Shown here: positions 1 to 64,000 of the stretch, piece by piece
How positions within the stretch are numbered: the first letter of the stretch is position 1
Layout of the letters: each line of letters starts with the position of its first letter
NCBI GenBank assembly: GCA_963714855.1
Contig: CAVQPT010000006.1
Coordinates: 188,734-252,733 of the forward strand
Source: an uncultured Bacteroidota bacterium
Lineage (GTDB): Bacteria > Bacteroidota > Ignavibacteria > UBA10030 > UBA6906
Length of the DNA: 64,000 nt
Direction: 5' to 3'
The notes under the pieces: generated by a model
Seen by the model: the letters and a program-made list of their open reading frames with translations, nothing else
Database searches by the model: none
Told to the model about the DNA's origin: nothing
Made by a program: the position numbers and the translations under genes

Positions 1-1
1 T

Positions 2-202
2 GCATCAGGTTCGGATGAGGCCGTGCGCCTCGAACCCCCCCGGCTTCTCACCCTCGAACAAGCCATCGAATGGATCGGTGATGACGAGCTGGTGGAAGTA
101 ACGCCGAAGAGTATTCGCCTGAGAAAACGGCATCTTGATGCAGATACCCGCAAGAGGATGTCCAAAAAGCCTGTCGTTGCCTCGGCTGAAGCAGTATCCT
201 GA
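2..202 (+). CDS. typA: GTP-binding protein TypA/BipA, C-terminal fragment (5'-truncated by the window edge)
   Basis: Frame 2 is open from the window start to TGA at 200-202. It translates to ...[62 protein letters not shown], which matches the conserved extreme C-terminus of BipA/TypA. It is absent from the ORF track only because it has no start codon. Confidence 0.75.
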
Positions 203-248
203 CTGAGGCAGTACCCCGCGTTCTCTCCGCCGGAAAGGAGCCCAGGGA

Positions 249-1496
249 ATGGAGACTGGTCTCATTATTGCGTTTGTAGGCCTGCTCGTTTTTCTTGCAC
301 ACGTTTTTTTCGCTCTTTTTGAGCGAACTCGTGTCCCGGACGTTCTCTATCTCATCATCATCGGGGTCCTGGTTGGGCCGGTGCTTGAGCTGGTTCACCC
401 CGACGACTTCGGCAAGATCGGTCCTGTCTTTACCACCATCGCGCTTGTGCTTATCCTCTTTGAGGGCGGGATGGAGCTCGGTTTCGAAACATTGCGCCGG
501 TCGTTGCGGGGAACGCTTGCGATCACCGGCCTCAGCTACGTTCTAGCCCTAGGGTTGCTGCTGGCGGCGCTGATGACGCTTACGAATCTGTCGCTGGGCA
601 ATGCCGCGTTTGTTGCGGCTGTGCTTGCCGGTCCCGCACCCGCGCTCGTCATTCCCCTGGCACGCTCGCTGGGGATGCGTGAACATTCGCGTACCACCCT
701 GACACTCGAATCGGCCCTGGGGGAGGCGCTGTGCATCTTGACTGCACTTGCGATACTTGAATCGCAGCGGGTTCAGGAAGTCCAGGTCGGGAAAGTCCTC
801 GGTTCACTCCTTGCGTCGTTTCTGTTTGCCCTCATCTTCGGTGTGAGCGGCGGGTTCTTCTGGTCGCTTCTGCTGAACCGGATCAGGGAGCTGCAACACG
901 CGATGTTCACGACGCCCGCATTCGTGTTCGTGGTATACGGCATCACTGAGTTTCTGGGTTTCAGCGGTCCGGTGGCCGCGCTCGCGTTCGGCATTACGAT
1001 GGGGAACGCGGGACTGTTGAGCTTCAATCTGCTGACGCGGATCACATCGCTTTCGCCGATCCATCATAACGAAGTGGAGAAAGGGTTCTTCGGTGAGATT
1101 GTCTTTCTCCTGAAGACCTTCTTCTTCGTGTACCTTGGCCTGTCGTTGCGGTTGACCGATGTCATAACTGCCTCTGTGGCTGCCGCTCTTATCCTGGCTC
1201 TTCTGCTGTCCCGTCTGGTGTCAGTACGTCTCTCAACAACCCGAACGGACACGTCTTTGGCCGATGCCCGTCTTATGTCCCTGCTGATCCCCAAAGGAAC
1301 TGCCGCGGTGGTTCTCGGCTCGCTCCTTGTGCAGGAGGGCATGGAGGGTGCGCTGGCGGTGCAGGAAGTAATCTATGCGGTCGTTGCAGCCAGCATTATA
1401 GCGACGTCTGCAGGAATTTTCCTGGCAGCGAAAACCCGGGTGATGAATGTTCTGAATGTGTTCTTTCCCGGGTACGGAGCCGATCCCACGTCCTGA
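249..1496 (+). CDS. Cation:proton antiporter (Na+/H+ exchanger, CPA1/NhaP-like), 415 aa polytopic membrane protein
   Basis: Long intact ORF with about 11-12 hydrophobic segments and the overall look of a Na+/H+ exchanger family protein. Good GC3 bias. Confidence 0.7.
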   Translation: METGLIIAFVGLLVFLAHVFFALFERTRVPDVLYLIIIGVLVGPVLELVHPDDFGKIGPVFTTIALVLILFEGGMELGFETLRRSLRGTLAITGLSYVLALGLLLAALMTLTNLSLGNAAFVAAVLAGPAPALVIPLARSLGMREHSRTTLTLESALGEALCILTALAILESQRVQEVQVGKVLGSLLASFLFALIFGVSGGFFWSLLLNRIRELQHAMFTTPAFVFVVYGITEFLGFSGPVAALAFGITMGNAGLLSFNLLTRITSLSPIHHNEVEKGFFGEIVFLLKTFFFVYLGLSLRLTDVITASVAAALILALLLSRLVSVRLSTTRTDTSLADARLMSLLIPKGTAAVVLGSLLVQEGMEGALAVQEVIYAVVAASIIATSAGIFLAAKTRVMNVLNVFFPGYGADPTS

Positions 1497-1543
1497 TCGT
1501 ATCGGTCGTTCGCCCTAGTGGCTTCTCCAGACGGTGACGCCAC

Positions 1544-1571
1544 AAAAAAAAGGGCTCCCCGCGGGGAGCCC
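1544..1571 (-). terminator. Rho-independent terminator for the minus-strand OMP gene (hairpin GGGCTCCCC-gc-GGGGAGCCC with an A8 tract on the plus strand, i.e. U8 after the hairpin on the minus strand); possibly bidirectional
   Basis: Perfect 9-bp GC-rich inverted repeat at 1552-1571, immediately preceded by aaaaaaaa at 1544-1551. It lies in the gap between convergent genes ending at 1496 (+) and 1630 (-). Confidence 0.6.
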
Positions 1572-1629
1572 TTCGTGCATGTGGTGAATCCAGGAATGTT
1601 GAACGAACGCTACGGTGCGCAGGCACCTC

Positions 1630-2286
1630 TCAGAAGGTAATGCCGGCTGTCACGATCGGGACGTAGGTACTCGTGCCTTCCTCCAGCATCAGCCAGTTGA
1701 TTTTCAATTCCGCGAACACCGTCAGACTCTTGAAATCCAGGTCGAGACCCGCACCGGCATTGAAGGATCCGACCGTCTGTTTCTTCAGGATCTGGACGGG
1801 GCTGAGCTTCACGCCGCCCAATGAGAGCGATACATCGGTGGCGCTGACGTTGGTGAACCCCCCACCGCCGGTAATATACGGCTTGAAGACCGGCAGCGGC
1901 AGGACGACGAGTTTGAGATTCGCGCTGCCACTGATCATGTCCACTTTTCCGCCGTCGACAAACTGGACCGGCAATCCGGGAGTGACCTGCTGGACGTATG
2001 CTGCGAACTTGTCTTTATCCGGGGAGAGGGTAAGATAGTCTCCGGAGATGCGAATGCTCAATGCAGCAAACTGGATGTCAAGATGGACGCCGCCACCGAG
2101 CCCCAGGCCATAGACTTCATCGAGTGCGACCTGCAGGGTGCCTGTGGATGGAGTGATCCCTGCGATCTGTTTGATCTTGGCATTGATATTGGAATTAATC
2201 ATATTACCGTGGACACCGAACCCCACAGTTTGTGACAGTGCCGTTGATGCTGCAAACAGGGCACACGCCAGTAGAACTCGTTTCAT
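1630..2286 (-). CDS. Outer-membrane beta-barrel protein (OmpA-like/porin-family beta-barrel), 218 aa
   Basis: The track ORF 1630-2601 most likely starts at the internal ATG at 2286 (MKRVLLACALFAASTALSQ signal peptide), which is preceded by a ggagg RBS. The body has alternating amphipathic beta-strands, Gly-rich turns and a C-terminal aromatic residue (…AGITF). Confidence 0.65.
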   Translation of the reverse strand: MKRVLLACALFAASTALSQTVGFGVHGNMINSNINAKIKQIAGITPSTGTLQVALDEVYGLGLGGGVHLDIQFAALSIRISGDYLTLSPDKDKFAAYVQQVTPGLPVQFVDGGKVDMISGSANLKLVVLPLPVFKPYITGGGGFTNVSATDVSLSLGGVKLSPVQILKKQTVGSFNAGAGLDLDFKSLTVFAELKINWLMLEEGTSTYVPIVTAGITF

Positions 2287-2485
2287 AAGACCTCCGGAAA
2301 AGTATGAGAGACGCCGTTGTAGTGGAAGCGAGAATGTGATGACTTCACATGAGTGATTTGTGTACAACGAATCTATGGTGTTAGGGGCATTTTTGCAAGG
2401 TCTGTTTTTTTTCGCGCGCACCTCCGCAAGAAATAACGAAGTGAACCATTCCCGGCGTTCCTGTGTTAGTGTTTTAGAGGAAAGT

Positions 2486-3022
2486 ATGGCCAAACACGCA
2501 TATGTGCTTCTTGCCCTTGTGGGCTCGTTTCTGGTGATCTCCGGATGCGACCGTGGACTCGGTCCGATCCTGGAGGATACGGGATTCACCGGCGTGATCA
2601 CCTACAGGAACTGGCCCCCCCCGGCTGACATTCAGGAGCTCCGGATTGTTGCCTTCACGGAGTACCCTGCCGACAGCAGTGGCATCCTGGCTGCCCTCCT
2701 TCAGGGGCGCGCGGTCATCTACCCGCCCGTGACCGTCGGCGTGGCCGCATCAATCCAGATCCTGGGAAACAAAACCGCCGATACCGTGAACTACACCTTC
2801 ACAAAAGAAGGGACGACGCTCCAGGAAGGAACGTATAATTATGTCGTTCTGGCATGGCGGTACGGCCCGAATTACTTTGCCGATTGGCGTCCGGCCGGCG
2901 TGTACACGGAAAAACCCGGCAGCTTCGAACCCGCATCCGTGATTGTACGGGACCGGCGGATGAGAAAAGATGTGAACATTATCGTGGATTTCAATAACCT
3001 TCCTCCCAAGCCATGGAAATGA
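2486..3022 (+). CDS. Hypothetical lipoprotein (178 aa) encoded immediately upstream of, and overlapping, a TonB-dependent receptor gene
   Basis: Internal ATG at 2486 preceded by gagga. The N-terminus MAKHAYVLLALVGSFLVISGC is a lipoprotein signal with a lipobox Cys. The stop overlaps the start of the 3013 TonB receptor. Confidence 0.5.
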   Translation: MAKHAYVLLALVGSFLVISGCDRGLGPILEDTGFTGVITYRNWPPPADIQELRIVAFTEYPADSSGILAALLQGRAVIYPPVTVGVAASIQILGNKTADTVNYTFTKEGTTLQEGTYNYVVLAWRYGPNYFADWRPAGVYTEKPGSFEPASVIVRDRRMRKDVNIIVDFNNLPPKPWK

Positions 3023-5220
3023 CGCGCTCGTTCTTCTTCGCCCTTCTGGTGATTGCGGTGACCGGTCAGGCGTTCGCAGCCGGTGGTACCATCGTGGGGA
3101 GGGTGATATCGCAAAGTGACGGCCAGACTGAACCACTCGTCGGCGCCGTTGTCCTCGTCCAGGGTTCCGTCCGCGGAACAACCACGAACCTCAACGGGGA
3201 ATACCGGATCTCCGGTCTCTCCCCCGGACCCACCACCCTTGTGGTCTCGCTCGTGGGCTACCAGAGGAAAACAGTCGCAGGCATTGTGGTGGAGGAGGGA
3301 CAGGAGACGGTGGCCAACGTCTCTCTCGTCTCTTCGCCCGTGCAGCTCGACCAGATGGTTGTAACCGCGAGCAAGAGGCCGCAATCGCTCGAAGAGGTCC
3401 CAGTCAGCATATCAGTGCTCGACGCGGCGGAGATCCGTGAGCGGAACGCCCTGGTTCTTGACGATGCCCTGCGTTACATTCCCGGTGTGAACATGACCGG
3501 ATTCCAGGTGAACATCCGTGGGTCCAGCGGCTACAGCCGCGGCGCGGGAAGCCGGGTGCTCATGCTTCTCGACGGTATCCCGTTCATTACCGGGGATACC
3601 GGAGAGCTGAACTTCGAAACGATTCCCATCGGACAGGTGGACCGGATTGAAGTGGTGAAGGGCGCCAGCTCCGCCCTTTACGGATCGAACGCGCTTGGGG
3701 GAGTGATCAACATCATTACCAAAGACATTCCGGAACGCCCCAGCACACAGGTGCGCATGTTCGCGGGACTCTACAATCCGCCCTCGTACGAGCAGTGGAG
3801 GTGGAGCCCGAAGTGGCGGTTCTTCAACGGCCAGTCCGTAAGCCACGCCTATCGGGTCGGCGACCTCGGCGTGGGGCTCTTTGTGTCGCGTCAGATCGAC
3901 GACGGGTACCGTCAGAACGACTACCGACGGCGGTATAACTTCTACATAAAAGTCCGCGAGGACTACGAACAGCAGCGCTCGCTCACGATGACGTTCGGAC
4001 TGCTGTATCAGTACGGGGGGCAATATCTCTACTGGCGTAGTCTGGACTCTGCTCTCGTTCCGCCGATCACGCAACCGGACGATAACATCAAATCGATCCG
4101 CTTCTTCACGACCGGGCAGTATACGACGGTGATGAGCGAGAACGTCCAGGTTACCACGCGCGCGATGTGGTTCCACAACGACTGGGGATTCGAGACGCGG
4201 AGCGGCATCGGTCGTGCGGAGTCGATTGCAGATGATTTCCGGTTTGAATCCGCAGCGACCATTCTCCCGAACACCACCCACACATTGACGGTCGGTGTCG
4301 ATGCAAACCTCGATCTCATCGGCGGCGACGTGATCACCCAGCGGTTGATCGGGGGGTTTGCCGTGTTCGGGCAGGACGAAATCCGCCTTGCAGAGAAGCT
4401 GTCACTGACGATCGGGGCGCGATACGATTTTTCGTCGGTCGGTGTCACAACGCCCGGCGGACAGGTCAATCCGAAGGTAGCTCTTGCCTACACGCCGTTC
4501 GCTGGAACGGCGGTGCGAGCCTCGTTCGCCCGCGGATTCCGGGTGCCTGCGGTCGCAGAAGCCTTCCTGATGGCCGGCTTCAGCAATATTGTCGCACGCC
4601 CGAATGAAGATCTGAAACCGGAGCGGAGCTGGTCGTACGAAGTCGGGTTCTCGCAACGGCTGGGGAATATCGGGACATTTGACATCGCCGCATTCCGCTC
4701 TGATTTTGACGACCTTATTGAAGTGGACGTCGTGGATACGGCGAAAAATTCACTTCTCTTCCAGTGGCGGAACGTCGCGAAAGCCCGGATCCAGGGGGTG
4801 GAAACGTCGCTCAAACTCGGACTGTTTGACGGCGCACTGCAGTACACCTTCGGGTATACGTATGTCTATCCGCAGGATCTGACCCGGAACGATCTGCTGA
4901 AGTACCGACCACGCCACCTGTTCTATACGACACTATCCGGCCGGGTGGGTCCGATCATCGCCTCGACCGATTTCCGGTACATCAGCAGGGTCGATCGGGT
5001 CGACGATGTGCTTGGCCGGGCAGGCATTGTGGCTGATGCGGAGGAGCGAACCGAGATTCTTGTTACCGACTTCCGTCTTGGCGTTGACTTCACGCTCGGG
5101 AGTGTCCCCCTCACTGCGACAGCGAGCGTCAACAATGCGTTTCAGTACAACTACGTAGAACTTATCGGCAATCTCAGTCCGCCACGAACGTATGTTCTGG
5201 TTCTGGAGGCCCGGCCGTAA
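3013..5220 (+). CDS. TonB-dependent outer-membrane receptor with N-terminal carboxypeptidase-regulatory-like (CarbD) domain
   Basis: Signal peptide, then CarbD-like GTIVGRV…NGEYRISGLSPGPTTLVVSLVGYQ. Plug region DQMVVTASKR…VPVSISVLDAAEIRERNALVLDDALRYIPGV, and a long beta-barrel with a C-terminal aromatic residue. 735 aa. Confidence 0.9.
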   Translation: MEMTRSFFFALLVIAVTGQAFAAGGTIVGRVISQSDGQTEPLVGAVVLVQGSVRGTTTNLNGEYRISGLSPGPTTLVVSLVGYQRKTVAGIVVEEGQETVANVSLVSSPVQLDQMVVTASKRPQSLEEVPVSISVLDAAEIRERNALVLDDALRYIPGVNMTGFQVNIRGSSGYSRGAGSRVLMLLDGIPFITGDTGELNFETIPIGQVDRIEVVKGASSALYGSNALGGVINIITKDIPERPSTQVRMFAGLYNPPSYEQWRWSPKWRFFNGQSVSHAYRVGDLGVGLFVSRQIDDGYRQNDYRRRYNFYIKVREDYEQQRSLTMTFGLLYQYGGQYLYWRSLDSALVPPITQPDDNIKSIRFFTTGQYTTVMSENVQVTTRAMWFHNDWGFETRSGIGRAESIADDFRFESAATILPNTTHTLTVGVDANLDLIGGDVITQRLIGGFAVFGQDEIRLAEKLSLTIGARYDFSSVGVTTPGGQVNPKVALAYTPFAGTAVRASFARGFRVPAVAEAFLMAGFSNIVARPNEDLKPERSWSYEVGFSQRLGNIGTFDIAAFRSDFDDLIEVDVVDTAKNSLLFQWRNVAKARIQGVETSLKLGLFDGALQYTFGYTYVYPQDLTRNDLLKYRPRHLFYTTLSGRVGPIIASTDFRYISRVDRVDDVLGRAGIVADAEERTEILVTDFRLGVDFTLGSVPLTATASVNNAFQYNYVELIGNLSPPRTYVLVLEARP

Positions 5221-5296
5221 CGGTTTCACCGGTGCCGGCTATCGGCATCGAACGCGGTTTCACGAGTATACATCGAACAATGAATGAGGAGGAGGT

Positions 5297-6439
5297 ATGA
5301 AGCAGCTTGTACGCATAGTTACGGGAGTGGCGATCATGGGAGTGGGTCTCCTGTCCGCTCAGGCGCAGGGGATCAGGATCGACACGACAGACATCAAGGC
5401 CATTTTTGCGGCGGGGAAGACGGTTGCCTACCACATCGATACGTTGACCGGAACGGCGAATATTGGGGCGACCGGCGCATCATCATGGGATTTCAGCGGT
5501 CTCCTGACGCACAGGATGATGAGGTTGGAAAGCGTTCCACCGGCGACCACACCGTATTTTGCCGGGTTCTTTCCGGCGGCGACGCATGCTCTCCGCGATA
5601 CGGGATTCACGTATTCGTTCTATTATGCATCACTGCAAACGATGGTCGACCTCAAGGGAACGGGATATAACTACATGACCCTTGGCGCAGATTTCTTCGA
5701 CTACGGATTCAAGGGCGCGGGGACGGCCTTCATTGGAGGCATCGGAATTCCTGCGGAAGGACAATGGATAAAATCTCCACCCCTTGTCTACTACGACCTT
5801 CCCCTGGAGATGTCCAAGAACTGGATATCCGGATTCAATGAAACACTTTCAGGCACGGCAAACTCTCCGTTCGGACCGCTCGCCATCGGGCCGTCGGTTA
5901 CGGTCCATACGGTAGGGTTCAGTGTTGACGCCTACGGCCTGCTCACGGTTCCGGGTTCGCAGGTTCAGGATGCCCTCCGCATCCGCAAGGTGGACCGCTA
6001 CTCCGAAGGTACCACACAGGGTGTCCGGGTCAGCTACATATTCGTCGCGAAGAACGGGGCTTCGGTCCAGTTCAATACGGTCGACACACTCTCGACCAGC
6101 GGCACCATTTCTGTCAGCGCGGTACAGTGGACGGGGGCGACACCCACGGGCATTCAGGCTGTCAGCACGACTCCCCGCGCGTTCAGCCTGGGGCAGAACT
6201 ACCCGAATCCGTTCAATCCATCCACGAGAATCAGGTTCACGTTGCCGGAGCGGCAGAAGGTAACGCTGAAGATTTACAATCTGCTGGGTGGAGAAGTAGC
6301 TACAGTAGTGGATCAGCTGGTGGAGGCGGGGGAAAGCAGCGTGACCTTCGACGCACGGGGTCTGGCAAGCGGCATCTATTTCTACAAGCTGCAGGCAGGC
6401 AGTGCGACACAAACCAGGCGAATGATGCTTCTGAAGTGA
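5297..6439 (+). CDS. Secreted protein with C-terminal T9SS (Por secretion) sorting domain
   Basis: ggagg RBS and a signal peptide. The C-terminus LGQNYPNPFNPSTRIRFTLPERQKVTLKIYNLLGGEVATVVDQ…GIYFYKLQAGSATQTRRMMLLK is a canonical type-A Por_Secre_tail. Confidence 0.75.
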   Translation: MKQLVRIVTGVAIMGVGLLSAQAQGIRIDTTDIKAIFAAGKTVAYHIDTLTGTANIGATGASSWDFSGLLTHRMMRLESVPPATTPYFAGFFPAATHALRDTGFTYSFYYASLQTMVDLKGTGYNYMTLGADFFDYGFKGAGTAFIGGIGIPAEGQWIKSPPLVYYDLPLEMSKNWISGFNETLSGTANSPFGPLAIGPSVTVHTVGFSVDAYGLLTVPGSQVQDALRIRKVDRYSEGTTQGVRVSYIFVAKNGASVQFNTVDTLSTSGTISVSAVQWTGATPTGIQAVSTTPRAFSLGQNYPNPFNPSTRIRFTLPERQKVTLKIYNLLGGEVATVVDQLVEAGESSVTFDARGLASGIYFYKLQAGSATQTRRMMLLK

Positions 6440-6461
6440 GCGCCAGGTGTGAAGGGGAAAA

Positions 6462-6530
6462 AGCGAAGAGTGAAGAGGTGGACGGTGAAGGTGTGTGCAT
6501 GCTTCACGTTTCACTCTTCACTCTTCGTTG
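6462..6530. terminator. Bidirectional terminator-like two-tier hairpin between convergent genes (CGAAGAGTGAAGAG…CTCTTCACTCTTCG with inner GTGAAG/CTTCAC), followed by a T-rich tract
   Basis: 14-bp outer inverted repeat plus a 6-bp inner inverted repeat centred on GCATGC. It lies between the 3' ends of 5297-6439 (+) and 6539-7231 (-). It shares the GTGAAGAGTGAAGG motif with the hairpin at 23677-23746. Confidence 0.5.
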
Positions 6531-6538
6531 GTATTGTG

Positions 6539-7231
6539 CTATTCTATACCCAGCAGTTCGATTTCGAACACCAGTGTTGCATTCGGGGGAATGACACCGC
6601 CCGCTCCCTGCTCGCCGTAGGCGAGCTCTGAGGGGATGAACAGCTCCCATTTTGATCCCACCTTCATCTTCAGCAAGGCTTCCGTCCATCCCGGAATCAC
6701 GCCGTGGCAGGGGAAGATCGCCGGTTCGTTGCGCTTGTAGGAACTATCGAACTCCGTCCCGTCGAGCAGCGTGCCTTTGTAATGTGTCTTCACAGTAGAG
6801 GCGGCCTGGGGAATTTTCCCGGTGCCCTCGGTTATGACACGGTACTGGAGTCCGCTGGGCAGAGTGACAACGCCCGGTTTCTTGGAATTCTCGGCGAGGA
6901 ATGCTTCACCCTCTGCCTTGTTCTTCTGGGCCAGAGCGCGTGCCCGCTCGCCTGCCTTTGCCTGCATATCTTTTTGAAAAGCCGTCATGGTTTCCTGAAT
7001 CTCGTTGTCCGTCATTAACCGGGCGGCGCTGTCAACGCCCGCATCGAGAACGCCGCGGAGGAACGCCTCCGGAGCGATCGTAATTGAGTCCGTGTGAAGC
7101 TTCTTCCCGACAGTCATGCCGATGCTGTAGCTGATCTTATCCTGCTGTGTTTCCAGCTTCACGTTCTTTTCTCCCATTGATTGGCACCCGGCAAGTCCAA
7201 CGATGAGTACAGCAGCCCACAGGGAATGCAT
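6539..7231 (-). CDS. fkpA: FKBP-type peptidyl-prolyl cis-trans isomerase (FkpA/Mip-like), lipoprotein
   Basis: LAGC lipobox, an N-terminal helical dimerisation region, and a C-terminal FKBP domain: GLQYRVITEGTG…VKTHYKGTLLDGTEFDSSYKRNEPAIFP…VIPGWTEALLKMKVGSKWELFIPSELAYGEQGAGGVIPPNATLVFEIELLGIE. Confidence 0.9.
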   Translation of the reverse strand: MHSLWAAVLIVGLAGCQSMGEKNVKLETQQDKISYSIGMTVGKKLHTDSITIAPEAFLRGVLDAGVDSAARLMTDNEIQETMTAFQKDMQAKAGERARALAQKNKAEGEAFLAENSKKPGVVTLPSGLQYRVITEGTGKIPQAASTVKTHYKGTLLDGTEFDSSYKRNEPAIFPCHGVIPGWTEALLKMKVGSKWELFIPSELAYGEQGAGGVIPPNATLVFEIELLGIE

Positions 7232-7615
7232 AGGATTGAATCTCCTCTCTGAGGATAGGCGTCTGCCGTGGAGCTCTGCTCCGTGGTTGACCGCTGGCGA
7301 CAGACAAGCAATTTCTTAATGTACGGAATTCACGTCTCAGAACCAACTCGCGAAACGCACCTGAGGATCGGCTCACGGCTGATCGTGCGGGCACATCGAC
7401 GCCCGGCCCGCGTCGGGGCTGTTGTAGAAGTGATTTCGTTTGTCTATATTGGCAGCAATCTTGCCAGCCCACTCCCCGGACTTCTGCAGGACCTTGAGGA
7501 AGGGTGGGAGGGTTTCCGTCCCTTCTCTTCGTTCCCTGAACAGTACCACCGTTTCTCGTCTATGGCAGAGAGTAATTACTAACGGTCCCTTGCGAACACC
7601 ATCGAAGGAGCAGGT

Positions 7616-9289
7616 ATGCCATCTATTGGTCTCAGTACGCTCGACTGGCTGATCATCGCCGTCTATTTCGCCTTCGTTCTGGGACTCGGGTTCTACCTGA
7701 AGCGGTTTACCAAGACGCAGGAGGACTTCTTCATGGCCGGGCGCAAGAACAGCTCCTGGGTGGCCGGGATCGCTTTCCTCTCCGCCAACCTCGGCGCCCT
7801 GGAGTTGCTCGGCATGACCGGCAACACGCTACAAGTACGGGATGTACGTCGCCCACTTCTACTGGGTCGGCGCGGTGCCGGCCATGCTGTTCCTCGGCAT
7901 CTACATGATGCCGTTCTACTTACTCCAGCCGCATCAAGTCGGTGCCGGGGTACCTGAAGCTGCGCTTCGACGAGAAGACGCGGGTGCTCAACGGGATCTC
8001 GTTCGCGGTGATGACGTTGCTCGTTTCCGGCATCAACCTGTACGCGATGGCGCTCGTGCTGCACACGTTCCTCGGCTGGCATTGGGACGTCAGCATGTGG
8101 GTGTCGGCCGGCCACCGTGGCCGTCTACGTCTCGCTCTGCGGCCTGACTCTCGGCGATCTTCACCGAGATCGTCCAGTTCTTCCTCATCTGGTTCGGGCT
8201 GTTCCTGGTGTCGGTTCTCGGCATCGTCGAGATCGGCAGCCTGCAGCGAGGTGTTCGCCCGGGTCCCGGACGGGTTCGCGACGCTCTGGTCGACGTCCGC
8301 CGACCCCACCGCAGAACGGCATGATGATCACCTGGGGCGGTATCGTCCTGGGCCTCGGCTTCGTGCTCTCGTTCGGCTACTGGACCACCGACTTCCTCGT
8401 GGTGCAGCGCGCCTTCTCGGCCAAGGACCTGCGCGCCGCGCGCATGACCCCGATCATCGCCTCGTTCTTCAAGATGGCGGTGCCGTTCCTGGTCATCATC
8501 GCGGGACTGATCGCGCTGATGCTCGCGCAGCGACCCGGCAGCGGCTTCGCGCTGCTGTCAGGACGGCGGCCAGATCAACTACGACTCCGCCCTGCCGCTG
8601 CTGATCGCCCGCTACTATCCCGAGCGGGCTGGTCGGCCTCGGGGTCACCGCGCTGCTCGCCGGCTTCATGGCCGGCCAGGCGGGCAACGTCAGCGCCTTC
8701 AACACCGTCTGGACCTACGACATCTATCACGCCGTCATCAACCGGAAGGCGTCGGACGCCCACCTGCTGTGGATGGGGCGGGTCGCCACCATCGTCGGGC
8801 ATCTATCCTCTCCGTGATCACCGCGTACTGGGCGAAGAGCTTCCCGCGATCATGGACTACATGCAGGCCATCTTCTCGTGGGTCAACGCGCCGCTGTTCG
8901 CCACCATGCTGCTCGGCATGTTCGTGCGTCTGGATCACGCCCGCCGGTGCGTTCTGGGGACTTGATTCCTCGGGATGGGTTCGTCGTTCACGATGTTCCT
9001 CGCGGTGAAGTTCGACTGGATGGCCGGCACCGTGTTCACGCTGTCAGTCGTGGCCAGCGACATGGCCGTCAATTTCTGGCGGGCGTGGTGGGCGTGGCTG
9101 ATCTGCTTCGTGGTGACCATCGTGATCAGTCTGTTTACCGAAAAGAGACCCCGTGAAGAACTGGTCGGTCTGGTAAAGGGGCTCACCCCCGAGGCGGACG
9201 AATCCGGCGTGCCGATGCTGAAGCGCCCGGTATTCTACGCGGTTCTATCCCTGATCGTGCTTGTGATCCTGAACGTCATGTACTGGTAG
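7616..9289 (+). pseudogene. Sodium:solute symporter (SSS family) gene disrupted by at least 10 single-base frameshifts
   Basis: Consecutive ORF fragments in all three forward frames (7616-7957, 7842-8147, 7942-8604, 8117-8965, 8769-9008, 8975-9289) together spell one SSS transporter. Recognisable pieces are DWLIIAVYFAFVLGLGFYLKR…EDFFMAGR, YKYGMYVAHFYWVGAVPAMLFLGIYMMPFY, PGYLKLRFDEKTRVLNGISFAVMTLL, FTEIVQFFLIWFGLFLV, EVFARVPDGFATLWSTSADP, NGMMITWGGIVLGLGFVLSFGYWTTDFLVVQRAFSAKDLRAARM, and a C-terminal MGSSFTMFLAVKFDW…. The frame switches at about 7835, 7925, 8110, 8160, 8255, 8310, 8560, 8615, 8800 and 8950. Confidence 0.7.
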
Positions 9290-9295
9290 GAGAAA

Positions 9296-9502
9296 ATGTC
9301 CATGAGACCCATCTGGTTTTTTGTCGGTATCCTTCTTGTCGTCTTTGGCGTGTTGATTCTTGGGGCCGGCCTGCTGGCGGCGGTCAGCGGAGACATGCCC
9401 ACGACGATTCTCGCGAGCACGCATCCCCGGATCTGGTGGGGGGCGATCATGCTGACCGCGGGAATTCTGTTCCTTGTGTTCAACCGGAAATCCGTGGCCT
9501 GA
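9296..9502 (+). CDS. Small two-TM membrane protein (68 aa), hypothetical
   Basis: aggag RBS and two clear hydrophobic helices. It sits directly after the symporter pseudogene. Confidence 0.45.
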   Translation: MSMRPIWFFVGILLVVFGVLILGAGLLAAVSGDMPTTILASTHPRIWWGAIMLTAGILFLVFNRKSVA

Positions 9503-9530
9503 AAACGCCACCCCGGATTCTATCATGACG

Positions 9531-9575
9531 GCGCTCCTGCCCGGTACGGCAGGGGCGCCGTGCGTTTCCAGGGGT
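9531..9575 (+). terminator. Putative intrinsic terminator (GCGCTCCTGCC-cggtac-GGCAGGGGCGC hairpin with a weak T tract)
   Basis: 11-bp stem with one mismatch, lying 30 nt after the stop of the 9296-9502 ORF. It is followed by cgtgcgtttcc. Confidence 0.4.
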
Positions 9576-9728
9576 GCCCTGTCGCAACACCATCTTCTGA
9601 TGATTATGAAGGCGGTTCGGACATGCGGCCTAAATTTCTAAGGCATCTTGACAATTAGACGTTCTTTTGTTAGGTTGTGCCCACATTAATTCTCATAAAC
9701 GGTGATCTGACTTCTGAGGAGAGTGGCC

Positions 9729-11042
9729 ATGCGTCCATTCTGGGCTGTCGCGTTTGTGGTGTTGTTGCTAGTCGCCCTGGCCGGGGCGGTGATTCCAGGC
9801 GTTGAATCCTCATACGGCGGGGATCCCGTCAACGCCGCCGATGTGGCCTGGATGCTTACGGCGACTGCGTTGGTCCTGCTGATGACTCCCGGCCTGTCGT
9901 ATTTCTACGGCGGGATGGTCAGTGCACGGAACGTGATTTCTACTATGCTCCAGAGTGTCGTGGCAATGGCCGTCATCAGCATTCTCTGGGTTGTGGTGGG
10001 ATTCAGTCTGGCGTTCGGGGACAGCATTGGCGGCGTTGTGGGCAACCCCGCGACGTTTCTGTTCTTCCGGGGAGTCGGCGGGGCGACCCATCCCGGTCTT
10101 GCACCCACGATCCCCCTCCTCCTGTTTGCCATGTTCCAGCTGAAGTTTGCAATCATTACTCCGGCACTGATCACCGGATCGTTCGCCGAACGTGTCCGGT
10201 TCTCCGCATATCTGGTCTTCATGGTGCTCTTCTCGCTCCTGATCTACGCTCCACTCGCGCACATGACGTGGCACCCTGATGGGCTGTTGCGGAGACTGGG
10301 GGTGCTGGATTTTGCCGGTGGGACCGTCGTGCATATGTCCGCGGGCTTTGCAGCCCTTGCCGGGGCGATCTATCTCGGCCGGCGGCAATCGCATCGCAAA
10401 AAAGAGAAGCACACTCCGGCGAACATACCGTACGTCCTTCTGGGAACGGGGTTGCTCTGGTTCGGCTGGTTCGGGTTCAACGCTGGATCGGCCCTGGCAG
10501 CAAATGAGAGCGCCGTCCATGCATTTGCGACCACGAACACCGCCTCGGCTGCTGCGGCGCTCGCGTGGATGTTTCTCGATGCTCTGCTCGGACGCAAGCC
10601 CTCTGCCCTCGGGGCCTCGGTCGGAGCGGTGGTGGGTCTTGTCGCCATCACGCCAGCAGCAGGGTTTGTCAGCATCGGCGCGAGTATCTTTATCGGTGTG
10701 GTTGCCAGCATCGTCAGCAATCTTGCCGTGGCGTGGAAGGCTCACTCAACGCTGGATGATACCCTTGATGTCTTTCCCTGCCATGGCCTGGGGGGTATTG
10801 TCGGGATGGTAGCGACAGGGATCTTCGCAAAAGACGTCGGCCTCCTCTACGGCACCTCGGCGGTCTTCCTGGCTCACATGGCGGCCCTTGTCTTTGTGAG
10901 TGTCTTCGCGTTCGGCGGGTCGTATGTGCTCTACAAGCTCACTGACCTGTTGATCCCTGTCCGCGTTGCCGCGCAACAGGAAGTGGACGGGCTCGATATG
11001 AGTCAGCATGGAGAGTCTGTTTCTTTCGACCGCGCGGCGTAG
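9729..11042 (+). CDS. amt: Ammonium transporter (Amt/MEP family)
   Basis: gaggag RBS with a GTG at 9723 and an ATG at 9729. Amt signatures are present: DVAWMLTATALVLLMTPGLSYFYGGMV, DFAGGTVVHMSAGFAALAGAIYLGRR, and LGTGLLWFGWFGFNAGS. 11 TM. Confidence 0.9.
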   Translation: MRPFWAVAFVVLLLVALAGAVIPGVESSYGGDPVNAADVAWMLTATALVLLMTPGLSYFYGGMVSARNVISTMLQSVVAMAVISILWVVVGFSLAFGDSIGGVVGNPATFLFFRGVGGATHPGLAPTIPLLLFAMFQLKFAIITPALITGSFAERVRFSAYLVFMVLFSLLIYAPLAHMTWHPDGLLRRLGVLDFAGGTVVHMSAGFAALAGAIYLGRRQSHRKKEKHTPANIPYVLLGTGLLWFGWFGFNAGSALAANESAVHAFATTNTASAAAALAWMFLDALLGRKPSALGASVGAVVGLVAITPAAGFVSIGASIFIGVVASIVSNLAVAWKAHSTLDDTLDVFPCHGLGGIVGMVATGIFAKDVGLLYGTSAVFLAHMAALVFVSVFAFGGSYVLYKLTDLLIPVRVAAQQEVDGLDMSQHGESVSFDRAA

Positions 11043-11111
11043 AGAAGGGAACCAGGGAAATCCGCCGGGGACGGCGACTCTCAAAAAGATCAGAGCCGTC
11101 GTGCGGTCGGG

Positions 11112-11540
11112 TCAGGGGGTGCGGATTTCGTACGGGGCATAGTCGTACACAACACAGCGTGAAGGCTTCCGTGCATCATACACGACGGTGACATGGTTGC
11201 CTTCGTTCGCGTGTTCGTAGTCGTCTCTCCCGACCGGCATCGTTCCATCGACAGGCACCCCCGGTGTGTGAACGAGACTGCCCATCGGGACAAAGCGAAA
11301 ACGGATCGTCCACGTTGTCTTTTTTCCGCTCTGCATTTCCCTGGCAACGACGTGCCCCTCGGCCACCGCCCCGTACCTGAGTAATGAGCGCAGTCGCGCC
11401 GGACGTACGTACGCAATCCAGACGAAAACAGCCATGATCGCGTTCCAGAAGAGTGTGAACAACGCCAGGAACGGAAGCTCCAGTTCGGTCTCGTCGAGAT
11501 CGTCGAGTCGCGACCCCCATTCAGGGAACAGCGGATGCAC
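11112..11540 (-). CDS. DUF3592-like membrane protein. Possibly the C-terminal part of a frameshifted tandem-DUF3592 gene extending to about 11797
   Basis: GTG-start ORF with a TM helix LPFLALFTLFWNAIMAVFVWIAYV followed by a beta-rich DUF3592-like domain. The open frame upstream continues as LLLDYTFHYDFTTYAGESTVSQGIYEIANEGDAVRVRVHPLFPEW, which has no start codon. A second frame carries MRLFMIPHLLIGIGILAYTLFLATLVFFGEAVEGTVTGTSSTSDDSGT, starting at 11797. Confidence 0.5.
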   Translation of the reverse strand: MHPLFPEWGSRLDDLDETELELPFLALFTLFWNAIMAVFVWIAYVRPARLRSLLRYGAVAEGHVVAREMQSGKKTTWTIRFRFVPMGSLVHTPGVPVDGTMPVGRDDYEHANEGNHVTVVYDARKPSRCVVYDYAPYEIRTP

Positions 11541-12047
11541 CCGAACACGGACCGCGTCGCCCTCGTTCGCGATCTCATATATACCCTGTGATACGGTTGA
11601 CTCTCCCGCGTACGTCGTGAAGTCGTAGTGGAACGTGTAGTCGAGGAGTAGCTAGTCCCGCTGTCATCCGAGGTGCTGGAGGTGCCGGTGACGGTTCCCT
11701 CAACCGCTTCACCGAAAAACACGAGGGTGGCAAGAAACAGTGTGTATGCGAGTATGCCGATCCCGATGAGGAGATGGGGGATCATGAAGAGACGCATACA
11801 GCCCAATCCGGTTCCTTTCCCCTTTTTTGGTGCCAGCGGTCGTGGGACGCGGACATGCCTCGGATCCGGTGTCATGGGGTTTTCTCCGTGTGCACGCCCA
11901 ATATAGGTGGCGGCGGAGCCGCATTCAAGCCCCTCCCGCACCCTCGAACCTCCGTCCAGGACATCCCGATGCAACTTCTCCTGCGTATTGAGCGTATAGA
12001 GAGAACCGTCTGCACTTCATTGGTCCCATCAATTCAGGGTTCCGTCT

Positions 12048-14054
12048 ATGAAACACAGCGTGCTCCCTCTTTTCCTCGCCGTCGGGCTCCTGTCGTGCTC
12101 GACTCCACCGCACCAATCCGGCATCGATACAACGATGATGGATACGACCGTGAACCCTCAGGCCGATTTCTATCGCTACATGAACGGGAAATGGTTGACC
12201 ACATTCTCCATCCCCCCGGACCGATCCAACTACGGTGTGTTCACAAAACTTGCCGATGACGCCGAAAAGAATCTGCGCACCATCATCGAAGAATCAGCAA
12301 CATCTCCGAACCGCCCCGAAGGTTCGGATGCGCAGAAGGTTGGCGACATGTACGCAAGCTTTATGGACAGCACACGTATCGAGAGCCTCGGGCTCTCGCC
12401 GATCGCACAAGACCTCGAACGGGTCACCAGGGCAGCGAGTGCCGCAGATCTTGTGCGGTACGCCGCGGAGAAAACCCGCGAAGGCACAAACACGCCGTTC
12501 TTCCTGTTCGTGAGCCAGGACTCCCGGAATCCCACGGCGTACGCCGTTCATCTCTATCAGGCCGGGATCAGCATGCCCGACAGGGACTACTACCTGCGTC
12601 AGGATCCGAAGTTTGTTGAATTGCGCTCGCAGTTCGTTGCCCACGTGGAAACGATGTTTGCGATGGCCGGCATCGTCGATCCCGCCCTCGCCGCAAGGCG
12701 GGTGATGGCGGTGGAAACTGAACTTGCGAAGGCCCAATGGACAAAGGTCGAGAATCGCGACCGCGTGAAAACATACAATAAGCGCATGCTGGCCGACATC
12801 GGGCCGGGCTTCGATTGGACTCTCCTCGGTTCTGAGCTGGGGCTTCGCACCGCCGACAGTGTGCTGGTGCACCAGCCGTCGTTCTTTGCGGCCTTCAGCG
12901 CATTGTTTGCCTCCCTGCCCCTGGAAGACTGGAAGGCGTACTTTGCATGGCATACTGTCACTCCCTGGGCCCCCTATCTCCACGCCCCTCTTGTCAATGA
13001 GGATTTCCGGTTCTTTGAGGAGGCACTGAAAGGCGTTCCGGAGAACAGGCCCCGGTGGAAGCGGGGCGTGAACCTTGTTGAAGATCATCTGGGTGAAATG
13101 GTCGGGAAACTGTACGTCGAACGACACTTTCCTCCGGAAGCCAAGCGCCGCATGGTGCAGCTTGTGGACAATTTGAAGCTGGCATTTCGTGAACGCATCA
13201 ACGCCGTTGCCTGGATGGGGAACGCAACGAAGGCAAAGGCGCTTGAAAAGCTGGGCAAGTTCACTGCGAAAATCGGGTATCCGGACAAATGGAAAGACTA
13301 CTCAGCTGTCAGCATCAAAGCGGACGATCTCGTTGGGAACATCCGGCGTGCCAGGCGCGCAAGCTTCGCCCGCGAGATGACGAAGCTCGGCAAACCGATC
13401 GACAGGACCGAATGGTTCATGACGCCGCAGACGGTGAACGCGTACTACAATCCGGACATGAACGAGGTGGTCTTTCCGGCTGCAATCCTCCAGCCTCCCT
13501 TCTTCAATATGGCTGCCGACGATGCGGTCAACTACGGGGGAATTGGTGCGGTGATCGGGCATGAGATGACCCATGGTTTCGATGACCAGGGTCGCATGTC
13601 GGATGGCGACGGCAATCTGACTGACTGGTGGACCGAGGAGGACGGGAACGAGTTCGCCCGGCGGGCAGACGTTATGGTCGCGCAGTACAACGGGTACATT
13701 CCCATCGACACAATGAGAGTGAACGGGCGTCTCACCCTGGGGGAGAATATTTCCGATCTCGGCGGCCTCACGATCTCTTTCTATGCGTACAGACAGTCGC
13801 TCGAAGGAAAACCCGCGCCGGTGATCGACGGTTTCACCGGTGAGCAACGGTTTTTCCTTGGCTGGTCGCAGGTGTGGGCACGGAAGTATCGGGACGATGA
13901 ATTGCGGCGGCGTCTGCTGACCGACCCGCATTCACCAAGCGAATACCGTGTAAACGGTATCGTCTCCAATATGCCGGAGTTCTATCGGGCGTTTGGTGTG
14001 TCGGAGGGTGATCCGCTCTGGCGGCCTGAGAATGCGCGCGTCCAGATCTGGTAG
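12048..14054 (+). CDS. pepO: M13-family zinc metallopeptidase (neprilysin/PepO-like endopeptidase), lipoprotein
   Basis: Signal plus Cys (LLSCSTP), then the HEMTHGFDD zinc motif, NAYY, and GENISDLGG (the GENIAD motif). 668 aa. Confidence 0.9.
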   Translation: MKHSVLPLFLAVGLLSCSTPPHQSGIDTTMMDTTVNPQADFYRYMNGKWLTTFSIPPDRSNYGVFTKLADDAEKNLRTIIEESATSPNRPEGSDAQKVGDMYASFMDSTRIESLGLSPIAQDLERVTRAASAADLVRYAAEKTREGTNTPFFLFVSQDSRNPTAYAVHLYQAGISMPDRDYYLRQDPKFVELRSQFVAHVETMFAMAGIVDPALAARRVMAVETELAKAQWTKVENRDRVKTYNKRMLADIGPGFDWTLLGSELGLRTADSVLVHQPSFFAAFSALFASLPLEDWKAYFAWHTVTPWAPYLHAPLVNEDFRFFEEALKGVPENRPRWKRGVNLVEDHLGEMVGKLYVERHFPPEAKRRMVQLVDNLKLAFRERINAVAWMGNATKAKALEKLGKFTAKIGYPDKWKDYSAVSIKADDLVGNIRRARRASFAREMTKLGKPIDRTEWFMTPQTVNAYYNPDMNEVVFPAAILQPPFFNMAADDAVNYGGIGAVIGHEMTHGFDDQGRMSDGDGNLTDWWTEEDGNEFARRADVMVAQYNGYIPIDTMRVNGRLTLGENISDLGGLTISFYAYRQSLEGKPAPVIDGFTGEQRFFLGWSQVWARKYRDDELRRRLLTDPHSPSEYRVNGIVSNMPEFYRAFGVSEGDPLWRPENARVQIW

Positions 14055-14186
14055 TCGTTTCGCTCCCCGCTCACCCCCATGCATTGTACGGGGGTGGGGT
14101 GGGGAATCTCGAATATCGTGCAACTGAAACACGGAAAATGCGTATAGCAGAGAGGGGGGGACGACCGACTTCTCTCGGAGGAAGGC

Positions 14187-14579
14187 ATGAACGCTGAAAA
14201 GCACATTACCCTGGTTGCAATTCTCAATCTTATCCATAGTGGCCTCGGACTTCTGATCGGCATATTTCTGTTTTTCCTGCTGACGGGCATCGGCCTGTGC
14301 ACCGGTGAAGACGAACCCATGGTGATCCTCACCATTGTCGGCTCGGCGATCGCGTTCTTCTTCTTCGTGATCTGCGTGCCCGGCATCATCGGAGCCATCG
14401 GGCTTCTCAAGCGGCAACGATGGTCGCGGGTTTTCATGCTGGTCATCGGTGCATTGTCCCTTCTGGATATCCCCCTCGGAACGGCCCTTGGAATCTATAC
14501 GTTGTACGCCCTGATGAGGGAAGATGTTGTTCGAGTTCTTGATGCCCCGCCAACGACAGGTCCTGTCGTTGCCGTATAA
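14187..14579 (+). CDS. Small polytopic membrane protein (130 aa), hypothetical
   Basis: ggagg RBS and 3-4 hydrophobic helices. Confidence 0.45.
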   Translation: MNAEKHITLVAILNLIHSGLGLLIGIFLFFLLTGIGLCTGEDEPMVILTIVGSAIAFFFFVICVPGIIGAIGLLKRQRWSRVFMLVIGALSLLDIPLGTALGIYTLYALMREDVVRVLDAPPTTGPVVAV

Positions 14580-14745
14580 CTCTCGGCCCTGCTCCCGCAG
14601 GGCCGCATTTTTCTCCTTGCATTTCTCTCGGCGGTCACGCACATTGGATGCACGTCCGCATTCTGTGCAGCGTGACGGGAGACACCCCGCCGTCATTACG
14701 CCATGAACTCCGCCATCCTCTCGTTCTTGTCCAGGACAACCACAC

Positions 14746-16440
14746 ATGGATAGCCGTGATGCTGTGATTGGGATTGATTTTGGCACCGATTCGGTTCGTG
14801 CGCTTGTTGTCGAAGCATCCTCGGGGAAGGAAATTGCCAGCGCAGTGGCCCCGTACCCCCGATGGGCCCGCGGGGAATTTTGTGATCCTCATGCCAACCG
14901 TTTCCGGCAGCATCCGCTCGACTATCTGGAGGGATTGGAACAGACCCTCCGGGAGGCGCTTGCGAGTGCGCCGGCGGGAACGTCCGATTGCATCCGGGGA
15001 ATCGCTGTCGACACGACGGGATCTACCCCGGTAGCCGTCGATGCAAAGGGAACGCCGCTCGCGCTGACTCCCGGTTTTGAGGGGGATCCTGATGCAATGT
15101 TCATCCTCTGGAAGGATCACACGGCGGTCAGGGAGGCGGAAGAGATCAACCGGGTTGCGAAATCGTGGGGCGGAACGGACTACACGATGTACGAGGGGGG
15201 AGTGTATTCGTCGGAATGGTTCTGGGCGAAGGTCCTTCACGTGCTTCGCACGAATGAACGGATACGGGCAGCCGCCTATTCCTGGGTTGAGCACTGCGAT
15301 TGGGTCCCGGCTCTCCTCGCAGGCGATACGGATCCCCTTCGCATACGCCGGAGCCGCTGTGCGGCGGGACACAAGGCGATGTGGCATGAATCCTTCGGCG
15401 GCCTCCCGTCGCAGGAGTTTCTGACAACACTGGATCCCCTCCTTGGAGGGCTGCGAGCCAGACTCTATACAGACACGCACACCAGCGATATCTCCGTTGG
15501 CACCCTCTCCCCTGCCTGGGCCCGACGGCTCGGCCTGCCGGGCACGGTTCACATCGGCGTCGGCGGGTTTGATGCGCATATGGGAGCCGTCGGGGGAGAG
15601 ATCCGGCCGTATATCCTGACGAAGATCATGGGAACGTCAACGTGCGACATGATTGTGGCTCCCAAAGCGGATATGGAACACGTCCTTGTACGCGGCATCT
15701 GCGGTCAGGTTGACGGGTCGATCCTACCGGGGATGGTGGGCATGGAAGCGGGCCAGTCGGCGTTCGGCGACGTCTATGCGTGGTTCAAGGATCTGTTGCT
15801 GTGGCCCGTCACCCACCTGGTAGGTACAACTGCCGCACTTGACGCCGCGACGAGGAGTGCCGTGGTGCGGGAAGCGGAAGAGACGTTGATTGCCTCTCTT
15901 TCCGAAGCCGCCGCGGCGGTTCCTCCGGAGGATTCCGGCGTGCTTGCGCTGGATTGGATGAACGGGCGGCGAACACCGGACGCGAACCAGTTTCTCACAG
16001 GTGCCATTGCGGGATTGCGGTTGGGCAGCGATGCGCCGCGCATCTTCCGTGCGCTTGTCGAGGCAACGGCGTTTGGTTCCCGGCTGATCGCGGACCGGTT
16101 CCGTGAGCAGGGCGTGCGCATCGACGGCGTCATTGCCCTGGGTGGTGTTGCGAAGAAGTCCCCCTTTATCATGCAGATCGTGGCCGACGTTCTTCAGATG
16201 CCGATCGCAGTCCCCAGGTCCGATCAAACGTGCGCTCTCGGAGCGGCCATGTGTGCCGCCGCTGCTTCGGGAATCTACGCGGATCTCGAATCAGCAAAAC
16301 GCGCCATGGGAAGCGGAGCTGAACGAACGTATATCCCCGATCCTGATCGCGGACGGGTCTATGATGACCTGTATGCCCGGTATCTGCGCCTCGGGTCGTT
16401 CATCGAAAAGGATATCATGTCGACAAGGAATCTTCCGTGA
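14746..16440 (+). CDS. araB: L-ribulokinase (FGGY carbohydrate kinase family)
   Basis: N-terminal AVIGIDFGTDSVRALVV and an FGGY-kinase fold over 564 aa, the typical AraB length. It is immediately followed by araD. Confidence 0.8.
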   Translation: MDSRDAVIGIDFGTDSVRALVVEASSGKEIASAVAPYPRWARGEFCDPHANRFRQHPLDYLEGLEQTLREALASAPAGTSDCIRGIAVDTTGSTPVAVDAKGTPLALTPGFEGDPDAMFILWKDHTAVREAEEINRVAKSWGGTDYTMYEGGVYSSEWFWAKVLHVLRTNERIRAAAYSWVEHCDWVPALLAGDTDPLRIRRSRCAAGHKAMWHESFGGLPSQEFLTTLDPLLGGLRARLYTDTHTSDISVGTLSPAWARRLGLPGTVHIGVGGFDAHMGAVGGEIRPYILTKIMGTSTCDMIVAPKADMEHVLVRGICGQVDGSILPGMVGMEAGQSAFGDVYAWFKDLLLWPVTHLVGTTAALDAATRSAVVREAEETLIASLSEAAAAVPPEDSGVLALDWMNGRRTPDANQFLTGAIAGLRLGSDAPRIFRALVEATAFGSRLIADRFREQGVRIDGVIALGGVAKKSPFIMQIVADVLQMPIAVPRSDQTCALGAAMCAAAASGIYADLESAKRAMGSGAERTYIPDPDRGRVYDDLYARYLRLGSFIEKDIMSTRNLP

Positions 16441-17132
16441 CCAGATACGATTCACTCAAAGAGCAGGCATGGCACTCCAATATGGCGCTGCCGGCCGCGG
16501 GACTGGTGACCGGGACCTTCGGGAATGCCAGTGCGTTTGATGCAGGACGAGGGATATTTGCGATCAAGCCCAGCGGTGTGGCCTTCGCCGCCCTGAGCCC
16601 GGCCGCGATGGTCGTTGTTGACCTGGATCTCCGCGTGGTGGAGGGGACTCTTCGTCCGTCGTCCGACGCGCGAACGCATGCTGTTCTCTACAGATCGTGG
16701 CCGGACATTGCCGGGGTGGTCCACACGCACTCTCTGTATGCCGTGGCCTGGGCGCAGGCCATGCAGCCCATTCCTGTGCTTGGTACCACGCACGCCGACG
16801 AGCTGCCGCAGGACATCCCCTGTACGGAACCGATGGACGAGCCCGGGGTTGAGGGCGACTATGAAGAGGAGACTGGCCGCCGGATTCTCAAGACCTTCAC
16901 CACGATATCCCACAACGATGTGGGCATGGTCCTGGTGGCGTCCCATGGTCCCTTCTCCTGGGGGCCGACACCCGAACGGGCGGTGGAACGGAGTATCATC
17001 ATGGAGCAGCTTGCCCAGAGTGCGTTGCTCACGCTCCAGATCAATCCGGCCACACCCCGGCTTCAGGAAGCACTGATTCGCAAGCACTTTGAACGCAAGC
17101 ACGGTCCGGCGGCATACTACGGCCAGGACTGA
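16437..17132 (+). CDS. araD: L-ribulose-5-phosphate 4-epimerase (class II aldolase/adducin family)
   Basis: GTFGNASAFD…GIFAIKPSGV…VVHTHSLYAVAWAQ, the class II aldolase metal-binding His motifs. Its start overlaps the araB stop (ATGA). Confidence 0.9.
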   Translation: MTRYDSLKEQAWHSNMALPAAGLVTGTFGNASAFDAGRGIFAIKPSGVAFAALSPAAMVVVDLDLRVVEGTLRPSSDARTHAVLYRSWPDIAGVVHTHSLYAVAWAQAMQPIPVLGTTHADELPQDIPCTEPMDEPGVEGDYEEETGRRILKTFTTISHNDVGMVLVASHGPFSWGPTPERAVERSIIMEQLAQSALLTLQINPATPRLQEALIRKHFERKHGPAAYYGQD

Positions 17133-17141
17133 TTCCGCATT

Positions 17142-18635
17142 ATGGAGGCGAAGACGATGAAGAACCTTCCGGTTATAACGATGGGCCTTCTGGCCGTCAG
17201 CAGAGACTGTTTTCCCGCTGAGCTCTCGCGCACCCGGCGCAGCGCGGTGGCGGCACGGTGCAAGGAACAGGGAACGCCTCTGGTGGAGCTCGAGACCATC
17301 GTGGAAAGCGACAGCGATGTTCTCCGAGCGCTAAAGGAGATCGCTGACAAGAAGGTGAACGCCCTGACACTGTACCTTGGAAACTTCGGTCCGGAAGGTC
17401 CGACAACGCTTCTGGCGCAGAAGTTCGACGGGCCGGTCATGCTTGTTGCGGCAGCGGAGGACTCGGGAAAGGATCTGTACGGCGGAAGGGGTGATGCGTA
17501 CTGCGGCCTTCTGAGTGCTTCGTACAACTCCGGCCTCCGACGCCTGAAGGTCCATCTTCCCTCCTATCCTGTTGGAACTCCCCCGGAGATCGCTGAAAAG
17601 ATCCGGGACTTCATGCCTGTCGCCCGCGTGGCCGTTGGGCTCCGGCTCCTGAAGGTCTTCTCCTTCGGCCCCCGTCCTCACGATTTCCTGACCTGTCACG
17701 CACCGATACAGCCGTTGTTTGACCTGGGCGTCGAAGTTATGGAGAACAGCGAGTTGGACATGTACGATGCTTTCCAGATGACCAAGGGTGATCCCCGGAT
17801 CAAGGGCGTCGCGGCGGACATGGCGAAAGAGCTCGGCAAGGGGAATACCTATCCCGACCTTCTCGAACCGCTCGCACAGTTTGAACTCTCGCTCCTGGAT
17901 TTCATGGAAAAGCATCTCGGAGCGTCGCAGTTCGCCATTTTCGCGAACAAATGCTGGCCGGCCTTTGAGAAGTATTTCGGCTTTACACCCTGCTACATCA
18001 ACGGGAGACTTGCGGCCCATGGCATCCCGATATCCTGTGAATCGGACATCTACGGAGCCCTCAGCGAATACGTCGTTGCCTGCGCGACAATGCTCCCTCC
18101 CGCGATCCTCGACATCAACAACACCGTGCCGTACGACATGATCGAGGAGGCGCGCGACCAGATCGGTGAGTACCACGCGCATGATCTCTGGATGGGATTC
18201 CATTGCGGAAATACCTCCTCCTCCTGCATGGTCAAAGCCAAACTGAACTACCAGTTGATCATGCATCGGATGATGGAGCCCGACAAGGAACCGAACATCA
18301 CGCGCGGCACGTTGGAAGGGCAGATCAAGCCGGGGGAAATCACCATCTTCCGCCTCCAGTCAACTCCGGATACCCATCTCTGCGCATATGTTGCAGAAGG
18401 CGAGGTGCTGAACATCGACCCGAAATCGTTCGGATCTATCGGTGTATTCGCTGTCCCCGAGATGGCGCGGTTCTACCGGCATGTCTTGCTGGAGAAACAT
18501 TTTCCCCATCATACTGCGGTCGCCTTCAATCATGCCGGGCGGCAGCTCTACGAAGCGATGAAGCTCATCGGGATCGGCGACGTATCGTTCAATCAGCCCA
18601 GGGGAATGTTCTATCCGACGGAGCACCCGTTTTGA
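17142..18635 (+). CDS. Probable L-arabinose isomerase of the L-fucose-isomerase-like family (non-canonical AraA)
   Basis: 497 aa. It does not resemble E. coli AraA but has the FucI-like C-terminal catalytic region (…CESDIYGALSEYVV…HDLWMGFHCGNTS…). Its position after araB-araD supports the isomerase role. Confidence 0.55.
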   Translation: MEAKTMKNLPVITMGLLAVSRDCFPAELSRTRRSAVAARCKEQGTPLVELETIVESDSDVLRALKEIADKKVNALTLYLGNFGPEGPTTLLAQKFDGPVMLVAAAEDSGKDLYGGRGDAYCGLLSASYNSGLRRLKVHLPSYPVGTPPEIAEKIRDFMPVARVAVGLRLLKVFSFGPRPHDFLTCHAPIQPLFDLGVEVMENSELDMYDAFQMTKGDPRIKGVAADMAKELGKGNTYPDLLEPLAQFELSLLDFMEKHLGASQFAIFANKCWPAFEKYFGFTPCYINGRLAAHGIPISCESDIYGALSEYVVACATMLPPAILDINNTVPYDMIEEARDQIGEYHAHDLWMGFHCGNTSSSCMVKAKLNYQLIMHRMMEPDKEPNITRGTLEGQIKPGEITIFRLQSTPDTHLCAYVAEGEVLNIDPKSFGSIGVFAVPEMARFYRHVLLEKHFPHHTAVAFNHAGRQLYEAMKLIGIGDVSFNQPRGMFYPTEHPF

Positions 18636-19684
18636 GGGCTGTCCGCCTTCACGGTCCCAGGGATCTGCGCGTGGAGGATGTCCCTTCTCCTCCTCCTCCG
18701 GGCCCGGGCGATGTTCAGATCCGCGTATCGGCTGTGGGGATTTGCGGGAGCGACCTTCATGCCTACCGCAGTGGAGGAATTGCAGATGCGGTCGCGCGCT
18801 CTCCTCTGGTGCTTGGCCACGAGTTCGCCGGACGGGTGGCCGCAGCAGGTCAGGGTGCGCTGGATGGGAATGGCGCGGTGCTGCACAGGAACACCCTGGT
18901 TGCCGTCGATCCCGCTCAACCGTGTGGACAGTGTGAGCGATGCAGGATGGGGGATCCGAACCTCTGTCTCCAACTCCGTTTTTGCGGACTCGCCCCCGAC
19001 GACGGGGCTTTGTGCGAGCTGATCAACATCCCCGGCTCGACCTGTTTTCCCCTGCCGGATGCGATCGACGCCGCCGCGGGCGCGATGCTCGAGCCGCTGG
19101 GCGTGGCGCTCCACGCCATCCGACTGGCAAAGGTGAAAGCAGGCAACACAGTGTCGGTTCATGGCGCCGGGCCGATCGGACTGTTGATTGTCCGGCTTGC
19201 CCGTCTCGTGCATGCCGAGCCTGTCTTTGTGACCGAGCGGCTTCCCTGGAGACTGCAAAAAGCGGCGGACGAGGGGGCCGTTCCCGTCAGCGGCGACCGC
19301 CAATCACGAGTCGTGACGATTCTCGAAGCCACTGCCGGCCGCGGTGTTGACGTGGCCGTCGAAGCGGGATGGGCGGATGTGCTGGTTCAGGAAGCGATTG
19401 ACGTTGTGCGCCCCGGGGGGCGCGTGGTGCTCGTGGGAATCCCGCATGAGGACACACTCTCCATCAACCACTCGGTGGCCCGCCGTAAAGGGCTCACCCT
19501 GCTCTTCTCACGTCGCATGGCATTCACCTATCCGCACGCGATCCGCCTCGTGGAAAACGGGACTGTAAACGTCCGGGGACTCATCAGTCACCGCTTCACC
19601 CTCGACCATACCCCCGAAGCGTTTGCTCTGAACGATCGGTATGAACACGACGTGCTGAAAGTCATGATCACCCCGGAGACCTAA
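18632..19684 (+). CDS. Zn-dependent medium-chain dehydrogenase (sorbitol/xylitol/L-arabinitol dehydrogenase-like MDR)
   Basis: Most likely a TTG start at 18632, overlapping the upstream stop as TTGA, giving [45 protein letters not shown]…GHEFAG (the structural-zinc Cys cluster [15 protein letters not shown]). Rossmann motif VHGAGPIGL. The 493-aa ORF in the track is over-extended 5'. Confidence 0.8.
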   Translation: [350 protein letters not shown]

Positions 19685-19825
19685 CGCCATCGCCGACACG
19701 TATCACGGCAAAGTCGTGCCCCTGAACCTTCCCCGTCAGCTTATCACAGTCGATCGGGACGCGACAGTGAGGGACCTCGAACAGGTGATCCCGTACACAA
19801 AGCGGGTATGGTTGCCTGGGATGGT

Positions 19826-20893
19826 TCATCCGTTGCGGGGTGGGGGAGACTCCGGCAGGAGGTTGGACAGGAGATCGCGCAAGGCGTCCGCCATGGCGGA
19901 CCCAAAGGCCGCTCCGGGGGCGCGGCGGAACAACAGGTTTGCCGACGGTGCGGACGACTGATGCCATGTCATAGATCCGCCGTCCGACGCGGTTGCAGTG
20001 AGCGGTAGGAGTTCCCAGGGCCATCGCTCGTGGCCCGCGGCTTCTTCTTCCCTCAGGAACCTCCATCCTTGTGACGTATGGGCGAGGCAACGTCCTGCTG
20101 CCATCACGAGGCATGTGGTGGACCACATGTTTCGTGTTGCGGCCAGAATGTTCTCCCATGCGGCTCCCCGTCCTTCTTCGTCCAACGCACCGATGATGTC
20201 TCCGCGTGTGTTTGCTGTCAGCGCATATGCAAACCACGCACGAAGTGGTTGCGGGAGGGTGGCCATGAGTGCTTCATGGGTTGTCTGCCAATACGAGCCG
20301 TATTCGTGATCGGGCGAGAACGGTCCACGGTCAGTAGTGCACGGATACCAGTGAATCGGGAGCCCGGACCGCCAGAGGCGGACATACGCCGCGCGGTCGA
20401 GCATGACGTTCCACTCCTCGCGTGATGCGTCGAGGGATCCTGCACTCAAAAGGATGGCTCCCGTTTTCTTCTTGAGAAGGACGGGGTCGCGATTGTATGC
20501 GGCTGCCAGGACGCGAGTTGAGCCGACAACGGAAATGACGAGTGGCTGACTACTGGAGTGGAGCAGATCGAGCAACAGGACGATCCCTGCTTGATCGCGG
20601 GCAGGTCGGTCGAGAGCTGTATCCTCGCCGTGGCGGAGCGGGTCCGGGGGGCCTGCAGCGACCGGGATGGCGCGGCCAGTGAGATACGAAAGCTGGGCAA
20701 CGGGAACGAAGCCCGGGTCGCGCCGGATATCGCGCCCTGCGGGTGCCGACTCGAGAAACTCCCGCGTTCCATCCAGGATCACACCACGGAGATCCAATTC
20801 GGGAAGGGCCATGATCGTTGCGAGGTCAATATGGTCATCCGGGTCCTGAGGAGGATGATACAGATCGGTTATGTGGACGATGGGAATGGCCAT
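19826..20893 (-). CDS. Nucleoside-hydrolase-like domain protein (IU-nucleoside hydrolase / DUF1593-like)
   Basis: N-terminal IVHITDLYHPPQDPDDHIDLATIMAL resembles the DxDxxxDD Ca-binding motif of nucleoside hydrolase-like proteins. 355 aa, intact. Confidence 0.45.
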   Translation of the reverse strand: MAIPIVHITDLYHPPQDPDDHIDLATIMALPELDLRGVILDGTREFLESAPAGRDIRRDPGFVPVAQLSYLTGRAIPVAAGPPDPLRHGEDTALDRPARDQAGIVLLLDLLHSSSQPLVISVVGSTRVLAAAYNRDPVLLKKKTGAILLSAGSLDASREEWNVMLDRAAYVRLWRSGLPIHWYPCTTDRGPFSPDHEYGSYWQTTHEALMATLPQPLRAWFAYALTANTRGDIIGALDEEGRGAAWENILAATRNMWSTTCLVMAAGRCLAHTSQGWRFLREEEAAGHERWPWELLPLTATASDGGSMTWHQSSAPSANLLFRRAPGAAFGSAMADALRDLLSNLLPESPPPRNG

Positions 20894-21022
20894 GCGATGC
20901 TATCCTGTCGTGAAAGACGGTCCCCCACAAAGAAGGAAAACAGTCCTCGAAAAATCAACCCGGCGGGAGGCAACCATTCGTTCCGACCTGCCGTCTAATA
21001 CCATACGAACCAGCTGGTGTGC

Positions 21023-21616
21023 ATGGAAGAGAACGACCTGATCCAAAAAGCACGTGGGGGAGATATGCGGGCCTTCAGTGACCTCGTGCGTCTCCATGAC
21101 CGCGCCATCCTGTCTCTCGCGGCACGGTTTGCGGGAAATGCGGAAGACGCCAAGGACATCTTTCAGGAGGTACTGATCAATGTCTACAGGGGACTTCCCG
21201 CTTTTGCGTTCCGGAGTGCCTTCGCCACCTGGATCCACCGCATCACGGTCAACGCCTGTCTTTCCCACAGAAGGAAACGACAGCCGGCCTGGCAGATCCC
21301 GATTCATGCGGCGGTGGAAGGAGAACCGGCATACGGTTGGACAGAGGAGCTGGTCTCTTCACCAGACCCGGGTCCTTACGATGCTGCGGTACAGGCCGAT
21401 GCTGCCGACCAGGTCCGTCGGGCATTGATGAACCTCTCGCCGCGACAGCGGATGGTGTTCACGCTCCACCACGACGAAGGATACACGCTGAAAGAGATCG
21501 GACTCTCACTCCGATGCGCGGAGGGAACAGTGAAACGGTATCTCTTCACGGCGACGCGAAGGCTTCGGGAACAGCTTGGACACATGATAGAGAAGGAAAG
21601 AGAAGGTAACGGATGA
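21023..21616 (+). CDS. ECF-type RNA polymerase sigma-70 factor
   Basis: Sigma70_r2 region (DIFQEVLINVYRGLPAFAFRSAFATWIHRITVNACLSHRR) and sigma70_r4 region (LSPRQRMVFTLHHDEGYTLKEIGLSLRCAEGTVKRYL). ATG at 21023, downstream of a GTG at 21017. Confidence 0.9.
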   Translation: MEENDLIQKARGGDMRAFSDLVRLHDRAILSLAARFAGNAEDAKDIFQEVLINVYRGLPAFAFRSAFATWIHRITVNACLSHRRKRQPAWQIPIHAAVEGEPAYGWTEELVSSPDPGPYDAAVQADAADQVRRALMNLSPRQRMVFTLHHDEGYTLKEIGLSLRCAEGTVKRYLFTATRRLREQLGHMIEKEREGNG

Positions 21617-22542
21617 TAGGGCATTGGCGCTTCAGAAGGGTTCTTCCTCTGTATGCGAGCGGCCGGCTCGACGGAGCGGAGCGGTCCAGGATAGAGGATC
21701 ATGTGCAGGCGTGTGCGACCTGCCGTGATGAAGTGGAGAGCATCAGACGCCTGCACACGCTCCTGAATGCACTTCCTCCGGTTCTATTTTCTGATGAGGA
21801 TGTGGCCGACGCGCGCGCCAGGGCATTCGCCGGACTTCATGCATTCCGATCCCGGCCGGGGGTCAGGGGACAGGCGTTCGAGTACTTTTCACGCCCCGCC
21901 GTCAGAGGGGTCTCCATCGCAACGGGGGCACTCGCCCTCGTGCTCATAGGCTTCTGGGGAGGACGGCTCCTTTCTCCCACACCCATCGGTGGGGGAGAGA
22001 TTCCCCTCTTCGGGAGTGAGGTGCAGGTGACCCAGCTCCGGTCGTATGTCGATGATAATTTGCAGCCTGTCGTCGAGGTAGGATTTGAACGGACAAGCCG
22101 GGAGGTGGTGTGCGGGACACCGCTCGATCCCGCCATCCAGCGTGTATTGGCCCAGGCACTGATAAACGGCCTCAATCCCGGCATACGTCTACGGGCTGCT
22201 GGAGCAATAGGCGGGCCAATGGTCTCTTCCCCGGATCCGGAAGTGAAGGCGGCATTCCTGCTTGCGCTGACGTCTGACGCGAACGATGGGGTCCGGAAAG
22301 CAGCCCTTGAGGCCCTGCTCCACTCTCCTGCTGATGTGAAGGTCCGCGATGCCCTTCTCTTCGTGGTGCTGCATGACCCCAATCCGGGTCTTCGCATGGC
22401 TGCCATCAATGGCCTCGATTCGCTCCGCGCGCGAGGCGTTCTTCCCGATCGATCGACGCGGGATGCTCTCGAAGAATCAGCGCGAAGCGATAAAAATACT
22501 GTCGTTCGTGTGAAGGCACAATCGTACCTCAAGGAGAACTGA
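21613..22542 (+). CDS. Anti-sigma factor (zf-HC2 N-terminal motif, one TM) with periplasmic HEAT/ARM-like repeat domain
   Basis: Start overlaps the sigma-factor stop (ATGA). It has HVQACATCRDEVESIRRL (a zf-HC2-type anti-sigma motif) and a TM helix GALALVLIGFWGG. The C-terminus has repeated …RLRAAGAIGG…VRKAALEALLHSPADVKVRDALLFVVLHDPNPGLRMAAINGL… HEAT-like repeats. Confidence 0.7.
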   Translation: MIGHWRFRRVLPLYASGRLDGAERSRIEDHVQACATCRDEVESIRRLHTLLNALPPVLFSDEDVADARARAFAGLHAFRSRPGVRGQAFEYFSRPAVRGVSIATGALALVLIGFWGGRLLSPTPIGGGEIPLFGSEVQVTQLRSYVDDNLQPVVEVGFERTSREVVCGTPLDPAIQRVLAQALINGLNPGIRLRAAGAIGGPMVSSPDPEVKAAFLLALTSDANDGVRKAALEALLHSPADVKVRDALLFVVLHDPNPGLRMAAINGLDSLRARGVLPDRSTRDALEESARSDKNTVVRVKAQSYLKEN

Positions 22543-22544
22543 TC

Positions 22545-23666
22545 ATGACCCTGATACGCGTTGTCCGTTCCGTGCTCGCAATGAGCCTGATTGTGGCGAC
22601 TGCATCGTTCGCCGGTGAGCGTGTGCAGTCGTTTGCTGCAAAGAAAGGTGGGAGGCTGGCCGTCCGTGTAGATGCGGGGCCGATCACGGTCCGCGGCTGG
22701 GACAAGAACGAAGTGTTTGTCCGCGTGACGTCTGACGACGAAGACCTTCTGAAGAAAGTGACGATCACCGAGGGTGGAGGAAAGGTGCAGGTCGAATACC
22801 GTGGCCGCGGTCGGGAAGAACGCGAGATCGCGTTCGCAATCAGCGTTCCTTCGAGCTTCGACATCGATCTGCGTACGGCGGGAGGATCGCTGACCGTCGA
22901 GGGTCCATTATCCGGAGAACTCGAGGGATCGACCGCCGGTGGGACTCTTGTCCTGGGAAATCTGGGAGGGAAGGTGAAAATGGAAACTGCCGGCGGGAGC
23001 GTGACATCGGGGGAAACCACCGGTGATCTGTTCGTGCGCACGGCGGGCGGAGATATCACGGTCAAGAACGTGACAGGACGGGCCGAACTTTCGACGGCCG
23101 GCGGGCGCATTGCGGTCGGTACTGTGGCACGCGACCTCGAAGCGTCGACTGCAGGCGGCGATCTGCGCATAGGGAACGTTGGAGGAAACGTGAAAGCCTC
23201 TACTGCGGGTGGCACCATCCGGGTTCAATCGGGGCGCGGAAAGGTAGTGTTGAGTTCGGCGGGAGGGGGCATCGAATTGAATTCCGCTCAGGGGGGCGTC
23301 TTGGCCAACACCTCGGCCGGCAATATCACGCTCCAGGATATTCAGGGGTCCGTCTCCGCCCGCTCGGCAGCCGGAGACGTCACGGTGATGCTCGACCCTG
23401 CGCCCGGAGAATCGAGTGCGATCGCGACGTCTGCGGGCAGCATCGTCCTGACGCTTCCGTCCGCTGCCAAAGCGTCTATCATGGCGCGCAACGGTGGGTA
23501 CTTCTCGATGGAGGGGGACGACATACACATCTCCTCCGATTTTCCGATAACGCAGAAGGGGAGTGGTAACCGTGGAGGACGTGCGGAGATCGAGGTGAAT
23601 GGTGGAGGTCACCGCATCTCGCTCGAAACGATGATCGGAAGCATCAGCGTGAAGAAACGGAAATAA
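22545..23666 (+). CDS. DUF4097-family putative adhesin (YvlB/LiaF-C-like beta-helical repeats)
   Basis: Starts 3 nt after the anti-sigma stop. Signal peptide, then many repeats of the (S/T)AGG(D/S)I/L motif (TAGGSLTV, TAGGTLVL, TAGGSVTS, TAGGDITV, TAGGRIAV, TAGGDLRI, TAGGTIRV, SAGGGIEL…). Confidence 0.7.
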   Translation: MTLIRVVRSVLAMSLIVATASFAGERVQSFAAKKGGRLAVRVDAGPITVRGWDKNEVFVRVTSDDEDLLKKVTITEGGGKVQVEYRGRGREEREIAFAISVPSSFDIDLRTAGGSLTVEGPLSGELEGSTAGGTLVLGNLGGKVKMETAGGSVTSGETTGDLFVRTAGGDITVKNVTGRAELSTAGGRIAVGTVARDLEASTAGGDLRIGNVGGNVKASTAGGTIRVQSGRGKVVLSSAGGGIELNSAQGGVLANTSAGNITLQDIQGSVSARSAAGDVTVMLDPAPGESSAIATSAGSIVLTLPSAAKASIMARNGGYFSMEGDDIHISSDFPITQKGSGNRGGRAEIEVNGGGHRISLETMIGSISVKKRK

Positions 23667-23676
23667 CGAGTAACGG

Positions 23677-23746
23677 GTGAAGAGTGAAGGGTGGGACTCT
23701 CTCTCACTGTCGTGCGGAGCGGCCGGTTCTCCCTTCACTCTTCATC
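23677..23746. terminator. Terminator-like long hairpin between convergent genes (GTGAAGAGTGAAGGG…CCCTTCACTCTTCA)
   Basis: Arms of about 14 bp, with 14/15 complementary, flank an approximately 30-nt loop. It lies between the 3' ends of 22545-23666 (+) and 23801-26044 (-). It carries the same GTGAAGAGTGAAGG motif as the hairpin at 6462-6530. Confidence 0.45.
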
Positions 23747-23800
23747 AACATGATCCTCCTGTGCCCGGTTCACCCGGTCTCGTTGTGCCGCAATTCCCCC

Positions 23801-26044
23801 TTATATTCCCCACCGCAATCCGGCATAGGCCATCCTGCCGCTCAGTGGACCCCAGATGAGTGACGCGTCGAAATACGGGCTGGTGGGATGTTCCGGGTCC
23901 ACGATGGGATTGTCCTGGATGAAATCGAACAGATTTTCCACGCCGATATAGAGCTCCAGCCCCGGGAGGAGTGTGCGAGTGACCTGGGTGTTCAGGGTGG
24001 CGAACGCCGGCGAGCGGTCGCGGCCGCGCAGGCCCGGCGGATTCGATGCGGTGGACGGAAGCCGTTTCGGTCCAAACCACTGCACGGTAATGTCCACCGA
24101 TGTCACCGGATCTCCGGGTCGTGTCTGCTCCGTTGCGTACGCGAGGTTGATGAGGGCGCGGTGCTGGGAGTTCAGAGGGCGCTGGCGCAATGCCCCGTTG
24201 AGCTGTTGCCGCACGTCAAGGTAGCGGTAGGCGACACGAGTTTCCAGCCGGGGGAGCGGCTGCATGTTCAATTCAACCTGGAGGCTGTTTGCGAACCCGC
24301 CTGGTCCGACCGTACCAAACCGCACCTCCCGCGGGGAAGCATCGAGATCCGCTACGACCTGGCTGGAGAAGACCGTGCGGTAGAAATCGACACTGACCGT
24401 TGCTTCACGATAGCCGACCAGAAAGTAGTGTGTTACGTTGGCACCGTAGTTCCAGGCAACTTCCTGGCCGAGGCCGAACCCGAAGGAGCCGCCAGGCGCC
24501 ACGGTCACCGTCCGCGAACTGGCGAATACGGATGCATGTTCTGTGAGGATATTCGCTGTGCGGAATCCTCTTCCTGCCACCGCGCGCACGACCCAATCTT
24601 CGTCGGGAGCATACCGCACGTGCAGACGGGGGGTGACGAATGTTCCATACGCAGTATGATAATCTGCCCTGATGCCGGCGACGATCGAAAATTCGTCTAA
24701 TGGCCGGTAGGTATATTCGAAGAACACGCCCGGGACGCGCTCCGTGCGGTTGAATGCCAGGAGGTCGAACGACTCGTCATACCGGTCCACCAGAATGCTT
24801 GCCCCCGTTCTGAAACCGTGGACTGTGGATCCGAGGATTGACTGATAGAGGAAATTCAGATAGCCCGTTTCCTGAATACCCGCGTATGATCGCGGTCCGA
24901 ACGAGGACGTATTCCGGTACCGGCCGAGGGACCACTGGATCCCAAAGCTCTGATACGGCTTCCCCTCGAAGACGTGGCCGGTCTTGCCGCTGAGTCTCAG
25001 ATACTGCGATGTGGTCCCGAAACGAAAGACAGATTCGGACGGCACGGAACTGTTCTGCCGTGTCCCTCCCTCCTTCGTGTCGTGGACATACTGCAGCAGG
25101 AATTGCCCTTCCCATCCGTCGGGATTGGAATAGCTCCAACGCTGCAGAGCGTTCACGGTGGTGAAGACCGGAAAGTCCAGAAACCGGTCACTGTTTCTGT
25201 CTGCCTCGACCCTCTGGGAACTCGCATGCATCAATGTCATGGACGACCAGTGGGAGCCAAGGGGTTGTCGGAATGCGAGGTTCCCTTCAATCCGCGCATC
25301 CATGTTCCCGTACACATTGACGGCGACCCGTTGTTCTTCCGCATCGTCGGGTTTCCGGAGGTCGACGTCGATCTGTCCGGTAATGGATTCAAAGCCGTTG
25401 GCGACGGATCCGATCCCCTTGGAGACATTGATCGCCTTGATCCACGTACCGGGAATAAACGTAAGACCGACGTTTGAGGTCAACCCCCGGATGTACGGAA
25501 GGTTCTCCAGGGTGGTCTGGGTGTAGATGCCGGAAAGTCCGAGCATCTCAATCTGCCTCGTCCCCGTGATTGCGTCGGCGAAGGAAACATCGATCGCCGG
25601 GTTGGTTTCAAAGCTTTCCGCGAGATTGCAGCATGCTGCTTTCGTGAGTTCTTTCTGCGTCATGCGCTGGACGGAGCGGGCATCCATGTAGTCAATGACC
25701 GTCGCAGCGCGCTCGCCGACAATCTGTAGACCTTCCACTTCCCGCGTGACTGCCAGCAGGGTAACCGCGATCGATGAGACTGGTCCAACGACCAGCGTGT
25801 CTGCGGCGTAGGCGGCATGGCGGACGATCAGGACGCGCGTCGTGTCGACGAAGGCCAGAGTAAAGTGGCCATCGGAGTCGGAGATCGTTCCGCGTGTGGT
25901 CCCTTTCCAATACACACTGACACCGGCTAGCGTCGCGACCGTTCCGTCCGATTCCCGGCCGGACACTGTTCCGTGGAGGATCTCCTGGGCGGAACCAGCA
26001 ACCGCCCAGAGAACGGTGAACAGGATTACAAGATAGCGCTTCAA
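23801..26044 (-). CDS. TonB-dependent outer-membrane receptor with N-terminal CarbD-like domain
   Basis: Signal peptide, CarbD-like GTVSGRESDGTVATLAGVSVYWKGTTRGTISDSDGHFTL, a plug domain, and a beta-barrel ending …AGLRWGI. 747 aa. Confidence 0.9.
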   Translation of the reverse strand: MKRYLVILFTVLWAVAGSAQEILHGTVSGRESDGTVATLAGVSVYWKGTTRGTISDSDGHFTLAFVDTTRVLIVRHAAYAADTLVVGPVSSIAVTLLAVTREVEGLQIVGERAATVIDYMDARSVQRMTQKELTKAACCNLAESFETNPAIDVSFADAITGTRQIEMLGLSGIYTQTTLENLPYIRGLTSNVGLTFIPGTWIKAINVSKGIGSVANGFESITGQIDVDLRKPDDAEEQRVAVNVYGNMDARIEGNLAFRQPLGSHWSSMTLMHASSQRVEADRNSDRFLDFPVFTTVNALQRWSYSNPDGWEGQFLLQYVHDTKEGGTRQNSSVPSESVFRFGTTSQYLRLSGKTGHVFEGKPYQSFGIQWSLGRYRNTSSFGPRSYAGIQETGYLNFLYQSILGSTVHGFRTGASILVDRYDESFDLLAFNRTERVPGVFFEYTYRPLDEFSIVAGIRADYHTAYGTFVTPRLHVRYAPDEDWVVRAVAGRGFRTANILTEHASVFASSRTVTVAPGGSFGFGLGQEVAWNYGANVTHYFLVGYREATVSVDFYRTVFSSQVVADLDASPREVRFGTVGPGGFANSLQVELNMQPLPRLETRVAYRYLDVRQQLNGALRQRPLNSQHRALINLAYATEQTRPGDPVTSVDITVQWFGPKRLPSTASNPPGLRGRDRSPAFATLNTQVTRTLLPGLELYIGVENLFDFIQDNPIVDPEHPTSPYFDASLIWGPLSGRMAYAGLRWGI

Positions 26045-26062
26045 TTGGAGAGGCCTCCCTGC

Positions 26063-26410
26063 TCAGTGTGTTTTGGCGTTGTCGCGGTAGAGACAACAGG
26101 CGGGGAGGACGGCGTACACGGAGTCCGGAGCGTGGTAGGGGCCCGTGTCGTGACCGACTGCAGCGATCCGCTTCTGAAGAGAGTCCACCGTCATTGCAGG
26201 CGACTCAAACGCAACCGACAGGATCTTGGTTTTCTTGTTCCACCGGGCGAACTTCACTTCGTCGAGAGCGACGGCCTTCTCGATGCGTGTCTTGCACATT
26301 GAACAATTACCAGCGACGGCGAATGTCTCTTCGCGGACCGATGATTCCTGGGCGATGAGTGAACCGGCGCTGAGTGCGAGCGCCACGAGACTGCACAAGA
26401 GGATCTTCAT
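26063..26410 (-). CDS. Secreted heavy-metal-associated (HMA) domain protein (copper-chaperone-like)
   Basis: Signal peptide, then FAVAGNCSMCKTRIEKAVALDEVK. This matches the HMA fold motif G(M/N)xCxxCxxxIEKAL. It lies 18 nt upstream of, and in the same direction as, the TonB receptor. Confidence 0.65.
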   Translation of the reverse strand: MKILLCSLVALALSAGSLIAQESSVREETFAVAGNCSMCKTRIEKAVALDEVKFARWNKKTKILSVAFESPAMTVDSLQKRIAAVGHDTGPYHAPDSVYAVLPACCLYRDNAKTH

Positions 26411-26502
26411 TGTTGTCCTTTTTGAATACTGTGACCTGAACGGAGATTACTCCCACGTCAACGGCGTAGTGCCGCTGCCCGGGCCGCATGGGTGGTCACG
26501 TC

Positions 26503-26886
26503 TCAAATACGGAGTGTACAGTACAGCAGGGTCAGAGGGGGTGTGCCGGGTGGAGGTGATGGCGTGGCGTGGACTTCAGCCAGTGGTGCGTTGAGCAGGT
26601 CGCCGACAGTGATCGGAAGAGGAAGAAATTCCTGGACAGGCAGTGGTCCTGCAGACCACGATCCTGTAGCTGTGTGATCATCGCTGACGACCAGCGAAAC
26701 AACTGCATTGAAACAGCAGCGGGACATCTGTTCGTCTTCGGCACAGCACGATTGTGGCTCGCTCAACGGTGCCGACACAAGACCCGAAGAGACCAGTGTA
26801 CCGTCGCAGAAATGCGAAGCAACGGTTACACCGACCGTCACCGTGAGGTACAGGCTTACCAGGAATATGCGGGACACCGTGCGCAT
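26503..26886 (-). CDS. Small secreted Cys-rich hypothetical protein (doubtful; the 3' half has poor codon bias)
   Basis: MRTVSRIFLVSLYLTVTVGVTVASHFCDGT…SCCAEDEQMSRCCFN…. It has a signal-peptide-like N-terminus and 7 Cys, and lies upstream of the HMA-TonB pair on the same strand. GC3 drops in the second half, so the true gene may be shorter or absent. Confidence 0.3.
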   Translation of the reverse strand: MRTVSRIFLVSLYLTVTVGVTVASHFCDGTLVSSGLVSAPLSEPQSCCAEDEQMSRCCFNAVVSLVVSDDHTATGSWSAGPLPVQEFLPLPITVGDLLNAPLAEVHATPSPPPGTPPLTLLYCTLRI

Positions 26887-27029
26887 GTACACAATGTAGG
26901 AAGATCTCGGCTTGCGCGCAAGTCCGCCCCGGAAATCGGATTCAGGCCTCTTTTGAGCCTTGTCCTCGTTGCTTCTCGCGGGGCATTTTGATAGAATGGA
27001 GTATCATCCCGAATGCCTGAGGACCAAGA

Positions 27030-27584
27030 ATGAAACAATTTCTCTCGTTGCTTCTTCTCGCACTTTTCGTCTCCGGTTTTTCCACGGCTACACCCGAACA
27101 ACCGGTACCTGGAATGGACGGGACATGGAAGCTTGTTCCGGACAAAAGTACCAATCTTGCGACGTGGCGGTCCCGTGTCCTGCAGCTGTCCATAACGACG
27201 GAACCCAACCACGTTCTGGTGCTCCATCAATGGTTGGAACGCGATCAGGTGGTCTCTGTCGACACGTTTCGCTTCAGTCCTGGCGGGAAACCGGTCACGT
27301 CGCTGGTTTCGTCAGAGCTCTGGCCGGAGAATTGGTTCATGGGTGTACTCGCCGTGAAGGGGGGCACCCGAACGGTCACGGGGGTCTGGGAGAAACCCGA
27401 ATCCCTGCTTGTGGTACACACCACGATGCCGGTGCGGACGTCGCAGGGGTTGACGGATGTCCAAACCTCCCGGCAATATCACCTGGCTCCGGACGGCACA
27501 ACCCTGACGCTGACCGAACGGCGTGCAGGCAGGCCTACGCCGATCGTGCTCACATTTGAGCGCATGACCACCACAACCCAGTGA
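27030..27584 (+). CDS. Secreted hypothetical protein (184 aa)
   Basis: Signal peptide MKQFLSLLLLALFVSGFSTA, a beta-rich body, and consistent codon bias. Confidence 0.5.
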   Translation: MKQFLSLLLLALFVSGFSTATPEQPVPGMDGTWKLVPDKSTNLATWRSRVLQLSITTEPNHVLVLHQWLERDQVVSVDTFRFSPGGKPVTSLVSSELWPENWFMGVLAVKGGTRTVTGVWEKPESLLVVHTTMPVRTSQGLTDVQTSRQYHLAPDGTTLTLTERRAGRPTPIVLTFERMTTTTQ

Positions 27585-27643
27585 GCGGGTTCCTCTGTGA
27601 TGTGCTCCACTCGCTCCTGTCTCTGACCGAAGGAAAACTGTCA

Positions 27644-29257
27644 ATGAAGAAACGATTGCTGTTCCCCGGGGCGCTGATGCTGCTGTGCGGCATCATCGCT
27701 CTCCCTGCTTCGGCTTCCACGAAGTACGTGATGTCTCTGACGGAAAATTGGGAGATCAAAGGGGATCTTCCCGTGCACGCGATGCTGATCAGTCTGCAGG
27801 GTGTCGCGAACGCCGATGCTCCCCGGCTGTATTTCCGGTACCCCCCGAAGTGGGACTACAATTTCTGTGACCCGCTGCTCGACTACTACCGGTCGTCCCG
27901 CGGGATGAAATTCGAGGAACTCCGGATTGCGGATACCGCCCTTGCGGTTTTGGGGCAGTATGCCCGGGGATATGTTGTGTGGGATAAGAACGTCCGCACA
28001 TCGCTGATTGTGGCATTCACTGCAGCGGGCGTCCACCGTGCAGTGGTGGTGACGGAAGATCTTATCCCGATGGTTGAGAAGGCCGGGCTGAGGATGGTGG
28101 AAGACCTGAGGGGAAAGTTCACCGGACAGTCCGACCTGCAAATCTACGAGTGGGCCTATCGCCGCTACTGGTCCTCCTGCAGCCGGGAGTACCTGGTGTA
28201 TCTTGGCGGTGAAGCGGGGCCCATCATGAAGCCGGGGATCGCCGATTTCGGAGTCATGCAGAAGGCCTTCTTCACTGATGCCTCCACGAACCCGCGTGAT
28301 ACGCTTGAGTACGCCTTTGCACAGCGCCTGTTCAGCGAAATGCCTCCCCTGTCCATGGTGATGGGATGGCATTCATACAAAAAGGATCTTGAAGCGCAAC
28401 AGGTCACGCTTGCGTCCCGCTATGCCCTCCGTGTGGAGGGTCTCCACACGCTGCCGAACATGAGCTTCAATCATCAAATCCCGCTCTCGTCCGGCTTTCA
28501 GTTCAAGAACCGTCATACCGTGACGAAAGGGAAAACGTTACTTCCGGAGAAGAAGGTGTACCTTGCATGCATCCAGACCGATTGTCTTGGTCTCGGGGCG
28601 TGGACCAAACCCGGCCGGGGCGGGATTCCGTACGCATGGGAAGTGACGATGAACTGGGCATGGCTGGCGCCGGCGATGCTCCAGTTTTTCTACGACATGG
28701 CAACGCCCAACGACTATTTTATCGGATCGCTTTCCGGTCCGGGGTATATGTATCCCAAGGCGATTCCCGCCGAACATCTGGACGCGGTGATTGACAGCGC
28801 ATACGCGCTGATGCGTCTTCTTGATCTGAATGTCTTCGAAATCATGGATCATTCGGCGTACTGGACGTCGGATGGCGTCGATGCCGACCTTCCCAAGGCG
28901 CTCGTAGACCGGTATTTTGCCAGGATGCCTGACGTGCTTGGCATCGCAAATGGATACCGCCCGGCACACACATTCGCCGTGCACAACAGGCGACCGTTTG
29001 TGTCGTATGATTACTATCTCGGAGAAAAGCGCGTTGAGGATGAGGCCGTTGCCGATCTGCAGGAACTCGCGGCCCTGAACGCGCGGCGTCCGTATTTCCT
29101 GCTGATGCATGTGCGGCAGTGGAGCGATATTACACGTGTAAAGGGGATTCTGGACCGCCTCGGTCCCGAGTTCGTCGTTGTCCCGCTCGACGTATTTCTG
29201 ACCATGGCAGGCGCCCGACCCACGTTTGAAACACACTATGGCGAGACCGATCGTTAA
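27644..29257 (+). CDS. GxGYxYP-family putative glycoside hydrolase, secreted
   Basis: ATG at 27644 preceded by aagga, and a signal peptide MKKRLLFPGALMLLCGIIALPASAS. The family motif GSLSGPGYMYP (GxGYxYP) is present. Confidence 0.7.
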   Translation: MKKRLLFPGALMLLCGIIALPASASTKYVMSLTENWEIKGDLPVHAMLISLQGVANADAPRLYFRYPPKWDYNFCDPLLDYYRSSRGMKFEELRIADTALAVLGQYARGYVVWDKNVRTSLIVAFTAAGVHRAVVVTEDLIPMVEKAGLRMVEDLRGKFTGQSDLQIYEWAYRRYWSSCSREYLVYLGGEAGPIMKPGIADFGVMQKAFFTDASTNPRDTLEYAFAQRLFSEMPPLSMVMGWHSYKKDLEAQQVTLASRYALRVEGLHTLPNMSFNHQIPLSSGFQFKNRHTVTKGKTLLPEKKVYLACIQTDCLGLGAWTKPGRGGIPYAWEVTMNWAWLAPAMLQFFYDMATPNDYFIGSLSGPGYMYPKAIPAEHLDAVIDSAYALMRLLDLNVFEIMDHSAYWTSDGVDADLPKALVDRYFARMPDVLGIANGYRPAHTFAVHNRRPFVSYDYYLGEKRVEDEAVADLQELAALNARRPYFLLMHVRQWSDITRVKGILDRLGPEFVVVPLDVFLTMAGARPTFETHYGETDR

Positions 29258-29281
29258 TTGTTCACTCAGACTGGAGATCCA

Positions 29282-31300
29282 ATGCACACGTATGCTCGAC
29301 AGACGATGGTGATTGTTCTTCTCGCCTTTGCGGCGACAGGTCTCGTTGCGGGAGAGACCAACGGAATCTTTTTTGACACGCGCACGCTTCCCCAGGTCCG
29401 TGAGAGGTTTGCAGCCGACCCGCTGTTTGCCGATCTGCGCCATCAGATGGACACCGTCAACAGGGATGCGGAGAGAACATTCCTGCGGAACGACGTCCGC
29501 TACAATGATCAGCTCTACGATATTGCGCGCGTCGGAAATCTGGCGCAGCAGATGGCCCTGCTCTATCTGTATACGGGCGACAGAGATGCCGCGGCGCTTG
29601 CCCGGGAGTGCGTGGAAACCCTGATGCGGTTTCCGAAGTGGGACTACTTCCTGGAAGGGGGGTCCGTTATGGTCGGTCTCCAGCGCGCTCCCAATTCCGC
29701 CATCGCGGTCGCTCTCGTTATTGAGACGCTTGGAGATCTTGTGGACAGCGACACCCGGACCGCGTGGCTGAAAACTATGGCGGCCCGCGGGACGGAAGCA
29801 TGCTATGCCGCAACATACGGCATGCGGTATCCTGACCGCGTGAAAGGATGGACGATGGATACCGCGAGCACCTATTTCACACACAGGCCTGCTGACCGGG
29901 GGCTCAGTCTTGCCCGGTGGCCGATCATTCTGGATAAGATCAACCTGAAGGCGATCCCCGCCTCGGCGCTCACACTGTCGGCATTGACCTATCGCAAATA
30001 TCTGGGCGACACCGAGGATACGCGCCGCTGGCTCGAACAGGCGGAATACAGCGTAACGACGTTCCGCGATATCTATGCACAGGATGGATCGTACAACGAA
30101 GGCGTCTCATACGCCCATTACACCACATTGCATCTCATCCAGGCGATTGATGCCATGAAACGTGCAGGTGTCGCCGACCTGACCGACCTCCTGAACTGGT
30201 CCGGATACCAGACCTACCTCCTGGAGATGACACAGCCGACACGCGATGACCGCTCCGCCATCATCAACTTCAGCGATGCGGGGCGTGGATCCTACGCCTC
30301 GGTGCCATTCTGGATTGCACACCAGACCCGGGACCGGACGGCGCAGTGGTTTGCCACCGCGCTTGCGGAGGGACGGGACATGTGGTCCGTTCTGTATTAT
30401 GACCCGTCGGTGACGCCCGAACCTCCCGCAGAGCGGCCGCACCTGTGGCACTCGGTGCTGGACTGGATCGTGGCACGGACCGGCTATGCGCCTCAGGACC
30501 TTGTGGTAGCGATGCGCAGCGGGCAGGCCATGAACCATGAACATGCCGATCGCAACTCCCTCATCGTGAAGTGCTTCGGGGAGCATCTGGTGGTGGATCC
30601 CATGCGCCCTCCGTACAATTTCAAAGACCCGGCATGGAAGATGCGCCTGACCGCAGGCCATAGCGCGCTCCTGATCGATGGCCAGGGGCATCAGTATGTC
30701 GACGGTATTGAAGGTACAAATGCATCGCTGGCGCGGGCGACAATCGTCCGCAGCATGACGACAAACCATCTGATGTCCTGGACGAGTGATGCAACGACGG
30801 CATACCAGCTCGTCCTCCCTGACGTCCGGTCGGTGACGCGCACCGTGATCGTTCTTCACGAAGTGCCCGCCGTGCTGATCGTTGACAAAGTCCGCAAAAC
30901 GGCCGTGCCGTCAACGATACAGGCACGATTCTACGGTTTCAACCTGGACGGCAAAGGGACGGTCGCTGCTTCCAAGGCCGGTTTTGACCTCACGAGACCG
31001 TCCGCCCGGATGGCGGGTCTCGCAGCCGCCGACGCGGGGGTTGCCTATTCCACCGGTGTTCCCTCGATTCCACCAGAAAAGGCGGGTTCCTTCCCGTTTG
31101 TGGATGTCGGAACCGTCCGGCCCGGTCTGGACGTGTGCCTTGTCACCGTTCTGCTCCCGGCGGCAATTCCGGGGGCAATGGGGGAAGCCACGGTGGTACG
31201 GGACGGTTCAACGTATACAGCGACAGTCCACGTGGGAGGAAAGACGAGCATTGTTCGTGTGTTTGATACCGGCACGCTTCCCGAATTTGAGCTGAAATAG
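29282..31300 (+). CDS. Heparinase II/III-like protein (polysaccharide-lyase-like alpha/alpha toroid plus beta-sandwich)
   Basis: Signal peptide, then an N-terminal helical repeat region. The C-terminal region has AMNHEHADRNSLIVKCFGEHLVVDP and HSALLIDGQGHQY, which resemble the Hepar_II_III C-terminal motifs. Confidence 0.55.
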   Translation: MHTYARQTMVIVLLAFAATGLVAGETNGIFFDTRTLPQVRERFAADPLFADLRHQMDTVNRDAERTFLRNDVRYNDQLYDIARVGNLAQQMALLYLYTGDRDAAALARECVETLMRFPKWDYFLEGGSVMVGLQRAPNSAIAVALVIETLGDLVDSDTRTAWLKTMAARGTEACYAATYGMRYPDRVKGWTMDTASTYFTHRPADRGLSLARWPIILDKINLKAIPASALTLSALTYRKYLGDTEDTRRWLEQAEYSVTTFRDIYAQDGSYNEGVSYAHYTTLHLIQAIDAMKRAGVADLTDLLNWSGYQTYLLEMTQPTRDDRSAIINFSDAGRGSYASVPFWIAHQTRDRTAQWFATALAEGRDMWSVLYYDPSVTPEPPAERPHLWHSVLDWIVARTGYAPQDLVVAMRSGQAMNHEHADRNSLIVKCFGEHLVVDPMRPPYNFKDPAWKMRLTAGHSALLIDGQGHQYVDGIEGTNASLARATIVRSMTTNHLMSWTSDATTAYQLVLPDVRSVTRTVIVLHEVPAVLIVDKVRKTAVPSTIQARFYGFNLDGKGTVAASKAGFDLTRPSARMAGLAAADAGVAYSTGVPSIPPEKAGSFPFVDVGTVRPGLDVCLVTVLLPAAIPGAMGEATVVRDGSTYTATVHVGGKTSIVRVFDTGTLPEFELK

Positions 31301-31390
31301 GTTAAGCTTCTGGTGTCGGCACGGTGTCTAAGTTGAAGGCCGGCGCCTGCCGGGTACCACACGGACCATGGACTCTCCAGGATCAATCGT

Positions 31391-32923
31391 ATGAAGCGTT
31401 GGATCGTTGTTGCCGCACTCCTCGTCATTCTCATCGCCACAGCGTGGTTTCTCCTCTTCCGCAAGAGCGGTCCGGAATACGAGTTCCGGTTTGACACGGT
31501 GTCACAGGGAGACATCACCATGTACGTTACGGCGACGGGGACGATCAACGCCGTGGTCACCGTCGAAGTCGGGACGCAGGTTTCGGGGATTGTGGAGAAG
31601 TTGTATGCCGACTTCAATTCGGTCGTAAAGGCAAGGCAGGTGATCGCACAGATCGACCCGACGTTCCTGCAGCAGTCCGTCAAGGACGCGACGGCCAGCC
31701 TGGAGCGTGCCCGCGCACAGTACAATGATGCGAAGCGTGTTCTCGAGCGGACGAAAACGCTTTTTGACAAGAAGCTCGAATCGCAGGTGAACTATGATGC
31801 TGCGTTGACGCAATTCGAATCCAATCAGGCGGTTCTGAAACAGGCGGAAGCGTCGCTCGATCGGGCGAAGATCAATCTTGCCTATGCCACAATCTACGCG
31901 CCCGTAAACGGCGTGGTCATCGACCGCAAGGTCAATGTCGGTCAGACCGTGGCTGCGAGTTTCTCCTCGCCAACGCTCTACACGATCGCCAACGACCTGC
32001 ACAAGATGCAGGTGGAGACGACCGTTGATGAGTCGGACATCGGCCGCATCAGCGTGGGCCAGGAGGCGACATTCACTGTCGATGCGTATCCGGACGACCG
32101 TTTTGTCGGCACAGTGTCTCAGGTCCGTCTCGCCCCGCTTTCCATACAGAATGTCGTCAACTATACCGTGATCATCGATGTAAACAACACCGAGCTGAAA
32201 CTGATGCCCGGGATGACGGCGAATGTGAAGATCCTGGTGGGAAGCGCACCGAACGTCTTGCGCGTATCCAATCTGGCCCTCCGGTTTCAGCCCCCGGTAC
32301 CGCTGATCGACAGCGCACGGGTTCGCGAACTGCGTGATGGGGGGGCGGGTATGGGCGCGGGTACGGGAATGGGCGGCGACGGTAGACGGGGGATGCGGGG
32401 CGAGGGTGGAGACAGAGGAGGCCCCCCGATGGGTGGCGGGGAACCGGGGACGGACGATCGCCGGGCACGTATGCGCGTCCTCCGCGATTCCGTGATGGCG
32501 GCCCACGGCGGAACCCTGAGCGACGAAGAGATGCGCGCGGAAATGGGAAAACTGTTCGCCCGTGATAAGGTGCGCGGTGCATCGCAATCGCCGGCAGCCA
32601 AGGTTGTCCCCCCGCGTCCCTCCAGTGAGGCTCGCTATGGCATCGACAATATTTTTCCCGAATACCAGAAAAGTGCCTATACCCCTTCCCGGCAGGTGAC
32701 ACGTGGCAGAGTATGGATCCTCAACAGCCACGGCAAACTCGAGCCCATCGTGGTGCGGACCGGCCTCTCCGATGGCCGCCAGACCGAGATCTCAGCTGAT
32801 TCACTGAAGTCGGGAGACCAGATCGTCGTGGGTGCCACAGCGAAGGCAGAACTTGCCTCCAAGAACGGAGCCAACCCGCTGGCGCCCACCCAGCAGCGTC
32901 CCATGGGAGGCGGGCGGCCATGA
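31391..32923 (+). CDS. macA: Efflux transporter periplasmic adaptor (MacA/HlyD family) with an approximately 90-aa Gly/Arg-rich low-complexity insertion
   Basis: N-terminal TM, lipoyl/coiled-coil hairpin (…LERARAQYNDAKRVLERTKTLFDKKLESQVNYDAALTQFESNQAVLKQAEASLDRAKINL…) and beta-barrel motifs. The insert reads RDGGAGMGAGTGMGGDGRRGMRGEGGDRGGPPMGGGEPGTDDRRARMR…. Confidence 0.85.
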   Translation: MKRWIVVAALLVILIATAWFLLFRKSGPEYEFRFDTVSQGDITMYVTATGTINAVVTVEVGTQVSGIVEKLYADFNSVVKARQVIAQIDPTFLQQSVKDATASLERARAQYNDAKRVLERTKTLFDKKLESQVNYDAALTQFESNQAVLKQAEASLDRAKINLAYATIYAPVNGVVIDRKVNVGQTVAASFSSPTLYTIANDLHKMQVETTVDESDIGRISVGQEATFTVDAYPDDRFVGTVSQVRLAPLSIQNVVNYTVIIDVNNTELKLMPGMTANVKILVGSAPNVLRVSNLALRFQPPVPLIDSARVRELRDGGAGMGAGTGMGGDGRRGMRGEGGDRGGPPMGGGEPGTDDRRARMRVLRDSVMAAHGGTLSDEEMRAEMGKLFARDKVRGASQSPAAKVVPPRPSSEARYGIDNIFPEYQKSAYTPSRQVTRGRVWILNSHGKLEPIVVRTGLSDGRQTEISADSLKSGDQIVVGATAKAELASKNGANPLAPTQQRPMGGGRP

Positions 32924-33708
32924 GTACGCTGCAAGAGTCAACGGCGCCCGGGGCAAATGGACGTTTGATTCACATCGAGCACCTGGTGAAGAATTACACG
33001 CTCGGGGAAGTCGAAGTCCACGCTCTCCGGGGCGTCAGTCTCGATGTCCGGCAAGGGGAGTTTGTCGCCATCATGGGTGCATCGGGGTCAGGAAAATCCA
33101 CATTCATGAATATCCTGGGTTGTCTGGACATCCCCACCAGAGGGACCTACCTGCTCGAGGACATCGACGTCGGCAGACTCTCCAGGGATGAACTCGCCCA
33201 TATCCGGAACAGCAAGATCGGGTTTGTCTTTCAGGGTTTCAATCTTCTCTCCCGTACGTCCGCTCTGGAAAATGCCGAGCTCCCCCTGCTCTACTGTGCG
33301 ATGTCCAACAAAGAACGAAAAGACCGCGCTATGGCTGCGCTGGAAAAAGTTGGCCTGGCAGACCGGATGCACCACCTTCCCAACCAACTGTCAGGAGGAC
33401 AGCAGCAGCGAGTGGCGATCGCGCGGGCACTGGTGAACAATCCCAGCATCGTGCTGGCGGATGAGCCCACGGGAAATCTCGACAGCAGGACGAGTGTCGA
33501 GGTGATGGAGGTCTTTCAGGATCTCAACAGGAACGGCATAACTGTTCTTCTGGTCACGCATGAACCCGATATTGCTCAGTTCACCCGTCGTCATATCACG
33601 TTCCGGGATGGAAAGATCCGGGCCGATAAGGTGAACCCCACTCCCCGCGTGGCAGCGGATGTCCTGCGCACTATGCCTGTCATTGAAGATGAGGACTCTG
33701 AAGAATGA
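32920..33708 (+). CDS. macB: ABC transporter ATP-binding protein (MacB/LolD-type)
   Basis: Walker [11 protein letters not shown]-loop, signature [15 protein letters not shown], and Walker [13 protein letters not shown]. Overlaps macA as ATGA. Confidence 0.9.
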
Positions 33709-34922
33709 AGAACCTGAATATTCTTCGATCCGCGTTTCGCGCCCTAAGGAGGAACAAACTGCGTTCGTTTCTTACCATGCTGGGCATCATTATCGGCGTG
33801 GCTGCGGTCATTGCGATGCTGGCAATCGGCCAGGGTGCGGAGTACTCGGTGAAGGAGCAAATCTCAGCCCTTGGCACAAATGTGCTGATTGTGTTTCCGG
33901 GTTCGCAGCAGCAGGGAGGGATAAGGGTCGGTGCGGGATCTGTCACCACGCTGACGGAAGATGATGCCGCTGCGATTCTCAAAGAGTGCACCGCCGTTGC
34001 ATATGTCTCTCCCGGGACCCGTTCAGGAGGTCAGGTGGTCGCCGGAAACCTCAATTGGGGGACGAGTATCGAGGGGACGGGATCGGATTACCTGGAAATC
34101 CGAAGCTGGCCGGTAGAATACGGTGAGTTCTACACCGACCAGGATGTGAAGGCTGCGTCGAAAGTCTGCGTTCTGGGTACCACAGTTTCCGATGCGCTGT
34201 TTCCCGAGTCCTCACCCGTCGGGCAGACGATCAGGGTGCGTAATGTACCCTGCAAGGTCATCGGGGTCCTCAAGCGAAAGGGACAGAACGCCATGGGGCA
34301 GGACCAGGACGATATCATCCTTGCCCCGTACACCACGGTCTTGAGACGATTGTCGCATTTTCCCTACCTCCGTCAGATTCTTGTCTCTGCGAACACACCC
34401 GCCCAGATCAGCCTTGCCCAATCGCAGATTGCCGAGGTCTTACGGACCAGGCACAGGATAGCGGCGTACGAGCCGGATGATTTCACCATCCGAAACCAAT
34501 CGGATCTGGCGGCAACGGCCACTGCGACGACGGAGATCCTGACCATTCTCCTCGCAAGTATCGCCTCCGTCTCCCTCCTTGTCGGCGGCATCGGCATCAT
34601 GAATATCATGCTGGTATCGGTAACGGAGCGGACGCGCGAAATCGGGATCCGGATGTCGGTGGGCGCCCGCGGCCGAGACATTCTTACGCAGTTTCTTATC
34701 GAAGCTCTCGTGTTGAGTCTCCTGGGGGGCATCCTCGGCATTCTCATTGGTGTCGGGGGATCAAGCGCCATCTCCACGTTTGCAAAATGGCCGACGATCA
34801 TCACTGCGTTTTCGATCATTCTCTCCTTTGGGTTCTCAATTGTCATAGGGCTCTTCTTCGGTTTCTATCCAGCACGGAAAGCCGCGTTGCTCAACCCGAT
34901 TGATGCGTTACGGTACGAATAA
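33705..34922 (+). CDS. ABC transporter permease (MacB periplasmic core domain plus FtsX-like 4-TM domain)
   Basis: N-terminal TM, a large periplasmic domain, and C-terminal FtsX-like TM helices (…GIGIMNIMLVSVTERTREIGIRMSVGA…). 405 aa. Overlaps the ATPase gene. Confidence 0.9.
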   Translation: MKNLNILRSAFRALRRNKLRSFLTMLGIIIGVAAVIAMLAIGQGAEYSVKEQISALGTNVLIVFPGSQQQGGIRVGAGSVTTLTEDDAAAILKECTAVAYVSPGTRSGGQVVAGNLNWGTSIEGTGSDYLEIRSWPVEYGEFYTDQDVKAASKVCVLGTTVSDALFPESSPVGQTIRVRNVPCKVIGVLKRKGQNAMGQDQDDIILAPYTTVLRRLSHFPYLRQILVSANTPAQISLAQSQIAEVLRTRHRIAAYEPDDFTIRNQSDLAATATATTEILTILLASIASVSLLVGGIGIMNIMLVSVTERTREIGIRMSVGARGRDILTQFLIEALVLSLLGGILGILIGVGGSSAISTFAKWPTIITAFSIILSFGFSIVIGLFFGFYPARKAALLNPIDALRYE

Positions 34923-35004
34923 TGACGGGGGGTCTGCTTCTGCACGCCCCTCCCCAGGCATCGGTGTCGTTCACTTCCCTATCCACCTATCCGGAGACCG
35001 CCTC

Positions 35005-35793
35005 ATGAAATACATTCTGACTGTTGCACTGCTCAGTCTGGTCCTGTTTATCGGGGCGGGCATTGACGACGTGCTCGGCGACATGAAGACAACAAAGCCG
35101 GCGGTCCAGGATTTCATTCAGAGTAGTTTCGGATACGGCATGCTCTCGTATCCATCGGCCTGCAGCGCAATTCCGGAGCAGAAGCGTGCCTCCGTCGTGC
35201 GCAGTGTCGGGGAGTTTGCGAAGGCGTTCACCGCGACCGACCTCTTCAAAAAATGGTATAGTTCGTTCCGGGACGGGCGGAAACCTGCTTCTCCTGAACA
35301 GATGCCTCTTGCTGCCGAGGCCCGCAGCCGACAGGTTGCCGAGATCAAAAAGCAACTCGCGGAGCAAGAGGAGGCACGTGCGTCTGCCCCAGCCGACCAG
35401 AAAGCGATGTACAATGACATCGTCAAGGCACTGAAAGACGTGCTCAAACAGGTGGAAAAGGTCGACAAGTCGCAGGATGCACAGATGGATATATTCGTCC
35501 GGCAGGCCAACGAGCAGAGCATGAAAGAGTACAAAGAGAAGCTCGCGGCGTTTGAGGCGGAATTTCCCGAAGGGAATCCGAAGCCTCTTGTCAAGCGCCG
35601 ACTTCAGCGATTTCTCGACCTGACGAAGGATGTCGATTTCCAGGCCAGGCTGGTGAAGAAAGGCGACGTGATGGTCTTTGTCAAGGAGGAGTACGAAAAC
35701 AAGGACGCCGCGTGGAAGATGGCCTTTCGCGCAGGCAGGGAAGCGGTGGAAGCAGGCCGCGCATTCGCCGGATCATGGCTGAAGGAACTGTAG
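35005..35793 (+). CDS. Secreted hypothetical protein, Lys/Glu-rich helical (262 aa)
   Basis: Internal ATG at 35005 with signal peptide MKYILTVALLSLVLFIGAG. The rest is predicted helical. Confidence 0.5.
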   Translation: MKYILTVALLSLVLFIGAGIDDVLGDMKTTKPAVQDFIQSSFGYGMLSYPSACSAIPEQKRASVVRSVGEFAKAFTATDLFKKWYSSFRDGRKPASPEQMPLAAEARSRQVAEIKKQLAEQEEARASAPADQKAMYNDIVKALKDVLKQVEKVDKSQDAQMDIFVRQANEQSMKEYKEKLAAFEAEFPEGNPKPLVKRRLQRFLDLTKDVDFQARLVKKGDVMVFVKEEYENKDAAWKMAFRAGREAVEAGRAFAGSWLKEL

Positions 35794-35815
35794 CCCCCCT
35801 GAACGTGATGAAGGC

Positions 35816-37642
35816 ATGACTATTCGGGAGAGATCGACCATGGTCAGGATCGGAACAAAGCTCGGATTCGGCATAGGCATCCTTCTGGCTCTGTGCGTGG
35901 TGATTGGCGTTGTCTCATACACGCAAACCCGCACGGTGAGCAGGAAACTGGAAGAGTTGACCCAGGTGAAGGAACCGGTGAACTCGGCGGTCTACGGTCT
36001 CGAAAACCATCTGGTTGAAGTCTCTTTTGCCGCATTCGGCTTTTCCACAACGGGGGATCCCGATCTTCGTGAGTCATTCCACAGGGCAATGGCTGATTCC
36101 GTTCGCCCGTGGAGGAGCGGAATCCTGACGATGGACCGGCAAATGAGCGCGAAAGGCGGAGAGTCGCTGGAGCGCGCGTTCGACGAGCTTCATCGTGCCG
36201 CAGCAATGCAGATCGCGCTGCGGGAGCAGGAGAGACGCACGATGGACACCTTGCAGGGTGATCTTGCCGGACTTGACCGTTTGCTTACCGACAAGATCCA
36301 GGCTTCCGTCAGCGTGAATGATCCCGTCGCGTACCGGCGGCTCCAGGTTGTTCTCGGCATGCAGGTCCAGCTCAATGCGATCACGCGGCATCTCAACAGT
36401 TTCCTCTTGTCTGGCGATGAAGAACCGGCCTCTCGCATCCGGGCGGCAGAGTCTGAGTTCTGGACCCTGTTGAGGGCCTATCAGGTTCTCGTGCTCCGTC
36501 CGGAGGAGAGAGGGTGGGCAACGGATCTCAACCGCCGGGTGCGCTCGACATTGGGAGTGACCGAAGCGGTGCTGGACCTCGACCGATCGCGGAGAGACCA
36601 CCTGGTCGGGTTTATGGAGCAGTACCACGCGTTGAAGTCTGTCCTCAGGGACGGCGTCCAGGCGGAAACAGAGGAGGGGCTGGCCCGGGCGAAAGAAGAT
36701 CTTCTGTCTGCCGGCCGAACTGCCAATACGACAATTATCGTTGTCCTGATCGTGAGTGTGCTCTTCGGGGTGGGTGCGGGGACAGCGACGACCCGCAACA
36801 TTACGCGGCCTCTTCACCATCTTACCACGGTCATGCGTGCGATTGCCGACGGCGACACACGCAGGCGTGTTGGGATTACCACATCGGACGAACTGGGTCT
36901 TGTCGGGGAGACGTTCAACCGGATGACGGATCAGCTGGAGAAGGCCGAGCGGTCGCGGATCGATGCGCTGCGGCAATTCACCTCTGCCATGCAGCGTGCC
37001 CAGGAAGAAGAACGCGCGCGGATTTCCCGTGAGTTGCATGATGACATTTGCCAGCGTTTGACCGGCACCAAATACCGTGTCGAGGTGCTGTTTGACCAGA
37101 TCCCGGCCGCAAACCGCCGGATGGTCCGAGAGCTCGAGGGGGTGACGCAGGAGCTGGATCATTCCATTGCAGAAGTCCGGCGCATTTCGTCGAACCTCCG
37201 GCCCAACGTGCTCGATGATTTTGGATTGGTGACAGCGCTCCGGATGCTCTGTTCCGAGTTTCAGAGGACTCAGAATATTTCGATGTCCTGCGATGTCAAC
37301 AATGAAGACGACATGCCGGCCGATACGCATGTTGAGATAGCCTTGTACCGCATTGCACAGGAAGCCCTTGCCAACATCGCGAAGCATGCGGGTGCGACGC
37401 ATGTGAACGTATCACTTGCCCGGGAGGGGTCGGAATTGCGTCTTCAGGTGAGGGACGATGGCAGGGGCTTTGTCCGCGGGGTCGACGCTGAGGAGGATGG
37501 AAAGGGTCATGGTTTCGGCCTGGTCAGCATGCAGGAACGTGCCGAGCTTCTCGGAGGGAGCTTCAGAGTACAGAGCGATCCCGGCGAGGGAACAGTGATC
37601 GCCATTGTTATTCCGATTCGTGGAGAGGAGGGACATGCGTAA
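35816..37642 (+). CDS. Sensor histidine kinase (periplasmic sensor, HAMP, HisKA_3, HATPase_c; NarL-partner type)
   Basis: TM1, an approximately 280-aa periplasmic helical domain, TM2, HAMP (…LGLVGETFNRMTDQLE…), an H-box ELHDDICQRLTG (HisKA_3), and N/G boxes (…GATHVNVSL…DDGRGF…GHGFGLVSMQERAELLGG). Confidence 0.9.
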   Translation: MTIRERSTMVRIGTKLGFGIGILLALCVVIGVVSYTQTRTVSRKLEELTQVKEPVNSAVYGLENHLVEVSFAAFGFSTTGDPDLRESFHRAMADSVRPWRSGILTMDRQMSAKGGESLERAFDELHRAAAMQIALREQERRTMDTLQGDLAGLDRLLTDKIQASVSVNDPVAYRRLQVVLGMQVQLNAITRHLNSFLLSGDEEPASRIRAAESEFWTLLRAYQVLVLRPEERGWATDLNRRVRSTLGVTEAVLDLDRSRRDHLVGFMEQYHALKSVLRDGVQAETEEGLARAKEDLLSAGRTANTTIIVVLIVSVLFGVGAGTATTRNITRPLHHLTTVMRAIADGDTRRRVGITTSDELGLVGETFNRMTDQLEKAERSRIDALRQFTSAMQRAQEEERARISRELHDDICQRLTGTKYRVEVLFDQIPAANRRMVRELEGVTQELDHSIAEVRRISSNLRPNVLDDFGLVTALRMLCSEFQRTQNISMSCDVNNEDDMPADTHVEIALYRIAQEALANIAKHAGATHVNVSLAREGSELRLQVRDDGRGFVRGVDAEEDGKGHGFGLVSMQERAELLGGSFRVQSDPGEGTVIAIVIPIRGEEGHA

Positions 37643-38360
37643 GACGAGAATCTTGCTGGCAGACGACCATGATGTGGTCCGCAGCGGACTGAAGGCACTG
37701 CTGCGCAGTGCTCATGATTTCGCCATTGTGGGCGAAGCGGCCGACGGCGAGGACGCCGTCCGTCTGGTCGATGAGCACCTCCCCGATATCGTCCTCATGG
37801 ATATTTCCATGCCCTTGCTGGACGGTATCGGGGCCACAAAGGTGATCAAGCAGCGCCATCCAGAGGTCAAGGTCCTGGTGCTTACGGTCTATGAGGATGA
37901 GGAGTATGTCTATCAGATCCTGCGTGCGGGCGGGAGCGGCTACATTCTCAAGAATGCGGCACGACAGGAAATCGTCGATGCCATTCATGCGGTTGCGGCG
38001 GGCGAACGGTTTTTCAGTCCCGGCATTTCTCGGGTGATCATTGACGGCTTTGTGAAGCGCGCGTTGGAGCAGGACTCGGAGTCGCCGCAGCCTCCCACGG
38101 GGGATTCGCCGTTGACGAAACGGGAAACGGAAATCCTGAGGTACATTGCTCTCGGGTACACCAACCGGCAGATTGCCGAGGAGTTGTTCCTCAGTTTCCG
38201 CACCGTGAACACACATCGGGCGAACCTGATGCAGAAACTGGACATCCACGATACCGCCGGGCTGGTTCGCCATGCGATGCACCTCGGTCTCGTCGAGTCT
38301 CCTTCGTCCTCCTCCCGCCCCCCTTCCGATTCCTTCCCTGGCAAGGGAAACCAGGCCTAG
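37635..38360 (+). CDS. Response regulator, NarL/LuxR family (REC plus HTH_LuxR) with Ser/Pro-rich C-terminal tail
   Basis: ATG at 37635 preceded by ggagaggaggg, overlapping the HK stop. REC residues DD…D(MDISMP)…T…K. The HTH_LuxR region is LTKRETEILRYIALGYTNRQIAEELFLSFRTVNTHRANLMQKL. Confidence 0.9.
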   Translation: MRKTRILLADDHDVVRSGLKALLRSAHDFAIVGEAADGEDAVRLVDEHLPDIVLMDISMPLLDGIGATKVIKQRHPEVKVLVLTVYEDEEYVYQILRAGGSGYILKNAARQEIVDAIHAVAAGERFFSPGISRVIIDGFVKRALEQDSESPQPPTGDSPLTKRETEILRYIALGYTNRQIAEELFLSFRTVNTHRANLMQKLDIHDTAGLVRHAMHLGLVESPSSSSRPPSDSFPGKGNQA

Positions 38361-38498
38361 AGGATTTACTCTAGGAGGAAAATACACTACTTGCCCGATT
38401 GAGGTCTGCCCCCCGGATGTGTATCATGAACCACGCTCAAAAAGCGATTCTCTGTAGACACACACAGTCAACCCTCTCAGGCTCACGCAGGAGGTACC

Positions 38499-39395
38499 AT
38501 GAAGACTCTTTCCCTTATACCCTTGTTCGCCGCCCTGCTGCTTCTGGGATGCGCCGATCGGGAGAAGGAGGAAGCGCTTCAGAAACAGCTCGGCCAGGCG
38601 GAGAACGACCGGCAATCGTATCAGTCGCTTCTTGCCGAGCGCGATTCGTATCTTGAAGGCGTGATGAAAGAAATCAACGATATCTACTCCGAGCTGGAGG
38701 CTGCCCGAGCCAAGGAAGGAAAACTCCTTTCTCCCACCGGTCAGACCGAAGGGGCGGCGTCGGCAAGCAATCTGGATACCCGCAAGCAGCTGTTGACAAA
38801 CATCGCGGCCATCCAGGATGCACTGAAAGAGAATCGCAAAAAGATACTTGATCTGCAGACACGTTTGAAATCGACCCAGGCACGGCTGACATCCTCCCAG
38901 GGGGAACTTGCGGGCCTGAACAAGCTGGTGGAGAACCTCCAGGCAACCCTGACGGAGCGCGAAAATTCTATCGCCACTCTCCAGGCACAGGTCGTCGGAC
39001 TTGAAGAAACGGTAACGACAAAAACCCGTGAGCTTGCAGAAAAAGATGTCCAGCTTGAAGAACAACGGACGAAAATGAGTACGGCGTACTACGTAGTTGC
39101 CCCCCGAGAGGAACTCGAGGAGAAGGGGATCATTACGGAGGAAGGCGGGTTCCTCTGGGGGCTTCTTGGATCAACAACGGTCGTGTCGAGTTCCTGGGAC
39201 CCGGCCGTGTTCACGGCTCTGGACAAGAGACGCGAACAAACACTTCGTATCCCGGGTCGCATCGCTGAAATTTTGCCCCGGCGCAATGCGGATGTCTTCG
39301 CTCTGACCGAAGTCGGAGACAACGATTCGGAACTGAAAATACTTCAGCCCGAAAAATTCTGGAAGGACAACTACCTGGTGGTGGTGTTGAATTAA
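38499..39395 (+). CDS. Coiled-coil lipoprotein, hypothetical
   Basis: caggagg RBS and lipobox LLLLGCAD. About 180 aa of heptad-like coiled coil, then a small C-terminal domain. Confidence 0.55.
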   Translation: MKTLSLIPLFAALLLLGCADREKEEALQKQLGQAENDRQSYQSLLAERDSYLEGVMKEINDIYSELEAARAKEGKLLSPTGQTEGAASASNLDTRKQLLTNIAAIQDALKENRKKILDLQTRLKSTQARLTSSQGELAGLNKLVENLQATLTERENSIATLQAQVVGLEETVTTKTRELAEKDVQLEEQRTKMSTAYYVVAPREELEEKGIITEEGGFLWGLLGSTTVVSSSWDPAVFTALDKRREQTLRIPGRIAEILPRRNADVFALTEVGDNDSELKILQPEKFWKDNYLVVVLN

Positions 39396-39432
39396 GGGAC
39401 AGGGATAGACCCGAGTGGGACGTCCTCCAGAA

Positions 39433-39477
39433 CGACAACCCTCTTCCCTCAGGGGAGGAGGGTTGTCGGCGTTTTCG
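39433..39477 (+). terminator. Rho-independent terminator (16-bp stem CGACAACCCTCTTCCC/GGGAGGAGGGTTGTCG, followed by GTTTTC)
   Basis: Long GC-rich hairpin with one mismatch, 40 nt after the stop of 38499-39395, followed by a T tract. Confidence 0.6.
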
Positions 39478-39667
39478 GGAAGTAGTACATCCGATCGCGA
39501 GCGCCGACGTCCGGAACTACTGCCGCGATGGTCAGGGGAAGCCCTCGTATACGCGACCGTCGGCTCCGGAGTGGTCGTTGACTTCAGTGCGGTCGTCCGG
39601 GTGTTGACTTTGAGTCCCCATGCTGGTAGATTCCCCCTCACACGTTCACTCTCGGGAGGGGTGTTTC

Positions 39668-40498
39668 ATGGCTGCACCCAGGCGACTCACCGCTGAACAG
39701 GTCCGGCACTTCCACCATCATGGCTACCTTCACCACCTTCCACCGGTGTACTCACCGCTGGAGATGGAGGATCTGAACAGGGGCTTACATGAGCTGCTGT
39801 CTCTCCTCCGGCCCGGTGAAACGTCGAAGGAAATCAGGGAGTGGCACGAGACCAGCAGGTTTCTGTTCGACATCTGCATGCATCGCACGATCCTGGACTA
39901 TGTCGGAGACCTGCTGGGATCCGACTTTTTCCTCTGGGGATCGAACTTCTTCATCAAGCCTCCCCGCAGTCTGGCGACCGTCGGATGGCACCAGGACGCA
40001 TACTACTGGCCCCTTGACCCTCACGAGTCCCTGACGGTCTGGCTGGCGTTTGATGACAGCACAGTCGAAAACGGAGCCATGACGGTTGTCCCCGGTTCTC
40101 ACCGTGCCGGGCTGCTCAAGCACATTCGTGCCCGGGAAACCGATTCGGTCCTGATGCTTGAGTGTGAACGCGGGCAATTCCGGGAAGACACCGCCGTTCC
40201 CGTGACGCTTCAGGCGGGTGAAGTTTCCATCCACGATGACAAGCTGGTCCATGGTTCGCCTGCAAACCCTTCAGACACACGCCGTGCCGGTTTGACGATC
40301 CGCTATTCCCGAACCAATGTGAAGTGCGACCTGTCCGTCAATCCGAATTTCACGACCTACCTCTGCCGTGGGACCGATCGATACCGGCACAACCCGATGG
40401 GGAGTATCCCCGTGCAGCAGTATGCACGACTCGAACGGAAGCATCTCAGTGTGGAAGAGGCGGGTGCTGATGCAGAAAAGAAGCTGGGGCGTGCGTAG
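39668..40498 (+). CDS. Phytanoyl-CoA dioxygenase (PhyH) family Fe(II)/2-oxoglutarate-dependent oxygenase
   Basis: ATG at 39668 preceded by ggagggg. It has the HxD…H facial triad context WHQDAYYWPL…VVPGSHR…IHDDKLVHGS and a C-terminal R for 2OG binding. Confidence 0.8.
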   Translation: MAAPRRLTAEQVRHFHHHGYLHHLPPVYSPLEMEDLNRGLHELLSLLRPGETSKEIREWHETSRFLFDICMHRTILDYVGDLLGSDFFLWGSNFFIKPPRSLATVGWHQDAYYWPLDPHESLTVWLAFDDSTVENGAMTVVPGSHRAGLLKHIRARETDSVLMLECERGQFREDTAVPVTLQAGEVSIHDDKLVHGSPANPSDTRRAGLTIRYSRTNVKCDLSVNPNFTTYLCRGTDRYRHNPMGSIPVQQYARLERKHLSVEEAGADAEKKLGRA

Positions 40499-40516
40499 CC
40501 TGCGCGCTATCCTTCC

Positions 40517-43500
40517 CTATCCGTTTTCTCCGGTCAGCCGTGCGATCTGCAGCAGAAAGAATCGCAGGCGGTTCTGATCGTCTGTTGAAAGAGCCTGGTC
40601 TTCAATCCGTGCGATGCGTTCAACCTCTTTCATCGCCCGGATCACGTTCGCCGGCACCTCAACAAGCCCTTCGGATGCGATGGCAAGATACTCGATTGCC
40701 GCGCCGAGGAAGCGGTGCATTTCGTCATCCGTTCCGGACATGCGGAAAAAGCTCTCGAGACCCGAGGGGAGGCGGGGTCTCCGCCCCTGCGAGGCCAGCT
40801 CCGGGCTCATGTCCTTTCCGGATATTGCATAGAGCGCCACTGCGAGTTCGACGAAGGCATCGACGCGCTCGAAGACCGGTTGTTCCAGCAGCGACCACGC
40901 ATGTTCCCTCCATTGACGCACCTCCAGGGGAAGGCGCATCAACCGGCTGATTTCCTTTTTCCAGGAGGGATCTATCGGTCCGTGCGCCAGGTCCGTGAGT
41001 TTCGCGGGATCCGTGTTGAACAAATCCTGCTGCAGGAGCACGGCGAGGTCGGGACGCAGTGCGGGGAGGAGGTCGGGAATGAACCGAGAGCCTTCGAAGA
41101 AATCGCCAACGTCCACGCCATGCCGGCGCACGAGTTCCTGCTGGAGGAGGGGAATGAAGCGGCCCATCGCGTCGACATCTTCACGCAATGCAAGCAGGGC
41201 CGCGTTCCCGGCCGGGAATGCGCGTTCGACCGATCGCAAACAGGTTCGCTCGACGTCAAGATACAGTCGCAGATTCTGCAGGATTTCATACACGGGAAGG
41301 TGCGGGAGAATTCTGTCAGCGACAAATGTCTCGGGGTCACCTTCAACGGATTCATGCCGGGTGAAGCTGTCCAGCGCGCGGAAAAGTCCCGTGGAAAGCT
41401 GGGGGATACCGAGGACGGTGGTCTGGGCCTGGTTGTGTGCGATGGCGCGGAGGAGGCTGCCATAGCGCGATAGGGGGATCGTGCTGGCGATACGTTCGAG
41501 GATCCGGTTTCCCCGGTCTTTGCCGGCTGAGACCGGGCGTACGGTCGGACGGTCGCGGAGTGCGGGCGTTGTCCGGGCGATGAAGTATGAGAGAATATGG
41601 ATTCCGACAACGTCTTCGTCCCGTCCGTACAGAATCTGTCTGAAGTTCTGCGTGAGGAGGCCGAGAAAATCGTGCAGGACCGGATCGGCCGTGCCGAGCG
41701 TGAGGCGTTCGAGGGCCTGTTTTCCTCGGGTGGTGGTTATCAGACGGCTTTCGGCGAGTTCTTCCCCCGCCCGCACGATTTCTCTGCTGTGCACGTCCTG
41801 CGAGACCTTCAGATGATGGAAAAGCTGCGCCAGATCGCGGACCGGAAGGTGCCGCATCTTTTCGGCGAGTGCGCTCTGGATTGTCCGGAGATCGCCGCCG
41901 GCAAACACGCCCATCATGGGAGTGGTGGCATAGAGAGCGCTGCGGCGTGCGGATGCGTGGAGGCGGCGGCTGAGATGTGAGGTGGCACCGTCCCCGCGGG
42001 CCAGGAATGCCGGTAGCCCGCTGAAGGTACCGTAGTATCCCCCCTGTCGTTGCATCGGTTCACCGCACCCCATTTTGAGGCGCACCCGGCCCGTCAGCCC
42101 GTGACCGGCAGTCCACTGCAGGATATCATGTTTCGCCTGCCGGTACAGCTGCATGCCTGCCGCCTGGCTCACCTGCTGGCTCAGATCAGACCCCGCAATG
42201 AACACTTCTGTTGTCAACTCTGCGAACCGTTCATGGGTTTCCTGATTCAGCCGTCGGCTCTGGAGTGAATATTCCCACAGCTTGTTGACATACGTGAGCA
42301 CGGAGCCGACTGCCTGGCGGTCTTCGAAGAGGGGCGTAAGCCAGACAGAGGGAATTTCCAGGTCTGGAGAGTCGCGCAGGATATGCTCACGCCGGGCACG
42401 CATTCTCCGATCAAGATCGATGAGCGCCTCGGGTTGTGTCGACATGCTGATTTGCAGAGCGAGAACAATGCCCGGGTTGCCGTAACGGGCCGCAATTTCG
42501 TTGATCTCGAGGATATTGAAGACCGTCGTGTCGATGGCGAACGGGTCCTGCGCCGTCACCATGTTCTGATGGATGCGGGGTGAAATCACGACACGCTGTA
42601 GCAGATCCCGGTACAGGACCGCCTGGCGGAGGAGCACAGGATTGGTCGTGCCGCGCGTTACGGCAGGGATCAACCGGAACACTTCCTTCCGGAGCCGCTT
42701 GTTCAGCGCGAAGTAGTACTCAAGCCCCTCCTTTCTCCGGCGTCGCAGCTCGAGCATGCGATGCTCGAGGCGGTCATTGTGATACCAGAGCGATGTCACC
42801 GGGTCACGTGCCAGGTGAAGGGTCATACCGATCTGACGCAGACGGCCTGACTTGGCGTGGAAGGGGAGAATGCCGCGATAGCGTTTTTCAAGCTGATGCG
42901 TCAGTGCGGTGATTTCGTTCAGCAGACGCACGAATCTGCCGGTCGTCCGGGGAAGCCGTTCGATCTCCGCGAGCAGCCTGCCGTCCACTCCTGCTCCGAT
43001 ATCGTGCATGGCCAGAGTCTGGAGGAGTCGGGAAAGACGATTGACATTGCTGAGGAGCACCGAAGCGATAAGCCGGTGTCCCTGTCCCGACGGTCTCGTA
43101 CTGCCGTCCCAGTCCCCCCAGAATGAAAGCATCAGAGGAGAGAGCCCCGCCTGATGGAGACCGGCATACTGCTCGGCGGCGACGAGGGAATCCAGATCGA
43201 GACAGATTTCGTCTGCTTCCTGGGTCGAGGAAATGGCAACGGAGGTGCCGGCAAACTCCGCGACCAGCGCCTGTGCCGCCCGTTCAATCGACAGGAGCGA
43301 AGGGGAAGAATCGGAAAGGAGTTCCTGTTCTATGGTGTCGAACGCCATCTCCGTCTGTAATGAAAACATCTGCGTCGGATGGACCGTGCGGTCGAACATC
43401 CGCTGTTGAAAGGCCTCCTTGCGGCGGGAGAGGCTGTCGCGGAACAGTTCGCGTTCCAGAATGTCTCCCAGCATACTGCCATTGTCGGAGCGGCATCGTT

Positions 43501-46120
43501 CCATGAGATCACGGGCGATTTCCTGCCTGTCGAGATAGCGCTGGCGGAACACGTCCAGGCGTGCTTCGAGGAAATCGTGCGAAAATGCCCGGAGCATCTG
43601 TTCGCGTTGCCCGGGCAGCCGCAGGGGAAACCGCGGCTCCTTGAGGAGGGGTGGGAGGGCGTTGTGCAGGGCTTCTTCCACTGCCGCCCACCGGGTGTCC
43701 TTCCTGCTTCCAGGTCCCTGGTTCCCCCGCACGGAAAAACTTTTCCTGCTGTACCGGGATGCCTCCTCGCCGATGAGCCGGTTCAGGTCAATCAGCACGC
43801 GCCTGGTCTTTGATGAAAGAGCTTCCGCTCCGTCAGTGCCACCCAGGGTTAGTCGGAACGCCTTTCGTCCGGTCTCGAACCCCTCCTCGGTGCGTGCAAA
43901 TGTCGACAGCGGTATCATTCCGATCCCCTGGCGCGCAAGTCCGGCAGCGACCCACTCGAGCGACAAGCCCGACGGGAGTTTGTGGATCTGCAAGATCGGG
44001 TACATGCTTCCCGTGGGGGGGAGGATGTCAAGCGCAAAAGGATTCCGGTCAGCGGGGACACTGCGAAACGCCGTGGCAATCGCATTCATCCGCTCGGCAA
44101 AAATGCTGTTGCGCAACCGCCAGTATGCCCGGACAACATGCGGAGGATTGCGGTACAACAGATAGCCGACAAGGATCGCCCCGGCGTTGGGGATAATGGT
44201 AGCGTTCAGCGCGTTGAACCGCATGCGCAACTCTTCCATCCGGATCTCGATTACTGAAAGACGCGCTCCTGCCAGACAGTCCGTTTTGGACAGGGAATGG
44301 ACCGTGACCACGAGGTCTGCCCGAGAGGATGGAATCCGTCCTGTCCGCACCAGTTCCTGCGCCATCTGGCGGAGTGTGGGGATATCAGGCAGGGTATCGG
44401 CCGGGACAACATTCTGATAGGAAAGATCGTCGACCACCATGATCCCCCGCGTCAACAGACTTTCCAGAAGGGATGTGACCGCGGCGGGATTGAAGATCCG
44501 TCCTGTGGCATTGTGCGGATTGTTGAGCACAACCGCACCACTGTCCTTCCACGCGGGGTTTGTGTCCACGCGCTCGTCAACGCAGCGGAGGATTGCATCG
44601 CTATCGAGCTGGAAATCTGGGGTCAGGGGGACGACGTGCACGCGCGGAAAACAGTGTTCATATGTCCAGCTTAGGTCCGGGAAAATGACCTCATGGATGC
44701 CACAATGAAACCCGAGGAGGCTGAGGGCGGTTCGAGCGGAGCCACTCACAACGGCGCATGCGGCGGGATCGTATTCGGCGTGGTGAGCGGCGAAGGAGCG
44801 GAGAAAACTCTGCGTGAGATCCCGTATGAGATGTTCGTCCCATGGCGATGCCGTCACCTCACGGATCACCTCAAGACTCCGCTGTGAAGCGAAACGGTCT
44901 ACCGGTGCGAGCATGGGGCTGGACTCTATTCGCTCCACACCATGCTCTGCGCGCGCGGCGAACCGTATTGCGGCCGCATCCAATGTCACCTGCCGGGCGG
45001 ACAGGATCGTTCCAAGTCGCCGCTCGGTTTGGAAAGAATACTGCTCCAAAGTAGCGTCGGCCTGTCCATGCCGTCTCGTCGGTTCTCGAGGAGGTTCTAC
45101 CGGCAGCGCTGCCGGAGCAGGCCTGTTCTCGGGGGTGCCCGGCTGAATGAGGAAGTGCACGAGTTCAGTTTCCGACGCCGACGGAGTCCCCTTCAGCTGG
45201 AAGTGCAGGGTTTCGAACAGAGAGAGATACTCTGCATTCCCGGCAAGGAACAGGAGGGAAAGGTGACGGAGGTCAGGGGAGAAAATCCCGGGGCTCAGAA
45301 TCCGTATGACGCGGTTGACGAGCTTCGCCTCCCGCGCGAGCGAGAGATGATTGGGTGCATCGTTCACCTCCAGGAAAAAGAGCGGTCTGGTCAGGCTCAG
45401 ACTGCGGAGGGATCGCCGTGTTTCTTCTGAGGGTACCGCGCCGAGGACGACGAACGTCGGGCGGTCCGGGCCGTCGTCAACAATTGCACGAAGAGCATCG
45501 AGCGCGGCTTGTTCGTTGGCAGGAAGTCCCTGGATGTGCAAACCGCTGAATGCGACGAGATGGGGCGGAATGTCGAGTTGATGGAGGAGGACCCGTGCGG
45601 GAAGTTCTGCCAGGTACACCGAGAGCGCATGGAAGAGGACGCGGAGTGCTTCGCGCACGCCTCCGGAGGCAAGGACGATCTCACGGTGGCCGGAGCTCTT
45701 TCCGAGGTCGTACCTCAGCGGTTCCTGTTGGTGGTGCAGCCAGTGATCGAAGGCGAGGACAAGAGGCGATGGCGACGTGCGCGTAAAGCCGCCGCGGGGG
45801 AGATACGGCGCGCTCTTCCGGATGAGTGCGGTGAGCAGATCCAGAAGCGGGCGGTCTCCGCCGCCGGCATCCAAGGCATCGAGGAGGCGTTGGGGATCGT
45901 CGTCGGTCAGCGATGTGTCCTGGACATCTATCCCCAGCGTGGCTCGCAGAAGAGCGGAGGAAAGCCGTGCATCCTGGACCGGATTTCCGATATGGAAATT
46001 GACGCGGTCCTCCGGCGCCACGGCCGAAGCCGATGTTGCTTCACTGATCTCGGATACCTTTGCGGCACGGGTCGGTTTGAGACGGAAGCGGGTGGCAATG
46101 TCATTGGTTGTCTGAGCCAT
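40517..46120 (-). CDS. Giant multidomain protein (1867 aa): two tandem PLP-aminotransferase-like (fold type I) modules fused to a divergent full-length phosphoenolpyruvate-carboxylase-like module
   Basis: One uninterrupted ORF. Module 1, aa 35-330, is degenerate aminotransferase-like: NFHIGNPVQD, IVLASGGVREALRVLFHAL, no SxSK. Module 2, aa 440-780: AVVSGSARTALSLLG, VVLNNPHNATGRIF (the NPxNPTG motif), MVVDDLSYQNVV, VTVHSLSKTDCLAGARLSVIEI (the SxSK PLP-Lys plus GxR motif). PEPC-like module, aa 880-1867, with PEPC motifs in canonical order: DRTVHPTQ (TAHPTE), LSFWGDWDGSTRP (WMGGDRDGNP), IAARYGNPGIVLALQISMSTQPEALIDL ([26 protein letters not shown]), LTPLFED (APLFET), FIAGSDLSQQ (MIGYSDSAKD), LKMGCGEPMQRQGG (FHGRGGSIGRGG), SLLRAIAHNQAQ (SLRAIPWIFAWTQ). 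C-terminus …ARLTGENG (…AGMRNTG). Confidence 0.8.
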   Translation of the reverse strand: MAQTTNDIATRFRLKPTRAAKVSEISEATSASAVAPEDRVNFHIGNPVQDARLSSALLRATLGIDVQDTSLTDDDPQRLLDALDAGGGDRPLLDLLTALIRKSAPYLPRGGFTRTSPSPLVLAFDHWLHHQQEPLRYDLGKSSGHREIVLASGGVREALRVLFHALSVYLAELPARVLLHQLDIPPHLVAFSGLHIQGLPANEQAALDALRAIVDDGPDRPTFVVLGAVPSEETRRSLRSLSLTRPLFFLEVNDAPNHLSLAREAKLVNRVIRILSPGIFSPDLRHLSLLFLAGNAEYLSLFETLHFQLKGTPSASETELVHFLIQPGTPENRPAPAALPVEPPREPTRRHGQADATLEQYSFQTERRLGTILSARQVTLDAAAIRFAARAEHGVERIESSPMLAPVDRFASQRSLEVIREVTASPWDEHLIRDLTQSFLRSFAAHHAEYDPAACAVVSGSARTALSLLGFHCGIHEVIFPDLSWTYEHCFPRVHVVPLTPDFQLDSDAILRCVDERVDTNPAWKDSGAVVLNNPHNATGRIFNPAAVTSLLESLLTRGIMVVDDLSYQNVVPADTLPDIPTLRQMAQELVRTGRIPSSRADLVVTVHSLSKTDCLAGARLSVIEIRMEELRMRFNALNATIIPNAGAILVGYLLYRNPPHVVRAYWRLRNSIFAERMNAIATAFRSVPADRNPFALDILPPTGSMYPILQIHKLPSGLSLEWVAAGLARQGIGMIPLSTFARTEEGFETGRKAFRLTLGGTDGAEALSSKTRRVLIDLNRLIGEEASRYSRKSFSVRGNQGPGSRKDTRWAAVEEALHNALPPLLKEPRFPLRLPGQREQMLRAFSHDFLEARLDVFRQRYLDRQEIARDLMERCRSDNGSMLGDILERELFRDSLSRRKEAFQQRMFDRTVHPTQMFSLQTEMAFDTIEQELLSDSSPSLLSIERAAQALVAEFAGTSVAISSTQEADEICLDLDSLVAAEQYAGLHQAGLSPLMLSFWGDWDGSTRPSGQGHRLIASVLLSNVNRLSRLLQTLAMHDIGAGVDGRLLAEIERLPRTTGRFVRLLNEITALTHQLEKRYRGILPFHAKSGRLRQIGMTLHLARDPVTSLWYHNDRLEHRMLELRRRRKEGLEYYFALNKRLRKEVFRLIPAVTRGTTNPVLLRQAVLYRDLLQRVVISPRIHQNMVTAQDPFAIDTTVFNILEINEIAARYGNPGIVLALQISMSTQPEALIDLDRRMRARREHILRDSPDLEIPSVWLTPLFEDRQAVGSVLTYVNKLWEYSLQSRRLNQETHERFAELTTEVFIAGSDLSQQVSQAAGMQLYRQAKHDILQWTAGHGLTGRVRLKMGCGEPMQRQGGYYGTFSGLPAFLARGDGATSHLSRRLHASARRSALYATTPMMGVFAGGDLRTIQSALAEKMRHLPVRDLAQLFHHLKVSQDVHSREIVRAGEELAESRLITTTRGKQALERLTLGTADPVLHDFLGLLTQNFRQILYGRDEDVVGIHILSYFIARTTPALRDRPTVRPVSAGKDRGNRILERIASTIPLSRYGSLLRAIAHNQAQTTVLGIPQLSTGLFRALDSFTRHESVEGDPETFVADRILPHLPVYEILQNLRLYLDVERTCLRSVERAFPAGNAALLALREDVDAMGRFIPLLQQELVRRHGVDVGDFFEGSRFIPDLLPALRPDLAVLLQQDLFNTDPAKLTDLAHGPIDPSWKKEISRLMRLPLEVRQWREHAWSLLEQPVFERVDAFVELAVALYAISGKDMSPELASQGRRPRLPSGLESFFRMSGTDDEMHRFLGAAIEYLAIASEGLVEVPANVIRAMKEVERIARIEDQALSTDDQNRLRFFLLQIARLTGENG

Positions 46121-46164
46121 TGCAGGAAGGGCTGGACGTCGATGAGGAGTGATCGTCGTTGCCG

Positions 46165-47130
46165 CTATGCTTTCTTCCCTTTGGCATACGCGTCCAGTGC
46201 GTTCTGGACGAGTGCATGGAACATTCCGAGCAGTTCCGGTGCCTGTCCCCCCTCGCCCGGGGCGAGGTTGACAACGGTCCGCGCGTTCTTGAGTGTCTGG
46301 CTTGCTTCGGCCAGTCGTGCGGCTTGCGGGGTCAGAAGAAGCAGTTCTGGATTTTCTTTCAGCAGCCGGAGTTCTTCCTTGTCGAATTCAAGCTGGAGAC
46401 GCTTCAGCCGGAGCTCATGATCGGCCCGATGGGCAGCGAGGGCTGCATCGTTTTCAAACTGTTCCTTACGCAGAGTGAAGCGTTTCATCTCCAGCGTATT
46501 TTCGTGGGTCGATATCTCCTCGTCCGCCTTCAGGCGCGCCCTGGCCGCGGCGACACGCGCCTGCTGGTTCATGAGTTCTGTTTGTTCCAGGATGCGGGCC
46601 TGCTCCTGGGAACGGATGGCCTCTGCAATCCGGGCATCAACAGCCTCGAACGAGACGACTGTCAGCATCACCACTTCGACACCCAGGGTCGACCTGTATT
46701 CCGGAGTATGGGTATGGAGATGGGCCTGAATCTTCTCTGACGAGAGATCTTCGATCCCATGCAGTTCGGTGTATCCCTTCACATGCCCGAGGAGGAGGGT
46801 TTCGAGTTCTTTTGCGGCCCTCTGGACGGCGTCCCTCGTCCATCCGCCCACGCTGAGCAATGCCGGGAGGTTCTCGATCGAGGGTGTCACCGTTGCGGCC
46901 AGTTTTACGCGGACGTCCAGATTCCCCTTTGCCGAAGCGTCAATTGTCTGGGTGAAGGCGTGGGTTGTTCGGCCAATCGGCGTGCTAAAGTGGCGTGGAT
47001 AGAACCGCGTCGTGCGGATCCGGACACCGTCCCGTGTTTCGGCCAGGACAATCTGATCCGGGCGCCGGATGCGGTATTCGAACACGACAAGAGCGCAGAG
47101 GACAACACCGAGAATTGCGACGAATTCCAT
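46165..47130 (-). CDS. Flotillin-like / SPFH (band-7) domain membrane protein (FloA-like), 322 aa
   Basis: ATG at 47130 preceded by aggag. N-terminal TM MEFVAILGVVLCALVVF, an SPFH-like core, and a long Glu/Arg/Ala-rich coiled coil (…IRSQEQARILEQTELMNQQARVAAARARLKADEE…). It ends 44 nt upstream of the giant ORF, on the same strand. Confidence 0.65.
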   Translation of the reverse strand: MEFVAILGVVLCALVVFEYRIRRPDQIVLAETRDGVRIRTTRFYPRHFSTPIGRTTHAFTQTIDASAKGNLDVRVKLAATVTPSIENLPALLSVGGWTRDAVQRAAKELETLLLGHVKGYTELHGIEDLSSEKIQAHLHTHTPEYRSTLGVEVVMLTVVSFEAVDARIAEAIRSQEQARILEQTELMNQQARVAAARARLKADEEISTHENTLEMKRFTLRKEQFENDAALAAHRADHELRLKRLQLEFDKEELRLLKENPELLLLTPQAARLAEASQTLKNARTVVNLAPGEGGQAPELLGMFHALVQNALDAYAKGKKA

Positions 47131-47258
47131 GGATACTCCTTGACAAAGGGGTGTGGGGACACTCCGTCCGTGGCGCGATGGGACGCCAGGGTGAAAACCT
47201 GCCAACGGCACTTCCAAGAAAGATACCTTCCTTGGGGACAAAGCGCAATGGTGACGCT

Positions 47259-48323
47259 TTAGGCGGCGGAGCCGTGAAAATATCTCTTTCGTAAGGCCAG
47301 GGACACATTCACAAGGCCGATAAGAACTGGAACTTCCACAAGCGGGCCGATGACCGTTGCGAAGGCCTCGCCGGAGTTGATCCCGAACACGGCCACAGCC
47401 ACCGCGATGGCGAGCTCGAAGTTGTTGCTGGCCGCCGTGAATGACAGCGTGGCGGTCTTGGGATAGTCAGCACCGGCTTTCCGGCTGAGCCCGAATGAGA
47501 CCAGGAACATAATGACGAAGTAGAGAGTCAGAGGGAGCGCTATGCGCAGGACATCCAACGGGATCCGCACGATGTACTCTCCCTTCAGAGAAAACATGAC
47601 GACGATGGTAAACAGAAGGGCGACCAGTGTGATTGGACTGATCCGGGGGATGAACTGTTTTTCGTACCACGATCGTCCCTTTTGACGGAGCAAGACAAAT
47701 CGCGTGATTATTCCGGCCAGAAACGGGATGCCAAGATAGATGAGGACGCTCTGTGCAATTTGGCCAATGGTAATGTCAACAACAATCGACGCCAGGCCGA
47801 GCCATCCGGGGAGCACCGTAAGAAAGACGTAGGCGTACACGGAAAAAAACAGGACCTGAAAGACCGAATTCAGGGCAACGAGTCCCGCAGCGTATTCGGT
47901 GTCTCCTTTGGCGAGTTCGTTCCAGACGATGACCATCGCAATACAGCGCGCCAGCCCCATCAGTATCAACCCTGCCATGTACGCAGGGTAGTCGTGGAGG
48001 AAGAGCACAGCAAGTACGAACATGAGGAGAGGTCCGATGATCCAGTTCTGTACCATTGAAAGAAGTAGCACGCGGGTGTTCCTGAATACTTCGCCGAGTT
48101 CTTCGTATTTGACTTTCGCAAGTGGCGGGTACATCATCAGGATCAGCCCGACGGCGATAGGGATGTTGGTCGTGCCGGACTGAAACGATTCCCAGAAGCC
48201 AGTGATGTCCGGTATAAAGTATCCTGCTGCTATCCCCAGGGCCATTGCTGTGAATATCCACAGGGTGAGGTAACGATCGAGGGGTGAGAGTCTTCGTACG
48301 GTATGTGGCAAAGTGTCAGTCAT
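47259..48323 (-). CDS. acr3: Arsenite efflux transporter, ACR3 family
   Basis: [24 protein letters not shown]… with 10 TM and the typical ACR3 length and motifs (…MMYPPLAKV…NWIIGP…). Confidence 0.9.
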
Positions 48324-48748
48324 GAACGATCGCGGATGGTGGTGTTATAGAAGTGACGAAACGTGCGGTGGATCTCGTCCCGTACCCTTCGGAATTCCGA
48401 CAGCACCTGTTCTTCCGTTCCCTTGGCTTCGGCGGGGTCGTCAAAACCGATATGCAACCGGTTTCGCACGTTGCCGGTGAACACGGGGCATGTTTGCTTC
48501 GCACTGTCGCACACCGTTATCACGAAATCAAACGTTTGATTCAGGAACTGGTCGACATTCTTCGGGGACGCGCCGGCAAGATCGATTCCTTCTTCCTTCA
48601 TTACGGCCGCAGCCAGCGGGTGGACGCGTTCAGCGGGGCGTGTGCCCGCTGAAGAGACCTGGAGCGCGGGTTCGAATGAACGAAGGAATCCTTCCGCCAT
48701 CTGGCTCCGGCATGAATTGCCGGTACAGAGGATGAGAATGCTGGTCAT
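48320..48748 (-). CDS. arsC: Arsenate reductase, LMW-PTPase family (thioredoxin-coupled ArsC)
   Basis: [18 protein letters not shown]-loop (CX5R) plus downstream Cys residues. 142 aa. Its stop overlaps the acr3 start. Confidence 0.9.
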
Positions 48749-48958
48749 ACGGTTCGTAGTATTTAGCGTTTACGAGCTGTCCGCAACAGTCAGTTTGGTC
48801 CGACGATGCCTCTTCGGCTCAGCCATGGTACCTTCCGAAGCAATCTACGCACGGCGGTCTGAATTCGCAAGGAGGAACTCTGTAAACGGGGGTTTCTTTT
48901 GTTTCTGGCTTCTGCTACATTAATGTATACCCCTCCTCCGGAACGCCGAGGCTACCGT

Positions 48959-49744
48959 ATGGACATTATGCTCTATCAGGTTGATGCGTTTACCGATGTG
49001 CTCTTTCGTGGCAATCCAGCCGCCGTCTGTCCCTTGGTGGCATGGCCCGACGATGCGCTCCTTCAGAATATCGCGGAGGAAAACAATCTCTCCGAGACGG
49101 CATTCTACGTGCCGGAAGGAGACCTCTTCAAAATCCGGTGGTTCACACCGATCTGTGAAGTGGATTTGTGCGGCCATGCGACTCTTGCTACCGCGCACGT
49201 GTTGTTCACTCACGTGGGGTTTAAAGGAAATGAAATCAGGTTCATGTCCCGGAGCGGAATCCTCAACGTCCGACGGGAGGATGAGGACCTTGTGCTCGAT
49301 TTCCCCGTCGATGTTCCCCGTGCCGTTTCGCCTCCCGCGGCTCTCGAGCAGGCGCTCGGCATGCCCCCCCTGGAGGTTCTGCGGGGAAAGGACGACTTCC
49401 TTGCAGTGTATCGCTCTCAGGTTGACGTGGAAACATTGAAACCGGACTTCGGGCTGGTAGAAAAAATTCCCTGCCGTGGCATTATCGCAACTGCTCCGGG
49501 AAAAACAGTTGATTTTGTCTCGAGATTTTTCGGACCGCAGTCCGGCATTGCGGAAGATCCGGTGACCGGTTCGGCGCACACCACGCTGGTCCCGTACTGG
49601 GCGGGGAGACTGGGGAAGATGTCCCTTGAGGCCCGCCAGGTATCGCGCCGGGGAGGCCATCTCCGCTGTACACTCAAGGGTGACAGGGTCGACATCGGCG
49701 GCCGCGCGCGGACATTCCTCATCGGCAAGGCCCATATTGTGTAG
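48959..49744 (+). CDS. PhzF-family isomerase (phenazine biosynthesis-like protein)
   Basis: MDIMLYQVDAFTDVLFRGNPAAV… with conserved E and the GHAT motif. 261 aa, typical of the PhzF/YddE fold. Confidence 0.85.
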   Translation: MDIMLYQVDAFTDVLFRGNPAAVCPLVAWPDDALLQNIAEENNLSETAFYVPEGDLFKIRWFTPICEVDLCGHATLATAHVLFTHVGFKGNEIRFMSRSGILNVRREDEDLVLDFPVDVPRAVSPPAALEQALGMPPLEVLRGKDDFLAVYRSQVDVETLKPDFGLVEKIPCRGIIATAPGKTVDFVSRFFGPQSGIAEDPVTGSAHTTLVPYWAGRLGKMSLEARQVSRRGGHLRCTLKGDRVDIGGRARTFLIGKAHIV

Positions 49745-49893
49745 AGAACCAATAGTTGCACATCCATGTTAGAGATGTACGTGTACAGACGCACCATCGT
49801 GCCGGGTTGCTGCTGTCCGCTGACCTGGCGCGCAGAGGTCCGGTGCTCCAGGCATGTGAACGAAACGGTAGGATACGGCGAGGAGATCAGTTC

Positions 49894-51660
49894 ATGCGGA
49901 AGCACCTGACAAAAGCAGTGGCATTGTTGCTGGTATTCTTCGGTCCTCTTGCGGGAGGCCTCCTCTCGCAGGCGACCGCGATTGCACAACCATCCGCGCT
50001 GCCCGATACGCTCTCCATCGGTACCTCCCCGCAGGGGTCGCGCGTGCCCTCCTCAGCAGCCTCTGAACCCACGATTACCTTTTTCTACGGGAAGAGGCAA
50101 TACTTCGGCCAGATCGGGGTCCCACAACGGTGGGTCAACGTCCTGGGCAATGTCGCAGACCCCGACGGCATCGGCTCGCTCACCTACTCATTGAATGGCG
50201 GGGGTGCCGTGACGTTGAACATCGGACCGGACACACGCCGGCTTGCGTTAGACGGAGACTTCAATGTTGACCTCCCTCTCGCACAGCTCAACCCCAGCGG
50301 AGATTCGAACATCGTCGTGGTGACCGCAACGGACCTTCTTTCCAATTTCAGAAACGATACCGTTGTCGTGTGGGTCTACCGGGGCACCACCTGGCCGATG
50401 CCGACGACCGTATCATGGGATTGGTATGCAGCCATCAATGATGCGGCGCAGGTGGTTGATGGATCGTGGACGTTGACCGGAAACAGCATTCGCACATTCG
50501 GTGTCGGATATGACCGGCTTGTAGCCGTGGGTGATACGACATGGACCGACTACGAGGTGAGCGTCCCCATCACCATCCACAGCATCGATCCCGCCGGCTA
50601 CAACCCTACGAGTGGACAGCCCGCGGTCGGCATCTTCATGCGGTGGTCCGGACACACTGACAGTCCTATCGCCGGATGGCAACCGAAGAGCGGTTGGAAT
50701 CCTTCCGGTGCATTGGGGATGTACGCGTTCAATGCACTCGGCAGCGGCGGTGCGCGTCTTGAGATCTGGCAACGCGTTGTGGACCTGAGCGGTAAGACCG
50801 TCCCGTTTGGCCAAACGCATGTGTTCAAAATGCGGGCGGAGAATCAGGCTGGAGGCCATCATTATGCCTTGCGGGTCTGGAAGCAGACGGATCCGGAACC
50901 GGCAGCGTGGGATCTGATGTATCTTGATGTGGACCGCAGGGCTCCACGGGGTTCACTTCTCCTCGTGGCGCATCATGTCGATGCAACATTTGGTGAAGTA
51001 TCGGTTGGTCCGCCGGAAGCGCTTCCCGTGCAACTCGTGACCTTTGCAGCAACAGCGCTGAACAGTTCAACCATTCACATCTCCTGGCGCACACTCAGCG
51101 AGACCGGCAATTATGGGTTCGAAGTCGAGAAGGCCCCCGACGCGCCAGAGGGTTTCACGGCGGTGCCGGGGAGTTTTGTCCCGGGTCATGGCACGACGAT
51201 TGAACCCCACGACTATGCCTACACGGACACCGGAGCAGATAAAGGAGTCTGGTACTACCGTCTCCGCCAGATCGATCTTGACGGGACGATTGCATACTCA
51301 GACCCGGTTCAGGTGAATGTCGGGACTGCGACATCGGTGTTTGCCACCCGCACCCCCGGGGTCTTCGCCCTTGAACAGAATTTCCCGAACCCGTTCAATC
51401 CCACCACGACGATAATGTATACAATCGGATCAGAGGGACACGGCACGAGGAGCGGAGAGGGAAATCCGGGATCGGAACTCGTGACGCTCTCCGTGTATGA
51501 CGTCCTCGGGCGGGAAGTGGCCACACTGGTGAATGAGATGAAGTCCCCCGGCCGCTATCAGGCGACTTTCAATGCGTCAGGTCTGGCAAGCGGTGTCTAC
51601 CTGTACCGGTTGGATGCGGGTGGATCTGTGCAGATCCGGCAGATGGTTGTCATGAGGTAG
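49894..51660 (+). CDS. Secreted protein with C-terminal T9SS sorting domain (T9SS substrate), 588 aa
   Basis: ATG at 49894 preceded by aggag, and a signal peptide. The C-terminus ALEQNFPNPFNPTTTIMYTI…LSVYDVLGREVATLVNE…GVYLYRLDAGGSVQIRQMVVMR is a Por_Secre_tail. Confidence 0.75.
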   Translation: MRKHLTKAVALLLVFFGPLAGGLLSQATAIAQPSALPDTLSIGTSPQGSRVPSSAASEPTITFFYGKRQYFGQIGVPQRWVNVLGNVADPDGIGSLTYSLNGGGAVTLNIGPDTRRLALDGDFNVDLPLAQLNPSGDSNIVVVTATDLLSNFRNDTVVVWVYRGTTWPMPTTVSWDWYAAINDAAQVVDGSWTLTGNSIRTFGVGYDRLVAVGDTTWTDYEVSVPITIHSIDPAGYNPTSGQPAVGIFMRWSGHTDSPIAGWQPKSGWNPSGALGMYAFNALGSGGARLEIWQRVVDLSGKTVPFGQTHVFKMRAENQAGGHHYALRVWKQTDPEPAAWDLMYLDVDRRAPRGSLLLVAHHVDATFGEVSVGPPEALPVQLVTFAATALNSSTIHISWRTLSETGNYGFEVEKAPDAPEGFTAVPGSFVPGHGTTIEPHDYAYTDTGADKGVWYYRLRQIDLDGTIAYSDPVQVNVGTATSVFATRTPGVFALEQNFPNPFNPTTTIMYTIGSEGHGTRSGEGNPGSELVTLSVYDVLGREVATLVNEMKSPGRYQATFNASGLASGVYLYRLDAGGSVQIRQMVVMR

Positions 51661-51715
51661 AGAACGCTTCTCTGCAGGTCCGGTAGATGGTTATCAGGAG
51701 ATAGAAGGCGCTTCT
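51628..51715. repeat. Imperfect tandem duplication (2 x 44 bp) spanning the 3' end and stop codon of the T9SS gene
   Basis: Unit 1 TCCGGCAGATGGTTGTCATGAGGTAGAGAACGCTTCTCTGCAGG and unit 2 TCCGGTAGATGGTTATCAGGAGATAGAAGGCGCTTCTTTGCAGG, about 84% identical. Each contains a small hairpin (AGAGAAcgcTTCTCT in unit 1, GAAGgcgcTTC in unit 2). Confidence 0.6.
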
Positions 51716-51811
51716 TTGCAGGCCGTGTTGCTCAGTGCGCCCCGTCCGGGACCCGGGCCGGCCTGACATCATAACCACATCGTGCACCGTTCCCCAACAA
51801 CCGAGAACGTC

Positions 51812-54800
51812 ATGCGCCGAACCCTCTCGCTTTTTTGCCTCTTTTGTGCTGCTACCGCGTTCGCCGGTCAACAGGGATACTACCGTTTTCCTGCACTTCA
51901 CGGCACCACCGTCGTATTCACGGCGGAGGGAGATTTGTGGACGGTCGATCTGATAGGTGGGATGGCCCGCCGATTGACGTCCCATCCCGGTATGGAATCG
52001 CACGCAGCCATCGCACCCGATGGGGCGACGATCGCTTTTTCTGCGGAGTATGAGGGGCCGACCGAAGTGTATACAATGCCTGCCGGGGGCGGCATCCCGA
52101 CCCGCCGCACATACGACGGGAATGCACGTGTTGTTGGATGGACGCCAGACGGGAAAATCCTGTACACCACGCGGCGCTACTCGGGCCTCCCCGATGCACG
52201 CCTCTACACGATCGATCTCCGGACCGACTCAACGGTCTCAATACCTCTTGCACAGGCCAGTGATGGTACGTTTGATGACACGAGCACCATCCTGTACTTC
52301 ACACGGCTTCCGTTCCAGGGGAGTCAGACGAAACGATACAAAGGAGGCACGGCGCAGAATATATGGATGTATACGCTGGGTGCACACGAAGCAGTTCCGC
52401 TGACCGGCGACTATGCCGGAACGAGCAAAGAACCCCTCTGGTATTCCGGCCGCATCTATTTTGCCTCTGATCGTGATGGAACGATGAATCTCTGGTCTAT
52501 GAACGCTCAGGGAGCCGACCTCCGGCAACACACGCACCACAGTGGATGGGACGTTCAGTCGCCGGCCCAGGACCGTGGGAAGATCGTGTACCAGCTCGGA
52601 GCCGATCTCCATGTTTTTGACACCGCAACTGACACCGACCGGCTGATTCCCATCACGCTCAGTTCAGATTTTGACCAGCTGCGTGTGAAGTGGGTGAAGA
52701 AGCCGATGGACTACCTCACCACCTACAATATCTCCCCCAACGGGGACCGCGTCGTCCTTACCGCACGCGGGCAGATCTTTGTTGCTCCGGTTGAGAAAGG
52801 GAGATTCGTTCGCGTCACGAATGAGAGCAGTGTACGGTACCGCAGCGCAACGTTCCTTCCGGATGGTAAACGGCTTCTTGCCCTTTCGGACGACACCGGT
52901 GAAACCGAGTTTGTGAGCCTCCCTGCCAACGGCGTCGGCGATCGGATACGGCTGACAGGCGATGCAAGAGTCCTCCGCTGGGGAGGAGTTCCATCGCCCG
53001 ATGGTACGCTGATTGCCTATACCGACAAGAACGAAGAGATCTGGATCTTGGACACGGGGAAGAAGACCAACACGCGGATTCTTCACACGGAGGAAGGAAA
53101 TCCCGGAGGGCTGGCCTGGTCTCCCGACAGCAAGTGGCTTGCGTACAACAACTCGGCATCCAATTTCTTCGATCAGATCTCTCTCTATCACGTTCCCACT
53201 GGCAAAACCGTCGAGCTCACAAGCGATCGGGTAGATAGCTACTCACCCGCCTGGTCACCCGACGGGGAATGGCTCTACTTCCTCTCCGATCGTGTCTTCC
53301 AGTCGGTGGTCCCGAGTCCCTGGGGCGCTCGGCAGCCCGAACCGTACTTTGACAAGACGAGAAAGGTCTATGCCGTCGGCTTGAAGGCAGACGAGCGTCT
53401 TCCTTTCCAGCCGCCGGACGAGTTGTACGTGCCCGCAAAGGAGACAAAAAAAGGCGACGCAAAAAAGGATGGAAAGAAAGGAGACGAGGATGCGGATGAG
53501 AAGAAAAGCGTCGAAGTACGCATCGATCTGAACGGGCTTCAGCAGCGGGTGTGGGAGGTTCCTCTCCCCGCGGGGGCATATTCCGGGCTGGCCGTGACCG
53601 ACAAATACCTTTACCTGACCGAGCGCCAGGCCCTGTATCAGGGGAAAAGCTCGCTCAGTGCGGTCGAGATCAAGAACACGGATGTGGCAGCCAAGACCAT
53701 CGTCGAGGACATCCGGGGATTCGAAGTCTCGCGTGACGGCAAGAAAGTGCTTGTGAGAAAAGGGGACGACCTTCACGTTGTCGATGTCGACGGAAAGGCA
53801 CCCGGCGACCTGGCAAAGACAAAAGTCAACCTTTCCAACTGGCTGCTCTCCGTCGATCCCCGCCAGGAATTCCGCCAGATGTTTCTCGAATCATGGCGGC
53901 TTGAGCGCGACTATTTCTATGACACGACGCTTCACAAGATTGACTACAGAGGATTACTTGCAAAGCATCTTCCTCTGGTGGATCGCGTGACGGACCGTTC
54001 CGAACTCAGCGATCTCATCGCGCATCTTGTCGGGGAGCTGTCCGCCCTGCATATCTTTGTCTACGGCGGCGATCTGCGAAGCTCACCGGATGACATCGGT
54101 GTGGCTACCCTCGGGGCCCGACTCGAGCGTGATGCGCAGGCAGGCGGTTATCGCATCGCACATATCTATCGCTCGGATCCGGAATACCTGGATGTCGCTT
54201 CGCCCCTGGCCCGCCCGGACGGGAAGATTGTCGAAGGCGATATTGTTATTGCGATCAACGGCACTCCCACTCTTTCCGTTGCATCGCCTGAGCTCCTCTT
54301 GAGAAATCAGGCAGATAAGCAGGTTCTCCTTCATTTGCGGAGCGGAGACGGCAAGAAGGAGTACGATGTCATAGTGGAACCCATCAGCCTGGCCGGGGAG
54401 GACAATCTCCGCAATACGGAATGGGAACTCACGCGCCGGGAACGCGTAGAGCAGCTGAGCGATGGTGACATCGGCTACGTGCACCTCCGTGCCATGGGCG
54501 CCAGCAATTACACAGAATGGGTCAAAAGTTTCTATCCGGTCTTCGACAGAAAAGGGCTGATTATTGACGTGCGCCACAACCGGGGGGGTAACATCGACAG
54601 CTGGATCCTCGAGAAGTTGCTTCGCAAGGCATGGTTCTACTGGCAGAGCAGGGTTGGGAAACCGTACTGGAATATGCAGTTCGCGTTCCGCGGGCACATG
54701 GTGGTGTTGTGCAATGAGCGGACCGCGTCGGATGGCGAAGCGTTCTCCGAGGGATTCCGCCGGCTCGGTCTCGGGAAGCTCATCGGTACCCGCACCTGGG

Positions 54801-55075
54801 GTGGTGAGATCTGGCTCAGCAGCAGTAATGTGCTGGTCGACCGCGGGATTGCCACTGCTGCGGAAACAGGCGTGTACGGTCCGGAAGGAGAATGGCTCAT
54901 CGAAGGGTGGGGGGTGGAGCCCGACATTGTAGTGGACAATCTTCCGCACGCAACCTTTTCCGGAGAGGATGCCCAGCTTGACGCAGCCATTGCCCATCTC
55001 CGGCAGCTTCTGAAAGAAAAACCGGTGGAAATCCCCAAACCGCCACGGTATCCGGACAAGTCCTTCAAATATTGA
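51812..55075 (+). CDS. Tricorn protease homolog (beta-propellers, PDZ, S41 peptidase)
   Basis: Signal peptide, then the tricorn N-terminus YYRFPALHGTTVVFTAEGDLWTVDLIGGMARRLTSHPGMESHAAIAPDGATIAFSAEYEG. About 1090 aa, with PDZ and S41 regions near the C-terminus (…VLCNERTASDGE…TRTWGGE…). Confidence 0.9.
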   Translation: MRRTLSLFCLFCAATAFAGQQGYYRFPALHGTTVVFTAEGDLWTVDLIGGMARRLTSHPGMESHAAIAPDGATIAFSAEYEGPTEVYTMPAGGGIPTRRTYDGNARVVGWTPDGKILYTTRRYSGLPDARLYTIDLRTDSTVSIPLAQASDGTFDDTSTILYFTRLPFQGSQTKRYKGGTAQNIWMYTLGAHEAVPLTGDYAGTSKEPLWYSGRIYFASDRDGTMNLWSMNAQGADLRQHTHHSGWDVQSPAQDRGKIVYQLGADLHVFDTATDTDRLIPITLSSDFDQLRVKWVKKPMDYLTTYNISPNGDRVVLTARGQIFVAPVEKGRFVRVTNESSVRYRSATFLPDGKRLLALSDDTGETEFVSLPANGVGDRIRLTGDARVLRWGGVPSPDGTLIAYTDKNEEIWILDTGKKTNTRILHTEEGNPGGLAWSPDSKWLAYNNSASNFFDQISLYHVPTGKTVELTSDRVDSYSPAWSPDGEWLYFLSDRVFQSVVPSPWGARQPEPYFDKTRKVYAVGLKADERLPFQPPDELYVPAKETKKGDAKKDGKKGDEDADEKKSVEVRIDLNGLQQRVWEVPLPAGAYSGLAVTDKYLYLTERQALYQGKSSLSAVEIKNTDVAAKTIVEDIRGFEVSRDGKKVLVRKGDDLHVVDVDGKAPGDLAKTKVNLSNWLLSVDPRQEFRQMFLESWRLERDYFYDTTLHKIDYRGLLAKHLPLVDRVTDRSELSDLIAHLVGELSALHIFVYGGDLRSSPDDIGVATLGARLERDAQAGGYRIAHIYRSDPEYLDVASPLARPDGKIVEGDIVIAINGTPTLSVASPELLLRNQADKQVLLHLRSGDGKKEYDVIVEPISLAGEDNLRNTEWELTRRERVEQLSDGDIGYVHLRAMGASNYTEWVKSFYPVFDRKGLIIDVRHNRGGNIDSWILEKLLRKAWFYWQSRVGKPYWNMQFAFRGHMVVLCNERTASDGEAFSEGFRRLGLGKLIGTRTWGGEIWLSSSNVLVDRGIATAAETGVYGPEGEWLIEGWGVEPDIVVDNLPHATFSGEDAQLDAAIAHLRQLLKEKPVEIPKPPRYPDKSFKY

Positions 55076-55159
55076 CCCTGAGCCCTTCCGGCGATGCAAC
55101 GGTTGGCGTACCGGCCCTGTGCATCAGGCGACTGCCAGAGAAGAGAAATGTGAAGCCGT

Positions 55160-55348
55160 ATGTCTATCAGGGTCTTTCTGTTTATTGGCATTCTCGGAGG
55201 GTTTACCACGTTTTCGTCGTTCAGTTATGAGACGATAGCACTCTTCCGTGACAACGAGGCATTCTCCGCCGTCACCAACATTGTCATGACAATGGCGGGG
55301 TGTCTCGGTGCCACGCTGGCGGGAAGTGCGCTGGGGAAACTGATCTGA
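55160..55348 (+). CDS. crcB: CrcB/FluC fluoride channel, C-terminal half only (62 aa; likely a truncated remnant)
   Basis: MSIRVFLFIGILGGFTTFSSFSYETIALF… aligns to residues about 62-120 of 4-TM CrcB proteins (the …GFCGGLTTFSTFSAE… half). The in-frame upstream sequence hits TGA immediately. No alternative frame between 55076 and 55159 encodes a CrcB N-terminal half. Confidence 0.5.
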   Translation: MSIRVFLFIGILGGFTTFSSFSYETIALFRDNEAFSAVTNIVMTMAGCLGATLAGSALGKLI

Positions 55349-55363
55349 TCGGAGGACGCACCA

Positions 55364-55711
55364 ATGAAACTTGAAGGCGAAGGGAAGTTGCTCCGTATTT
55401 TCATCGGAGAAATCGACCGGGTAGGACACCGGCCATTGTACGAGGCCCTCGTTCTCAAAGCGAAGGAAATGGGCTTGGCCGGGGCAACGGTATTGCGGGG
55501 GATCATCGGTTATGGCGCCGACAGCCGGATTCATACTGCCAAGATCCTGAGGTTGTCCGAAGACCTCCCGATCGTTGTCGAGGTTGTGGACACCCAGGAA
55601 AAGATTGACGCCTTTGTCGGTGTTGCGGGGACAATGCTGGAAGAGGCGGGGTGCGGGGGTATGATCACCGAAGAACGCGCGCATGTCATCCGCTACACCA
55701 AAGGGCGCTGA
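55364..55711 (+). CDS. DUF190-domain protein (crcB-associated, PII-like fold)
   Basis: ggagga RBS 15 nt after crcB. KLLRIFIGEIDRVGHRPLYEALVLKAKEMGLAGATVLRGIIGYG…PIVVEVVD is typical of DUF190, a family usually encoded next to crcB. Confidence 0.8.
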   Translation: MKLEGEGKLLRIFIGEIDRVGHRPLYEALVLKAKEMGLAGATVLRGIIGYGADSRIHTAKILRLSEDLPIVVEVVDTQEKIDAFVGVAGTMLEEAGCGGMITEERAHVIRYTKGR

Positions 55712-55765
55712 TCACGGAGGCCCTCCTCACCGGAGACCCCTCCCTCGCACAAAGGACTCGCACAC

Positions 55766-56905
55766 ATGCCGTACACGCCCACGCGGTACTTCGACGAGCC
55801 AATCGGCCCTCTCGACCGCATCGATCTGGTCACGGTCCGTCTCCCGTTTGTAACACCATTCGGTACCAGTGTCCACGTCTGGACTCACAAAGAAGTCCTG
55901 CTTCTCCGCGTTGAGGCCGCCGGGATAACGGCCTGGGGAGAATGCGTGGCCGATCCCGATCCATACTACCTTCCGGAAACGACCGGGACGGTTCGCCATA
56001 TTCTCAAGGAGTTTCTCCTTCCCCTGGTTCAACCGGAGACCTCACTCACCCTGCTCGACACGCTGTTCCGATCGGTCCGGGGCCACGCAATGGCGAAGGC
56101 CACCCTGGAAAACGCCCTCGTGGTTCTGATCTCTCTCCGCCATGGCATTCCTCTCCATGCACTGTTGGGATTTCCTGGGAAGAAGGCCATGTCGGGCATC
56201 AGCATCGGACTCAAAGACACCACGACGGAGCTCCTCGCTGCTGTCAGGGAATCTGTCGACAAGCGATACCATCGGATCAAGATGAAAATCAAGAAGGGGA
56301 AAGACGTGGAGTGGGTCCGCGCGGTGCGCGACCGCTTTCCGGACATACAGCTGATGGTCGATGCGAACTGCGATTATACTCTCGATGATCTCGGACGCCT
56401 CAAGCAGCTGGACGGCTTTTCCCTTTCAATGATCGAGCAGCCGTTGTCCTACGCCGACATCTACCAGCACTCCCTCCTCCAGAGGGAAGTCCGCACACCG
56501 ATTTGCCTCGATGAATCCATCCTGAGCCTTGATGATTCCAGGACGGCCATTGCGTTGGGAGCGTGTAAGATTATCAACATCAAGCAGGGAAGGGTCGGAG
56601 GTCTGCTGGAGTCGCTGCGCATTGCACAGTACGCGCAGGAACACGGGGTTCCGGTCTGGTCGGGAGGGATGGACGAAACGGGGATCGGGAGGGCGGTGAA
56701 TATTCATCTGCAAACAGCCCCACCATTTTCGCTTCCGGGCGATACGTCGGAGACGTCCCGCTATTTCGCAGAAGATATCGTTGAGCCTACAGTCGTGCTC
56801 GACCACGAGGGATATGTCGCTCTCCCCGAGGGTCCCGGACTCGGCGTATCAGTTCTCCCTGACCGTATCATCAAATACACACGGGCATGGGAGCGGTTGC
56901 GCTGA
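55766..56905 (+). CDS. Enolase-superfamily enzyme, MR/MLE subgroup (o-succinylbenzoate synthase or dipeptide epimerase-like)
   Basis: Capping domain plus a TIM barrel with the general-base and metal ligands in MR/MLE positions (KMKIKKG, DANCDYT, EQP, LDES, K…). 379 aa. Confidence 0.75.
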   Translation: MPYTPTRYFDEPIGPLDRIDLVTVRLPFVTPFGTSVHVWTHKEVLLLRVEAAGITAWGECVADPDPYYLPETTGTVRHILKEFLLPLVQPETSLTLLDTLFRSVRGHAMAKATLENALVVLISLRHGIPLHALLGFPGKKAMSGISIGLKDTTTELLAAVRESVDKRYHRIKMKIKKGKDVEWVRAVRDRFPDIQLMVDANCDYTLDDLGRLKQLDGFSLSMIEQPLSYADIYQHSLLQREVRTPICLDESILSLDDSRTAIALGACKIINIKQGRVGGLLESLRIAQYAQEHGVPVWSGGMDETGIGRAVNIHLQTAPPFSLPGDTSETSRYFAEDIVEPTVVLDHEGYVALPEGPGLGVSVLPDRIIKYTRAWERLR

Positions 56906-56980
56906 GATGTCATGCTCCTTCATGCGCTCGAATGGTCCGGTCGGCTGCAGAGGGTTTCCCGGTGTGCGGCGCCGGGTGGT

Positions 56981-57865
56981 TTAAGAGTCTGGTTTTTCGA
57001 CAGGAAACCCATCGCCCCGAACATTCCAGTCCTGGAAAGACCCGTCATAGACCACAGCCTCGAAGCCCAGCTGGCGTAGGACGGCGTAGGTGAGCGTTGC
57101 CTGCTGCCCCACGTGGCAATAGGTGACAATCTTCATCCCCCGCCGGATTCCCGCCTCGTCGAAGATCTTCTCAAGCGCCGCAGTCTGCTTGATGCAGTTG
57201 GTGCTATCGACAAGCATGCTGAAAGGAATGCTCACGGCTCCACGGATATGACCCTGGCGCCGGGCCCCTCCCCCGTTCCCGTCAAAGTATCGTTTGTCGC
57301 GTGAATCGACAATTCTGATCGCCGGATCATCCAGGTGCCCCTTCACCCAGAGTGCATCCACCAGGTACTGTGGACACGGTGTGGGATTCAGATTGGATGG
57401 TGTGACGTGGGGAGCATCTGTCGACAGAGGCCGTTCTTCCCGCTTCCACTGTTCCAGTCCCCCATCGAGGATCGATGTCCGGTCGGCGAACCCGAAATAC
57501 GACAGGGCCAGAAACGTCCGCGTAGTTGTCGTCAAACTCGAGCCCGTCCAGCAGAGGACGATCCTTGAGTTCCTGCTGAGTCCGAGCATGCGGAGGACTG
57601 AATCCGCTTGATTCGTGTTTGCCATTTCCGTCGAGGCGTCGGGTGTGGAGACCGTCAGCCATTCGTACCAGAGAAACCGCGCCCCCGGAATATGTTCCAA
57701 CCGGTATTCCCCCCGGTTGAACCCCACATGCAGGACCACGAGATTCGGGTCCGCGAGATGTTCGGCAAGCCAGTGTGTCGAGACGAACACCGGGTTTCCC
57801 GGTTGACCGGCAGGACTGTTGGTGGTGAGAAAGAGGACAATTGCGAGAAGAAGGGTGGATCGCAT
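56981..57865 (-). CDS. Thiosulfate/3-mercaptopyruvate sulfurtransferase (tandem rhodanese domains), secreted
   Basis: ATG at 57865 with a signal peptide MRSTLLLAIVLFLTTNSPAG. Two rhodanese repeats, with the active-site loop YCHVGQQATLTY in the second. Confidence 0.8.
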   Translation of the reverse strand: MRSTLLLAIVLFLTTNSPAGQPGNPVFVSTHWLAEHLADPNLVVLHVGFNRGEYRLEHIPGARFLWYEWLTVSTPDASTEMANTNQADSVLRMLGLSRNSRIVLCWTGSSLTTTTRTFLALSYFGFADRTSILDGGLEQWKREERPLSTDAPHVTPSNLNPTPCPQYLVDALWVKGHLDDPAIRIVDSRDKRYFDGNGGGARRQGHIRGAVSIPFSMLVDSTNCIKQTAALEKIFDEAGIRRGMKIVTYCHVGQQATLTYAVLRQLGFEAVVYDGSFQDWNVRGDGFPVEKPDS

Positions 57866-58161
57866 GCAAAACCTCTCGTTCGTTTTCCGTCTCTCCGTAG
57901 AAACGTGACAACGGCGAAAAAGGTTCGGCTGAAATTCGATCATTTGATGATACAGTTCCGGGGCCTCCCCGTCGTACATTGAGGCACGCGTACACGATCA
58001 GGGGAAGAGAAAAGGGAGGCCATCTGATGAAGCGAGAAGAGGGAAAACGGCAGACCGGTACAGACCACAGTCAGTCCGCACTGCTGGACATGCTGATACG
58101 TGAACTCCAGCTCGTGCCCGTGGTACTGGACCGCCCCGCTCCGGATCAGCCCGTACGGCGC

Positions 58162-58491
58162 TCAGCCGCCGCGTTGACGGGGGAGTGATGAGGTGTTCCG
58201 GTTCAGCGGGGCGATGTCGATTGACCTGAATGCGGGATAGACGCTCAATCGATCACCCGCGATCACGAGGTCATCCAACCTGGCGGGCGTACTGTTGCGC
58301 AGCACAAGCGCAACCTCGTCTGCGGGGACGCCCGAGCGGTTCAGAAGTTCGCCAACGGTTGTCCCTTCATCCGTCTGCACTGCGGTATCGGTGAAGCGTT
58401 GGTGCTGGGGGATGTGATCGTTCAGGCCGCCATAGAATCGGACACGCGCAACCGGAATCGTCGCAGACCTCTCAGAGTCCTTTGACGACAT
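58162..58491 (-). CDS. Mut7-C-type ubiquitin-like (beta-grasp, MoaD/ThiS superfamily) small protein, C-terminus …RQRGG
   Basis: VRFYGGLNDHIP…TTVGELLNRSGVPADEVALVLRNSTPARLDDLVIAGDRLSVYP matches the Ub-Mut7C pattern (rFYgeLndflp…GvPh.EVdlilvNG…l.dGDrvavYP). Its start overlaps the 3' end of the GYD gene by 20 nt. High GC3. Confidence 0.55.
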   Translation of the reverse strand: MSSKDSERSATIPVARVRFYGGLNDHIPQHQRFTDTAVQTDEGTTVGELLNRSGVPADEVALVLRNSTPARLDDLVIAGDRLSVYPAFRSIDIAPLNRNTSSLPRQRGG

Positions 58492-58768
58492 CGAGGAAAT
58501 CCTTGTAGCGAAGGGCGGACCATGTTTCTGCTTTTACCGCACCTTTTGCCATCGTAATCATCGACACTTTTGCTGCCACGCGTTCATCGGGAGCTTCATA
58601 GATGTCCATGAAGTCGAACGATCCGAGAAGCGCGTAGTGGTCGACCCATTTCACTTCCGGGCATTTCTTCTTTACCTCAGCGAACCACTTCCGTCCGACC
58701 TGTTCACGGTGGCGCGGTGTGCCGAGGCTGTTTGACGAAAGTTGTGTCAGGAGGATATATGTTGCCAT
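58472..58768 (-). CDS. GYD-domain protein (98 aa)
   Basis: ATG at 58768 preceded by gaggagg. MATYILLTQLSS…VKWVDHYALLGSFDFMDIYEAPDERVAAKVSMI… is typical of the GYD family. Confidence 0.75.
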   Translation of the reverse strand: MATYILLTQLSSNSLGTPRHREQVGRKWFAEVKKKCPEVKWVDHYALLGSFDFMDIYEAPDERVAAKVSMITMAKGAVKAETWSALRYKDFLDVVKGL

Positions 58769-59022
58769 GTGGACCTCCTCGTCATGTGGATGAAGGGAGA
58801 GGGGGGAAGGAGCATCAGGTGGAATGTAGCCACACAGGCGCCGAATAGCAAGCACGTCGGCGTCATCAGCCTCAGTGAATATGTCCGATCCCGATCGTTG
58901 GGTCCCTCTTGACGTCGCAGCAGGCCACGCTTGTGGATCGCGCCTGTATATTCAGCGATGAGTTGGGCCCCTTCCGCGGCTTGCGAAACAGGCCGCGGAG
59001 AGGGTGCCCTTCGTCAGAGTCC

Positions 59023-59583
59023 TTACCGCGGCCACAACCAGCCAAACGTCCCTGCCGTCACAAGTGCATACAGAAGGCCATCGAATGTGTTCTTCATCGT
59101 GACACCCAGCGGCCGTTTGTACCAGATCGATTCCTGCCATCCTGCGAGCGTGTAGCTGACAAACGCCGTCACTCCCGCAAAGCGAAAGACTGCCAGATAG
59201 TGCGCGCCCGGTTCCAGTGCCCTGCCAGATACATACGCCGCGAAGATTCCCACGACAATCGAGTAGACGAACCACTGGAACAAGTACGGAGCCATCGACA
59301 TCCTTCCTCCGGGCCAGATACTGAGCAACGCCCCGGGGCCTCGCTTCTGTTTTTCCTGGAACGCAGGCGAACTCATCTCTTTCATGCTTGAGGCGTGCGG
59401 AATATTGTACTGCCCCGGGGGAATGGTGAATTTACGGAGGGCATCCGCAACGGCGTCTTCATCAGGCAGCTTCCTGAAATCGTTGGCATGGTAGCCCAGG
59501 AACATGTGAATGATGGAGCTCAGGATGAACACAAAAACCGCCGAGAGAAGGATCGGGAGCCAGAGAGAGAGGATGGGAATCAT
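59023..59583 (-). CDS. Hypothetical 4-TM membrane protein (186 aa)
   Basis: Four strong hydrophobic helices. Intact, with good codon bias. Confidence 0.5.
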
Positions 59584-59762
59584 AAGGACCTCCAGATGTG
59601 GGCAAAGAACAGTGGGATGCAGGGGGAATAATAGGATTTTTCAGCGGAGGAGGCAAGTGGTTTCAGGGTCCCGTTCATCAATTTCGGCGATCGAGCATCT
59701 TTTCGCCCGTGCGCTAAAATGGCAAACAAACGCGCAGGGAAGTCAAGATTTTGGGGGTCAAT

Positions 59763-59799
59763 CCGGGTATCGTATACCCACTACATACGATAGACCCGG
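59763..59799. promoter_or_regulatory. Candidate operator: inverted repeat TATCGTAT-N9-ATACGATA with flanking CCGGG arms, about 75 nt upstream of the 59874 gene
   Basis: Perfect 8-bp half-sites at 59768-59775 and 59785-59792 with a 9-nt spacer, plus imperfect GC-rich extension of the arms. It lies in the intergenic region between divergent genes. Confidence 0.35.
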
Positions 59800-59873
59800 G
59801 GCGCACGTTTCTGTGCGGACTCCCGGGGCCTAAATTCACACATCTATGGTATCAGCGGAAGGAATCAACCACG

Positions 59874-60392
59874 ATGCAACCCAGATCGCGATATCTCTAC
59901 TTCCTGGCGTGTCTCGGGATGCTGCTCATCGCAGCGGGGCCTCTGACGGGGGCGAAGGCACAGGTGAAAAAGGCGTCAACAGCGGAGCTTACCCAACAAG
60001 CGGAAGTTGTCGCCGTGGGGAAAGTTGCCGAGATCCAATCGGAATGGAATGCGACACAGACCATGATTCGTACCAGAGTGTCCATCTCTGTTGATGATTT
60101 CATCAAGGGTAACGAACCAGGCGGAACTATCACGGTCTATGTGCCGGGTGGCGAGATCGGCACTGTGGGTGAACTCTACAGCCATACGCCGAAATTCTCG
60201 AGCAAAGAAGAAGTGGTTGTCTTTGCGGCGAAGAATAAAGAGGGCCGTTACGCGGTTTCGGGTGGGCCGGAAGGCAAATTCTCCGTGAGGCGTGATGCCG
60301 CCACAGGACAACGGATGGTGACGGAGACCATGAGCCTCGAGCAGCTGACGAACGACGTCCGTGCTGCTTCACTGGAGATCAAAGGAAACTAG
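59874..60392 (+). CDS. Secreted hypothetical protein (172 aa)
   Basis: ATG at 59874 with ggaagga upstream. Signal peptide MQPRSRYLYFLACLGMLLIAAGPLTGAKA, and a beta-rich mature region. Confidence 0.5.
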   Translation: MQPRSRYLYFLACLGMLLIAAGPLTGAKAQVKKASTAELTQQAEVVAVGKVAEIQSEWNATQTMIRTRVSISVDDFIKGNEPGGTITVYVPGGEIGTVGELYSHTPKFSSKEEVVVFAAKNKEGRYAVSGGPEGKFSVRRDAATGQRMVTETMSLEQLTNDVRAASLEIKGN

Positions 60393-60397
60393 AGACC

Positions 60398-60434
60398 CGG
60401 GTCTGCCCGCCGGAGAGGTTTTTTTTCGGTGCTG
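60398..60434 (+). terminator. Possible terminator: GC-rich palindromes (GACCCGGGTC…CCCGCCGG) followed by a T8 tract
   Basis: T8 at 60419-60426, directly after a GC-rich segment, beginning 6 nt downstream of the stop at 60392. The stem is not clean. Confidence 0.35.
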
Positions 60435-60504
60435 CGGCCTGATGCGTGCTCGTTTCCGATGTTCACCCAGTTCCTTGTCAAACATCCTATTCTCTGGAGC
60501 CCCC

Positions 60505-63500
60505 ATGAAAAACCGTACGGCGATACTACTCATGTTGTTTTTGCTCATCCCGGCCGTTCTGGCAGCAGCAACCTTTACGGTCACGAACACCAATGATGCG
60601 GGGGCAGGATCGCTCCGCCAGGCCATTCTCGATGCCAATGCCGCTGTGGGAGCGGACAATATTTCATTCGCCATCCCCGGTGCTGGAGTTCAATCCATAG
60701 TCCTTGTCACGCCCCTCCCTCAAGTGCTGGGCGAGACCGTGATCGATGGCTACACCCAGCCGGGGTCCTCGGCCAACTCCCTGACGGTGGGTAATAATGC
60801 AGTGATATTGATCGAGATCAACGGGAACCACACCGCCGGCGACGGAGTTCTCGATATCCGTGGTGGAAACAGCGTCGTTCGCGGGCTTGTGGTGAATCGC
60901 GGCAATACGGCGGGGATCTCACTGGGAAGCGACAACAACACCCTGGAAGGGTGTTTCATCGGAACGGACCCCACGGGAATGATCGATCTGGGGAATGCAG
61001 CCGATGGTGTGTTCATTGCGAACTATTTCGCGACCGGGAACGGTAATCACATCGGGGGTCCGACCCCGGCTGCCCGCAACGTCATATCGGGGAACGGCAG
61101 AAGGGGGATGACGTTTGATCAGACTTCCAATGGGACGGTTGAGAACAATTACATCGGTACAAACGCGGCAGGAACCGGGGCTCTTGGAAACGACGATGCC
61201 GGCATCGTGATGTTTGTCACCGGTGGACACAGAATCGGCGGGCCCACTGCAGCTTCACGAAATGTCATTTCAGGCAACGCCACCGACGGCCTCGCGGTTC
61301 AGTCTTCGTCGAACATGATTCAAAACAACTACATCGGTACGAATGCCACTGGCAGCACCGGAATCGGCAATGGTGGCAATGGCATCCACCTCGTGAGCGG
61401 TACGCTCCTTCCGTGGGGCATTGTGTATCATTCCGACAACAATACAATTGGCGGGGTTGGAGCAGGAAACGTTGTCTCGGGAAATGGTAATGTGGGGGTG
61501 TACGTACATAATGCGGGCTTCGTTCCTGATGGAAATATTATCCGGGGAAACCGTCTGGGGACAGCGGCGGACGGAACTGCAGCGTTGGCCAACAATCATG
61601 GGATATGGCTTGGCACACCGACCAATACCGTCATTGGTGGCACGAATGCCGGTGAGGGAAACCTGATCTCCGGTAACCGGTATCACGGGATTCTCGTGAC
61701 GGGCAGTAACACTGTTATTCAAGGAAACACTATCGGGGCGAATCTTTCGGGAACGGGCGCCCTTTCGAATGGCTCAGCGGGGAACGGTGAGTACTGGTCC
61801 GGGATCCTGGTCGACAGCCCCTCGTCGAATACTGTCATCGGGGGAGCACCATCCACTGCACGTAACATTATCTCCGGCAACAAAGGGGACGGCATAGCAC
61901 TATGGAACGGCGCAACCGATGGGGTCACCATTCTCGGTAACTACATCGGCGTGGGCGCAGATGGAACGACTCCTCTTGGAAATTTCACGGACCCAGAGGT
62001 TGCCTGGTACGGCACGGGTGTTTCCGTTCGCAACTACGCCACGAACACTACGGTGGGCGGGCTCGGTGCCGGCGAAGGAAACATCATTGCATACTCAACC
62101 AACTATGGTGTTGTCTCATTCAGCGGGAGCGGGCTCACGATCCGTGGCAACGCGATTCACGACAACTCTCAGCAGGGTATATGGGTTGGGGGGCAGCTTG
62201 GCGTGGTTATCGCAGGCAATGATATCCGCTTGAACGCAATTGGCGTGGCGCTGTACGACGGTGCCACACAAACGACGGTTGGTGGGACAACCCCCGGAAC
62301 CGGGAACGTCATTACACAGAACAACGGTGCTGGTGTCCTGCTCGCGAGCACAACCGGCCCGCGAAATGCCGTTCTTGGCAACTCCATCTTTTCCAACGGC
62401 GGTTTGGGTATCGATCTCGGCGGCGACGGCGTGGGGAACTCTTCGGGGGTGAACGGCGGGCAGATCGCGCCGGTACTCAATTCCGCGCAGCTCGAACTGG
62501 GCACCATTCAGGGTAGCCTTCAGGGTGCGCCCAACACCACGTACCATGCCGAGTTCTTCTCCAATACCGGTGGCGATCTGGCGGAGGGCCAGTATTTCCT
62601 CGGCTCCGCGCCTATCCCCACTGACGCACTGGGCAATGGTTCATTTACTGTCGCCCTCCCCGGCCTGACCGCCGGGACGTATCTTACAGCGACCTCGACC
62701 GATCCTGACAACAACAGTTCAGAATTCTCGGGCGCAGTTGGGGTGGGTGAACTCACCAAATACTATGGTGACCACTTTGTCGTGAATACGACGCTGGCCG
62801 GTGTTCCGCTGCATTGGCGCGGAGGAAGTGCGACGTACCACATTTCGAGTACCGTTCCTACAACCACGTCTGATTTCGTCGGTGCGATCCGCCAGGCATT
62901 TGCAGAGTGGACACTTGCACCCCCGGCGAGCTATACCGAAAATACCCTGGTTGTTCCTGACTATCATGTGTTCGCCGGTAACATCGACGGCGTCAACAAT
63001 ATCGTGTATGTCAGTCCGGACAACGCGTCGCTGTGGCCTGGAAGCGCCACGTCTGACGCATGGACGGCCGCAACAGGTGGAGCCGATCCGAACGTGATTG
63101 CGCTGACAAGGGTGCGCTACAACACCCTGAACGGCGAGATAACGGATGCGGATATTGCTATCAATGCAGTCAATCCGCTCTTCCAGTATTCTACAGACGG
63201 CACAACGCTCGGCTTCCTGGATATGCAGAATGTGATCACCCATGAAGCAGGGCACTTTGGCGGCATGGGAGACATTTACAATCTTGGTGACGCCCCGTAT
63301 GTCGTGGAAATGGGTTCGGGGAATCAGGATGTCGCTATGTACGGCATCATCAAGGGGTCTTCGGTCACGGGAGTCGTCGAAACCAAGAAGCGTGTCATAC
63401 AAGCTCCTGACAAGGCGGGTATCAGTTTCATATACGGAAGCCTGCCGCCGTCAGGGATTGATGTCGTCATTCTCATTGACGGCTCGACAACGTTTGCCTC

Positions 63501-64000
63501 AAGCTATAATGGATTCTCCCCCTCGTTGAAGGGTGCACAAAACCTCGTGCTGAACATGAGGGATGGTGATCGGGTAGGCATTGTGAAGCTCCCGAACACC
63601 ACTGTTCTCGGCCTGACGCCTGTGAGCACCGGGAGAGGTGCTGTCCTCGCAGCGTTGGCTGGACTTACTGTCGGGGGCACAAGCGGCATCGGGCAGGGAC
63701 TACAGGTTGCAAGCGGGCTTCTGACCGGCGCAACCCAGAGCATGAATCAGAGGGCTATGCTTCTCTTCAGTGCCGGGGAAGAAACCGGCGCACCGGGAGC
63801 TCTGACGTCGGGTGTGCTTTCGACTGTGCAGGCGGCCGGAGCGCAGGTCTACACGATGGGTTTTGCCGGGAGTTTTGGCCAGACGCTTGGTGCTAACCTT
63901 GCACAGTACTCGGGTGGAGGGTACTACCTTGCCAGTGATCCCACTGCACCCGGCGGCATAGTGACCTCCGACGCGAAGATGATAAACGTCGTGGATCAGG
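60505..64000 (+). CDS. Giant secreted adhesin-like protein, 3'-truncated by the window edge (more than 1165 aa): CSLREA-like N-terminus, parallel beta-helix repeats, HExxH metalloprotease-like segment, vWA domain
   Basis: Frame 1 is open from the ATG at 60505 to the window end. It is not in the ORF track because it has no stop; spot translations at 61021, 62401 and 63961 are in frame. Signal peptide, then TFTVTNTNDAGAGSLRQAILDANA (CSLREA-like). Many NxISGN/GxxGI parallel beta-helix repeats. Also VITHEAGHFGGMGD (HExxH), and IDVVILIDGSTTFASS (vWA MIDAS DxSxT). Confidence 0.85.
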   Translation, partial: MKNRTAILLMLFLLIPAVLAAATFTVTNTNDAGAGSLRQAILDANAAVGADNISFAIPGAGVQSIVLVTPLPQVLGETVIDGYTQPGSSANSLTVGNNAVILIEINGNHTAGDGVLDIRGGNSVVRGLVVNRGNTAGISLGSDNNTLEGCFIGTDPTGMIDLGNAADGVFIANYFATGNGNHIGGPTPAARNVISGNGRRGMTFDQTSNGTVENNYIGTNAAGTGALGNDDAGIVMFVTGGHRIGGPTAASRNVISGNATDGLAVQSSSNMIQNNYIGTNATGSTGIGNGGNGIHLVSGTLLPWGIVYHSDNNTIGGVGAGNVVSGNGNVGVYVHNAGFVPDGNIIRGNRLGTAADGTAALANNHGIWLGTPTNTVIGGTNAGEGNLISGNRYHGILVTGSNTVIQGNTIGANLSGTGALSNGSAGNGEYWSGILVDSPSSNTVIGGAPSTARNIISGNKGDGIALWNGATDGVTILGNYIGVGADGTTPLGNFTDPEVAWYGTGVSVRNYATNTTVGGLGAGEGNIIAYSTNYGVVSFSGSGLTIRGNAIHDNSQQGIWVGGQLGVVIAGNDIRLNAIGVALYDGATQTTVGGTTPGTGNVITQNNGAGVLLASTTGPRNAVLGNSIFSNGGLGIDLGGDGVGNSSGVNGGQIAPVLNSAQLELGTIQGSLQGAPNTTYHAEFFSNTGGDLAEGQYFLGSAPIPTDALGNGSFTVALPGLTAGTYLTATSTDPDNNSSEFSGAVGVGELTKYYGDHFVVNTTLAGVPLHWRGGSATYHISSTVPTTTSDFVGAIRQAFAEWTLAPPASYTENTLVVPDYHVFAGNIDGVNNIVYVSPDNASLWPGSATSDAWTAATGGADPNVIALTRVRYNTLNGEITDADIAINAVNPLFQYSTDGTTLGFLDMQNVITHEAGHFGGMGDIYNLGDAPYVVEMGSGNQDVAMYGIIKGSSVTGVVETKKRVIQAPDKAGISFIYGSLPPSGIDVVILIDGSTTFASSYNGFSPSLKGAQNLVLNMRDGDRVGIVKLPNTTVLGLTPVSTGRGAVLAALAGLTVGGTSGIGQGLQVASGLLTGATQSMNQRAMLLFSAGEETGAPGALTSGVLSTVQAAGAQVYTMGFAGSFGQTLGANLAQYSGGGYYLASDPTAPGGIVTSDAKMINVVDQ

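What the first reader, a model, noticed from the sequence alone, without database searches (positions are those of the whole stretch)
7616..9289. Sodium:solute symporter gene carrying at least 10 single-base frameshifts while all neighbours are intact
Six overlapping ORF fragments in three frames reconstruct a complete SSS transporter. Every break is a +/-1 indel (for example ttctacTtactcc at about 7925), with no in-frame stops and no larger deletions. Pure indel decay, without substitutions destroying motifs, fits either a very recent pseudogene or locally poor consensus such as a low-coverage or error-prone region. The isolated single indel in the DUF3592 gene at about 11650 and the half crcB at 55160 could reflect the same cause.
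Basis: seen in the sequence. Interest (0 to 1): 0.5.

Follow-up and report, generated by a model that had tools for sequence, protein, structure and literature searches.

The report
Garbled consensus in a conserved transporter gene
The many frameshifts in this sodium:solute symporter gene are real in the deposited sequence, but they almost certainly come from an assembly consensus that mixed reads from two different organisms, so this is a data-quality problem and not a decaying gene.

Summary
Window 7616-9289 (+) encodes a complete SSS-family transporter (PF00474) spread over three frames. It is 1674 nt where intact homologues are 1662 nt. There are 12 frame breaks, made by 13-14 single-base insertions and 1-2 single-base deletions, all between 7828 and 8966. 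The neighbouring genes are intact.

The cause is most likely a chimeric consensus, not decay. The gene ends resemble syntenic Bacteroidota relatives (clade A). The core, about 7660-8970, is a different, high-GC clade B sequence found in MAGs labelled Acidobacteriota. Core GC3 is 0.97, against 0.69 +/- 0.03 for 26 other window genes. All indels lie inside this foreign block. They are almost all insertions, are not in homopolymers, and often place both the A and the B allele of a site side by side.

With the indels removed, the protein has no excess of unusual residues and no in-frame stop. Its one violation of a conserved column is a hybrid A/B serine codon. The same gene is broken in the same way in two other long metagenome contigs. 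An independent assembly of one run shows it in only two pieces.

Read pileups were not available. Confidence in the artefact reading is about 0.85. Biological interest is low.

The parts
7616..9289 (+). SSS-family (PF00474) transporter gene as deposited: 1674 nt against 1662 nt in intact homologues, read through three frames
7616..7660 (+). Native-type (clade A, Bacteroidota-like) 5' end. GC3 is 0.71 over columns 1-84 (window 7616-7699). Boundary is approximate.
   Evidence: N-terminus MPSIGLS... matches the syntenic relatives P0002/P0005/P0019
7661..8970 (+). Foreign-type (clade B) core with short clade A patches. GC3 is 0.97 over columns 85-1380. It is 86-89% identical to L081, L004 and L002, and contains every indel. 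Boundaries are approximate.
8971..9289 (+). Native-type (clade A) 3' end, closest to L082 (0.81) and L083 (0.79). Clade B scores only 0.67-0.70.
7828..7829 (+). +1 insertion, ACG|C. Clade A has ACG and clade B has ACC; both alleles are written in tandem.
7919..7921 (+). +1 insertion, TAC T TAC TCC AGC. It interleaves B (TTC TCC) and A (TAC AGC AGC) codons.
8108..8109 (+). +1 insertion, GCC G GCC. A has GCC GGG and B has GCC GCC.
8138..8140 (+). Hybrid codon TGC (Cys) at a column where all 66 homologues have Ser. A has AGC and B has TCC/TCG.
8147..8149 (+). +1 insertion, CTG A CTC TCG. The A comes from B's ACG and is followed by A's CTC TCG.
8246..8247 (+). +1 insertion, CAG C GAG GTG. B's CAG is followed by A's (AA)C GAG GTG.
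8309..8311 (+). +1 insertion, ACC G. B has ACC and A has ACG; both alleles are in tandem.
8527..8533 (+). Possible compensated +1/-1 pair, giving QR where homologues have RD or SD
8558..8558 (+). +1 insertion, CTG T CAG. B has CAG. The syntenic relatives P0005 and P0006 have Ser here, so the extra T may come from a native TCN codon (inferred).
8618..8625 (+). +1 insertion at the junction of an exact A-type patch (TAC TAT CCC GAG, identical to L082) and B-type C GGG CTG
8797..8805 (+). Two +1 insertions, GGG|C and T|ATC. B has GGG and TTC; A has GGC and ATC.
8846..8849 (+). -1 deletion at a Ser codon where A has CCG AGC and B has CCC TCG. The window has CCG CG-.
8926..8929 (+). +1 insertion, GTG CGTC TGG. 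B has CGC and A has GTC.
8960..8967 (+). Two +1 insertions, GGA CTT G ATT C CTC. Removing them gives G-L-I-L-G-M as in the syntenic relative P0005.

Best explanation
The frameshifts are a consensus artefact of metagenome assembly or polishing. This SSS transporter is unusually conserved: about 80% amino-acid and 75-90% DNA identity across Bacteroidota, Ignavibacteriota, Acidobacteriota, Calditrichota, KSB1 and Aminicenantes.

In the contig of this Bacteroidota-like organism, the conserved core of the gene was written mainly from reads, or a draft, belonging to a different, higher-GC population carrying the clade B allele. The gene ends and all flanking DNA come from the native clade A genome.

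At codons where the two alleles differ, mismatches were represented as insertion plus deletion. The consensus kept the base of one allele and added the base of the other. That produced single-base insertions and a 12-nt-longer gene broken into at least seven ORFs. The organism's real gene is most likely an intact 1662-nt clade A gene.

Shown here: the mosaic, the compositional break, the confinement of indels to the foreign block, the insertion bias, the tandem alleles, the absence of substitutional decay, and recurrence in other long contigs.

Inferred: that the contig comes from a long-read pipeline of the metaFlye plus Medaka type, that foreign reads were recruited by cross-mapping, and that the native gene is intact.
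For: 1. Mosaic. In sliding windows the gene is closest to the syntenic relatives L001/L072 at 7616-7705 and after about 9100. It is 0.83-0.97 identical to L081/L004/L002 between about 7660 and 8970. Diagnostic sites give an A-B-A block pattern that leave-one-out controls do not show.

2. Composition. GC3 of the core is 0.97, matching clade B (0.91-0.98). The 26 other window genes give 0.690 +/- 0.028, with a maximum of 0.754. The 5' end of the gene gives 0.71.

3. Placement. All 14-16 indel events fall inside the foreign block. I found one other frameshift in the other 62 kb.

4. Direction and context. There are 13-14 insertions against 1-2 deletions. Ten of 14 inserted bases are in runs of length 1, and the longest run is 3.

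5. Tandem alleles. By eye, most events juxtapose the A and B alleles or switch between exact A and B strings. By an automated test, 8 of 14 inserted bases equal the alternative allele of the adjacent column. Random insertions give 23%, and only 1 of 150 simulations reached 8.

6. No decay. With the indels removed there is no stop codon. Only 5 residues are unseen in 66 homologues, against a control median of 3. The single hit on a conserved column is TGC, a position-wise hybrid of AGC (A) and TCC/TCG (B).

7. Intact relatives. Syntenic relatives carry an intact 553-aa gene in the same FKBP, SSS, 66-aa gene context.

8. Independent assembly. A contig from run ERR12037370 has the identical FKBP protein and the same neighbour gene lengths, and shows the SSS gene in two pieces (303 + 269 aa, span 1663 nt) rather than seven.

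9. Recurrence. Two other long metagenome contigs, L164 and L165, carry the same gene broken by insertion-biased single-base indels, mostly outside homopolymer runs (7-8 ins with 0-2 del, and 3-4 ins with 1-2 del).

10. Literature. Nanopore consensus indels are described as concentrated in homopolymers (PMC9262707). Long-read metagenome assemblers are reported to produce cross-taxon chimeras, haplotyping errors and genes broken by indels (bioRxiv 10.1101/2025.04.22.649783). One widely used soil pipeline uses metaFlye, a minimum-coverage filter and one round of Medaka (PMC12313526).
Against: - No reads could be inspected, so the coverage spike, clipped reads and mixed pileup that the model predicts are unverified.
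- The source record and sequencing platform of the window were not identified.
- The DNA of the independent ERR12037370 contig could not be retrieved. It still has one frameshift, so at least one break could be real.
- Clade A calls inside the core (about 21%) are not clearly above the 12-16% noise of leave-one-out controls. Core GC3 is as high as in pure clade B. The core is therefore mostly one foreign sequence, not an even blend, and the tandem-allele reading rests on the indel sites themselves.
- Six of 14 insertions were not explained by the automated criterion with the seven references available.
- L164 and L165 also have split downstream galK genes, so part of their damage may be general low quality.
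Confidence: 0.85

Rival explanations
1. This is a true, very recent pseudogene. The native gene core was replaced by clade B DNA through inter-phylum transfer and homeologous recombination, and the gene was then inactivated by many single-base indels.
For: The foreign core with native ends is what a real recombinant would look like. The family appears in MAGs assigned to many phyla at about 80% identity, which is compatible with horizontal transfer. The independent ERR12037370 contig still shows one frameshift.
Against: Fourteen or more indels are present with no excess of unusual residues and no in-frame stop. From my own knowledge of bacterial pseudogenes, substitutions outnumber indels several-fold, so tens of aberrant residues and several stops would be expected.

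Insertions outnumber deletions 13-14 to 1-2. Bacterial mutation is deletion-biased (Mira, Ochman and Moran 2001; Kuo and Ochman 2009; cited from memory).

Inserted bases match the alternative allele of the adjacent site more often than chance. A hybrid AGC/TCC codon is present. The same damage pattern occurs in unrelated contigs.
Confidence: 0.05
2. These are generic long-read consensus errors from locally low coverage, with no involvement of a second organism. The core is simply the organism's own sequence.
For: An isolated single frameshift exists in the DUF3592 gene about 2.4 kb away. L164 and L165 have other split genes nearby.
Against: Core GC3 of 0.97 is about ten standard deviations above the other window genes and equals clade B. 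The indels are not in homopolymers, whereas residual nanopore consensus indels are described as homopolymer errors (PMC9262707). The indels coincide with the foreign block and carry alternative alleles.
Confidence: 0.06
3. A real mosaic allele exists in one strain, and the consensus mixes two co-existing strains of the same species, one with a native-type core and one with a clade B core. The frameshifts are still artefacts, but the foreign core is genuinely in this genome.
For: The evidence is the same as for the main explanation. The data here cannot tell whether the clade B reads come from another phylum or from a recombinant strain.
Against: Nothing here requires a recombinant strain. High-GC clade B genes sit on long contigs of MAGs labelled Acidobacteriota (L002 on 1.6 Mb, L004 on 295 kb), and two of those MAGs come from the same kind of soil survey. 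Those populations are a simpler source.
Confidence: 0.04

Closest known systems
Chimeric, haplotype-mixing and indel errors in long-read metagenome assemblies (Trigodet et al., bioRxiv 10.1101/2025.04.22.649783)
   Same: A contig stretch comes from a different taxon. It is flagged by a sudden shift in GC and in gene-level taxonomy, and genes are given wrong reading frames by indels.
   Different: Here the chimeric stretch is only about 1.3 kb inside one conserved gene, with native sequence on both sides. The indels have a specific signature, with both alleles in tandem, that I did not see described in the passages I read. That study used PacBio HiFi data; the platform of this window is unknown.
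Residual homopolymer indels in nanopore consensus (Sereika et al. 2022, PMC9262707)
   Same: Single-base indels that fragment gene calls in MAGs built from long reads only.
   Different: The indels here are not in homopolymers (run length 1-3). They are nearly all insertions and are clustered about 300-fold in one gene.
Sodium:solute symporter family, PF00474 (553-aa subfamily found in Bacteroidota, Ignavibacteriota, Acidobacteriota and other phyla; some records name it Na+/galactose cotransporter)
   Same: The reconstructed protein is collinear with the family over its full length and 84-86% identical to intact members. It has the same downstream 66-aa membrane protein gene.
   Different: The deposited DNA does not encode it in one frame. 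Its core and ends belong to different clades of the subfamily.
Mosaic genes produced by homeologous recombination (for example pneumococcal pbp genes; recalled from general knowledge)
   Same: A foreign block sits inside a native gene, with junctions in conserved sequence.
   Different: Real mosaics stay in frame. Here the block carries at least 14 single-base indels that duplicate alternative alleles.

Membership tests
Sodium:solute symporter family (PF00474) | Full-length match to the family profile | tested here: met
   The stitched protein matches profile positions 1-406 of 406, E 3.9e-49.
Sodium:solute symporter family (PF00474) | A single uninterrupted ORF collinear with the 553-aa orthologues | tested here: not met
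   There are 12 frame breaks, and the gene is 1674 nt against 1662 nt.
Genuine bacterial pseudogene (mutational decay) | Excess of unusual or non-conservative substitutions and in-frame stops alongside the indels | tested here: not met
   There are 5 residues unseen in 66 homologues, against a control median of 3, and no in-frame stop.
Genuine bacterial pseudogene (mutational decay) | Indel spectrum with deletions at least as frequent as insertions | tested here: not met
   13-14 insertions against 1-2 deletions. The expected deletion bias is taken from the literature as I recall it.
Genuine bacterial pseudogene (mutational decay) | The same lesions are seen in independent sequence data from the same population | tested here: inconclusive
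   The ERR12037370 contig with the identical FKBP shows the gene in 2 pieces, not 7, but its DNA could not be retrieved.
Chimeric or cross-mapped consensus artefact of metagenome assembly | Abrupt change of composition and of nearest-relative taxonomy within the contig | tested here: met
   GC3 is 0.97 in the core against 0.69 +/- 0.03 elsewhere. The core is nearest to MAGs labelled Acidobacteriota, and the ends and flanks are nearest to Bacteroidota MAGs.
Chimeric or cross-mapped consensus artefact of metagenome assembly | Errors are confined to the chimeric stretch and reflect both haplotypes | tested here: met
   All indels lie within about 7660-8970. Eight of 14 inserted bases equal the alternative allele, against 23% by chance. 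A hybrid Ser codon is present.
Chimeric or cross-mapped consensus artefact of metagenome assembly | Read-level signature: excess coverage, clipped reads at the block ends, mixed pileup | not testable with these tools
   No reads were available, and the source record was not identified.
Chimeric or cross-mapped consensus artefact of metagenome assembly | Recurrence at the same conserved gene in other assemblies | tested here: met
   L164 and L165 carry the same gene broken by insertion-biased single-base indels, mostly outside homopolymer runs.
Homopolymer-length error of nanopore or 454 type | The indel lies in a homopolymer run of at least 4 | tested here: not met
   Run lengths are 1 (10 cases), 2 (3 cases) and 3 (1 case).
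Programmed ribosomal frameshifting or recoding | The frameshift site is conserved in orthologues | tested here: not met
   All 80 genome loci and the syntenic relatives encode the protein in one frame. Twelve shifts in one gene is not credible for recoding. Slippery motifs were not searched.

The most novel reading that the evidence does not exclude
The Bacteroidota genome really carries an SSS gene whose 1.3-kb core was replaced by Acidobacteriota-type DNA through inter-phylum homeologous recombination. Some of the junction indels would then be real by-products of that event, not consensus errors.
Probability: 0.04. Interest if true: 0.45.

Novelty: not a real feature. Interest (0 to 1): 0.1.

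Why it matters
Biologically this matters little. The organism most likely has a normal transporter gene, so it should not be counted as a pseudogene or as evidence of genome decay or loss of a sugar-uptake function.

Practically it is a useful warning. A gene conserved at the DNA level across phyla can be overwritten by sequence from other community members in a metagenome assembly. The result is a locally foreign, frameshifted sequence inside an otherwise good contig. Such stretches inflate pseudogene counts and can mimic horizontal transfer.

They can be flagged without reads by three signs occurring together: clustered single-base insertions outside homopolymers, a GC3 jump, and a switch in nearest relative.

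Tried and rejected
- Sequence of the independent contig. I tried to recover the two SSS pieces (303 and 269 aa) of the ERR12037370 contig, which would have been the most direct check. Searches with the N-terminal half and the C-terminal 104 aa did not return them, and they were not members of the ten clusters I listed.
- Source record. Exact look-ups of a neighbouring protein and of the window's own 104-aa fragment found no gene position on record. The supplementary tables of the soil long-read study are not held. Provenance from that project is therefore only a guess.
- Closer native relatives. A scan of JGI metagenome contigs with the FKBP neighbour reached at best 74% amino-acid identity. 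The native allele could not be reconstructed.
- Fine-scale A/B alternation at diagnostic sites. I rejected this as evidence of an even blend, because leave-one-out controls show 12-20% wrong-clade calls.
- Position of the single frameshift in the independent contig. Modelling it on the corrected window sequence gave no match.
- Rfam and tRNA scans of the window found nothing.
- Suspected further frameshifts at 17142-19684 and 25973-27584 were not supported. The first pair is two intact genes, a fucose-isomerase-like gene and an alcohol dehydrogenase. The second is small ORFs without family hits.
- Programmed frameshifting was rejected because the orthologues read in one frame.

Full report
**What is in the sequence**

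Window 7616-9289 (+) contains at least seven overlapping ORF fragments in the three forward frames. Stitched together, they give a 552-aa protein that matches the sodium:solute symporter profile PF00474 end to end. The protein is 84-86% identical over its whole length to a large set of intact 553-aa proteins from metagenomes and MAGs.

I aligned the DNA to intact 1662-nt homologues. The window gene is 1674 nt, and the alignment locates 12 frame-breaking events between 7828 and 8966:
- nine +1 insertions
- two +2 events, at 8800-8804 and 8960-8966, each of which reads as two separate +1 insertions a few bases apart
- one -1 deletion, at 8848

A profile alignment adds a possible compensated +1/-1 pair at 8527/8533. 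There are no in-frame stops and no larger gaps.

The neighbours are uninterrupted, and the Pfam-matched ones cover their profiles: a TonB-dependent receptor, a Por_Secre_tail protein, FKBP, the small membrane protein at 9296-9502 and Amt. Long ORFs of up to 1867 aa run across the rest of the window. Two suspicious ORF pairs turned out to be separate genes or small unknown ORFs.

**The gene is a mosaic of two clades**

The homologues fall into two groups.
- Clade A is carried by Bacteroidota-type contigs that share the window's gene order: TonB receptor, Por_Secre_tail, FKBP, SSS, 66-aa gene (L001, L072, L082, L083 and the P0005 contig).
- Clade B is a higher-GC form on long contigs of MAGs labelled Acidobacteriota (L002, L004) and on a short metagenome contig (L081).

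The window's flanks are only about 74% identical to the best syntenic relative. In the gene:
- The first about 45-85 nt and the last about 300 nt are closest to clade A.
- The stretch from about 7660 to about 8970 is 83-97% identical to clade B in 90-nt windows.
- Overall the core is 0.86-0.89 identical to clade B members, which is how similar they are to each other (0.88-0.90). It is only 0.77-0.80 identical to clade A.

Diagnostic sites give an A-B-A block pattern. Leave-one-out controls show scattered noise but no such blocks.

Composition settles that the core is not native:
- 26 other genes of the window: GC3 0.690 +/- 0.028, range 0.62-0.75
- 5' end of the SSS gene: 0.71
- SSS core: 0.97
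- clade B: 0.91-0.98

Every indel lies inside this foreign block.

**The indels look like consensus errors, not mutations**

1. Direction. There are 13-14 insertions against 1-2 deletions. As far as I recall the literature (Mira, Ochman and Moran 2001; Kuo and Ochman 2009), bacterial mutation is deletion-biased.

2. Context. Ten of 14 inserted bases are in runs of length 1, and none is in a run longer than 3. Residual nanopore consensus indels are described as homopolymer errors (PMC9262707).

3. Content. At most events the window carries the clade A and the clade B versions of a differing site next to each other, or jumps between exact A and exact B strings with one base too many. Examples:
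   - 7828: ACG|C, where A has ACG and B has ACC.
   - 8246: CAG|C|GAG GTG, which is B's CAG followed by A's ..C GAG GTG.
   - 8309: ACC|G.
   - 8618-8625: TAC TAT CCC GAG, identical to L082, followed by B's C GGG CTG.
   - 8797-8805: GGG|C and T|ATC.
   - 8960-8967: GGA CTT|G ATT|C CTC. Without the two extra bases this encodes G-L-I-L-G-M, as in the syntenic relative P0005.

   An automated version of this test found that 8 of 14 inserted bases equal an alternative allele at the adjacent column in seven reference sequences. Random insertions into the corrected gene gave 23%, and 1 of 150 simulations reached 8.

4. No accompanying decay. With the indels removed, the protein has 5 residues never seen in 66 collinear homologues, against a control median of 3. 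The only violation of a conserved column is Ser174 to Cys, codon TGC. That codon is a position-by-position hybrid of the clade A serine codon AGC and the clade B serine codon TCC/TCG. A gene that had really accumulated 14 indels would be expected to carry many aberrant substitutions and several stops.

**Independent hints**

An assembly of run ERR12037370 contains a 6.9-kb contig with an identical FKBP protein and the same neighbour gene lengths. In it the SSS gene is called in two pieces spanning 1663 nt, which implies one net frameshift instead of twelve. Its DNA could not be retrieved.

Two other long metagenome contigs were also examined: L164 (374 kb) and L165 (100 kb), with contig names of the kind long-read assemblers produce. 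They carry the same gene broken by the same kind of damage:
- L164: 7-8 single-base insertions and 0-2 deletions
- L165: 3-4 insertions and 1-2 deletions

These events again mostly lie outside homopolymer runs and often at third codon positions, where a second allele appears in tandem. This gene therefore seems to be a recurrent trouble spot, although those two contigs also have other split genes nearby.

**Most likely mechanism**

This SSS gene is conserved enough at the DNA level for sequence from other community members to align to its core. I infer that the consensus of the core was determined largely by a foreign clade B population. I also infer that, where alignments of roughly 20%-diverged sequence represent a mismatch as an insertion plus a deletion, the consensus kept one allele's base and added the other's.

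A pipeline of the metaFlye type, with a minimum-coverage filter and a single Medaka round, is used for large soil surveys (PMC12313526). Low-abundance populations would then lack contigs of their own, so their reads could map to this one. Chimeras across phyla, haplotyping errors and genes broken by indels are documented for long-read metagenome assemblers (bioRxiv 10.1101/2025.04.22.649783). I could not establish the platform or project of this window, so this step is inference.

One caveat applies. The core's GC3 is as high as in pure clade B, and clade A calls inside it are not clearly above control noise. The core is therefore mostly one foreign sequence with short native patches, not an even blend.

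**Rivals**

- A real pseudogene following inter-phylum recombination would explain the mosaic. It would not explain the insertion bias, the tandem alleles, the hybrid codon, the lack of substitutional decay, or the recurrence elsewhere.
- Plain low-coverage error would not explain the foreign composition or the non-homopolymer context.
- A recombinant strain co-assembled with a native strain cannot be excluded, but the frameshifts would still be artefacts.
- Programmed frameshifting is excluded because all orthologues read in one frame.

- The DUF3592 gene (minus strand, about 11112-11800) has one frame change at about 11640-11650. When stitched, it matches PF12158 in two stretches. No homologue was available to classify the event.
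- The crcB ORF at 55160-55348 covers only profile positions 50-102 of 103. It starts 85 nt after the stop of an intact tricorn-like S41 protease and is followed by an intact DUF190 gene. It is a 5' truncation, not an indel problem, and there is no sign that it shares a cause with the SSS gene.

**Verdict**

This is not a biological feature. Interest is low, apart from its value as a recognisable signature of cross-organism consensus contamination. The signature is clustered non-homopolymer insertions together with a GC3 jump and a switch in nearest relative.

Noticed in passing
window 11112-11800 (-), frame change at about 11640-11650: A two-domain DUF3592 membrane protein gene is split by one frameshift, either -1 or +2, at ...AGC TAC TCC TCG AC.... 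It is not in a homopolymer. It could be an ordinary consensus error or a real lesion.
   Followed up: partly
window 55160-55348 (+) and 55364-55711 (+): A 62-aa ORF matches only the C-terminal half of CrcB (profile 50-102 of 103). It starts 85 nt after the stop of an intact 1097-aa tricorn-like S41 protease gene (51782-55075) and is followed by an intact DUF190 gene. No N-terminal half is present in any frame, and Rfam found no fluoride riboswitch.
   Followed up: partly
L164 4001-5670 and L165 4001-5664: The same conserved SSS gene is fragmented by insertion-biased single-base indels, mostly outside homopolymer runs, in two other long metagenome contigs (374 kb and 100 kb). The downstream galactokinase gene is also split in both.
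   Followed up: partly
window 8527-8533 (+): A possible compensated +1/-1 pair inside the SSS core gives Gln-Arg where homologues have Arg-Asp or Ser-Asp. Some consensus errors may therefore be hidden in frame.
   Followed up: no
(L001-L080): This 553-aa SSS subfamily is about 80% identical in amino acids across MAGs assigned to Bacteroidota, Ignavibacteriota, Acidobacteriota, Calditrichota, KSB1 and Aminicenantes. It is usually followed by a 66-aa membrane protein gene. That is unusually high conservation for a transporter and suggests either strong constraint or frequent transfer.
   Followed up: no
window 40517-46120 (-): An uninterrupted 1867-aa ORF has only one Pfam hit, an aminotransferase class I/II domain at residues 444-762. 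Most of the protein is unassigned.
   Followed up: no
window 9600-9700: GC drops sharply to 0.39 over 100 nt in the intergenic region upstream of the ammonium transporter gene.
   Followed up: no
window 60361-63999 (+): An ORF of more than 1212 codons runs off the end of the window, so it is not listed by the ORF tool. It was not characterised.
   Followed up: no

Follow-up and report, generated by a model that had tools for sequence, protein, structure and literature searches.

A conserved fusion of aminotransferase-like and PEP carboxylase-like modules, paired with an SPFH gene, that looks like an undescribed enzyme system

Background

PEP carboxylase (PEPC) is among the best-studied carbon-fixing enzymes, and to our knowledge its recognised forms are only the stand-alone proteins of the bacterial/plant type and the archaeal type. 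A review of the PEP-pyruvate-oxaloacetate node distinguishes four types (the archaeal type or atPEPC, bacterial, BTPC and PTPC), none of them a fusion, and describes atPEPC as a stand-alone homotetrameric carboxylase of about 55-60 kDa (PMC8100219). The known SPFH subfamilies, for their part, have conserved operon partners, and a 2009 survey of 12 prokaryotic SPFH subfamilies nowhere mentions an aminotransferase among them (PMC2636767).

Here, we describe a locus in which these protein types come together. The window, that is, the whole stretch of 64,000 nucleotides that was analysed, comes from an uncultured Bacteroidota bacterium (GenBank assembly GCA_963714855.1, contig CAVQPT010000006.1, positions 188,734 to 252,733). 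An initial annotation had read one of its ORFs as a fusion of tandem aminotransferase-like modules with a divergent PEPC-like module; every motif that it quoted is literally present, in the order given. The fusion and the SPFH gene next to it look like an undescribed enzyme system. The features are collected in Table 1.

Table 1. Features of the two-gene locus, with positions in the window (PEPC residue numbers in three-letter code)
Feature	Position	Strand	Description
SPFH partner gene	46165..47130	-	321 aa; putative membrane-anchored, divergent SPFH/Band_7 protein; ATG at 47128-47130, set by orthologue alignment
Spacer	46121..46164	-	44 nt, SPFH stop codon to ATG of the giant gene
Giant ORF	40517..46120	-	1867 aa plus stop codon, ATG start
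Module 1, aa 1-325	45146..46120	-	Probable degenerate aminotransferase-like large domain (pseudo-aminotransferase), from predicted secondary-structure order and hhalign against module 2
Loop APY106LPRGGF, module 1	45785..45811	-	Y106, P108, R109, G110 and G111 invariant
Linker, aa 326-414	44879..45145	-	Disordered stretch, then one helix of ~48 residues (aa 353-400), from secondary structure and pLDDT
Module 2, aa 415-790	43751..44878	-	Intact fold-type-I, class-I/II PLP-dependent aminotransferase domain
NNPHNATG, aa 533-540	44501..44524	-	Asn binding PLP O3'
DDLSY (D565, Y568)	44417-44431	-	PLP-site residues
SLSK612TDCLAGAR620, aa 609-620	44261..44296	-	PLP Schiff-base lysine K612 and phosphate-binding R620
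R756	43850-43858	-	Alpha-carboxylate Arg
PEPC-like module, aa 791-1867	40520..43750	-	~1070 aa, about 190 aa longer than E. coli PEPC
TVHPTQ, aa 912-917	43370..43387	-	Counterpart of PEPC TAHPTE; H914 aligns with catalytic His138 (hhalign)
SFWGDWDGSTRPSGQGH, aa 999-1015	43076..43126	-	Counterpart of PEPC SWIGGDRDGNP; carries the hydrophobic-pocket Trp
R1144	42689-42691	-	Aligns with Arg396; kept in 28/31
QISMSTQPEALIDL, aa 1223-1236			Quoted motif, literally present
TPLFED, aa 1262-1267	42320..42337	-	Counterpart of PEPC PLFET; E1266 aligns with metal ligand Glu506, L1264 with Leu504; E1266 invariant
AGSDLSQQ, aa 1309-1316	42173..42196	-	Counterpart of PEPC GYSDSAKD; D1312 aligns with metal ligand Asp543
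KMGCGEPMQRQGG, aa 1349-1361	42038..42076	-	Remodelled Gly-rich loop, counterpart of PEPC FHGRGGSIGRGG
RDRPTVR, aa 1522-1528, and LLRAIAHNQ, aa 1556-1564	41429..41557	-	Counterparts of GSRPxxR (R1524, Arg699) and LRAIPW (R1558, Arg713)
C-terminus RLTGENG	40520..40540	-	Last Gly kept in 30/31, N1866 in 28/31

The fusion protein and its relatives

The annotated ORF starts with an ATG, and it runs on the minus strand, which the initial annotation did not state. A database protein (P0001) on a public contig of 309,714 bp is 100% identical to its product, and relatives number at least 716 among database proteins and are encoded in 406 species-representative genomes; the best 80 of the relatives from these genomes are full length, and so is every one that was inspected. 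The same three-module order recurs in 30 further full-length representatives (1691-1947 aa, 34-47% identity), and residue conservation was scored over 31 family representatives, with identity down to 34%.

The hosts, more than 400 species, belong to the Ignavibacteriota/Bacteroidota, KSB1, Chloroflexota-Anaerolineae and Acidobacteriota. Sediments, wetlands and soils are rich in members of these groups. In at least five phyla, the fusion strictly keeps its order and length. The family searches returned no split versions of the fusion, and the PEPC-like module was never found free-standing, the apparent short forms being fragments at contig edges. Public databases name the family proteins only 'PLP-dependent aminotransferase' or 'hypothetical', which leaves more than half of a 200-kDa protein in more than 400 species unannotated.

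The aminotransferase-like modules

The proposal of two aminotransferase-like modules in the N-terminal part stands, with a stronger case for the second than for the first. Module 2 is an intact class-I domain. It matches PF00155 over aa 444-762 with 46.6 bits (gathering score 19.7; E 3.7e-12), and by structure it falls within fold type I. The motifs NNPHNATG and SLSK...GAR had been singled out as kept here, and N537, K612 and R620 are indeed invariant in 31/31 representatives, as are D565, Y568 and R756; with the phosphate-binding S609, the whole set is invariant or nearly so. The nearest structures and models include ACC synthase, the C-S lyases PatB, cystalysin and MalY, and CobD, but also true transaminases, and the best NCBIfam match is threonine-phosphate decarboxylase CobD (5.4e-7). 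Considering this mixture of lyases, a decarboxylase and transaminases, the fold does not tell which type of reaction the module catalyses.

Module 1 is most likely an aminotransferase-like large domain that lacks the PLP lysine. It has no Pfam match and no PDB sequence match, and the evidence comes from two comparisons. The order of its predicted alpha/beta elements fits that of the large domain of class-I aminotransferases together with the N-terminal segment before it, and hhalign with divergent representatives aligns it collinearly with module 2 over 222 columns (E 0.004; with close homologues as input, E 0.27). In agreement with the initial annotation, the position of the PLP lysine falls in SPGIFSP (consensus TPAIFSP), where no Lys is present, and a deletion has removed the NPxNxTG stretch. 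The linker that follows is variable (12.8% mean pairwise identity, no invariant columns); the 880-aa N-terminal model reaches a pTM of 0.77 even though this segment is unconserved.

What, then, might the lysine-free module contribute? In aspartate aminotransferase dimers, the Tyr70* loop of one subunit reaches into the PLP site of the other. By analogy, we propose that the invariant loop APY106LPRGGF of module 1 is the equivalent of the Tyr70* loop, and module 2 has a 14-residue deletion exactly where module 1 has this loop. The losses of the two modules are complementary: module 1 is without the Lys and NPxN, while module 2 is without the Tyr-loop that module 1 keeps. We infer from this pattern that the two would form an intramolecular pseudo-dimer with one live PLP site. 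We know of no described aminotransferase with such a tandem dead/live arrangement, which, if true, would be a clear case in aminotransferase evolution of a homodimer turned into an intramolecular heterodimer.

The PEPC-like module

Plain HMM searches (Pfam, NCBIfam, PDB sequences, 1.84 billion representatives) gave no significant PEPC match. The PEPcase HMM does not match the window protein at E<=0.1, nor its C-terminal part at E<=10, and it reaches E 0.046 in one of 18 relatives. In the other direction, the family profile finds no PEPC among PDB sequences at E<=10 and returns family members only from the 1.84e9 representatives, so that HMMER provides no link to any of thousands of PEPCs. Below threshold, the top Pfam matches in three members are PEPcase and PEPcase_2. 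The weak PEPcase_2 matches are in two members (P0156, 14.5 bits, E 0.013; one of the 18 relatives, E 0.042); no member tested reaches the gathering score of 25 bits, and the window protein has no match.

More sensitive comparisons give a different answer. With the C-terminal model as query, all 26 significant Foldseek matches are PEPCs (best E 2e-8), and the PEPC fold extends over the whole chain; hhalign of the module against a PEPC reference profile of 12 sequences gives E 9e-5. The model is moderately confident (pLDDT 72.9, with the lid region and last ~250 aa below 50), and TM-scores to PEPC are low, at 0.3-0.45. Judged by modelled structure and profile-profile alignment, the C-terminal ~1070 aa are PEPC homologues. 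The initial annotation had expected a PEPcase profile match and named its absence as grounds for rejecting the assignment. Formally, the plain HMM searches supply those grounds, but profile-profile and fold comparison do detect the relationship, and a search with the PEPcase HMM was therefore too strict a test.

The PEPC hallmark motifs, claimed earlier to run in canonical order, align with those of PEPC in the unbiased profile-profile comparison and occupy columns invariant in the 31 representatives, which argues that they are not chance matches. One needs a qualification: the equivalence of GDWDG and GDRDGNP holds, while its exact register differs by 3 residues between hhalign and the earlier alignment. 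The segment in question, SFWGDWDG (aa 999-1006), has invariant W1001, D1003, W1004 and D1005, followed by invariant R1009. At the end of the chain, RLTGENG parallels, without being identical to, the C-terminal ...NTG of PEPC (G883 invariant in the PEPC set), and this tail lies outside the hhalign alignment.

Which parts of the PEPC active site have been kept? The counterparts of His138 (H914, 31/31), Glu506, Asp543, Arg396, Arg587 (R1358), Arg699 and Arg713 are all invariant or nearly so, as is R1528; R1524, R1528 and R1558 are each found in 31/31, with the last of these in LLRAI (aa 1556-1560). R1144, R1524 and R1558 are the probable equivalents of the PEP-phosphate arginines, in columns that come from a relaxed hhalign run (-mact 0.02) and are less certain than the core alignment. 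The hydrophobic pocket is also kept (Trp, Leu, and Phe in place of Met). The PEPC-like core is the most conserved region in the whole protein, with 48.8% mean pairwise identity and 13% invariant columns.

Other residues are replaced just as consistently. Throughout the family, this applies to His579, Arg581, Lys546 and TEQGE, none of which varies in the 12-sequence PEPC profile. It had been noted that AGSDLSQQ retains the metal-binding Asp and exchanges the Lys for Gln, and both D1312 and Gln1315 (the Lys546 position of GYSDSxKD) prove to be invariant. Likewise, the reading of the Gly-rich loop as having lost its His and first Arg and kept its second Arg extends to all 31 representatives: His579 has become M, L, F or Y and Arg581 has become S or C in 31/31, with Arg587 kept. 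The family consensus of this loop, K-[MLFY]-G-[SC]-G-E-P-M-Q-R-Q-G-G, includes two new invariant residues, K1349 and E1354. TEQGE and Lys620 have no counterpart, and Trp717 is replaced. Site-directed mutagenesis of PEPC has tied some of the replaced residues to the handling of bicarbonate or carboxyphosphate.

The SPFH partner gene

In the partner protein, the TM helix at the N-terminus (MEFVAILGVVLCALVVF) is followed by RIRR, by an SPFH-like domain and by a long region of coiled coil, with a visible heptad-rich tail. The window copy has no Band_7 (PF01145) match; it would belong to a divergent SPFH/Band_7 family through its orthologues only, 10 of 16 of which match Band_7 (best E 6.5e-8). Precomputed 'Band_7 (weak)' marks are present at loci L095 and L097.

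The initial annotation had pointed to a co-oriented SPFH/flotillin-like gene 44 nt upstream. This gene is not only there but appears to be an obligate partner: in 79/79 loci that hold upstream DNA, the next gene upstream is an orthologue in the same orientation, and the most divergent, KSB1-type members have it too. The other neighbours are not conserved: none of these genes occurs in more than 4 of 81 loci. The two genes probably form one operon. In one relative (L002), they abut or overlap.

Possible functions

The most likely reading, to which we give even chances, is that the locus encodes a conserved two-gene system, made up of an SPFH scaffold and an active enzyme with two sites, in which PEP/enolpyruvate chemistry is coupled to transamination. 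A membrane-anchored SPFH protein would accompany a cytosolic 1867-aa enzyme with two catalytic centres. The first centre would be the PLP site of the pseudo-dimer, one per polypeptide, to which the dead module 1 lends its N-terminal segment and Tyr-loop, as aminotransferase subunits do for their partners, and module 2 supplies every PLP and alpha-carboxylate ligand, having lost its own Tyr-loop; this site would act on an alpha-amino or 2-oxo acid. The second would be the PEPC-derived barrel, with ligands for Mg2+/Mn2+, the three PEP-phosphate arginines, the C3 hydrophobic pocket, the catalytic His and the Arg587 equivalent, under a Gly-rich lid rebuilt without His579, Arg581, Lys546 and TEQGE and with a new invariant Lys and Glu. 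PEP bound in the barrel would give metal-bound enolpyruvate, to be captured by an electrophile or acceptor, perhaps one other than bicarbonate in its canonical role. Transamination in cis would then act on the 2-oxo acid so formed, or the same route would run in reverse, and the SPFH oligomer would hold or regulate the enzyme on the cytoplasmic side of the membrane. Considering that four PEPC-invariant elements (His579, Arg581, Lys546, TEQGE) are replaced, the barrel may not turn over PEP at all.

The chemistry could instead be canonical, with a true PEPC (PEP + HCO3- -> oxaloacetate + Pi) feeding an aspartate aminotransferase that turns the labile oxaloacetate straight into aspartate. The conserved metal ligands, phosphate arginines and His138 and Arg587 equivalents suit this proposal, as do the alpha-carboxylate R756 of the aminotransferase and the retained part of the PEPC Asp/malate pocket (R587, C-terminal N). 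The genome paper for M. roseus lists Pyc, Mae and Pck and no PEPC, so that a hidden PEPC activity in that organism would not duplicate a canonical ppc. (The M. roseus-labelled locus in this set, L030, is a MAG.) Nevertheless, Lys546 has become Gln, Arg581 Ser or Cys and His579 hydrophobic, TEQGE and Lys620 are missing, and the substituted residues are invariant in turn, which points to a new specificity more than to drift. In addition, HMMER does not connect the family to any PEPC, and no residue that would specify a dicarboxylate substrate was identified in the aminotransferase. The consistent loss of His579, Arg581, Lys546 and TEQGE somewhat disfavours a path from PEP through oxaloacetate to aspartate, and we regard it as unlikely.

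A different outcome can be imagined if the barrel still takes PEP, as the intact phosphate arginines, metal site and catalytic His suggest, but has changed its second substrate, so that the product is not oxaloacetate, as the rebuilt bicarbonate/carboxyphosphate lid suggests. The 2-oxo acid would then arise by a reaction undescribed for this fold, in or on a cytoplasmic SPFH cage. For example, the phosphoryl group might be recaptured at C3 to yield phosphonopyruvate, with the fused transaminase pulling this unfavourable step towards phosphonoalanine; alternatively, enolpyruvate might attack a different electrophile. We consider this speculative proposal improbable. If true, the phosphonoalanine route would be a path to the C-P bond independent of PEP mutase, and the cage would be the first case of an SPFH assembly that specifically serves a metabolic enzyme.

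Equally doubtful is the notion, also raised in the initial annotation, that the PEPC-like module is a pseudoenzyme. It would serve as a sensor or scaffold without catalytic activity, binding PEP, a dicarboxylate or the SPFH oligomer and controlling the aminotransferase, and would leave the PLP site alone to catalyse. In favour of this, the module has lost several residues that are invariant in PEPC, it keeps equivalents of R587 and the C-terminal Asn from the allosteric Asp/malate pocket of PEPC, and it never occurs alone, short forms being contig-edge fragments. However, a catalytic His and a complete metal site are not expected in a domain that only binds, and here the His, both metal ligands, the three phosphate arginines and the hydrophobic pocket are invariant or nearly so down to 34% identity, within the most conserved region of the protein.

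It is very unlikely that the two centres are chemically unrelated, or that the PLP module is no transaminase but a class-I-fold lyase, decarboxylase or gamma-/beta-replacement enzyme, fused for the sake of co-localisation or co-regulation at the SPFH scaffold and not to hand over an intermediate. Although ACC synthase, C-S lyases and CobD stand beside transaminases among the nearest structures, and no conserved pathway gene nearby constrains the chemistry, a fusion kept so strictly in order and length across at least five phyla, with no split versions found, fits coupled activities better than loose co-localisation. Finally, an artefact, whether a chimeric misassembly (for which the initial annotation had allowed) or read-through of separate aminotransferase and PEPC-like genes, has practically no chance of being the explanation: no point in its favour was found, an uninterrupted ORF of ~1700-1950 aa recurs with the same architecture in hundreds of independent assemblies (contigs of 0.3-4.7 Mb included), and the family's 406 genomes and 80 full-length best relatives refute it.

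Comparison with known systems

The coupled two-site system that we favour has four sets of described relatives. From bacterial/plant-type PEPC (PF00311; E. coli Ppc, 1FIY; Flaveria 3ZGE), the C-terminal module retains the order of the motifs, the equivalents of the catalytic His, Glu506, Asp543, Arg396, Arg699, Arg713 and Arg587 and the hydrophobic pocket, and it has a conserved Gly at its C-terminus. It differs in having only 12-13% identity and no link through HMMER or the Pfam model, in the replacement of His579, Arg581, Lys546, TEQGE and Trp717 with a lid rebuilt around Lys1349 and Glu1354, and in never standing free: ~800 aa of aminotransferase modules always precede it in the chain, and an SPFH gene always accompanies it. 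Atypical in the same way beside atPEPC (PF14010; Clostridium perfringens 3ODM; Foldseek E ~3e-6, TM 0.44-0.46 normalised to target), it is twice as large, fused and under the Pfam threshold. It would seem to be a new PEPC lineage, too divergent for sequence annotation and yet strictly conserved in its catalytic core, and its permanent fusion to a PLP enzyme and pairing with an SPFH gene would extend the fold to new chemistry or regulation.

With class-I/II aminotransferases (PF00155; kynurenine aminotransferase Bna3 3B46, LysN 2EGY, ACC synthase 7DLW, DapC 2DOU), module 2 shares all the PLP-binding residues (Asn, Asp, Tyr, Ser-x-Ser-Lys, Arg) and the alpha-carboxylate Arg. In those enzymes, two identical subunits form a homodimer that has two active sites, whereas here a dead copy is apparently fused in front, leaving one site.

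Prokaryotic SPFH operons (stomatin/NfeD, flotillin/NfeD-like, HflK/C with FtsH) likewise combine the gene for a coiled-coil-tailed membrane SPFH protein with that of one specific partner in a fixed pair. The SPFH domain of the present family differs in having diverged far enough for the window copy to escape the Pfam model, and the partner, an NfeD protein or a protease in the known operons, is a 200-kDa metabolic-type enzyme. If this reading is true, the pairing of an SPFH protein with a metabolic enzyme of its own would offer a tractable handle on the function of bacterial SPFH assemblies.

Giant ORF and its family

The open reading frame predicted by the initial annotation is real, opening with an ATG, and all of the motifs quoted from its product were found in the relative positions described. 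A chimeric misassembly, raised there as a possible refutation, is excluded: 406 genomes (one per species) encode a relative, and the best 80 of these relatives are all full length. A word-indexed search yielded 716 or more relatives, of which the best 120 measure 1765-1900 aa (nearly all 1848-1900), share at least 52% identity, and are named in the databases either 'PLP-dependent aminotransferase' or not at all. The best 80 genomes belong to the Ignavibacteriota/Melioribacter, Bacteroidota, Chloroflexota-Anaerolineae and Acidobacteriota, and candidate division KSB1 holds divergent members.

An exhaustive HMMER search of 1.84 billion representatives with a profile of the C-terminal module (aa 791-1867) gave 246 matches, all of them family members or fragments, and in every full-length match the module starts at aa ~680-860. 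The same search found no stand-alone C-terminal module, nor any bridge from this family to PEPC. Two database entries considered as short forms of the module, P0121 and P0155, proved to be contig-edge fragments. Conservation along the protein peaks at aa 1001-1362, the core with the PEPC-like motifs (48.8% mean pairwise identity, 13% invariant columns); the inter-module linker averages 12.8% identity.

A divergent PEPC homologue

Is the C-terminal module really related to PEPC? The initial annotation expected profile searches to hit PEPcase, and on this point the plain HMM searches gave nothing: no significant PEPC match came from Pfam and NCBIfam with the full protein, from Pfam with the C-terminal portions of 18 relatives (E<=10), or from PDB sequences, which phmmer and hmmsearch queried with the protein itself and with profiles of its full length and of its C-terminal module. 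This failure does not, in our view, refute the relationship, since both the fold comparison and the profile-profile alignment were positive. With a C-terminal structure model of moderate quality, 26 of 26 Foldseek matches at E<=1e-3 are PEPCs, the next match having E 0.019. They include E. coli 1fiy (2.1e-8), plant PEPCs and 3odm (~3e-6), in alignments that cover the entire module, with low TM-scores. A profile-profile comparison by hhalign with the single E. coli Ppc sequence aligned the correct motifs at a probability of only 0.4%, and was for that reason replaced by a PEPC profile of 12 sequences (E. coli Ppc and 11 diverse plasmid-borne PEPCs). Against this profile the family gave E 9e-5 over 331 columns, and with relaxed settings E 1.7e-4 over 772 columns (family aa 803-1770, E. 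coli 24-879). Finally, PEPcase and PEPcase_2 were the top sub-threshold Pfam matches in three members. From the Foldseek, profile-profile and sub-threshold Pfam results together, we conclude that the module is genuinely homologous to PEPC, though extremely diverged.

The alignment, whose outer parts rest on the relaxed settings, allows the PEPC active site to be followed (E. coli numbering first) through 31 full-length representatives, down to 34% identity; the roles of the individual residues are those established for PEPC. The TAHPTE motif appears as TVHPTQ, with the catalytic His138 kept as H914. Also kept and invariant are Glu506 (E1266), Asp543 (D1312), Arg587 (R1358), Arg699 (R1524), Arg703 (R1528), Arg713 (R1558) and Leu504 (L1264), along with F1307 at the position of Met538, the hydrophobic-pocket Trp and the terminal Gly; R1144, at the place of Arg396, is present in 28 of the 31. 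Other residues are replaced by residues that are themselves conserved: Lys546 by Gln1315, Gly583 by Glu1354, Phe578 by Lys1349, His579 by M/L/F/Y and Arg581 by S/C. In the same map, TEQGE and Trp717 of PEPC have no counterpart. In PEPC, the lid handles bicarbonate and carboxyphosphate. The pattern of kept and replaced residues, together with the strong conservation of the core, indicates that the metal/PEP half of the site is under strict selection and that the lid has been rebuilt. The Asp/malate inhibitor pocket of Flaveria PEPC consists of R641/K829/R888/N964 (PMC3586729); in the giant family, good conservation of this pocket is limited to the R587 equivalent and a C-terminal Asn.

One intact PLP site and a proposed pseudo-dimer

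Module 2 (aa 415-790) was said to retain its PLP motifs, and the comparison of the 31 representatives agrees, with no or almost no variation at N537, D565, Y568, S609, K612, R620 and R756 (the alpha-carboxylate Arg). Judged from these residues, the PLP site of module 2 is intact. Module 1 (aa 1-325) matches nothing in Pfam or among PDB sequences. Its assignment as aminotransferase-like, which we infer, draws on a predicted strand and helix order that would correspond to the N-terminal segment and large domain of a class-I aminotransferase. A comparison of the two modules using close homologues failed (hhalign E 0.27), but divergent representatives aligned collinearly (E 0.004 over 222 columns); the evidence for an internal duplication, from divergent representatives only, is suggestive.

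For module 1, that alignment shows no NNPHNAT stretch and no Lys opposite K612, the loss of the PLP lysine having been proposed in the initial annotation, and module 2 has a 14-residue gap exactly opposite the invariant APY106xPRGGF loop of module 1. In aspartate aminotransferases, Tyr70 crosses the dimer interface to the PLP phosphate of the partner subunit, and we take the Y106 loop to be its counterpart. Because the losses in the two modules are complementary, we infer that a homodimer may have become an intramolecular pseudo-dimer of a dead and a live module, with a single active site. Module 1 has 21 invariant columns, NFHIGNP (aa 41-47) among them. A further segment of this apparently dead module, HFQLKGTPSASE at aa 307-317 (45170-45202, minus strand), is strongly conserved, with K310 present in 29 of 31. 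The conserved motifs of module 1 could contribute to the live site, form a second ligand site or contact the PEPC-like module.

SPFH partner and genomic context

The giant gene is indeed co-oriented with an SPFH-like gene, 44 nt separating the end of that gene from the giant start codon. Pfam Band_7 is matched by 10 of 16 orthologues of this partner (best E 6.5e-8) but not by the window copy itself, and the positive-inside rule, applied to the RIRR that follows its TM helix, suggests that the bulk of the protein is cytoplasmic. All 79 loci that extend upstream have an orthologue immediately before the giant gene in the same orientation, and so do the most divergent members. Clustering of all ORFs from 81 loci found no other neighbouring gene in more than 4 loci and no conserved pathway neighbours beyond the SPFH gene; Rfam found no riboswitch or regulatory RNA in the window and 4 loci. 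The pair forms a unit of its own whose surroundings vary. Between phyla, identity is ~50%, about as high as with Melioribacter-type members inside the Ignavibacteriota/Bacteroidota group, which suggests lateral spread. A defence role was considered and dropped, with no PADLOC match for either protein. One KSB1-type locus, L096, carries a canonical NfeD and Band_7 (stomatin-type) pair ~3 kb downstream of the giant gene (15722-17811), so that its genome holds a classical SPFH operon plus the enzyme-linked divergent SPFH gene upstream of the giant gene.

Features around the giant gene in the window
Feature	Position	Strand	Remarks
HAMP/HisKA_3 histidine kinase and LuxR-type response regulator	35816-38360	+	genes overlap by 38 nt
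Coiled-coil lipoprotein	38499-39395	+	298 aa; NCBIfam NF052320 'Cbp1 family collagen-binding glycoprotein adhesin', E 8e-40, 137 bits (cutoff 90)
PhyH-family dioxygenase	39620-40498	+	converges on giant gene; ends 18 nt from its stop codon
Giant gene	40517-46120	-	1867 aa
SPFH partner gene	46165-47130	-	321 aa; N-terminal TM helix, then RIRR; coiled-coil-rich tail
SBF/ACR3-type transporter	47259-48323	-	Pfam SBF 3.8e-60; directly upstream of SPFH gene
Low-molecular-weight phosphatase/ArsC-type gene	48320-48748	-	LMWPc 6e-23
271-aa ORF	48920-49735	-	no Pfam/NCBIfam match; overlaps ORF 48899-49744 (+) of similar length, either strand could be coding
Tricorn-type protease	51782-55075	+	PD40, Tricorn_C1, PDZ_Tricorn, Peptidase_S41; ~5.7 kb from module

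The window (58.6% GC), from an FCB-group-like bacterium, also encodes TonB receptors with CarboxypepD_reg domains and a T9SS sorting tail. The SBF and LMWPc genes, whose stop and start overlap by 4 nt, look like an arsenic-resistance cassette; at the matching place the closest relative, L002, has an SBF gene with an ArsR-type HTH_5 and a methyltransferase. These arsenic-type genes are lineage-specific and lie outside the conserved module. The kinase, regulator and PhyH genes also flank the giant gene in L002, a local synteny within the lineage only, and L002 also has a 291-aa gene, with no Pfam match, that is syntenic with the lipoprotein gene. In L097, a very divergent locus, a Tricorn protease (1-1630) likewise lies upstream of the module; with two cases only, this may be coincidence.

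Possible mechanism

The giant protein combines one intact PLP site with a PEPC-fold barrel whose metal, phosphate and His residues are intact, and it has an obligate SPFH partner. In the reading we favour, the barrel would take up PEP-Mg2+ and generate enolpyruvate, with a second substrate that may depart from canonical bicarbonate handling. The resulting 2-oxo acid would then be transaminated in cis, or the route could run in reverse, while an SPFH oligomer might localise or gate the enzyme at the membrane. The scheme of the initial annotation, in which PEP is carboxylated to oxaloacetate and this is converted to aspartate, is weakened by the lid changes, and we consider it rather improbable. 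For M. roseus, the paper on its genome names Pyc, Mae and Pck and no PEPC (PMC3534657), which decides the carboxylase question neither way. That the PEPC-like module is purely a pseudoenzyme is unlikely, because the invariant residues are those for metal, phosphate and the catalytic His.

Comparison with known systems

Among known families, the C-terminal module comes closest to bpPEPC and atPEPC, and module 2 to the PF00155 aminotransferases; the gene pair most resembles SPFH-partner operons. Because the C-terminal module fails on HMM score, Gly-rich loop and Lys546, we would call it a PEPC-derived domain rather than file it as a PEPC. Neither it nor module 1 is covered by a Pfam or NCBIfam model. 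The four PEPC types counted in a review are all stand-alone (PMC8100219), and an aminotransferase partner is absent from the list in an SPFH survey (PMC2636767). The impression that no family of this architecture had been described held up: literature searches gave no description of an aminotransferase-PEPC fusion or of an SPFH-aminotransferase pairing. The component families are already known; what is new is the architecture and the PEPC lineage.
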